Notes under the pieces: generated by a model
What the model was told of the DNA's origin: nothing
What the model saw: only the letters and a program-made list of their open reading frames with translations
The model's database searches: none
Part shown: piece after piece, positions 1-32,000 of the stretch
Layout of the letters: each line of letters begins with the position of its first letter
Position numbering within the stretch: the stretch's first letter is position 1
Assembly (NCBI RefSeq): GCF_001458695.1
Contig: NZ_LN885086.1
Span: 30,001-62,000 of the forward strand
Origin: Candidatus Nitrospira inopinata
Lineage (GTDB): Bacteria; Nitrospirota; Nitrospiria; Nitrospirales; Nitrospiraceae
Reading direction: 5' to 3'
Length of the DNA stretch: 32,000 nucleotides
Program-made: the position numbers and the translations under genes

Positions 1-606
1 CTCGTGGTGGAGCGCAATCAACAGCTGATCAATGATCCCGAAAAGGGCGAGAAGGGCTTCACCTCCGAGTCGTTTGAGCGGGAAGTCGTCGACGAGTTTT
101 TTCAACAAACCGGCATCGATCTCAAGCGCCTTCCGCCTCACCTTCCCGTTCTGGCGAAAGAACTGCTGCCGATCTTATTGGAATCGGGCAAGCACGTGGT
201 GGCCGACGCCCAGCTCGTCATCAATCAACGAGGCATCGGCTATAAAAATTTTATTCCCGCCACGTTCGGCAGCCAGACGTCACGCAGGTTTTCAAGCCGC
301 TCGCGGGTCACGCTCAAACAAACGACGCTCAACCCGCGAAACCCCAAAAACGCTCCGGACGCCTACGAAGAGCGGGTCTTGAAGCGTCTTGCGGCGCAAC
401 CGGCCTCTCACGATCCCATCGCGGAATGGGTCGATGGGGGGAGGACTCTTCGGATGATGACGCCGATTTATTACTCGGAAGATTGCCTAACGTGTCATGG
501 AAGCCCGGCCGGAATCTTGGATGTGTCGGGCTATCCGCGTGAAGGCGCCCGTGAAGGCGATCTTGCCGGCGCCATCAGCGTCCAAATTCCGGCCTCGCCG
601 CCGTGA
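1..606 (+). CDS. DUF3365-type c-type haem domain protein; the 5' end probably lies outside the window
   Basis: The frame is open from nt 1 to the TGA at 604-606. The C-terminal part carries NPRNPKNAPD, a single CLTCH haem-c motif and GYP..G..GDLAGAISV, the pattern I recognise for DUF3365 proteins. The GTG at 4 has no visible SD, so the gene is probably truncated by the window edge. Confidence 0.7.
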   Translation, partial: LVVERNQQLINDPEKGEKGFTSESFEREVVDEFFQQTGIDLKRLPPHLPVLAKELLPILLESGKHVVADAQLVINQRGIGYKNFIPATFGSQTSRRFSSRSRVTLKQTTLNPRNPKNAPDAYEERVLKRLAAQPASHDPIAEWVDGGRTLRMMTPIYYSEDCLTCHGSPAGILDVSGYPREGAREGDLAGAISVQIPASPP

Positions 607-890
607 GCGTTCATCCATCGATTGGCCGATCTTCCCTTCCGCCTTCCATCCTCGCTCGCGGACACGAGCTCATTCATAGACGAAGGACCCGAATGAGTCG
701 CTTGACCTTCGCCCTCATGCAGGAAAGCACAAAGGCAAAGTGGTAAAATATCTCTTCTCTTGGACAAAGCGCGTCGCGCAGTTACACGACACGACGCCGA
801 GTTCAACGTCTGATTTGGCGAGAAAAGAAACCTGTTGGCGCAGCCTCTGTCGTCTGTATCGTCTCTGTTGCCAGGGAGAAAGGTGCCGTT

Positions 891-986
891 ATGGCAGAAG
901 TAATTGCAACGTTGGCGGTGGCCGGCTATGTCGTCGCCGTGGCAATTGGAATCGGGTATTTCGTCATCCTGCTTTACCGAGATTAA
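891..986 (+). CDS. Candidate 31-aa single-TM peptide (MAEVIATLAVAGYVVAVAIGIGYFVILLYRD)
   Basis: ATG at 891 is preceded by the purine-rich GGGAGAAAGGTG. The whole peptide is one hydrophobic helix with a charged C-terminus. The stop TAA at 984-986 is followed immediately by two hairpins. It is too short for the ORF track; I found it by reading the sequence. Confidence 0.3.
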   Translation: MAEVIATLAVAGYVVAVAIGIGYFVILLYRD

Positions 987-1022
987 GGCGGTCGACCGCC
1001 GGAGCTGAAGCATGGCAGCTCC
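987..1022. terminator. Two adjacent GC-rich hairpins between the convergent small ORFs
   Basis: GGCGGTCGACCGCC (987-1000) is a perfect 14-nt palindrome. GGAGCTG-aagcatgg-CAGCTCC (1001-1022) is a 7-bp stem. Neither has a clear U-run, so terminator function is uncertain. Confidence 0.35.
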
Positions 1023-1069
1023 GGCGCAACCACCTCTTGACGTCACTCGCCGTCACTGTTTCGATTGTC

Positions 1070-1162
1070 TCAGAAACCGGCGGTCAGCACTCCGAACAGA
1101 AGCACGCCGACCAAAAACGATCCAAGAAGAATCACGCTCGTGGTATCGGCAAGTCTGTCCAT
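1070..1162 (-). CDS. Candidate 30-aa single-TM peptide (MDRLADTTSVILLGSFLVGVLLFGVLTAGF)
   Basis: The minus-strand ATG at 1162 is preceded by GGAGGTGA with a 7-nt spacer, a near-perfect anti-SD complement. It has a short polar N-terminus followed by one hydrophobic helix, with the stop TGA at 1070-1072. Confidence 0.35.
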   Translation of the reverse strand: MDRLADTTSVILLGSFLVGVLLFGVLTAGF

Positions 1163-1692
1163 TACCGCTCACCTCCTTCTTCCGTGGGATCGATCATCAA
1201 CCGATAAGACGTTCGTTGCGGCGGAGGCGGGAAGACCGTGCGACAAGCGGAAACAAAAACCGCGACAGACGACGGCCGGCCGATAGCGGGCCTTTCACCA
1301 GATCCATCCTCCAGCCTGTCAATCGCGACAATTGATAACACCGAGATTGTCGGAGTCAAGGGGGGAACGGAAAGAGCGTCAAGGAAGCCTTGATCTCCCC
1401 GACACCGGAATTATCTGTGTCACCGTGATTCAGGTCGGCCGGCCGTTCATGCAATCCGGTCGGCTCACGCAAAGCAATCCGCCCAAGCGGTTGCGAAGGG
1501 CATACCCAGGAAAGCCGAGACAACGGACATCGGGATCGGCGTCGGCTTTTAGCGGTATCAATCGACATCGAATCGAAGGGGACCGCGCGGCGAGAGAGAT
1601 GTGCGCGATCGCGAACCGGCGCCGTCACGATCAACAAAAACGATGCGATTCTCCCGTATTGAAAGAACCGGCTTTAAGAAAGGAGGACGAGG

Positions 1693-2172
1693 ATGGCACT
1701 GATGACGAAACTAAAAGAACTGATCCCTTGGAAACGCAAACCAGTCGAGACGCACGAGGTCATTTCGCTGCGCGACGACATCAATCGACTGTTCGATCGT
1801 TTTTTGACGTCGCCGTTCGACGCAAGCTGGCCCCGCCTCGCGGGCGGCGGGTCCGAGATTGAAATGGAGGAAACCGATGAAGAGGTGATCCTTCGCATTG
1901 ACGTCCCGGGACTGGATCCGAAACGGCTGGACGTCAAGATCAGAAACGGCTCGCTTCACGTAGCCTACGAGGATGAACGAGAATGGCGTGAGAAAGACGG
2001 AGCAGGCTTCGGCCGTCGCTATGCGGCGTTTCACCGAACCGTCGGATTGCCCGACGGACTGGATGCCTCGAAAGCGGAGGCCACGTGTAAGCACGGTGTG
2101 TTGACCGTTCGTATCCCCTGGACGCCGGAGGCCAAGGATCGCGCTCGCACGATCGAGGTCTCGGTTGACTGA
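1693..2172 (+). CDS. Small heat-shock protein, Hsp20/alpha-crystallin family
   Basis: SD AGGAGGA lies 5 nt upstream of the ATG. The 159-aa product has an alpha-crystallin-type core (ILRIDVPGLDPKRLDVKI..., AEATCKHGVLTVRIP). Confidence 0.9.
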   Translation: MALMTKLKELIPWKRKPVETHEVISLRDDINRLFDRFLTSPFDASWPRLAGGGSEIEMEETDEEVILRIDVPGLDPKRLDVKIRNGSLHVAYEDEREWREKDGAGFGRRYAAFHRTVGLPDGLDASKAEATCKHGVLTVRIPWTPEAKDRARTIEVSVD

Positions 2173-2207
2173 AGGTCAACTCCGCGGGAAGAACGGATCA
2201 TAAACAA

Positions 2208-2238
2208 ACGGCCTTCGGTCTTGTGGACCGAAGGCCGT
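2208..2238. terminator. Bidirectional intrinsic-terminator-like hairpin between convergent hsp20 and the cld-like gene
   Basis: ACGGCCTTCGGTC-ttgtg-GACCGAAGGCCGT is a perfect 13-bp stem. It is flanked by an A-rich stretch 5' (AAACAAA) and lies in the 95-nt gap between two convergent stops. Confidence 0.6.
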
Positions 2239-2267
2239 CCTCTACAGCCAGACTAATCGCTGCGCCG

Positions 2268-2990
2268 TCAGCCGCCCAGGGTGTCCAAGGTCTCCTTCAG
2301 ACTCTTGCGAATACAAGTGAAAATCGGCGTGTCCCGCAACGTATAGCGCGACCCCTCCGTCTCCCGCAACGCCATCACCAGATCCACAAAATCCTCCGGC
2401 TTGTCGCTCTCAAACGCCACCACCCACTCCTGATCGTCCAACCCAAACGAGTACGTCGTGTTCAACTTCACCGACGGAAACCGATGCCCCACCTCAATGT
2501 GCTCGTCCATCATCCCCTGCCGCGCCGCCTTCGTGAGCAAAAACCACTCCCGCGTCTTCACAAACGGATACACAAAAATATACCGGCTCTTGCCCGGTAC
2601 CACCGTCAGCCGCTTCCCCTCCTGCCCTTCATGACTGTGATGGTCAATGTAGACCGACCGCTTCGTCATCGCCAAATACGAATACGGCGTCGTCAGATAT
2701 TTCCCCAGGCCCGACGCCAGCAACTTGGCGCTCATGTCTTGAAACAGATCCAATTGATAACTGATCCGCCACAACATGAAATCACAGTCCCCCCGAATCC
2801 CCACCGCCGAATACGGCACCACCAGCACTTGTCCCGTGTACTCCTCCACCGCCCGGATAAACTCCTGCTTGCCCCGAGCCCGCTCCTCCTCCGGCAATCG
2901 CCGCCACGCCGGATCCACCTTGTAAAACGCAAAATTCACATACTGCCGCCGCTGCGGTGTCGTTGATTGGGGAGCATCTTGATTAGCCAT
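2268..2990 (-). CDS. Chlorite dismutase family protein, HemQ/ChdC-like (cytoplasmic, no signal peptide)
   Basis: The 240-aa product shows the family pattern I recognise: YVNFAFYKV..., YIFVYPFVKTREWFLL, MMDEHIEVGHRF, SFGLDDQEWVVAFESD, LVMALRETEGSRY. There is no N-terminal signal sequence. Confidence 0.8.
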   Translation of the reverse strand: MANQDAPQSTTPQRRQYVNFAFYKVDPAWRRLPEEERARGKQEFIRAVEEYTGQVLVVPYSAVGIRGDCDFMLWRISYQLDLFQDMSAKLLASGLGKYLTTPYSYLAMTKRSVYIDHHSHEGQEGKRLTVVPGKSRYIFVYPFVKTREWFLLTKAARQGMMDEHIEVGHRFPSVKLNTTYSFGLDDQEWVVAFESDKPEDFVDLVMALRETEGSRYTLRDTPIFTCIRKSLKETLDTLGG

Positions 2991-3250
2991 GGGAACTCCT
3001 GTACATCACAAAAAATTTGTTGATTTATTGAGTGAACGCAGCCACCGACATCCTGCACCGACGAGGTTCATAACACTTCGTCGTTGCCTTGTCAACGGGC
3101 CGTGGGCCATAGAGCTGAGAGACGTACCGCCGGCGCTCATCTTTGCTTCGCGGCTGCCATGGAATTGGACTCCTTCGCCGACGTGAGTATAATGGCGGCT
3201 CAGCGTCAAAGATCGCAATGCACGATCACGAAACTCTAACTGACACAGCC

Positions 3251-4048
3251 ATGTCGCGCACGCGCAAACAGGTGCTGACGATCGCGGGATCGGACTCGGG
3301 CGGAGGAGCGGGAATTCAAGCCGATATCAAGGCCATGTCCGCCAACGGCGTCTTCGCAATGTCGGTGATTACGGCCGTGACGGCCCAAAACACCGAAGAG
3401 GTCACAGACGTCTTCGAGCTGCCGCCCGCAATCGTCGCCGCCCAGATCGACGCCGTCTTCGACGATTTCGACGTCGCCGCCGTCAAAACGGGCATGATCG
3501 GCTCCGCGGCGACCGTCGAAGTGATCGCCTCGATGTTGAAGCCGCAAAACGTCGTCAACCTCGTGGTCGATCCCGTGATGGTCTCAAAGAGCGGCCATGC
3601 CCTCCTCAAGTCGGAGGCCATTGACGCGCTGCGGACGCATCTGTTCCCCCTGGCCCTGGTGGTGACCCCCAACGTGCAGGAGGCGCAACAACTCTCCGGG
3701 ATCGAGATCACATCGCTGGCGGACGCAAGGCGGGCGGCAAAGGTCATCGCGGATTTTGGGTGCCGCTACGTCTTGATCAAAGGCGGGCACCTGCAGGCCG
3801 ACCGCGCCACCGATGTGCTGTACGACGGGCGGTTCTTCAATGTCTTCAAAGGAGAGTTGATCAAAACCCCGCACACCCACGGGACCGGCTGCACGTTTGC
3901 GTCGGCCATTGCCGCCCACCTGGCGCTCGGTAAGCCGATCGTCGATGCCGTTCATGCCGCCAAGGCCTACGTGACGGAAGCCATCCGCCATGGTCTCGCC
4001 ATCGGCCACGGACACGGCCCAACCGATCATTTTTATTTCCTCGACTGA
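3251..4048 (+). CDS. thiD: Hydroxymethylpyrimidine/phosphomethylpyrimidine kinase
   Basis: VLTIAGSDSGGGAGIQADIKA near the N-terminus, VKTGMIGS, and a C-terminal GTGCTFASAIAAHLA anion-hole motif. I placed the start at the ATG at 3251 (MSRTRKQVLTIAG); the ATG at 3218 is an alternative. The track start at 3143 looks like an over-extension. Confidence 0.88.
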   Translation: MSRTRKQVLTIAGSDSGGGAGIQADIKAMSANGVFAMSVITAVTAQNTEEVTDVFELPPAIVAAQIDAVFDDFDVAAVKTGMIGSAATVEVIASMLKPQNVVNLVVDPVMVSKSGHALLKSEAIDALRTHLFPLALVVTPNVQEAQQLSGIEITSLADARRAAKVIADFGCRYVLIKGGHLQADRATDVLYDGRFFNVFKGELIKTPHTHGTGCTFASAIAAHLALGKPIVDAVHAAKAYVTEAIRHGLAIGHGHGPTDHFYFLD

Positions 4049-4067
4049 CCGATTGAAGAGACGCCCC

Positions 4068-5363
4068 ATGGCCCGCCGCTACGATTCTTCAATCGTATTG
4101 CTCCTCATCGGATTTGGATGGCTCACGCTCGCTTCGTTCATCGGGCTGGGGACGTTGATCGGCTTGATCCTCGGCACCCCCATGCTGCCATGGGTGCGAC
4201 CGGTTCACGTCCACGCTTCATTGGTCGGCGGCGTCTTACAGATGGTGCTCGGCGGCTTTCTTGCCATAGTCTCACCGCCGACCGCGGGTCGCCTCTCTTC
4301 GCATCAAACCTATCCCTTGACGCTGCTGGCGATGAACGGAGGCACGGCTGCGATGCTGGTCGGATTCTGGTTGCGCCGCCCCATAGTCGTCGGCGCCGCC
4401 GGCCTCTTGGTGGCCGGTGCATCCATGCGGATCATTCAAATCCTCTGGACTCGGTCGAAACACGCCCCCTCTGCGAACCCAGGTCGGCTCTATTACACCG
4501 TTTCTTTCCTTGCCCTCCTGAGCAGTCTCATTTGCGCCGGGGCGTTATCGCTCTCCGTGGCCGACCGATTCCACGGCTACGCGAGACTCGCCCACATTCA
4601 CCTCGGCGTACTCGGCTTTGTCGTCCTGATCATCGTCGGTGCGATGCACGGCTTCTTGCCTCGGATCCTGCACGCTCCCCTTGCCAACCCGGCTCTCTCC
4701 CGCATCGTGTTGATCGGCATGCCGGTGGGCATGGCCGGCCTTATCGGCGGTTTCCTGAACGGCTCCGTGCCGATTGAGCTGGCAGCCGGCGGGCTGTTGC
4801 TCGTCACCGGCGGGCTCTATGTGCTGAACCAAATCAGGACATGGCTGGCCTCGCCCCATCGCAACCACGCGGCGTCGGACCATGCGTTGATCGGAACCTT
4901 CTTTCTCGTTCTCACGGTGATCTTGGGGCTTCTGATGGGGATCAACAGCCTGTCCACCCCGCCGGTGATGCCCATTGGCACCTTACACGTCGTGGCCTAC
5001 ACCCACATGACGTTCATCGGATTAATCGTGAACACGGCCATGGGGTTCTTGTGCCATCAGATTCCGTTCCTGCTGGCCGCAAGCCGTGTATCGAGCAACA
5101 AAAAACGCAGCCCCTATCAACAACGGCTGGCCGTGATCATGGACCGCTGGCGCGCCGTCCAAATCGGCTCGCTCAATCTGGGAACCATGGGACTGGCCGT
5201 CGTCGCCGCCCTCACGTGGAATGTCCCGCTCAGCTCGACATCCGTCCGCGTGGCCTTGTGGATGTCCGCCGGGCTGCTCCTCGTGAGTTTTGTCCTCTTT
5301 CTGGTCAAGCTGGCCATGGCCTGGGGAGCGCACCCCGACGAACCGGCCCACGCTTCTTCCTGA
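4068..5363 (+). CDS. Polytopic (~12 TM) integral membrane protein of unknown function
   Basis: The ATG at 4068 lies 20 nt after the thiD stop. The ~431-aa product has about 12 hydrophobic segments and intramembrane His motifs (HVH, HIH...MH, H-x6-H...H). I recognise no family. Confidence 0.6.
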   Translation: MARRYDSSIVLLLIGFGWLTLASFIGLGTLIGLILGTPMLPWVRPVHVHASLVGGVLQMVLGGFLAIVSPPTAGRLSSHQTYPLTLLAMNGGTAAMLVGFWLRRPIVVGAAGLLVAGASMRIIQILWTRSKHAPSANPGRLYYTVSFLALLSSLICAGALSLSVADRFHGYARLAHIHLGVLGFVVLIIVGAMHGFLPRILHAPLANPALSRIVLIGMPVGMAGLIGGFLNGSVPIELAAGGLLLVTGGLYVLNQIRTWLASPHRNHAASDHALIGTFFLVLTVILGLLMGINSLSTPPVMPIGTLHVVAYTHMTFIGLIVNTAMGFLCHQIPFLLAASRVSSNKKRSPYQQRLAVIMDRWRAVQIGSLNLGTMGLAVVAALTWNVPLSSTSVRVALWMSAGLLLVSFVLFLVKLAMAWGAHPDEPAHASS

Positions 5364-5394
5364 TCGCCACGAGAAACTCTGCTACAATCGCCGC

Positions 5395-6159
5395 ATGGAA
5401 GAACGATGTTCGTTTGACGACCGGCACGGCCACACCGTCGCCTCGCTCCTGTCCGCACCGGATGGAGGATCGGACCGTGTCGCGGTGTTATGCCATGGAT
5501 TTCTCTCTTCCAAAACCAGCACGACCAACAAGACGCTCACTCGCATCCTGAACGAACGGAGAATCGCAACGTTTCGCTTTGACTTCTTCGGACACGGCGA
5601 AAGTCAAGGTCCGTTTGAGCTGATCACGAATACCGTAGCGGTGGATCAAACGCTAGCGGCAATTGATTTCGTCAAACACAAAGGGTATCGGAACATCGGC
5701 TTGATGGGGTCCAGCTTCGGGGGACTGGTCGCGATTTTGACCGCCGCGCAACGAGCGGATCTTGCCTGCCTCGCGTTGAAATGTCCCGTCGTCGATTTTG
5801 CGGAAGAGTTGCGATTGGAGTTCGGCGACGAGGAGATGGCCCGCTGGAAAGCCACTGATACGGTGCCCAATATTCTCGGAGGCTCGGACCGTGTTCCTCT
5901 ACGCTACGCCTTCTATGAAGACTGCCTCCGCTCCATTGCCTATGAGCCGGCGTCGGCCATCACCGCGCCCACACTCATTGTGCAGGGAGACCGGGACGAG
6001 CACGTTCCCCTTCATCAAAGCCAGAAGCTTTACGAACGACTCCGCGTGAAGAAACGCCTGGAACTGATTCCTGGTGCGGATCATCAGTTCACAAAAGACG
6101 AGGACTTCAAACGGATGACCACCCTCATCGCCGACTGGCTGACGGAGCACCTGACATAA
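5395..6159 (+). CDS. Alpha/beta-fold serine hydrolase
   Basis: VAVLCHGF oxyanion region, a GSSFGG nucleophile elbow (GxSxG), GDRDEHVP and GADHQF (candidate Asp/His of the triad). Start chosen at the ATG at 5395 (MEERC...), 32 nt after the upstream stop. Confidence 0.8.
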   Translation: MEERCSFDDRHGHTVASLLSAPDGGSDRVAVLCHGFLSSKTSTTNKTLTRILNERRIATFRFDFFGHGESQGPFELITNTVAVDQTLAAIDFVKHKGYRNIGLMGSSFGGLVAILTAAQRADLACLALKCPVVDFAEELRLEFGDEEMARWKATDTVPNILGGSDRVPLRYAFYEDCLRSIAYEPASAITAPTLIVQGDRDEHVPLHQSQKLYERLRVKKRLELIPGADHQFTKDEDFKRMTTLIADWLTEHLT

Positions 6160-6610
6160 GGTCATCGCACACCGCACCCAACAATCCCTTTCGGTACCCA
6201 GCGCTTTTAATCTCTTTGACGCACTGGATCGCTGCATAGCTGTTCCTTGCTTCAAGTGAAGTTGAATGCGTCCCGCAGACTAGACCAACACCAGCCGCAC
6301 GGTCCTTTGACTGGTTTTGCCTGGGCTCAGGCGAGGTTCGCCCCGATAAGATCCCGATAAGATTTGGTCATACCGCATCCAATTTGGCTCACGCGCCGCG
6401 TGTCACGAGAGCACCGAGCTGAACGTAATCCCAGCGTCGTCTCGCTTCATCGCTCACCCACAGGCTTTCTAACACTCCTCTGTTGACTGGAATGCCCCCC
6501 ACCACTGTTCATGGTGAAACTTGCGTGTCTCCCGGCGATTGAACAAGATACGAGCTCAGGAGGCCTGACGTAAGGGAGCCTTCCTCATCTCCACCATCGC
6601 GTCTTGGCCC

Positions 6611-7033
6611 CTACTTGACAACCAACACCGGACAGGGAGCGAGTCGGGTAAGATTTTGTGACGTCCCACCCCAAATTCGTTCATAGATGCGAGAATGGCC
6701 CATAAATCCGATAACCAGCAGATCAAAACCACGGTCTTTGACGAATTGCACGATGGCTTCCACTTCGTGTCCCGGCACCACATGGGCGGTCAGGCGCACC
6801 CCGGCAGCGGTAGCCATTTGTTCAGCGGCTTGCACCACACGCCGAAAATAATCGGCGGCCTCCTGCCTCGCTTCGACGACCTCACCCACCGTGGCAGCAT
6901 AATGGGGCAGGTGCTCTTCGACCGAAATCGAATGCAAGTCCGCTTCATAATGCCGGGCGACATCAATGGCCACACGAAGGGCTTTGTTCGCTCCTTCAGA
7001 ACCGTCAATCGCCACCAAGATTTTATGAAACAT
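6611..7033 (-). CDS. Universal stress protein (UspA family)
   Basis: MFHKILVAIDGSEGANKAL at the N-terminus and GSRIYERIWGGTSQNLTRLAPCPVLVV at the C-terminus (ATP-binding G-2x-G-9x-G(S/T) type). SD GAAGGAGGG lies 7 nt upstream of the ATG at 7033, inside the 3' end of the antiporter gene, which implies an operon. Confidence 0.85.
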   Translation of the reverse strand: MFHKILVAIDGSEGANKALRVAIDVARHYEADLHSISVEEHLPHYAATVGEVVEARQEAADYFRRVVQAAEQMATAAGVRLTAHVVPGHEVEAIVQFVKDRGFDLLVIGFMGHSRIYERIWGGTSQNLTRLAPCPVLVVK

Positions 7034-7047
7034 GGGCCAGCCCTCCT

Positions 7048-8250
7048 TCAAGTAGACCGAGATAGTTGAGCTTGCTCCGGTTCGACTCCGCGAGCACGAT
7101 CAGATAAACGCCGCTCGAACGTTTCCTCCGGCGGCGCACCACTCGGATCAAACCACCGTTCAGCGATGAGCGTCGGTACGATGGCGCTGAGAATGACGGC
7201 GGTCACCAGGATCGCATATTGATCCCGGCTGATCAGTTCGTGACTGAGTCCATACAAAGCCGAAATGGTTCCAAAGGTCAGTCCCGTCGACATCAGCAAC
7301 GTCGTATAGGTCGCTTCACGGCGACCGAACCGGAAGGCGTGAGCCAGCGGCCAGACGCCGATGAACTTGGTCACCATTTTGAGCCCGAGAAAAATAGCGA
7401 TCAAAACGGCGCTCGCAAGCACCGCCTGAAAACTCACCAGCGAGCCGGCTTTCAAGAAGTAGAACGGCGTCAACAGAGAAAACGCAATCACCCGCATGCG
7501 CTGGGCGAGTGTATGATTGGCCAAAAAGATGGGAGCGAGCGCCATGCCCACAAGATACGCGGGCAGCACCGCTTCACTTTGTGCCGCCGTCGCAAGGGCG
7601 CCCAATCCGAACAAGATCAAGAGGATGAACTTGGTCTCCGGCTCGCTGATCCGAGGACCGATCTGGGCGAAGAACCAGGCGGTGACAGGAGGAAGCTTCC
7701 ACAATGTCACGGCCATGGCGACGGCAAACGCCAGAAGCCACCAATCATATCGGGCAAAGATCAATCCCAACGCCAACACAGTACCGAGGTCCGTGATGAA
7801 GCACGCGGCCAGGATCATCTTGCCGAGGGCGGTGGCATTGTAGCCACGCTCGAGCATCACGGCGTACACGACCGCGACCGAGGTCGTGGAGAGGGCGATG
7901 CCGGCGATTTGGGAAGCAGGCAGGGACCAACCGGCGACCCAGTAGGCATACGCCATGGTACCGAGAAACGGAGCCAAGAACGACGTCACCCCGATGCCGA
8001 CCGTTTCTTTCCATCGGACACGCAGGACCGCAAGATCGATCTCGGCCCCCGCAAGGAATGTCAGCAGCACGCTTCCCACAGCGGCCAAAAAATCGATCCA
8101 CGCGGTCGAGTGCAAATCCAGCAGATTGCCGGCGGCGAATCCGACGCAGATTTCGACCAATGCCACCGACATCCCCAACCGCACCGAGAGCAGCGACGCC
8201 ACGAGAGCCATCCCGATCCACAATGCCGCGACCTGCCAAGTGACTTCCAT
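7048..8250 (-). CDS. Cation:proton antiporter (Na+/H+ exchanger family, CPA2-like)
   Basis: The 400-aa product has ~11-12 TM segments and a typical N-terminus (...LSVRLGMSVALVEICVGFAAGN). SD AAGGAG lies 8 nt upstream of the ATG at 8250. Confidence 0.82.
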   Translation of the reverse strand: MEVTWQVAALWIGMALVASLLSVRLGMSVALVEICVGFAAGNLLDLHSTAWIDFLAAVGSVLLTFLAGAEIDLAVLRVRWKETVGIGVTSFLAPFLGTMAYAYWVAGWSLPASQIAGIALSTTSVAVVYAVMLERGYNATALGKMILAACFITDLGTVLALGLIFARYDWWLLAFAVAMAVTLWKLPPVTAWFFAQIGPRISEPETKFILLILFGLGALATAAQSEAVLPAYLVGMALAPIFLANHTLAQRMRVIAFSLLTPFYFLKAGSLVSFQAVLASAVLIAIFLGLKMVTKFIGVWPLAHAFRFGRREATYTTLLMSTGLTFGTISALYGLSHELISRDQYAILVTAVILSAIVPTLIAERWFDPSGAPPEETFERRLSDRARGVEPEQAQLSRST

Positions 8251-8466
8251 GAGTCATCTCCTTCTGCTCGGTGCTAGGCAGCTTTAGTCATGCTCGATCT
8301 TTTCGATGCCGACCGACGTAGCGCTGATCAAGAACTCTTGCCCTTGCACTCCGAGGATCTCTTCCGCTTCTCACACAAACCGGTCGTTCTCCCGTCAGCT
8401 TTAATCCCAAGACGCGAGCCATGAAATACGTGCGAACAGGCTCATCGGGCGGTATCCGGATACCGA

Positions 8467-9239
8467 TCATCCGCAGGAGACTCGGCTCGCACAGCTCTCT
8501 TTCAGTTTATCGGCGAAAATCTTCTGGTAGAGATCTTCGCCATGACTGGTCTCCACCGGCTCGCCTTTGACCAGCCTGAAAGTCCTCGTCCCATCGGCAC
8601 GCCTCTCAGGGCTCAGAAAGAGAGCGTCTTCTCTGTTGCTGTCAAAGAAGCCACGGGCGAATTCGTACAGATGCGTGACGAAGAACACCTTGATGGTTTT
8701 CTCGATCAACGCTTGTACCACCTGCCGCGCGATCTCTGATCCCTCCCGCTCGTTCGTCGCCGCAAACGATTCGTTGAGGAGCAGCATCGAATTCGACGCG
8801 AGATGGTCGACGATCTCGCTCAGTCTCGCCAGTTCCTCGTCGAGCTTTCCCTGGCCAGATTCTGCGACAGACGTTCGACCGCTCCGCAATAGAGCTCGAC
8901 CGCGGCGAGGAACCAGCCTTCTTTCTCATGCTTATCAGAAAGCCGCTTGGCCTGATCGAGATGTTGGCGCATCGCACGCATCCGTTGAGAAAACGACCTG
9001 ACGGCTTGCATCAGAGTCTTGTCTTCCAGATCCTTCATGACTTCCTGACAATAAGCGATCCTGTCGAGATCGTTCAGGGTCGTGCGGAAGAACGTCGTGA
9101 GATCGTAATGCTCCCAGCCCTTGGTGATGGTTCGCACGATCTGATCAAGATTCAAATCATGGAAGAAGTCCGTGGCGTCCGGCGCCTTCCACTCCGTGGA
9201 GCCATCCGCTTCTTGAAACAGAATGCTGTTGAAAGTCAT
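8467..9239 (-). pseudogene. Internally deleted and frameshifted MutS-related (domain V) ATPase remnant
   Basis: The N-terminal frame (9239 down to 8820) reads MTFNSILFQEADG...FFHDLNLDQIV...EKEGWFLAAVELYC, the start of a MutS-related family as I remember it. A second frame (8889 down to 8467) holds only the post-Walker-A part (GKLDEELARLSEIV...MLLLNESFAATNEREG...FFVTHLYE). The Walker A region and about 300 aa in between are missing, and the two pieces are in different frames. Confidence 0.6.
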
Positions 9240-9358
9240 GAGCGACATCGCCCATCGCGCTCGACTCCCGCTGACGACGGAGGCCAACAGAACACCCAGC
9301 AATCGAGGATCAAGGTTGTGGCTAAGGCACCCGCTAGGATGGCAGTTCTGATATCCAT
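9236..9358 (-). CDS. Candidate 40-aa hydrophobic leader ORF coupled to the MutS-like remnant
   Basis: ATG at 9358 follows GGAGG with a 5-nt spacer. The peptide is MDIRTAILAGALATTLILDCWVFCW.... Its TGA overlaps the ATG of the remnant (ATGA at 9236-9239). It may itself be a relic. Confidence 0.25.
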   Translation of the reverse strand: MDIRTAILAGALATTLILDCWVFCWPPSSAGVERDGRCRS

Positions 9359-9502
9359 GATCTCCTCCCTTCCTGAGCCGTCGAATTGTCCGATGGTCGC
9401 CCATGCACGTTGTGGCAATACCGCATCAACGGCCGATCTCATCGGTATTTCGGTGTTTAACGACTTTTCAGGTAGGAGGGCAACAAATGACGTTGCGAGA
9501 AT

Positions 9503-9536
9503 AAAAAAACTCCTACCAAATTTCTTCGGTAGGAGT
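9503..9536 (-). terminator. Rho-independent terminator (minus strand)
   Basis: On the minus strand, ACTCCTACC-gaagaaattt-GGTAGGAGT forms a 9-bp stem followed directly by TTTTTTTATT. Confidence 0.65.
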
Positions 9537-9720
9537 CATCAGTCCCGCTTTCACGGTGGGACGGTTCTTGGTGAACTCCATCACCAATGCTCTGTTGAAA
9601 AGTGTATACCCATCATCGTGGATCGTCAATATTCCCGGCGGTCGAGAGCTATCTGGCAAACAGACGACGGTATTTCACCCGCAGCACAAGGTGATCGAAC
9701 GCCTCAGGCTGAAAGGGGTT

Positions 9721-9744
9721 AAAAAAAGCACTGCGGCTGCAGCG
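9721..9744 (-). terminator. Small rho-independent terminator after the methyltransferase gene (minus strand)
   Basis: On the minus strand, CGCTGC-agcc-GCAGTG forms a 6-bp stem (one G.U pair) followed by C and seven T. It lies 27 nt downstream of the stop at 9771. Confidence 0.45.
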
Positions 9745-9770
9745 GGCAACTGTATCGGGAACCAGGCTGA

Positions 9771-10457
9771 TCAATAGACGATCCCGCCGACCACCCAATG
9801 GCGATCGTCGGGCACATCAAGCAACAGCCTCGTGAGATTCATGCGGGCAAGTTGCGAGGCGACCTCATCCTCGGTGAAGGAGGCCAACAGCGAATGGTAA
9901 AAATCCCGTCGGAGAATCTCTGACGCGCCTGGCGCATAGCGATCGACGATGGCCTGAGCCGCCTCCGGTGATTCAGGCCGCAGGAGATCCATCACGAGCA
10001 CCGGCGAGCCGGGTTTCACGAGGAAGCGGAGCTTCTGCCAAAACTGAAGAGGATTGGGAAGATGGTGCAGCAAACTGTTGGAGATGACCGCGTCGGCCTG
10101 GCGCTCTCCCGGCAAATCCTGAAACCGTTGACACAGGATCGTGATGCGATCCGACAAGGTAGCGGCGGCCACGGCTCGCTCGGCTAATTCGACCATCGGA
10201 CGCGACGCATCGATGCCGACCACACGACAGGCCGGAAACGCCCGTGCGAATCGGATCGGAATGTCACCGGGTCCGCACCCCAGATCAAAGACCTGTCCCT
10301 GCGAAAAGTCCGGGAAATAGTCTCGAAAGCGATCGACGAACCCTTGATTTTCAGCCGAGAAATCGGCCGCCGCATAAGCATCCGCCTGCGCGGGATCATC
10401 CATCACCTCTGGTTCCAGTTGACGCATCATCATGGTTTCTCCCATGCTTTCCCCCAT
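9771..10457 (-). CDS. Class I SAM-dependent methyltransferase
   Basis: Motif I VFDLGCGPGDIP, then VVGIDASRPMVELA and AVISNSLLHHL. The start is ambiguous among clustered ATGs at 10457, 10445 and 10433, the last two with GGGGGA/GGGAGA SDs. The track start at 10646 adds an Arg-rich extension that I do not believe. Confidence 0.8.
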   Translation of the reverse strand: MGESMGETMMMRQLEPEVMDDPAQADAYAAADFSAENQGFVDRFRDYFPDFSQGQVFDLGCGPGDIPIRFARAFPACRVVGIDASRPMVELAERAVAAATLSDRITILCQRFQDLPGERQADAVISNSLLHHLPNPLQFWQKLRFLVKPGSPVLVMDLLRPESPEAAQAIVDRYAPGASEILRRDFYHSLLASFTEDEVASQLARMNLTRLLLDVPDDRHWVVGGIVY

Positions 10458-10648
10458 GGTTTCCGTCCAGGCTTCCCGCCCCGGCTCGGCGATCTCAACG
10501 AGACGGTGCGACCGTGCTCGGCACCGACTTGCTCGGCATGGTCCGGTTCGGCCGGCAACCATGCGCTTGACCACGTTCACCGGTCTTGCTATAGAAGCGC
10601 CGGCAACCGTTCCTTTGTGATCCTCACCCAAACGAAAGGAAGACAATC

Positions 10649-10921
10649 GTGAACAAACAGGATCTCATCGACGCCGTGGCCAAATCAGCCGATCTTTCCA
10701 AAACCGCCGCAACCCGCGCGGTCAACGGGGCGTTGCACGCCATCACCGCCAGCCTCAAAAAGAAGCAACCGGTGTCCCTGATCGGATTCGGCACGTTCAA
10801 GATCACCAACCGAGCAGCCCGCACCGGACGCAACCCGCAAACCGGCAAAACGATCAAGATCAAAGCCGCCAAGGTTCCCCGATTCAAACCGGGCAAAGCC
10901 TTGAAAGACGCAGTCAGGTAA
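10649..10921 (+). CDS. hup: Histone-like DNA-binding protein HU
   Basis: The 90-aa product reads [11 protein letters not shown]...[44 protein letters not shown], the canonical HU/IHF fold signature. It has a GTG start with AAGGAAG upstream. Confidence 0.92.
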
Positions 10922-11462
10922 CAGCGCGACCGAAGGCCTCGTGCGAGCCCGTCTCCCGCGAGGCCCTGTTTCCTCCCCCTGCCCGATCAATGGCGACGAG
11001 GTCCCCGGGCCGAACGATTCCTTCCCGCAAGACTCTCGCATAGACCCGACTCCACCCAGGGTTGCTCTTTTGTGAAATTCGCGACCAGTCTCCATCCCGG
11101 AACCAGCGTCTATTTTTGTGACAGGGACCGGCGTAAGATGTCACTTCGATCAGCAGATCCGGCCCGACCGACAGGCGCAGGCCCGGTCGGATGAGATTCC
11201 ACTCCAGTCCGACCAACGTCAAATTTTCTCCGCAGGAGCCGGCGTCGATCGGATGGCCTTCGTCCTGAAGCCGTTCGATCAATTCGAGCGAATAGAGACA
11301 CAGCGCGCGATCCGGCCCGCCGTGAAACTTGAGATTCTCTTGCCGATCTCCCTCCACACCGGCGGTGAGGACCTTCGCCTCCAACACCGGCCGTTTGGGG
11401 ACTCCTCCATCCGAAACGTTGATCTGATGCACGTGTGGATAGCCGGGCCGACTCCCCCTCAT
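10914..11462 (-). CDS. MOSC domain protein (YiiM-like)
   Basis: [34 protein letters not shown] and [10 protein letters not shown] match the MOSC beta-barrel pattern. Its ATG lies 4 nt after the prmA stop, implying an operon. Its 3' end overlaps the convergent hup stop by 8 nt. Confidence 0.78.
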
Positions 11463-11465
11463 CGA

Positions 11466-12347
11466 TTACCCTCCCTCACAAGACTGCGCGCGAAGAAATT
11501 CCATCGCCAGCCAGCCGTCCTCCTCTCGTATCGCGCCGGGATAGAGCCCCGCTTTCCCGAACACCTCTGCAACCTCCGCCCCCTGATCGGAAAGCACACC
11601 GGACACCAACAGCCGGTCTGAGGAGCGGCAAGCCAGCTCCTCCGCCAGATCCGTCAGAGTCCGTTGATCCAGGTTGGCCACCACCAGTCGGAACGACTGC
11701 GATGGATCAAGATCCCGCATCTCTCCACATTGAAGTATCAACTCGGGGCCAAACCTATTGACGAGCGCCGCCTCCCTCGCACAGTCGATGGCCACAGGAT
11801 CATGATCGATCCCCACCGCTCGTTCGGCGCCCAGCCGAATCGCCGCCATGGCCAGAATGCCGCTACCGGTCCCGACATCCAACAAGGTTTCCCCGCCTTG
11901 CACGATGTCCTCGAGCCACGCAAGCATCAAACGAGTTGTGGCATGATGGCCCGTACCGAAGGCCTGCTTGGGATCCAGAATGATCTCGATCTGGTGCGGC
12001 TCAAGGTGAACCGATTCCCAACTGGGCCTGATCACCAGACGCCGCCCAACCCGGAACGGTTTGACCGATGTAGCCCAGAGGCGGTTCCAATCTTGATGCG
12101 GCATCCGGCTCACCCACAGCATCGGTTCACCACTGCCATGTCCTTGTCCCAGTTGACGGCACACAACCTTGATCCGCTCAACCCGGTCCGGAGACCAGCG
12201 ATCACTCGGCCAATAGAGATGGATCGTCTCGCCCTCCTGCCAAGCCCCCTGCGCATCCGGATCGTCCAACAACCCGAGGACTTCGCCCGCGTCAAGAGCG
12301 GAGCAAATCTGCACGTCGATCCAGTCTGACGCCCGATCTGTCATCAT
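11466..12347 (-). CDS. prmA: Ribosomal protein L11 methyltransferase
   Basis: WNRLWATSVKPFRVGRRLVIRPSWE, ILDPKQAFGTGHHATTRL and LLDVGTGSGILAMAAIRLGA..VGIDHDPVAI. Starting at the ATG at 12347 gives 293 aa, the usual PrmA length. Confidence 0.9.
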   Translation of the reverse strand: MMTDRASDWIDVQICSALDAGEVLGLLDDPDAQGAWQEGETIHLYWPSDRWSPDRVERIKVVCRQLGQGHGSGEPMLWVSRMPHQDWNRLWATSVKPFRVGRRLVIRPSWESVHLEPHQIEIILDPKQAFGTGHHATTRLMLAWLEDIVQGGETLLDVGTGSGILAMAAIRLGAERAVGIDHDPVAIDCAREAALVNRFGPELILQCGEMRDLDPSQSFRLVVANLDQRTLTDLAEELACRSSDRLLVSGVLSDQGAEVAEVFGKAGLYPGAIREEDGWLAMEFLRAQSCEGG

Positions 12348-12385
12348 TGACGTCACCCCAACCTTCCCAGTATGGTCACGGCACA

Positions 12386-14257
12386 ATGGAGCATCCTACA
12401 CCGTGCAATCAGTCGCGCACCGAGCACATTCATCGGCTTATCGGCCGAATCGATCGGCTGATCGGGCGCGGCTCAGCCGCCAGCGCCAGGATCACGAAGT
12501 GGCGTTTGGTGATTTTTGTGACCGGTTTGGTCTGCGTCATTGCCCTCTATCGATCAGCCTGGTACCACATAGGAAACGTCACGCTGGCCGGGTTTGTCGG
12601 CCTGTTCCTTGTCGTGGCGGCGTATCATAACAAACTAGAGGGGGCGATTCAGCGACTCAAGCGATGGAAAGAGATCAAGGCGACCCACCTTGCGAGGCTT
12701 ACGCTGGATTGGTCCGCGATTCCCGCGCGCCAGTGGGAGGTACCGCCAGCCCATCTCTATGCCAAGGATCTTGACCTGGCCGGCCCCCATTCATTGCTGC
12801 ACCTGCTTGACACCACCATTTCCGACCAAGGCCGTGCTCGATTGATCTCCTGGCTGCTTGACCAGCCACCGGCCATTGAAACCTGGACCAAACGCCAACG
12901 ATTGGTGAGAGAACTGGCGCGCCGCCCGCTCTTCCGCGACCGCTTGACCCTCTTGGCCCAACTCACCGGCAATGAAGAGATCAATGGCCGTCGCCTAGAG
13001 GCCGCATTGCTGCATCCCGTCGGCTTCCCATGGTTGAACGTGATTCTCGCCGTGCAGACGACGCTGGCGTGCAGCACGATTCTGCTCGGTCTCGGTGCCC
13101 TCTTCGGCTGGATTCCCGGCTACTGGATGTTTTCATTCGGGACCTACGTCGTGATTTACTTTTTGACCGATCAAGGGGAGGAACTACTTGAACATGCGGT
13201 GGGCCTCCACCATGAGATGGAGCGATTGGGAACAGTCCTCTGTTACTTGGAGCAGCAGGCCCGTCTGCCAGCCTCTGCCTTTACCGAGACTATTGCGCCG
13301 CTCATCGACGGCCACAGGGCTCCTTCTCTCCATGTCAAACGGGTCGCGCGAACCCTGCATGCTATCAGCATCAAGGCCAATCCCCTCGCTCACCTGTTTA
13401 TGAACGCTCTCTGTCCCTGGGATCTCTGGTTCGCCCGTCACCTCTTGTTGATCCAAACGGCCGTTCGCCACCACCTTCCCATCTGGCTTGATCGTCTCGC
13501 GGAGATCGAGGCGGCCTGCGCCCTTGCCAATTTTGCCGACCTGCATCCGGATTACGCCTGGCCGACGTTGATTCAGCCGGAAACCGGCCAGCAGGCAACG
13601 GTGGCCTCGATTACCGCCGAACGGCTGGGCCATCCGCTCTTGCCAGCAGGCACCCGCGTCCCCAACGATTTTCGCCTGGAAGGACTCGGCTCGATTCATC
13701 TGATTACCGGCTCGAACATGTCGGGCAAGAGCACCTTTCTGCGCACCGTCGGTCTCAACGTCTGCCTGGCCCAGGCGGGCGCGCCGGTGTGCGCCGCCCA
13801 TTTTCGCTGGACGTGGAGCCGCCTGGCCTGTTGCATTCGGATCGACGATTCGCTCGACGCAGGCCTGTCGTTCTTCTATGCGGAGGTCAAGCGACTGAAG
13901 ATGATCTTAGACTGGACATACAACCGTACCGAACCGCCGGTGCTATTCCTGATCGACGAGATTTTTCGTGGGACCAACAATCGGGAACGATTGATCGGCA
14001 GCCGGGCCTACATCACCGCCCTGTCACAGGGCCATGGGTTCGGCCTGGTCAGCACACACGATCTGGAGCTGACCGATCTCGAAAAGGACATCCCTTCCTT
14101 ACTCAACCTTCACTTCCAAGAGACGGTCTCAGCCGGCGCTCTCCAATTCGACTATCACCTTCGCCCCGGTCCTTGTCCCACCACCAACGCCCTCCGCATC
14201 ATGCAGTTGGAAGGATTGCCGATCTCCACCACCACCCCATTGGACAATGATGATTGA
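12386..14257 (+). CDS. Membrane-anchored MutS-related ATPase (MutS domain V only, about 4 TM helices)
   Basis: Walker A ITGSNMSGKSTFLRTVG, Walker B VLFLIDEIFRGTN and the MutS-type STHD motif. There is no mismatch-binding or connector domain. There are two hydrophobic hairpins (WRLVIFVTGLVCVIAL...LAGFVGLFLVVAAY and WLNVILAVQTT...FGTYVVIYFL). Start taken at the ATG at 12386. Confidence 0.8.
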   Translation: MEHPTPCNQSRTEHIHRLIGRIDRLIGRGSAASARITKWRLVIFVTGLVCVIALYRSAWYHIGNVTLAGFVGLFLVVAAYHNKLEGAIQRLKRWKEIKATHLARLTLDWSAIPARQWEVPPAHLYAKDLDLAGPHSLLHLLDTTISDQGRARLISWLLDQPPAIETWTKRQRLVRELARRPLFRDRLTLLAQLTGNEEINGRRLEAALLHPVGFPWLNVILAVQTTLACSTILLGLGALFGWIPGYWMFSFGTYVVIYFLTDQGEELLEHAVGLHHEMERLGTVLCYLEQQARLPASAFTETIAPLIDGHRAPSLHVKRVARTLHAISIKANPLAHLFMNALCPWDLWFARHLLLIQTAVRHHLPIWLDRLAEIEAACALANFADLHPDYAWPTLIQPETGQQATVASITAERLGHPLLPAGTRVPNDFRLEGLGSIHLITGSNMSGKSTFLRTVGLNVCLAQAGAPVCAAHFRWTWSRLACCIRIDDSLDAGLSFFYAEVKRLKMILDWTYNRTEPPVLFLIDEIFRGTNNRERLIGSRAYITALSQGHGFGLVSTHDLELTDLEKDIPSLLNLHFQETVSAGALQFDYHLRPGPCPTTNALRIMQLEGLPISTTTPLDNDD

Positions 14258-14588
14258 TACCACCTACGTCAATCATCCGGATTCTTCGCCTCGTTGCTCT
14301 TGCATCCAGCCGGCGACGGGTTGAGGAAACCTCGACACACCTGCTCAGCAAAAAACTGCTTGTGCTACCATCTTCTTTTAGCAATCCTTTCACAAATTAA
14401 CGAACCTCCGTCCGCGTTACGCCTGCCCATCGGCCCCCTGCGGAAACAATCACCTATTTACACCTTGCATCCCTCATTAGTTCATCGTAGTAATAGCGTC
14501 ACCAACCAACCCTCAGGCTCTTCTCGACAGGTGGCCGTATGGGCTTATCCCATGTCGAGCGGCTCTCCATCCAAGGAAGGAGGTTCTT

Positions 14589-16214
14589 ATGACTACGCTT
14601 CTTACTGTCGGAAGTCTGGTCTCCCGCCGATTCCGTGGTGCCTTGACGATCTTGGGTTGTCTGTCCATCTTTTTTCTACTGGTTCCGGTCGTGAGAGCCG
14701 GAGTGGAGTACGAGGTATGGCTCAGCGACCAAGCCAATACCCAGGGCATCACGCCCGCCACGCCCACCGGAACGCATGGAGGGGCCATTCGCATTTACGA
14801 GGGTGCCGATCTTGATCAGACCCCGCCGATCAATAATCCGCTTGTCCTGGACGTGACCGCTGATTTGTTTCCCGATGCCGATGTGACAACCGGTGCGCAT
14901 GTAAGCCGAATCCACGGAGTATCTCCGAGCCCAGACCATCGACATATGGCCTTGAATTTCGTCGCGAGCGGACATTTGGGGATCGTGGACGGGGAAACGA
15001 AAAAGCCAGTCTGCCTTTTCCGCACTACTAACATGACAACCGGACGCCAGAACCATATGAGTTTTTGGACACCAGACGGACTGCATATTATTGTGGCGAA
15101 TCAGAATGGTCGCATCCTGGAGCGTGTCGACGTCGTGAGGAACGCTCAAGGGGCGCCTATAAGCTTCACCTTCAATGGGACCGCAAGCTTGGATCTTGTC
15201 GGAGGGGCCGGCCGCATTCTCGGACAACCCATCGGTGTGGACGTCGATGTCACCGACAACATTGTATGCGAAGTGGCCGGCGTCGTGACGGATGGTCAGC
15301 CGACGACGACTCCAACGGGAGCGGCCAAACAAGCCGCCAATATTCGTCCATTGAATGCCCCGATTTGCCCGATCCCGGCCAGTAATAATCGACACGTCTT
15401 TGTGACCCTCGGCGGCGGCGGAATGTTCGTGGTGGACTTGACCGCCACGCCGATGGCGATCGTGGGAGAATACGATCTATCAGTAGTGCGTGCCGCCGGG
15501 TGCGGTGGAGTCGAAACCAACGGGTTCATGCACCTGAACACCGGTACGTCCGGCCCCAACATATCCGAGTTTTCCATTTACCGTTTTACATTAAACTATC
15601 CGCCTGCTCCCGCCTTTAACGCGCCGAATACTCCAGCTCCTCTGGCAGTGTGGCAGGACAAGGACAATGGCAAAGTCGCAGGAGTTGATTTGCCGGCCGG
15701 GACCAATCGTGATGCGCATGGCATCATCGTTGTCCGCAACAATCAGTCAGGTATCGGGCTCTACCTTCACCAAATGGATCGGATCCGAAATAACGTAGAA
15801 GTGTTCAAGCTTTCCCCTCCTTGGGACAACCTGACCAAGCGCCATGAAGGCACGTACAGTTTGACAGCCAGCGGAGTGTGCGGTGGAACGCCAGGCACAA
15901 CGAAGACAAACGATCCAACTCCTGATCTGGGCGACTTGACGCTCGGAGGCGTCCCGATAGGCAACCGCATCTATGTTGCGCTGCGGGGTCCCTTCCCCCT
16001 GACGATCAGCCACGCAGCAGACGGAAGTTGCCCGGGGCTCGGCATCATTGACTTGTCGCCCAATCGCCGATCAGGCGGACTTAGTGCCGTGATGGACACC
16101 ACTGTGCTGAGCGCCGATGGCTCACGGAATCTGAGCGATCCGCATGCCGCCGTCGTGCGGAAGAAAACTCCTCTTCAACCTACCCTCCCATGCGGCAAGA
16201 AAGGTTGCAAGTAG
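14589..16214 (+). CDS. Exported beta-propeller-like protein of unknown function, with a Tat-like signal
   Basis: SD GGAAGGAGG lies 5 nt upstream. The N-terminus is SRRFRGALTILGCLSIFFLLVPVVRA-G (twin-Arg plus h-region plus AxA-like site). The 541-aa product has repetitive beta-strand-like segments (HIIVANQNGRILERVDV, HVFVTLGGGGMFVVDL, AHGIIVV, IYVALRG), recurrent His motifs and 11 Cys in the mature part. Confidence 0.7.
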   Translation: MTTLLTVGSLVSRRFRGALTILGCLSIFFLLVPVVRAGVEYEVWLSDQANTQGITPATPTGTHGGAIRIYEGADLDQTPPINNPLVLDVTADLFPDADVTTGAHVSRIHGVSPSPDHRHMALNFVASGHLGIVDGETKKPVCLFRTTNMTTGRQNHMSFWTPDGLHIIVANQNGRILERVDVVRNAQGAPISFTFNGTASLDLVGGAGRILGQPIGVDVDVTDNIVCEVAGVVTDGQPTTTPTGAAKQAANIRPLNAPICPIPASNNRHVFVTLGGGGMFVVDLTATPMAIVGEYDLSVVRAAGCGGVETNGFMHLNTGTSGPNISEFSIYRFTLNYPPAPAFNAPNTPAPLAVWQDKDNGKVAGVDLPAGTNRDAHGIIVVRNNQSGIGLYLHQMDRIRNNVEVFKLSPPWDNLTKRHEGTYSLTASGVCGGTPGTTKTNDPTPDLGDLTLGGVPIGNRIYVALRGPFPLTISHAADGSCPGLGIIDLSPNRRSGGLSAVMDTTVLSADGSRNLSDPHAAVVRKKTPLQPTLPCGKKGCK

Positions 16215-16269
16215 AATATCGCTCGGGCGTTGACAAAGACCGATGCTTGAAAAGATAGAACGAGCGAAC

Positions 16270-16296
16270 AAGCCGATGGCCATAGGCCGTCGGCTT
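16270..16296 (+). terminator. Hairpin downstream of the beta-propeller gene
   Basis: AAGCCGATGGCC-ata-GGCCGTCGGCTT is a 12-bp stem with one G.U pair, 56 nt after the stop. It is followed by GGGTCTTGAAT, a weak U-tract. Confidence 0.5.
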
Positions 16297-16382
16297 GGGT
16301 CTTGAATGCAGACAAGTCAGAGCCTTCTCTTGTATTTCTAAAGAACGATTTCGTTATACTGACGGCGGAACGGCGCCATCTC

Positions 16383-17312
16383 ATGCCACATGCTCAATGT
16401 CATCTGCTCCAAAGCCTCACGGCAGCATTGCTTTTCCTGCAAGCCGGCTGCGGGGCCGCGCAGTTCGCCGCCTGCGCGCCGCACGTGAAGGAAACGGGCA
16501 CGCCTCAACGAACGTGGGTCGAATGTTTCACCGCCCCGCTCTCCCATGCGGGAATAACCCATTCGGTCTATTGCCTCAACGAAGACGCATCGAAACCGCC
16601 GGTGATCTTGTTGCATGAGATGACAGGGCTCACACCCGGGACCCTGGCCTATGCCGAGGAACTTGCGAACGATTTTACGGTCTATGTGCCGCTGTTGTTC
16701 GGTGCCAAGGGCACGTTCTCACCGGCCAGCGGGCTACGAGCCTACTGGTTCGGTGGCATGATCGACCACTTTCCTCATGGCGAATGGGGCGTACCTCTCC
16801 ATGGTAGTCCCGCCATCGTCACGTGGCTTCGAGGCTTGGTTAGGGAGGTCGGCTTACGACACCAGGGGCAGCCTATCGGCATCATCGGCAACTGCATGAC
16901 CGGTTCTCTGCCATTGGCCTTGCTGGACCACCAGCAAGTCAAGGCAGTTGTCGTGGCCCAGCCGGCCCTGCCGATGAAGTTGTGGTGGTCTTCGGATGAA
17001 GATCGAGCCTCGCTGGGCTTGTCACCTGATGATCTTGAGGTGGCGCGCCGGAGCTCGGCCAAGATTTATGGACTCCGATTCGAAACCGACTGTATGGCCG
17101 ACCGAGCCAAACATATTGCCCTTCGCCGCGAATTCGGCGATCGATTGATCGACAGCGAAATCCCGGCACACGAGTATCAGCCGGACGGCAAGCCGGTCAA
17201 TGTCCACAGCACATTGATCGGTTCCTGGGGTGTTCCAGGTCCAGTTGGAGAGGCTTCTCGTGTGGCACGGGAGCGGGTCAGGCACTTTCTGCTTAAAGAA
17301 TCGGCAGGGTGA
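16383..17312 (+). CDS. Dienelactone-hydrolase-family lipoprotein
   Basis: Lipobox LFLQAGC at the N-terminus when started at the ATG at 16383. It also has VILLHEMTGL and a Cys-nucleophile elbow IGIIGNCMTGS, as in dienelactone hydrolases. Confidence 0.72.
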   Translation: MPHAQCHLLQSLTAALLFLQAGCGAAQFAACAPHVKETGTPQRTWVECFTAPLSHAGITHSVYCLNEDASKPPVILLHEMTGLTPGTLAYAEELANDFTVYVPLLFGAKGTFSPASGLRAYWFGGMIDHFPHGEWGVPLHGSPAIVTWLRGLVREVGLRHQGQPIGIIGNCMTGSLPLALLDHQQVKAVVVAQPALPMKLWWSSDEDRASLGLSPDDLEVARRSSAKIYGLRFETDCMADRAKHIALRREFGDRLIDSEIPAHEYQPDGKPVNVHSTLIGSWGVPGPVGEASRVARERVRHFLLKESAG

Positions 17313-17365
17313 TCTCCGATTTCATGTCATGGTATTTCACATGACCTGGAGCTTTCCGGTTCATG

Positions 17366-18796
17366 CTACCTCCCGCCGACCGGGGATCCAACCTTGGACT
17401 GCCACGAGGCCGATCGAATCATGTTGCCCCATTCCGCTTTCGTCCCTCGGATCCAGCGCACCAGGCCGACCAACTTCCAATAGGCATTGAGCTGTCGGTA
17501 TCCGAAATTTTCCAGCACCGCCACAGCCAACAGTCGCCAGAAATCGGAAGGCCGTTGATAGACATGAAAGGTCATTTCTTCCATCAGGATCGCGCTCAAC
17601 GAGAGAGCGATCCCCAACCCCACCGCCACTGACGTGGTGACGAGCCACACCTGCCATGACACCAGGCCCAACACGAAGCCCGCCACCAACAACCCATAGC
17701 CCAGTACCTCGAACACCGGGCCGAACCACTCAAAGATCGCCATGAATGGAAAGGCGACCCAACTGACCAGGCCCCCTTTGGGATGGCAACAGAGCGCTAC
17801 GTGTGCGCTCAAACTTTCGCACAGTCCTCGCTGCCAGCGAATCCGTTGATTCTTGAGTGTCCGCAGATCTTCCGGCACTTCCGTCCAACAGACCGGGTCC
17901 GGCACATAGGTGATACGATAGGGTATCCCCGCCAGTCGATAGTGATGATGGAGCCGGACGACCAGTTCCATGTCCTCGCCGACCGTGTCGGTGCGATAGC
18001 CACCGACTTTCAGCACCGCCTCTTTGCGGAACAGCCCGAAGGCGCCGGAGATGATCAACATCGCATTGAGCGGCGACCACCCCTGGCGACCGGCCAAAAA
18101 CGCCCGCAGATATTCCACCAGTTGTAAGAGCGCCAGAAAGTTCGAGGGCAGGCCGACGGATTTCAACAGCCCCTGCTCCACTTGACAGCCGTTGGCAACG
18201 CGAATCGTTCCTCCGGCCGCGATCGTGCGATGGTCCAGCAAAAACGGTTGCACCACCCGATACAAACTGTCTTGCGACAAGATTGAATCAGCGTCGATGC
18301 AACAAAAGAGCGGCGCCGTCGAGACGTTGATCCCGGCATTCAGCGAGTCGGCCTTGCCGCCGTTGTCCTTATCCACCACACACACGTTGGAATGGAGGGC
18401 CGAGCGATAGAGGGCCCGAATCGGTTTGGTCGACAGATCATGGGCGTAGGCTTCCGGAAACGGTTTGAGGTGAAATGCTTCTCTCAATACCTTCAAGGTC
18501 TCATCTTTCGACCCATCGTTGACGACGATGATCTCGTAATCCGAATAGGTCAATTGAAGGAGCGATCGTACGGAACTCACGATTGTCGCCGCCTCATTGT
18601 AGGCCGGCACGATGATGCTGATTTGGGGCTCATAGCCGGTTAAAGCCACGCGAGAACCCAATCCCAGTCGTTCCTCGAAATACCGTCCGAGTGTGCTGAT
18701 GGAAATCATATTCAGGGCGAGGTATCCAGCCGTCAACGCGAGCAAATAGAGTAAAAACAGCACCTGGACCGCGCCAAAGAAGGTTTCGAAGGTCAT
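17366..18796 (-). CDS. Processive family-2 glycosyltransferase (PgaC/IcaA/HmsR-like polysaccharide synthase)
   Basis: ISIIVPAYNE, VVNDGSKD, GGKADSLNAG, CIDADS, GEDMEL and QRIRWQRG (Q-x-x-RW). It has 2 N-terminal and 3-4 C-terminal TM helices. SD GAGGAAG lies upstream of the ATG at 18796. Confidence 0.88.
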   Translation of the reverse strand: MTFETFFGAVQVLFLLYLLALTAGYLALNMISISTLGRYFEERLGLGSRVALTGYEPQISIIVPAYNEAATIVSSVRSLLQLTYSDYEIIVVNDGSKDETLKVLREAFHLKPFPEAYAHDLSTKPIRALYRSALHSNVCVVDKDNGGKADSLNAGINVSTAPLFCCIDADSILSQDSLYRVVQPFLLDHRTIAAGGTIRVANGCQVEQGLLKSVGLPSNFLALLQLVEYLRAFLAGRQGWSPLNAMLIISGAFGLFRKEAVLKVGGYRTDTVGEDMELVVRLHHHYRLAGIPYRITYVPDPVCWTEVPEDLRTLKNQRIRWQRGLCESLSAHVALCCHPKGGLVSWVAFPFMAIFEWFGPVFEVLGYGLLVAGFVLGLVSWQVWLVTTSVAVGLGIALSLSAILMEEMTFHVYQRPSDFWRLLAVAVLENFGYRQLNAYWKLVGLVRWIRGTKAEWGNMIRSASWQSKVGSPVGGR

Positions 18797-19161
18797 GGGC
18801 GTCTTCCTCGCAGGGGGGCTCTGTGGAGTGCCGGTACCGTTCTATCGGCATCCTTTCCTTTCATCTTGAGAGGAGATGGTGTCGTGGGAGCCTATCGATC
18901 ACATCCTGAAAAAAAGGGGCATCTCATGCCGGCCGCGACCGTGCTGGTCTCGACCGGACAAGACCGTCAGCCCCGTGATGAGCCTTCGTGACCGTCCCTC
19001 AAGATTCCGATCCCCTAGACCGATACCCTAGGTGTTATTGAGTGCCCGTAGTCCGGACCGTATGAGCACCGGGATGCCCCTCGTCGCCCGATTGCTCGTC
19101 GGAAACATTGGGCCTTCTAAGGGAGAGCCGACCCCTCCGCTACGATAGACACTGACCACTG

Positions 19162-20637
19162 ATGGCACGGGACACCCTCTTACTCACGTTCTCTGTCACA
19201 CGACCTCAATCTCTATCAGCCCTAGTGACCATCCGTCGCCAACCTGACATCCCATCAAAACGGCGAGCCGCCCTCATGTCGCTGATTCTGTGCTGGGCAC
19301 TGCCCATGGGCGGAGAGTTGTTCGGTGCAGCCCCTCCCGACGAGACCGACACGTCGGTGTCCCATCAGCACTATTCGGACAATCTTCCGGACAATCTTGA
19401 CAATCTTATGGAGCAGGCCCGGCAACTTGAAACAGCCCAACGATATCAGGAAGCGGAAACCCTCTATCGAACCATTCTGAAGCGACAGCCAACCAACGAC
19501 GACATCCGAGCCGCGCTGGCTCGCGTGCTGTCGTGGCAAGGATTGTACGCTGAGGCTATCGACCTGTACCGATCGCTCGTTCAACGGTATCCGAATGACG
19601 TGGACCTCAAGACCGCGCTGGCGCGGGTGCTTTCGTGGCAGAAATCAATCACGGAAGCAAAAGCCCTGTATGAACAGGTGTTGCGGGAGAATCCACACCA
19701 TGTCGAGGCCCTCGAAGGCCTGGCCAATCTCCTCTACTGGGACGACCGCTTGGATGAGGCGCTGCCCTATTATGAGCAAGCCTATGCCATCACGAGCAGC
19801 CCCATTTTGGCAGAGCGAATCTCGCTGATCAAAAGCCGACCAACAGGGCTCGTTTCCTCCGCCCCCTCCTTCGCAAGCATGGAGACTTCTCCTCAGGCTC
19901 CGCTCGGGTCACGGGATTCCTCGATCCGCCTGCCATTTCGCGACTATTTCAAAGTGGGATATGGGCAGTTCGGCTATACCCGCGGCATCCAGACTGAGCA
20001 TGCGGTGCTCGTCGAGGCGGCTAAATCCATAGGCGAACAGACCCTGGTCGGCCGGGTGGAATCACTTCACCGCTTTGGGTTCCACGATGTGCCCATTTCG
20101 GCAGAACTGTACAGTCCCCTGTGGGCGCGCGCGTGGGGTTATGTCGCCGCGCAGGGGACCGTTGATGCACGCTTCACCCCCACCTACTCTGTGGCGGGAG
20201 AGCTCTATCAGGGGTTGGGCATCATTCACTCTCTTCTTTCGATTTTTGAAGCCTCGGTGGGCTATCGGCGGCTTTCGTACAGGACGGACGACATCAATCT
20301 CTTCATGCCCAGCTTGACGGTCTATCTTCCCTTTGACACCTGGCTCACGGAACAACTGTATTGGGTTCCGGAGACCGGCGCTATGACATTGGCGTCTCGC
20401 CTCACCTGGCGCCCGACGCCGCGTGTGCAGTTGTTCGTCTCCGGCTCGTTCGGCACATCGGGCGAACGGATCGTGGCCACACAAGACATCACGCGGATCG
20501 GAAGCCACACCATCCAAGGCGGCTTCATCATTCCCGTCATAGAACGGCTGTCATTGGAGGCGACAGGATATTACGAGGATCGTGGTCGATTGTATGCTCG
20601 GCAAGGAGGCAACTTCGCCATCATTTATCATTGGTGA
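19162..20637 (+). CDS. TPR-repeat plus C-terminal outer-membrane beta-barrel protein (YaiO/PgaA-like exporter candidate)
   Basis: About 4 TPR units (YQEAETLYRTIL..., YAEAIDLYRSLV..., ITEAKALYEQVL..., LDEALPYYEQAY). The C-terminal ~250 aa have an alternating beta-strand pattern and end in the aromatic ...FAIIYHW. The start is uncertain: ATG at 19162, or the GTG at 19225, which sits closer to the signal-like segment. Confidence 0.68.
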   Translation: MARDTLLLTFSVTRPQSLSALVTIRRQPDIPSKRRAALMSLILCWALPMGGELFGAAPPDETDTSVSHQHYSDNLPDNLDNLMEQARQLETAQRYQEAETLYRTILKRQPTNDDIRAALARVLSWQGLYAEAIDLYRSLVQRYPNDVDLKTALARVLSWQKSITEAKALYEQVLRENPHHVEALEGLANLLYWDDRLDEALPYYEQAYAITSSPILAERISLIKSRPTGLVSSAPSFASMETSPQAPLGSRDSSIRLPFRDYFKVGYGQFGYTRGIQTEHAVLVEAAKSIGEQTLVGRVESLHRFGFHDVPISAELYSPLWARAWGYVAAQGTVDARFTPTYSVAGELYQGLGIIHSLLSIFEASVGYRRLSYRTDDINLFMPSLTVYLPFDTWLTEQLYWVPETGAMTLASRLTWRPTPRVQLFVSGSFGTSGERIVATQDITRIGSHTIQGGFIIPVIERLSLEATGYYEDRGRLYARQGGNFAIIYHW

Positions 20638-20668
20638 CCTTCGGTACTCTCTTGACCTCGTTATTCCA

Positions 20669-21793
20669 ATGAACGACGTGCTCTTTCTTGACGATCATCT
20701 CAGTCTGACAATTTGGTACCGGGCGGCTTTCGCCACTGGGGGGCTGGTTATTTTGCTTTTGCTGTGGGTTCTCTGCATCCGCGTCGGACGATCGATCGGT
20801 CGGTACCGATCCCGTCTCATTACCAAGAAGTGGAAAGCGATTTTTGAAGGCCGTGCCCCACTGCATCACAACCTCCCGTCCCGATTCACAATCGGCCACC
20901 GTCATCGGGTTCTTGTGCTCTCCCTGTGGAACCACTGTTATGACGAATGTCGATCGAACGACGAAACGGCTCGACTGGTGGACATCGCCAAACGCCTCCC
21001 GTTGCAGCCATGGGCCAGAACGCTCCTACGCAGCCGGCGACTTCACAAAAAAATGTTGGCCATTCGGACATTGGGGCGCCTCGACGACCGAACCATGTGG
21101 AGCCCTCTGCACTCATTGATCACCCACCCGAATCTCTTCGTGGCCCTGCATGCTGTTCAGGCCCTTCTGACGATTCACCCAACAGCGGCCGTTCCCCATC
21201 TCATTCCCGTGATCGGCCGGCGAAGCGACTGGTCTCCCCTGGCCGTCGCCACGATCTTGCGTTCGGCCGGTGATGATCTGGCATCCGAGGTCCTTGCACA
21301 GGCCGCGACCACCGGAGACCAAGCCATCGGCGCTCGGCTGATTCGCCATCTGCCAGTCACCCAGAGTCCTCGTGGACTGCCCATCCTCCGTCGATTCCTG
21401 GAGTCAGCAGCGCAGGCGTCGGATGATTTTCTCGCCGCTTCCTTGTTCGTGTTTGGCGAATATCAAGATCCGGCCGACCTGCCACTGGTTCGACAAGCCC
21501 TTTTCCATCCGGTGTGGTACGTGCGGGTGCAGGCGGCGACCGCGATGGGAAAATTGGGCACATCCAGCGACGAAGCCAGGCTTACCGCGCTGTTGAACGA
21601 TCCGGAATGGTGGGTACGGTATCGAGCAGGCGAAGCTTTGGTCAATTTGCCTTCGATGACCGAAGAGAAGCTGGAGATGCTTCAAGCCACCTTGCCATTG
21701 CCCGAGGCGCAGGAGATTTTGGCGACAGCCCTGGCCAAATTTCGCCAACGCCGGCGCGTTCAGCTTTTCACCGGCGCGGCACCACGTTCGTAA
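20669..21793 (+). CDS. Membrane-anchored HEAT-repeat protein
   Basis: One N-terminal TM helix (AAFATGGLVILLLLWVLCI) followed by HEAT/PBS-lyase-like repeats (HPVWYVRVQAATAMGKLG, DPEWWVRYRAGEALVNL). The ATG at 20669 lies 31 nt after the OMP stop. Confidence 0.7.
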   Translation: MNDVLFLDDHLSLTIWYRAAFATGGLVILLLLWVLCIRVGRSIGRYRSRLITKKWKAIFEGRAPLHHNLPSRFTIGHRHRVLVLSLWNHCYDECRSNDETARLVDIAKRLPLQPWARTLLRSRRLHKKMLAIRTLGRLDDRTMWSPLHSLITHPNLFVALHAVQALLTIHPTAAVPHLIPVIGRRSDWSPLAVATILRSAGDDLASEVLAQAATTGDQAIGARLIRHLPVTQSPRGLPILRRFLESAAQASDDFLAASLFVFGEYQDPADLPLVRQALFHPVWYVRVQAATAMGKLGTSSDEARLTALLNDPEWWVRYRAGEALVNLPSMTEEKLEMLQATLPLPEAQEILATALAKFRQRRRVQLFTGAAPRS

Positions 21794-21835
21794 ACCGAGA
21801 CAGCGGCCTCTCAGTCACACGCCACCCGGACGGCG

Positions 21836-22240
21836 CTATTCACAAGCCAGGGTCCAGAGGTCCTTGGCCACCGTGCCGGATTCAAGCCGGCCGACCGGTT
21901 CCCACTCCTCACTAGTGGCAGTCTTCTCCAACACCTTCTTGCCACTTTCCATTGGCCCGGCAAAATGCTGGATCGTAAGGACGCGGGTGAGCGCCTTGGC
22001 ACAATCATATTCCCGCTGGATCTTCGCTGAACGGAACGAAATCCCCTCTTCCTTGGTCTGCTCCCTCTTGAAATCATAGAGCACCCAAACCATCCGCCGA
22101 TCCCCATTTTTCTCAATGCTTGACGCATCGATATAGATGGTCATCCCCGCTGTTTCGTTGCCCCCCAGCGACACCCATCCGGCCCATGCCGGCCAGGCTG
22201 CAATGAACGCCAGCCCCATCGTGACTGTGGTGAGTTTCAT
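21836..22240 (-). CDS. Secreted protein resembling the surface-adhesin-E family
   Basis: Signal peptide MKLTTVTMGLAFIAAWPAWA, then W.SLG......IYIDASSI...G.RRMVWVLYDF...SAKIQREYDC...GPM.SG......W.PV...T....LW..AC, the pattern I associate with Adhesin_E-like proteins. SD GAGGGAG lies 7 nt upstream of the ATG at 22240. Confidence 0.65.
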   Translation of the reverse strand: MKLTTVTMGLAFIAAWPAWAGWVSLGGNETAGMTIYIDASSIEKNGDRRMVWVLYDFKREQTKEEGISFRSAKIQREYDCAKALTRVLTIQHFAGPMESGKKVLEKTATSEEWEPVGRLESGTVAKDLWTLACE

Positions 22241-22535
22241 CGTGTTCTCCCTCATTGTTTCCCTTCTCTGGTTTGAGACGTCCCCTCCGCCTCATCGTCG
22301 TCATTCGCGTGTCGGCCGCCTCGACTGGGGATTATTCCCGCGCATCCGGAGTAAATCAAGGTAGCGCGGCCTTTCCATCAGGGCTTTCATCGTTCGCCCC
22401 CTCTCCGCATCTTTCCCATCCCCTGACACAACACCGCCGCAACTGTTCTTGACTTTCCCTGTTGAAATCGATAAGCAGAGCAGCCCTCTATCGTTCATTT
22501 CATTGCCGATCCCGGCGCAGAAAGGAGTCCCGACC

Positions 22536-23675
22536 ATGAGTGCTCTCAGGCTCTTCTATGCAACGAATCGAAACCACGTGGGCAAGGACCGGTGGCGGCC
22601 CGACGGCTATGGAAAGAAATTCAGCGACGACGGAGCCGAGAACCTGCGTTTCGGCCGAGTGTTAGTGCAGGCCGACGAGGCCAAAATCGCCAAGTTTGCC
22701 CAAGCGGATCGGGGAAAGATGGGAACCGGAGACGGAGAGGGGCTGACCAAATACCTCGCCAAGTGTGCGGCATCCGCCGACATCGTCGCCTATCGGGAAA
22801 AAATCGATCGCTCCGTCGCCGAAACTCATCAGGCCGACGTCAAGCTCGGATCGCAAGCGGCGTTTGCGGATCTGCAAACCATCATGCAAAAGAACACGGA
22901 CGTGCTCATTTACATTCATGGCTTTAATGTCTCCTGGACGGACGCGGTCGGCTCCGCGCTGGCTCTTCAGGAAATGCTCAACCGCTGTCCCGACAAAGAC
23001 CCCGCCCAGCAGGTGCAAGTGGTGCTCTTTACCTGGCCGTCCGACGGCTTGGCCTTGCCCTTTGCCTCTTACAAATCAGACCGGTCGGAAGCAGCCGCCT
23101 CCGGCAACGCCTTTGGACGGGGCATCTTGAAAGTGAGAGACTTCCTCGCCCGGCTTCGACAGGATAATCAGCAACTCTGCCAACAGGACCTGCATCTTCT
23201 CTGCCACTCCATGGGGAATTACCTGCTTCAAAACGCCGTCACTCGCTGCGACGCCTTTACGCCAGGCGATGCCTTGCCCCGCATTTTCGAACACATCTTT
23301 CTCTGCGCTCCGGACGTGGACGACACCGTGTTGGAATCAGGCCAACCGCTCGGCCGCCTCCATGAATTGGCAAGAAGCGTGGACGTCTATCACAACCGCG
23401 GCGATGTCGCGCTGGTGGTATCCGACTTCACGAAAGGCAATCCCGATCGACTGGGATCAAACGGAGCGGCACGACCCAATCTTGTCCATAACAAAGTTCA
23501 TCAGATCGACTGTACACCGATCGTCAAGGGGCTGGTTGAACATAGTTACTATCTTGTGGGACACGTCAACGCGGACATCCGCATGAGCATCGACGGGGTG
23601 CCGCACGATGACACCCGTCGCAGGCGGAATCCCTTGGGAATGTTGGGTAATCAGTGGCAAATGCGGTCGGCGTGA
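22536..23675 (+). CDS. DUF900-type alpha/beta hydrolase
   Basis: LFYATNRN near the N-terminus, VLIYIHGFNVSW, FTWPSDG and the nucleophile elbow CHSMGN (GxSxG variant). SD AAGGAG lies 8 nt upstream of the ATG at 22536. Confidence 0.72.
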   Translation: MSALRLFYATNRNHVGKDRWRPDGYGKKFSDDGAENLRFGRVLVQADEAKIAKFAQADRGKMGTGDGEGLTKYLAKCAASADIVAYREKIDRSVAETHQADVKLGSQAAFADLQTIMQKNTDVLIYIHGFNVSWTDAVGSALALQEMLNRCPDKDPAQQVQVVLFTWPSDGLALPFASYKSDRSEAAASGNAFGRGILKVRDFLARLRQDNQQLCQQDLHLLCHSMGNYLLQNAVTRCDAFTPGDALPRIFEHIFLCAPDVDDTVLESGQPLGRLHELARSVDVYHNRGDVALVVSDFTKGNPDRLGSNGAARPNLVHNKVHQIDCTPIVKGLVEHSYYLVGHVNADIRMSIDGVPHDDTRRRRNPLGMLGNQWQMRSA

Positions 23676-23990
23676 GAACGCCGTTTCACGGATGTCCCCA
23701 TCAAAACATGCCGCCTCCATGTTCGCGCTCGGAAGCGCCGCGCCGGCTCGTCCACAAACCGAGCCTGAGACGGTGCTTCCGATCTCGCTCCCGGCAGCCA
23801 GGGCACCCTTCCCTGTTCGAGACACCGCGTAGAGAAATTCTTTCATCCACCCTCGCCCTCCCCGTTATCTGACTTGTTCCGTCAATGGTTCGCCGGTCGC
23901 AGTGTGTTGGATCAGCCAAGCTGACGTTTGTTTCTATGGCAATCCGCGTCGACCCCACGTATCATATTTGATCATCCGCCTGGGCTTCCT

Positions 23991-24410
23991 ATGAAATCCA
24001 CGACGGTGATTCGATTCCTCATTTTGCTCATTCCCGCCGTGTGGGTCATCCTGCGTCTCATGCCGGTCAACCATCCCAGAGTGAACACGATGCAGCTTGC
24101 CGCGCAGCACGCGCAAGAGGAGGCTCGATCGGCACGTGAACCTGATCAGTTCACAGCCCTTGAATCCTCGTTTCAGGCCCATTACCAGTCGCACTACGTC
24201 TCATCGGGATTCAGCTACAACCATTACCGACTCGCCTATAAGTACGGGTTCGATCTGGCCCGTGACCCCGAGAATCAGAAAGTCAACTGGAACATCGTCG
24301 AGCCCCAGGCGCGGGCTCAATGGGATGAACGGACGCTGGGGGCTTGGAGTCAGCACCGCGAGGCGGTTCTATACGGATGGGAGCAGGGGATGAAATTCAA
24401 CAGAGGATGA
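23991..24410 (+). CDS. Small N-terminally anchored protein of unknown function
   Basis: MKSTTVIRFLILLIPAVWVILRL forms a TM anchor. It is followed by a soluble, aromatic-rich segment (FQAHYQSHY...YNHYRLAYKYGFDLA...WSQHREAVLYGWEQG). I assign no family. Confidence 0.5.
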   Translation: MKSTTVIRFLILLIPAVWVILRLMPVNHPRVNTMQLAAQHAQEEARSAREPDQFTALESSFQAHYQSHYVSSGFSYNHYRLAYKYGFDLARDPENQKVNWNIVEPQARAQWDERTLGAWSQHREAVLYGWEQGMKFNRG

Positions 24411-24829
24411 ATGATGCGAGACCATCAAGAGTTGCAGGTTCTGCCAATAACTTATCGACCAGCGTACCACGAGACCGGACTACACATCCCGCCTCATTTT
24501 CGACTTCTGGGATGAAGAAAACCTTGCTTTGGTCTATGGGCCCATCGATATCCCCCTTCTGCGGAGGCCAGTTAAAAGAGTGGGCGATCATCTTCTCCCT
24601 CACAAGAAAAGGGCCACTGCCCGGATGGTTTCAGGTTCCAAAGAAACACTGACACAGTGAACCGATGGGGATAGCGATTGCTGAATGGTTGTATCCGAGC
24701 ATGTAGAAGCGGGACTAAGGTAAAATCGCATGGAGCCGTCGACTCTATTCACAGAAACGGAAACGTTGCCCATGGAGCATCGCCCCATCGGAGATATTGT
24801 TTAAATAACTTGTAGAAGGAGGCCTTCTC

Positions 24830-25594
24830 TTGGAAGCGACTGATTTTATCATTCAACAACGTGGTGGAGAGAATGCACCCCGCCAATTGTTTGTTGCCAC
24901 GCTGCGTTCAATTCAAGTCGGGATGCCGCGTACATTTGGCAGCACGGACGCAACAGATCGAATGGACTCTCCATGGACAACCGGATTTTTCAAGGAGCCC
25001 GTTGTCGGGCCTGTCCGAGTCGGACTATGTAACTTGGAAGGCGACGGGCAGGCAGATCTCGTGAATCACGGAGGTCCGGAAAAAGCGATCAACGTTTACC
25101 CCTTAGAACACTATAGCTATTGGGAACACTCGCTTGGATTGGCAGATTTACCTTATGGCGCCTTTGGGGAAAACTTTACGATGATCGGGTGTTTGGAATC
25201 CGACGTCTGTATCGGAGACATTTTTACGGTCGGGGAAGCCGTCGTTCAGATCTCGCAGCCTCGGCAACCCTGCTGGAAACTGTCGCGGCGATGGCGCATA
25301 CGAGATTTCGCACTCAAAGTTCAGGAGACGGGTCGTACCGGCTGGTATTTCCGCGTCCTCAAAGAAGGATCGGTCGAGGCGGGGGCGCCGATGGTCTTGA
25401 CCCAGCGGCCTTATCCACAATGGACCGTGCAAGCGGCCAATCAAGTGATGCACCAATGTCCGCAAGACGTTGATGCGGCGCGAAGGCTGTTGAATTGCCA
25501 CCTTCTCAGCGAGCGTTGGCGTGAAACGTTGAGAAAACGCATCGCAACCGGCAGGATCAACAGCGGCACCGCGAGACTTTTCGGTCCCAATTAA
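24830..25594 (+). CDS. MOSC domain protein with C-terminal helical extension (YiiM-like)
   Basis: LEGDGQADLVNHGGPEKAINVY, GAFGENFT, IGDIFTVGEAVVQISQPRQPCWKL and TGRTGWYFRVLKEG. It has a TTG start with AAGGAGG 7 nt upstream. Confidence 0.85.
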   Translation: MEATDFIIQQRGGENAPRQLFVATLRSIQVGMPRTFGSTDATDRMDSPWTTGFFKEPVVGPVRVGLCNLEGDGQADLVNHGGPEKAINVYPLEHYSYWEHSLGLADLPYGAFGENFTMIGCLESDVCIGDIFTVGEAVVQISQPRQPCWKLSRRWRIRDFALKVQETGRTGWYFRVLKEGSVEAGAPMVLTQRPYPQWTVQAANQVMHQCPQDVDAARRLLNCHLLSERWRETLRKRIATGRINSGTARLFGPN

Positions 25595-25998
25595 TAGATT
25601 CTCACACCTTTACAGACGGAGTCCTCTCGCTGGATTAGCAATCGTTGTCATCCTGGTGCTCTCTTGAAATGAAGTTATCTGAGTTGATCCTTGAGTCTGG
25701 TATTGGATCAAGAACTGCTTTTCATCCATCTGACTTGATTTCAGACACACATGACACCCTGCGATCGGCCGACACTTTGACGGTTGCCTGCGACGGATAA
25801 TACCCTCACACTTGCCATTCGTTTCGGGGACAAGGGCTCGGATAGGAGAGAGGAGTGTGGGTGGCAACGATGAGGAAAGAGAATGCTTTTCTCTATCAAA
25901 AAAGAAGTCTATCGACCCGACTCAAATTTGTGGCCTCGGAGTGAAGGGGCACCCACCATAAATACAGGTACCCCCTCAAATCACGATTGTTCATGACG

Positions 25999-26019
25999 CA
26001 TCCGCCACCATGGCGGATG
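25999..26019 (-). terminator. Hairpin downstream of cycB (possible end of the hao-cyc transcript)
   Basis: CATCCGCC-accat-GGCGGATG is an 8-bp GC-rich stem ~30 nt past the cycB stop. It has no adjacent U-run, so support is weak. Confidence 0.3.
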
Positions 26020-26050
26020 AGCCGATGACAAGCAACGAAGAATGGATTCG

Positions 26051-26656
26051 CTAGTCGTCCTTTCCGTCCTCCTCTTCGTCCTCGTCCTTCTTCTTTTTCA
26101 CTTCCTTGAGAACAGGTTTCCCCTGAGCCAAACTTGCATTCAGATCATGCTCAGGGACCTTTTTGTGGACCAGGTTTTGATGGCAGTCAATACAGGTCGC
26201 CCCCTCAGTTTCCATCTTCGCATGGGCTGCCTTAGCGGAGGCTCCCGGGGGCTTTGTGTTCTTATGGCATGCCCGACATGTCAGACTATCCCATTCTTTG
26301 AGTTTCATTCTGGCCCGGTATGCAGCTGCCGGACGATGCTCATTGAATTTCTCGACCGTGGAGTAGTCCGTCGTGAATTCTTTGATCAAGAACGGTACGC
26401 CGTCCACCACGTGAGTATAAATCGCCTTGTGGAAGTTAGAAAAACCTTGCGGCACATGGCAATCCTTGCAACCCGGGTCCATCCCGAGAGCGCCCCAATG
26501 AGAAGACTTTTTCAACTCTTCGTAGGGATAAATTTCAGAATGACAGCTTATGCAGAACTCTGTTCTCGATATTGCGGCCTCGCCCCCAAACACGACGGCG
26601 ACGCCCACAATACCCAGAACCGCACCAAGAATGAGTGTACCGGCCTTTCCTGACAT
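26051..26656 (-). CDS. cycB: Membrane-anchored tetrahaem cytochrome cM552 (NapC/NirT family)
   Basis: N-terminal TM helix (GTLILGAVLGIVGVAVVFGG) and four CxxCH motifs (CISCH, CKDCH, CRACH, CIDCH). The C-terminal KKKKDEDEEEDGKDD tail is low-complexity. Its ATG overlaps the cycA TGA by 1 nt, with GAGGAGGA as SD. Confidence 0.9.
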   Translation of the reverse strand: MSGKAGTLILGAVLGIVGVAVVFGGEAAISRTEFCISCHSEIYPYEELKKSSHWGALGMDPGCKDCHVPQGFSNFHKAIYTHVVDGVPFLIKEFTTDYSTVEKFNEHRPAAAYRARMKLKEWDSLTCRACHKNTKPPGASAKAAHAKMETEGATCIDCHQNLVHKKVPEHDLNASLAQGKPVLKEVKKKKDEDEEEDGKDD

Positions 26657-27375
26657 CAGTCCTCCTCGACCTTATCCGCTTTGACGGGCGGCTTGGCGTT
26701 CTTCTGGAATTCTTCATGGAATTTTGGAGTTGGAGGCCCGGTAAATGTGCCAGCCAACTTGAAATGGTCGTGCATCGCTTTATCGTTTCGAACCGATTTG
26801 TCAAAGTCAAACGCGTACTTCTTATCAACAGTCGGGGTAAAGGGAGTATACGGTTTCTTGACGCCCTTCCATCCTGACCCTTCATAGTTCAAATGGCAGG
26901 CATTACATTTCTCCACAAACTCGAAGTCTTGTCCTGCTTCAGCCAACGACTCGCGAGGAGTTTGTTTTTGAGATTTCTCGAACGCTTCTCCCGCTTTCCG
27001 GTGGATTTTTCGATAATCACTCCCCGCTCCATGACAGGATTCACAACCCACTCCTATCAGGAACTTATCAGGCTCTTCAATCGTATACCCGCCTTCCATG
27101 CCCCAGCCGGTCACATGACATCCCACGCAGTCTTTATCCTTTGTATAGTCCTTTTTGGGATCAAGCTTTGCTTTGAGCTTCGCTTCTTTCCTCGTATTCG
27201 GCTTGAGGGATTCCATGGCTTTGGCATGGAGTGTTTTATCCCACGATTCTCCCTGTCCTTTATGACAGTTGTAACATTTTTTTCTGCCCTCAAACGTTCC
27301 TTCGGCTGATGCAGTTCCCGCCAACGCAAGAAAAACCGCTGCCGCGGCAAGTGCGGATATAGCTCGATAGTTCAC
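26656..27375 (-). CDS. cycA: Tetrahaem cytochrome c554
   Basis: Signal peptide ...FLALAGTASA-EG and four CxxCH motifs (CYNCH, CVGCH, CESCH, CNACH). FEGRKKC..CHK, DKDCVGCHVTG, GVGCESCHG and CHLNYEGS match my memory of Nitrosomonas c554. Start placed at the GTG at 27375, with AAAGGAG 5 nt upstream; the track start at 27390 contains that SD. Confidence 0.9.
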   Translation of the reverse strand: MNYRAISALAAAAVFLALAGTASAEGTFEGRKKCYNCHKGQGESWDKTLHAKAMESLKPNTRKEAKLKAKLDPKKDYTKDKDCVGCHVTGWGMEGGYTIEEPDKFLIGVGCESCHGAGSDYRKIHRKAGEAFEKSQKQTPRESLAEAGQDFEFVEKCNACHLNYEGSGWKGVKKPYTPFTPTVDKKYAFDFDKSVRNDKAMHDHFKLAGTFTGPPTPKFHEEFQKNAKPPVKADKVEED

Positions 27376-27515
27376 GGTAGCTCCTTTCACTAAAAAAGAA
27401 CTTCGGCTTATATGAATAGCTCTACAACTTCTGTTGTCTCAAGGCGCTTTCTTGCTTAATTAAAATACCATGACTGCGTGCTGATTATCATCTCAGTTTT
27501 TACGCCGCCGCATGC

Positions 27516-28565
27516 TCAGTTTTGCCGTTGAATCTGCTCAGCAGAAGGGATTTTGTATATCCAATATCCCCCTTCTTTATGTATTAATTGCAACGCATCA
27601 AGATCCATCGGTCTAAAGTTGGAAAACGGCAACATTTTCGCCAACAGTATGTTGCTGGCTCCGCTTTCTCGGAGGAAATAAGCACGCACTTGCTTCTCGG
27701 AGAGAGACTGAAGGGTATAGCTTGTGTAGTCGTTGTTTGTCAGCCAGGCTTTCACCTGCCCGCTGAGTCCATGGACGTTTCCTGTCAAGGGAAAATCCTT
27801 AAATGCAACATCTATGCGATCAGGTCGCATCAGTCCCAACTTATAAATGTCGCTCACATGCACGACCACGTATGCTTCTCGCGAACCAACCAGCTCGCGC
27901 AACATTGCGGCACCTTGATGAGGGTACGCCATGAGAGCTTCAATAAATCGGTTAAACTGCGCGCGTTCTTCCGGAGAAGCCTGCTTCCCCCAAAACTTCT
28001 GCTCGTACTGTTCAATCGCTTCAAATCGGTCTCTCCAGTACGACGGGGCGATGACCGGCAAGCCAAGATAAGCGGTGAAGAGCGTCGGACGATCCGACAA
28101 AAGGGCCAGTTTTCTCGAAGTATCCCACCATGCGACGATGACGGCATCGTTCGGCACATGTTTGGCGATGGCGGACGATACGGCGATCGTTTCTGAAAGC
28201 CCTTCTTCCATGGATAAAATCGGTTCTGGAAACTTATTTTCCACATACAGAAGAACAGGATCGAAACCGGAGCGGTTTGCGCGATAGACAAAGGCGAGCG
28301 GTTGATCGATTGCGTCCACTTGTACTTCGAGCTTACCGATTGTCAGATATGGATAATTTTCCAATCCCAGGTTAGGGAATTTATCCGGGCCGCCCTCCTC
28401 CACCACACGATAGTGATAGGGCGGTGGTTCCGGTTGAAACCACAAATAGACAAACCATCCTACTAAAAAAAGGCCTCCCGCCACCAGGAGAATTCCCAGT
28501 GACGGGAGGAACTTACTTGCTGAGCGAGCCTTAACAGGCTCGCTCAGCGTAGGCGTTGCAATCAA
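27516..28565 (-). CDS. haoB: HaoB (HAO-associated membrane protein)
   Basis: Called from conserved synteny between haoA and cycA. The 349-aa product has one N-terminal TM helix ([23 protein letters not shown]). The TTG start overlaps the haoA stop by 4 nt, with AGAGGAAAG upstream. Confidence 0.78.
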
Positions 28566-30277
28566 CGATCTTTCCTCTCTCGTCGACGCCAGCCAGCAAT
28601 TGCCAACGTACCGGCCAGCATCATACCTCCGCCCAACCCCCCGATCGACAGCTTCCCGCCCGGGCCATCGAGATCAAGCAGAGAGTGCTTGCGCTCGCTC
28701 TCAAGCTTATCGACACGGGCCAACAACTTTTGTGTTTCCTTAAGCCGAGTGTCATCGTCCATGATTTCCACATAGGCCCGATTCATCGCAGCCCAACCAA
28801 CCGTATAGGTATATCCCCAATACTGGTGAGCCAAGCTGACGTGCAATTGAACCAGGTGATCCTCCGCCATTTCGAACAGCTTGAGCTCGTTGGCCGCCGG
28901 GTTATTTCCCTTTGACCAGTAAATCTGGAAGAACTGCTCAAAGCCGTCCTTCACCGGAGGAGGCGGTGCGGGCCGGTTGGTTTTTTGCCCCGTCAACAAC
29001 CCGGCCTTGTACTGCTCTTCGACTACGTGATGAGCCTCGTCGTACTTATCAAGACCGGAGTACGTACCTTTATCCATGAACTCCATCCAGGCGCGGGCGT
29101 AACTTTCCGAGTGACAGTTCGTACAGGTTTTAACCCACGCATCGAGCCGCTTTTCCGACCAATCGGTCGAGATATTCTCTCGGATGCCAGGAACGAACGG
29201 ATAGTTGGCCCATCGAACCTTGCGCACCACGTTGTGGGTTATCTTACCTTGATATTCCATGTGGCAGAATTGGCATGTCGGGGCACTCAATCCACCCTTG
29301 GCAATGGCTTCTTTAATGGGAATATTGAAATTCCACTTATCTTTGTCTCTCTGATACTTCAATCCATGCTTGGAGAGGGAGTAGGCCTCCCAGTTGTTGT
29401 GATCGGCCCCACTGTGACACTGAGCGCAATTTTCCGGCTTGCGCGATTCCGCGACTGAGAATTCATGACGCGAGTGACAAGTATCGCACTTGTTCTGATT
29501 GACGTGACAACCGGTACAGCCATCGGCGATTTCTCTTTGAGGCATCCCGGCATAGACGTCCACTTCCACGTTAGCCTTATAATCCAAGGCATGCGAAGGA
29601 CGCCCCTTGGGCCACTGATCTTTTGGCCATATGATGGTGTCACGCTCCGATTCTCGTTCAGCGAATTCCTGAAGATGGCACGTACCGCAGGTGTTCGCCG
29701 TCGCCAGCTTAATGTCCTTGCGATGATCGGCCTTCCCTTTGGCATTGATTTCAAAGTGACAATCAATGCACCCAACTTCTTTTAGCTGCTCCCCCTTGCC
29801 CAACTTGCCCATCGACCGAAGGTTTTCCTCGATTTGCTCAAGCTTCGCCTTCTTGTAATAGGTCTCATCCTTGGGCGTCAGTTTACGGATCTTATCCAGA
29901 TTGGCATGCGTGCTGCGCTTCCACGCAGCCACCCACCCCGGCGATTCATCCGTATGACATTTGACGCACTGCTCACGGCTTGCGACTTCCTTGACTGCCT
30001 GCGGGGGCTTATAGAACGTCGTGGGATCGAAATACTTACTGAAAGTGACGGGCTCCCAGTACTGACCGTAAATTCCCTTTCCGGCCCCTTGCTCAGGATC
30101 GAGGTACCTTTTCACCAGAGCCTCGTACAGCTCCTTTGGAGAAGCCGAACGGTCGATCTTCAGTGCCTCATAAGTTTCCTTCGGCACCGTCGGGAAGTCC
30201 GCTTGCGCCGGTGCGGCCAGTAAAACGCCGCAGACGAGCATCACAAACTTCTGCGCAAACTTGCTGCTCATCGTCAC
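28562..30277 (-). CDS. haoA: Octahaem hydroxylamine oxidoreductase
   Basis: Signal peptide ...[10 protein letters not shown] and eight CxxCH motifs (CVKCH, CIDCH, CGTCH, CTGCH, CDTCH, CAQCH, CQFCH, CTNCH). The [19 protein letters not shown] segment contains the Tyr expected for the P460 cross-link. There is a C-terminal hydrophobic helix plus a basic tail ([24 protein letters not shown]). SD AAGGAG lies 8 nt upstream. Confidence 0.95.
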
Positions 30278-30399
30278 GCTCCTTTTGTTGATAGTGGGTC
30301 ACGTCCCACGTTTACTTCACGAATGCTGAAATATCTTTCAATTGAAAAAATTTTTAGGCCCACCACGCCGCGCACACCACGGTTCTTGAGCGCCGCGCT

Positions 30400-30429
30400 C
30401 ATATATCTTAATGACTCGTCAATTGTCAA
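30400..30429 (-). promoter_or_regulatory. Sigma70-like promoter candidate for the hao-cyc operon
   Basis: The minus strand reads TTGACA-(18 nt)-TATATG, or a 17-nt spacer to ATATAT. It lies 82 nt after the ccmI stop and ~120 nt upstream of the haoA ATG. The -35 hexamer matches consensus; the -10 is imperfect. Confidence 0.35.
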
Positions 30430-30510
30430 GAATATTTCGGATGTCACGAGAAACCGGCCTCCTGAGATTCGCGTGCATCTGCCTGTTAACGAAGATCCGG
30501 CAAGAGAACC

Positions 30511-31812
30511 TCACGGTCGCTGGCGATCGATTACAATCGTAATGCCTTCCGTTCCCGGCTTGATCGGCTGACTCATCCCTTCAAGGTCTCCACTCCCAGG
30601 CATGGCCGTCCCTGATCGAGAGAGGCGCGCCACAATCACCACGGTCTCGAGATCGGATAATTTGCGGGAGGGCATCGGACTGGTCGAATCGTCCAGCCTA
30701 AAGGTAAACGGCAGATCCTTTTTCGTCGCGCGCACGATCGATACCGGCATCGGCGGTCCGTTCGGATCTTTCGCAAAGACGAACAAGGTGTCGGCTCCGG
30801 AGGACTTGGCCTCCATACCGGGTCCCAAAATCACCTTGCCGGTGATCGCATGTGATCCGCCTCGTTTGTTGATCGGAGGATGATCGGCTGGAACCGATGA
30901 CTCGGCAAGCGCGGCATTTGCCATCGCCATCAATGGAGCTCCGCCCATCCGCCGCTTCGCCTCGTTGATGCCGGCCATGAGTTGTTCGGTGGATTCCGGA
31001 TCAGAATTCTGAGGCAGATTCGCGCGCGCCAGTTCCCAATCTTTGACGGCCGAAGCAAAATCCTTCCGGTTAAAGGCCACGGTGCCCGAGAGCATCAACG
31101 CCTTCACGTTATTGGGGTCAAGCTGTAATGCCTTCTGAATCAGAGCCTCGGGCTTGCCTTCAAGTTTGCGTCCCTGATGAACCCCGAGCGCATCGGCATA
31201 ATCCGCGAGCAGGCCCGCGTCGTTGGGATTCAGCGTCACGGCCCTTTCGAAAATCGGCACGGCCTCGGCATAGCGATCCATCGCCATATAGGAGCGAGCC
31301 AAGAGGGTCCACCCCGTCACGTCATCGGGGTTCTGCTCCAGTTTCTGTTTCAGTCGTTCAATCAACGTATTGAGCCCCTCCGCCATCAGACGATCATCTT
31401 CCACGTCACCTTGCGAAGCAGAGAACGCACTCGCCGCCGGATGCGTCATGGCCACCGGATTGCCCAAGGACCAGTACAAGATCCCGCTTGCAGTCGGAAT
31501 AAGCACGACGAGCGCCACCGCGACGTATTTCACGTTCATCGGCCGGGCCGCCGTCTGTCCTCTTTCGGTCACGCCCACCTCCTCCAACAGACGACGTTCT
31601 AATTCTTGGCGCGCCGTCAGATATTGCTCCTCCGTCAGCAACCCGCTGGATTTGTCCTGCTCCAGTTCCGCGAATTGCTGTCGATAGACCGGCAGCGTCT
31701 TCTCCCGCTCCACACCCGCTCCCGCAGCGGCCTGCTTGAAGAGCGGGCGCAGAAGAACTCCCAGGATGATCAGAATCAGAGCCGTGGCGATCAGTCCGAA
31801 TGCGAGAGTCAT
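30511..31812 (-). CDS. ccmI: Cytochrome c-type biogenesis protein CcmI/CycH (TPR)
   Basis: Two N-terminal TM helices flank a charged loop, followed by TPR repeats (YAEAVPIFERAVTLNPNDAGLLADYADAL...). The start ATG overlaps the ccmH stop (ATGA). Confidence 0.78.
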   Translation of the reverse strand: MTLAFGLIATALILIILGVLLRPLFKQAAAGAGVEREKTLPVYRQQFAELEQDKSSGLLTEEQYLTARQELERRLLEEVGVTERGQTAARPMNVKYVAVALVVLIPTASGILYWSLGNPVAMTHPAASAFSASQGDVEDDRLMAEGLNTLIERLKQKLEQNPDDVTGWTLLARSYMAMDRYAEAVPIFERAVTLNPNDAGLLADYADALGVHQGRKLEGKPEALIQKALQLDPNNVKALMLSGTVAFNRKDFASAVKDWELARANLPQNSDPESTEQLMAGINEAKRRMGGAPLMAMANAALAESSVPADHPPINKRGGSHAITGKVILGPGMEAKSSGADTLFVFAKDPNGPPMPVSIVRATKKDLPFTFRLDDSTSPMPSRKLSDLETVVIVARLSRSGTAMPGSGDLEGMSQPIKPGTEGITIVIDRQRP

Positions 31813-32000
31813 GATTCTTTCACTCCTTGGGAGAGCAGCCGCTCCACGCGCCGATGCTCTTCATCCGTAATGACCGCGTTCTCTACCATTCTTTGCCGAC
31901 GCCTCAACGTCACGGCAAGCGCGATTCCTCCTCCGACCAGCAAGACGAAAGGCCCCACCCACAACAGCATGGTGGTGGTCTTGAGAGGAGGTCGGTATAG
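31809..32000 (-). CDS. ccmH: Cytochrome c-type biogenesis protein CcmH, C-terminal part (5' end outside window)
   Basis: The minus frame, open to the window edge, translates as LYRPPLKTTTMLLWVGPFVLLVGGGIALAVTLRRRQR.... This is the conserved (V)LYRPP motif plus TM helix plus basic stretch of CcmH/NrfF-type proteins. Confidence 0.72.
   Translation of the reverse strand, partial: LYRPPLKTTTMLLWVGPFVLLVGGGIALAVTLRRRQRMVENAVITDEEHRRVERLLSQGVKES

What the first reader, a model, noticed from the sequence alone, without database searches (positions are those of the whole stretch)
26051..30277. Complete haoA-haoB-cycA-cycB hydroxylamine-oxidation module in a high-GC backbone unlike classical ammonia oxidisers
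Four tightly coupled minus-strand genes encode all the hydroxylamine-to-quinone relay components known from ammonia oxidisers.
- HaoA has 8 CxxCH motifs and the GYTYTVGW tyrosine segment, which indicates an oxidative P460-type enzyme rather than a reductive octahaem enzyme.
- HaoB, cytochrome c554 (4 CxxCH) and the NapC/NirT-type cM552 (4 CxxCH) complete the set.
- Gene order and coupling match the canonical AOB cluster: haoA/haoB overlap by 4 nt and cycA/cycB by 1 nt.
- The surrounding housekeeping genes (prmA, hup, thiD, hsp20) sit in DNA that is clearly more GC-rich than known Nitrosomonas, Nitrosospira or Nitrosococcus genomes.

An HAO module in such a backbone is what a complete nitrifier (comammox-type Nitrospira) or another unconventional ammonia or hydroxylamine oxidiser would look like. 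This is the most consequential system in the window.
Basis: partly seen in the sequence, partly recalled or inferred. Interest (0 to 1): 0.85.

Follow-up and report, generated by a model that had tools for sequence, protein, structure and literature searches.

The report
Known Nitrospira inopinata hydroxylamine-oxidation operon

Summary
Four minus-strand genes at 26051-30277 encode HaoA (8 CxxCH, cross-link Tyr491), HaoB, cytochrome c554 (4 CxxCH) and a NapC/NirT-type cM552 (4 CxxCH), with the reported 4-nt and 1-nt overlaps.

The "comammox-type Nitrospira" interpretation is also correct, but the system is already known. All four proteins and the upstream CcmI are residue-for-residue identical to annotated Candidatus Nitrospira inopinata proteins (CUQ65039-CUQ65043) on its 3.295-Mb chromosome. 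HaoA is 65% identical to the crystallised Nitrosomonas europaea enzyme, with all the catalytic residues I checked aligned. It is far from anammox and reductive octahaem enzymes. There is no amo in the window. That matches the literature: N. inopinata is the comammox genome in which the AMO and HURM clusters are separated.

Two side observations have some value:
- A 15-bp-stem hairpin (28474-28509) lies inside the first ~30 codons of haoB. Its synonymous sites are frozen across both comammox clades and canonical Nitrosomonas/Nitrosospira.
- A YiiM-type MOSC reductase gene follows cycB in nearly every comammox clade A locus that extends past cycB, and in no clade B locus.

I found neither described in the papers available to me.

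The parts
30511..31812 (-). ccmI (CycH), the last gene of the type I cytochrome c maturation cluster directly upstream of haoA
   Evidence: Matches TIGR03142, PF23892 and PF23914. Exact match to CUQ65043.1. ccmB-H lie further upstream on the identical contig L076, and ccmA, B, E, F, G lie upstream in relative L002.
28562..30271 (-). haoA, the octahaem hydroxylamine dehydrogenase (569 aa from the ATG at 30271; the ORF opens at the GTG at 30277)
   Evidence: 8 CxxCH. 882 bits and 64.9% identity to N. europaea HAO (6M0P/4FAS). Y491, D292/H293 and Y359 align to NeHAO Tyr467, Asp267/His268 and Tyr334. Exact match to CUQ65042.1. Hydrophobic stretches at the N terminus and the C terminus.
27516..28565 (-). 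haoB, a membrane-anchored HAO-associated protein of unknown biochemical role (349 aa from a TTG that overlaps the haoA stop)
   Evidence: TIGR04392 at 338.6 bits against a cutoff of 200. Exact match to WP_158023100.1; the original annotation CUQ65041.1 starts 27 codons later. One hydrophobic stretch at aa 16-45.
28474..28509 (-). Conserved 15-bp-stem hairpin CCTCCCGTCACTGGG-AATTCT-CCTGGTGGCGGGAGG, followed by CCTTTTTTTA (28464-28473). It lies inside haoB codons ~19-32 and starts 53 nt after the haoA stop.
   Evidence: Flagged as terminator-like. Folds at -30.3 kcal/mol. Present in all Nitrospira loci that hold this region, in some Betaproteobacteria, in N. eutropha and in Nitrosospira. Synonymous sites in the stem are frozen, compared with 1.70 bits elsewhere. 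98.4% of cells are paired, with no compensatory double changes.
28519..28548 (-). Second, lineage-restricted 13-bp-stem hairpin GCTGAGCGAGCC-TGTT-AAGGCTCGCTCAGC, between the haoA stop and the conserved hairpin
   Evidence: Seen only in the thermal N. inopinata-like subclade and in L012.
26656..27375 (-). cycA, tetrahaem cytochrome c554 (239 aa from the GTG at 27375; the ORF opens at 27390)
   Evidence: NF043010 at 418 bits against a cutoff of 400, plus PF13435. 4 CxxCH. Exact match to CUQ65040.1. AAGGAG lies 6 nt upstream of the start. Hydrophobic N-terminal stretch.
26051..26656 (-). cycB, membrane-anchored tetrahaem cM552 (NapC/NirT family), the proposed quinone reductase
   Evidence: PF03264 at 149 bits. 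4 CxxCH. N-terminal hydrophobic stretch at aa 1-31. Exact match to CUQ65039.1, 'Tetraheme cytochrome c(M)552'.
24830..25594 (+). YiiM-type MOSC (molybdenum cofactor) protein, convergent on cycB. It is a conserved neighbour in comammox clade A; whether it belongs to the module functionally is not shown.
   Evidence: MOSC and YiiM_3-alpha domains. 193 bits to the YiiM structure 5YHH. Shorter annotated call CUQ65038.1. Synteny.

Best explanation
[quoted passage not shown] It sits directly downstream of that organism's cytochrome c maturation (ccm) genes.

Proposed mechanism:
1. Ammonia monooxygenase, encoded elsewhere on the chromosome, makes hydroxylamine.
2. Periplasmic HaoA, an octahaem protein whose catalytic haem is cross-linked to Tyr491 of a neighbouring subunit, oxidises the hydroxylamine.
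3. The electrons pass through tetrahaem cytochrome c554 (CycA) to the membrane-anchored tetrahaem cM552 (CycB), which reduces quinone.
4. HaoB is a membrane-anchored partner of unknown role.
5. The adjacent Ccm system attaches the 16 haems.

Shown here: gene content, gene order, motifs, alignment of catalytic residues, family membership and organism identity.

Inferred from N. europaea biochemistry and from the literature: the trimer, the physical cross-link, the product (NO and/or nitrite) and the electron route.
For: Organism identity:
- Exact sequence identity of HaoA, HaoB, CycA, CycB, CcmI and Cld to N. inopinata entries CUQ65042, WP_158023100, CUQ65040, CUQ65039, CUQ65043 and CUQ65015, all on a 3,295,117-bp contig.
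- The MOSC ORF is also in the collection, and a shorter call of it is annotated CUQ65038.
- Window 16051-32000 is 100% identical over 15,950 bp to a contig that carries these proteins.

Enzyme type and family membership:
- HaoA scores 882 bits and is 64.9% identical to NeHAO. Tyr467, Asp267/His268, Tyr334 and the haem-4 CxxCH all align.
- The HaoB and CycA NCBIfam equivalog models are above their cutoffs.
- CycB is NapC/NirT-type with an N-terminal anchor.

Context and relatives:
- The closest genomes are published clade A comammox MAGs that cluster with N. inopinata (PMC10284858).
- The HaoA tree places the window in that subclade.
- ccm-haoAB-cycAB synteny holds across about 60 Nitrospira loci.
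- Literature: comammox genomes encode AMO, HAO/HURM and NXR, and in N. inopinata the AMO and HURM clusters are separated (PMC6311188; PMC6478695).
Against: Nothing substantive.
- No amo or nxr gene lies in the 32-kb window, so complete nitrification cannot be shown from the window alone. It rests on the organism's identity and on the literature.
- The N. inopinata enzyme's activity and product were not tested here.
Confidence: 0.97

Rival explanations
1. An ordinary proteobacterial ammonia oxidiser (Nitrosomonas, Nitrosospira or Nitrosococcus) carrying its usual hao cluster.
For: The module is most similar to betaproteobacterial AOB modules (65% identity to NeHAO). Its GC content (51%) is AOB-like.
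Against: - All proteins are identical to N. inopinata proteins.
- The flanks carry a chlorite dismutase identical to the annotated N. inopinata protein CUQ65015.1.
- All close genome hits are Nitrospira.
- A ccm cluster adjoins haoA in all but a few of the Nitrospira loci that extend far enough upstream, and in none of the proteobacterial loci fetched.
Confidence: 0.01
2. A reductive (epsilonproteobacterial-type) or anammox-type (HOX/HDH) octahaem enzyme rather than an AOB-type hydroxylamine dehydrogenase.
For: It shares the PF13447 fold family. There is a weak NF052343 (hydrazine dehydrogenase) hit at 126.6 bits.
Against: - That hit is far below the cutoff of 900.
- PDB scores are 882 bits to NeHAO, against 173-131 bits to anammox HAO-like/HOX structures and 112 bits to HDH.
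- The cross-link Tyr and the Asp/His pair align.
- haoB, cycA and cycB follow in the AOB order.
Confidence: 0.01
3. A previously unknown, unconventional hydroxylamine or ammonia oxidiser.
For: The backbone is non-classical and relatively GC-rich.
Against: The organism is identified, cultured and published (PMC6311188).
Confidence: 0.01

Closest known systems
HURM (haoA-haoB-cycA-cycB) of Nitrosomonas europaea and N. eutropha; HAO structures 1FGJ, 4FAS, 6M0P
   Same: - Same four genes in the same order.
- 8+4+4 haem motifs, cross-link Tyr, Asp/His pair and Tyr334.
- A haoB start overlapping the haoA stop.
- A conserved hairpin in the haoB 5' end.
   Different: - 65% HaoA identity.
- A single copy placed next to ccm genes, in a Nitrospira chromosome. 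The review PMC6311188 states that betaproteobacterial AOB have up to three copies.
- cycA/cycB overlap by 1 nt here.
Ammonia-oxidation locus of mesophilic clade A comammox Nitrospira (for example locus L017, MAG RBC093)
   Same: The ccmA-I, haoA, haoB, cycA, cycB order, then a convergent yiiM-like gene. HaoA is 85-90% identical.
   Different: In those genomes amoC-amoA-amoB-orf278 directly precede yiiM. In the window, amoCAB and orf278 are absent from the 26 kb beyond cycB. This matches the literature statement that N. inopinata has separated AMO and HURM clusters (PMC6311188).
Hot-spring clade A comammox MAGs (JANDJ* assemblies, PMC10284858)
   Same: HaoA is 95-99% identical. DNA is about 90-92% identical across ccmI-cycB, and the flanks are syntenic.
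   Different: They are different species-level genomes. Some carry an amoC fragment 5-6 kb beyond cycB (L002, L006).
Anammox hydroxylamine oxidase and hydrazine dehydrogenase (4N4J, 6HIF)
   Same: Octahaem fold family PF13447.
   Different: Only 112-173 bits of similarity, and no haoB-cycAB partners.

Membership tests
AOB/comammox hydroxylamine-ubiquinone redox module (HURM) | HaoA with eight CxxCH haem-binding motifs | tested here: met
   8 motifs, at residues 104, 170, 197, 254, 264, 284, 335 and 385.
AOB/comammox hydroxylamine-ubiquinone redox module (HURM) | Tyrosine that cross-links to the catalytic P460 haem (NeHAO Tyr467) | tested here: met
   Y491 in GYTYTVGW aligns to NeHAO Tyr467. 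The covalent bond itself cannot be tested from sequence.
AOB/comammox hydroxylamine-ubiquinone redox module (HURM) | Distal Asp-His pair and Tyr334 of the NeHAO active site | tested here: met
   D292, H293 and Y359 align.
AOB/comammox hydroxylamine-ubiquinone redox module (HURM) | haoB immediately downstream of haoA | tested here: met
   TIGR04392 equivalog at 338.6 bits against a cutoff of 200. 4-nt overlap with haoA.
AOB/comammox hydroxylamine-ubiquinone redox module (HURM) | Tetrahaem cytochrome c554 (CycA) | tested here: met
   NF043010 at 418.1 bits against a cutoff of 400. 4 CxxCH.
AOB/comammox hydroxylamine-ubiquinone redox module (HURM) | Membrane-anchored tetrahaem NapC/NirT-type cM552 (CycB) | tested here: met
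   PF03264 at 149 bits. 4 CxxCH. N-terminal hydrophobic stretch. There is no cM552-specific curated model; the protein is identical to one annotated as cM552.
AOB/comammox hydroxylamine-ubiquinone redox module (HURM) | Hydroxylamine oxidation and electron delivery to quinone | not testable with these tools
   This is a biochemical property. It is inferred from NeHAO and from the physiology of N. inopinata in the literature (PMC6478695).
Comammox Nitrospira (complete nitrifier) | Nitrospira chromosomal backbone | tested here: met
   Exact identity of module and flank proteins to N. inopinata. All close loci are Nitrospira.
Comammox Nitrospira (complete nitrifier) | Type I ccm genes co-localised with hao | tested here: met
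   ccmI is in the window. ccmB-H are on the identical contig L076.
Comammox Nitrospira (complete nitrifier) | amoCAB and nxrAB in the same genome | not testable with these tools
   Neither is in the window. The reviews state that N. inopinata has them, with AMO separate from HURM (PMC6311188, PMC6478695).
Anammox HDH/HOX or reductive octahaem enzymes | Curated HDH model score, or absence of the cross-link Tyr (reductive type) | tested here: not met
   NF052343 scores 126.6 bits against a cutoff of 900. The Tyr is present.
Intrinsic (rho-independent) terminator, considered for the haoB 5' hairpin | GC-rich stem followed by a U-tract | tested here: inconclusive
   The stem is conserved everywhere. 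The U-tract is strong in the window and in clade A, weaker in clade B, and absent in high-GC Betaproteobacteria. Termination activity cannot be tested here. N. europaea RNA-seq shows only a 1.6-1.8-fold drop from hao to haoB.

The most novel reading that the evidence does not exclude
The 36-nt palindrome in the first ~30 codons of haoB is a sense-strand RNA hairpin under purifying selection, and it has not been described as a cis-regulatory element of hao operons. It would tune the haoA versus haoB-cycAB message, by partial termination, by 3'-end stabilisation or processing, or by control of haoB translation. It is conserved from Nitrosomonas and Nitrosospira through both comammox clades.

A lesser companion reading: the YiiM-type MOSC reductase kept next to the AMO/HURM genes in clade A comammox detoxifies N-hydroxylated bases formed from leaked hydroxylamine.
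Probability: 0.3. Interest if true: 0.4.

Novelty: already known. Interest (0 to 1): 0.12.

Why it matters
The module itself matters biologically because it is the energy-conserving step of bacterial ammonia oxidation in a complete nitrifier. For this organism, however, it has been known and annotated since the organism's description, so re-finding it adds nothing.

The value of this check is mostly negative: it removes a high-scored candidate.

The side observation of a coding-embedded hairpin shared by AOB and comammox hao operons could give a handle on how these organisms set the ratio of the abundant HAO to its partners. That would hold only if the element proves functional and really is undescribed.

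Tried and rejected
- The primary N. inopinata paper and an older N. europaea hao transcript paper could not be read.
- Literature searches for a hao/haoB terminator or stem-loop found nothing relevant.
- The sigma-70 promoter scan was uninformative: 3 sites against 4.1 expected, and none on the coding strand.
- At gathering thresholds Rfam matched nothing in the module; its only hit in the window is an unrelated fluoride riboswitch. No tRNAs were found.
- The classical covariation test on the hairpin gave no support: 0 double-sided changes, and shuffles equal the observed value. The case for selection therefore rests on synonymous-site entropy and on the type of changes tolerated.
- A strong-terminator reading was weakened by N. 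europaea RNA-seq.
- The YiiM homologue search returned almost only Nitrospira names but could not separate comammox from canonical Nitrospira. Whether the gene is backbone or comammox-specific stays open.
- amoA/B/C probes taken from L017 found nothing in the window.
- A literature search for a MOSC/YiiM link to nitrifiers returned only 'moscoviensis' word matches.
Full report
**1. Observation**

The six-frame ORF list shows four consecutive minus-strand ORFs exactly where the finding reported them:
- 28562-30277 (571 aa)
- 27516-28565 (349 aa)
- 26656-27390 (244 aa)
- 26051-26656 (201 aa)

Motif counting gives 8, 0, 4 and 4 CxxCH motifs respectively. GYTYTVGW sits at residue 488 of the first protein. 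The overlaps are 4 nt (haoA/haoB, TTGA) and 1 nt (cycA/cycB, TGATG).

Family scans agree with the gene names:
- HaoA hits PF13447 at 460 bits.
- HaoB hits the equivalog TIGR04392 at 338.6 bits against a cutoff of 200.
- CycA hits NF043010 at 418 bits against a cutoff of 400.
- CycB hits the NapC/NirT family PF03264 at 149 bits.

Hydropathy is consistent with the expected topology. HaoA has hydrophobic stretches at both termini, CycA has one at its N terminus, and HaoB and CycB each have an N-terminal stretch that fits a membrane anchor.

Gene calls on an identical contig, together with Shine-Dalgarno spacing, put the true haoA start at the ATG at 30271 and the cycA start at the GTG at 27375.

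**2. Enzyme type**

Against all PDB sequences, HaoA scores:
- 882 bits to N. europaea HAO (6M0P/4FAS/1FGJ)
- 131-173 bits to the anammox HAO-like and HOX structures
- 112 bits to hydrazine dehydrogenase

The curated HDH model scores 126.6 bits against a cutoff of 900.

A pairwise alignment gives 64.9% identity to NeHAO. It aligns Y491 with the cross-linking Tyr467, D292/H293 with Asp267/His268, Y359 with Tyr334, and C254/C257/H258 with the haem-4 motif. The reductive and anammox-type alternatives are therefore rejected.

**3. Which organism**

A scan of one genome per species returned 75 loci. The best were Nitrospira MAGs at 95-99% HaoA identity and about 90-92% DNA identity. These MAGs are the hot-spring clade A comammox genomes of PMC10284858, eight of which cluster with N. 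inopinata.

Exact-sequence look-ups settle the question:

| Window protein | Identical entry |
|---|---|
| HaoA (from M3) | CUQ65042.1 |
| HaoB | WP_158023100.1 |
| CycA (239 aa) | CUQ65040.1 |
| CycB | CUQ65039.1 |
| CcmI | CUQ65043.1 |
| Chlorite dismutase at 2268-2990 | CUQ65015.1 |

The MOSC ORF downstream of cycB is also in the collection as an exact sequence without an accession of its own. A shorter 210-aa call of it is annotated CUQ65038.1. All of these entries are Candidatus Nitrospira inopinata, on a contig of 3,295,117 bp.

Window 16051-32000 is 100% identical over 15,950 bp to a contig that carries these proteins. A neighbour-joining HaoA tree places the window in the thermal N. 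inopinata-like subclade, nested within the Nitrospira sequences. The proteobacterial loci branch outside that group, and the tree was rooted on NeHAO.

**4. Context**

- Upstream of haoA lies ccmI in the window, with ccmB, C, D, E, F, G and H beyond its edge on the identical contig. In the relative L002, ccmA, B, E, F and G lie there.
- No amo or nxr gene is in the window.
- In mesophilic clade A loci the order is amoC-amoA-amoB-orf278-yiiM, convergent on cycB-cycA-haoB-haoA-ccm. The window keeps only the yiiM-like gene.
- This matches the review statement that comammox genomes carry amo, hao and type I ccm genes in one cluster, except that in N. inopinata the AMO and HURM clusters are separated (PMC6311188).
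- The module genes are 48.8-53.5% GC against 55-61% for surrounding genes. That is compatible with the published view that the comammox ammonia-oxidation machinery is most similar to that of betaproteobacterial AOB (PMC6311188).

**5. Mechanism**

By homology to the N. europaea system and as summarised in PMC6311188 and PMC6478695:
- HaoA oxidises hydroxylamine. NO is the likely enzymatic product.
- Electrons pass via c554 to cM552 and then to the quinone pool.
- HaoB's role is unknown.

Gene content, catalytic residues and topology are shown here. Activity, product and electron route are inferred.

**6. Verdict on the finding**

The novelty is nil: this is the annotated, published HURM cluster of the first cultured comammox organism.

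**7. Side observation: a conserved hairpin inside haoB**

*What it is.* The terminator scan flagged a 16-pair stem plus T-run at 28509 to 28474 on the coding strand, 53 nt after the haoA stop and inside haoB codons ~19-32. It folds at -30.3 kcal/mol.

*Where it occurs.* Junction sequences from 71 loci show free variation in sequence and length between the haoA stop and the motif. The palindrome CCTCCCGTCRCTRGG-N6-CCTRGTGRCGGGAGG, by contrast, is nearly invariant in every Nitrospira locus that holds the region (clades A and B) and in three betaproteobacterial MAGs. It is also present in N. eutropha C91, a Nitrospira-unrelated Nitrosospira MAG, a Nitrosomonas-like contig and a Ca. Desulfobacillus-like contig, always 47-64 nt after the haoA stop. 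Five high-GC proteobacterial loci lack it.

*Evidence for selection.* The analysis used 61 unique haoB sequences with a mean amino-acid identity of 62%.
- 48 conserved fourfold-degenerate codon columns outside the stem have a third-position entropy of 1.70 bits on average, with a minimum of 1.18.
- Third positions inside the stem are frozen: CCG 61/61, GTG 61/61, CTC 60/61, GGA 59/61.
- Where the stem partner is U, third positions are restricted to A or G, apart from a few pyrimidines.
- Two Gly codons whose third base falls in the loop or just 3' of the stem are free (1.69 and 1.73 bits).
- Mann-Whitney p = 1e-4.

*Limits of that evidence.* Pair counting gives 98.4% paired cells, but no pair has a compensatory change on both sides, and the shuffle control is uninformative. 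The evidence is therefore synonymous-site constraint plus pairing-preserving one-sided changes, not classical covariation. Tolerance of G-U pairs points to the sense-strand RNA rather than to a DNA operator.

*Function is inferred.* My best guess is a partial terminator or a 3'-end stabilising or processing element that separates the haoA message from haoB-cycAB.
- For: the terminator-like architecture in low-GC hosts; and the N. oceani report that haoA transcript levels stay stable while haoB and cycB vary and decay fastest (PMC3772326).
- Against: the U-tract degenerates in clade B and in high-GC hosts; and N. europaea RNA-seq shows only a 1.6-1.8-fold drop from hao to haoB (PMC6967387 supplement).

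I found no description of this element in the held library.

**8. Side observation: a YiiM-type MOSC gene**

The gene at 24830-25594 has MOSC and YiiM_3-alpha domains and scores 193 bits to the YiiM structure 5YHH. It lies next to cycB in nearly every clade A locus that extends past cycB, and is absent from clade B and proteobacterial loci. All named close homologues but one are Nitrospira; the exception is a 4-kb contig labelled Methanomethylicaceae archaeon. E. coli YiiM reduces the mutagen 6-N-hydroxylaminopurine (PMC3831636, listed). A role in detoxifying N-hydroxylated compounds in a hydroxylamine-producing cell is plausible but untested.

Noticed in passing
window 28474-28509 (-), T-run 28464-28473: A 15-bp-stem hairpin embedded in haoB codons ~19-32. 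It is conserved with frozen synonymous sites across comammox clades A and B, Nitrosomonas, Nitrosospira and some high-GC Betaproteobacteria. There are no compensatory double changes. Its function is unknown; a partial terminator or mRNA-stability element is suspected.
   Followed up: yes
window 28519-28548 (-): A second perfect 13-bp hairpin (GCTGAGCGAGCC-TGTT-AAGGCTCGCTCAGC) between the haoA stop and the conserved hairpin. It is found only in the thermal N. inopinata-like subclade and in L012.
   Followed up: partly
window 24830-25594 (+): A YiiM-type MOSC protein convergent on cycB. In mesophilic clade A comammox it sits between amoCAB-orf278 and cycB. It is absent next to hao in clade B and in proteobacterial loci. 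No literature link was found.
   Followed up: partly
L017 15084-15920 (-) and homologues: An uncharacterised, apparently integral-membrane ORF (278 aa, no Pfam hit). It lies between amoB and yiiM in clade A and directly downstream of cycB on the same strand in clade B. It is missing from the window.
   Followed up: partly
window 24000-30277: A GC dip: the module is 51.2% GC and cycA is 48.8%, against 58.0% for window positions 1-24000. This is compatible with acquisition of the module from a lower-GC donor.
   Followed up: partly
window 9523-9594 (-): A fluoride riboswitch (RF01734, 55.5 bits against a gathering score of 34). Downstream on the same strand are two overlapping ORFs in different frames (8820-9404 and 8467-8889), neither with a Pfam hit; the second reads like the C-terminal part of a MutS-type ATPase. 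They may be one frameshifted gene. A Na+/H+ exchanger (7048-8250) and a universal stress protein (6611-7051) follow.
   Followed up: no
window 2268-2990 (-): A chlorite dismutase gene identical to N. inopinata CUQ65015.1.
   Followed up: no
window 10914-11462 (-): A second, shorter MOSC-domain protein next to prmA, so the window holds two MOSC proteins.
   Followed up: no
loci L054, L056-L059, L061, L062, L072, L079: Beta- and Gammaproteobacteria MAG loci at 65-70% GC carry a complete haoA-haoB-cycA-cycB (61-67% HaoA identity) with no amoCAB within 10 kb. The labels include Rhodocyclaceae, Burkholderiaceae, Lautropia and a Ca. Desulfobacillus denitrificans-like contig.
   Followed up: partly
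loci L028/L029 and L063/L068: Two Nitrospira assemblies each hold two haoA copies on one chromosome. One copy of each pair is followed by only the first 15-19% of haoB, including the hairpin, and no cycAB.
   Followed up: no
protein P0101: A 4-kb contig labelled Candidatus Methanomethylicaceae archaeon encodes a YiiM 76% identical to the window's. It is probably a mis-binned Nitrospira contig.
   Followed up: no
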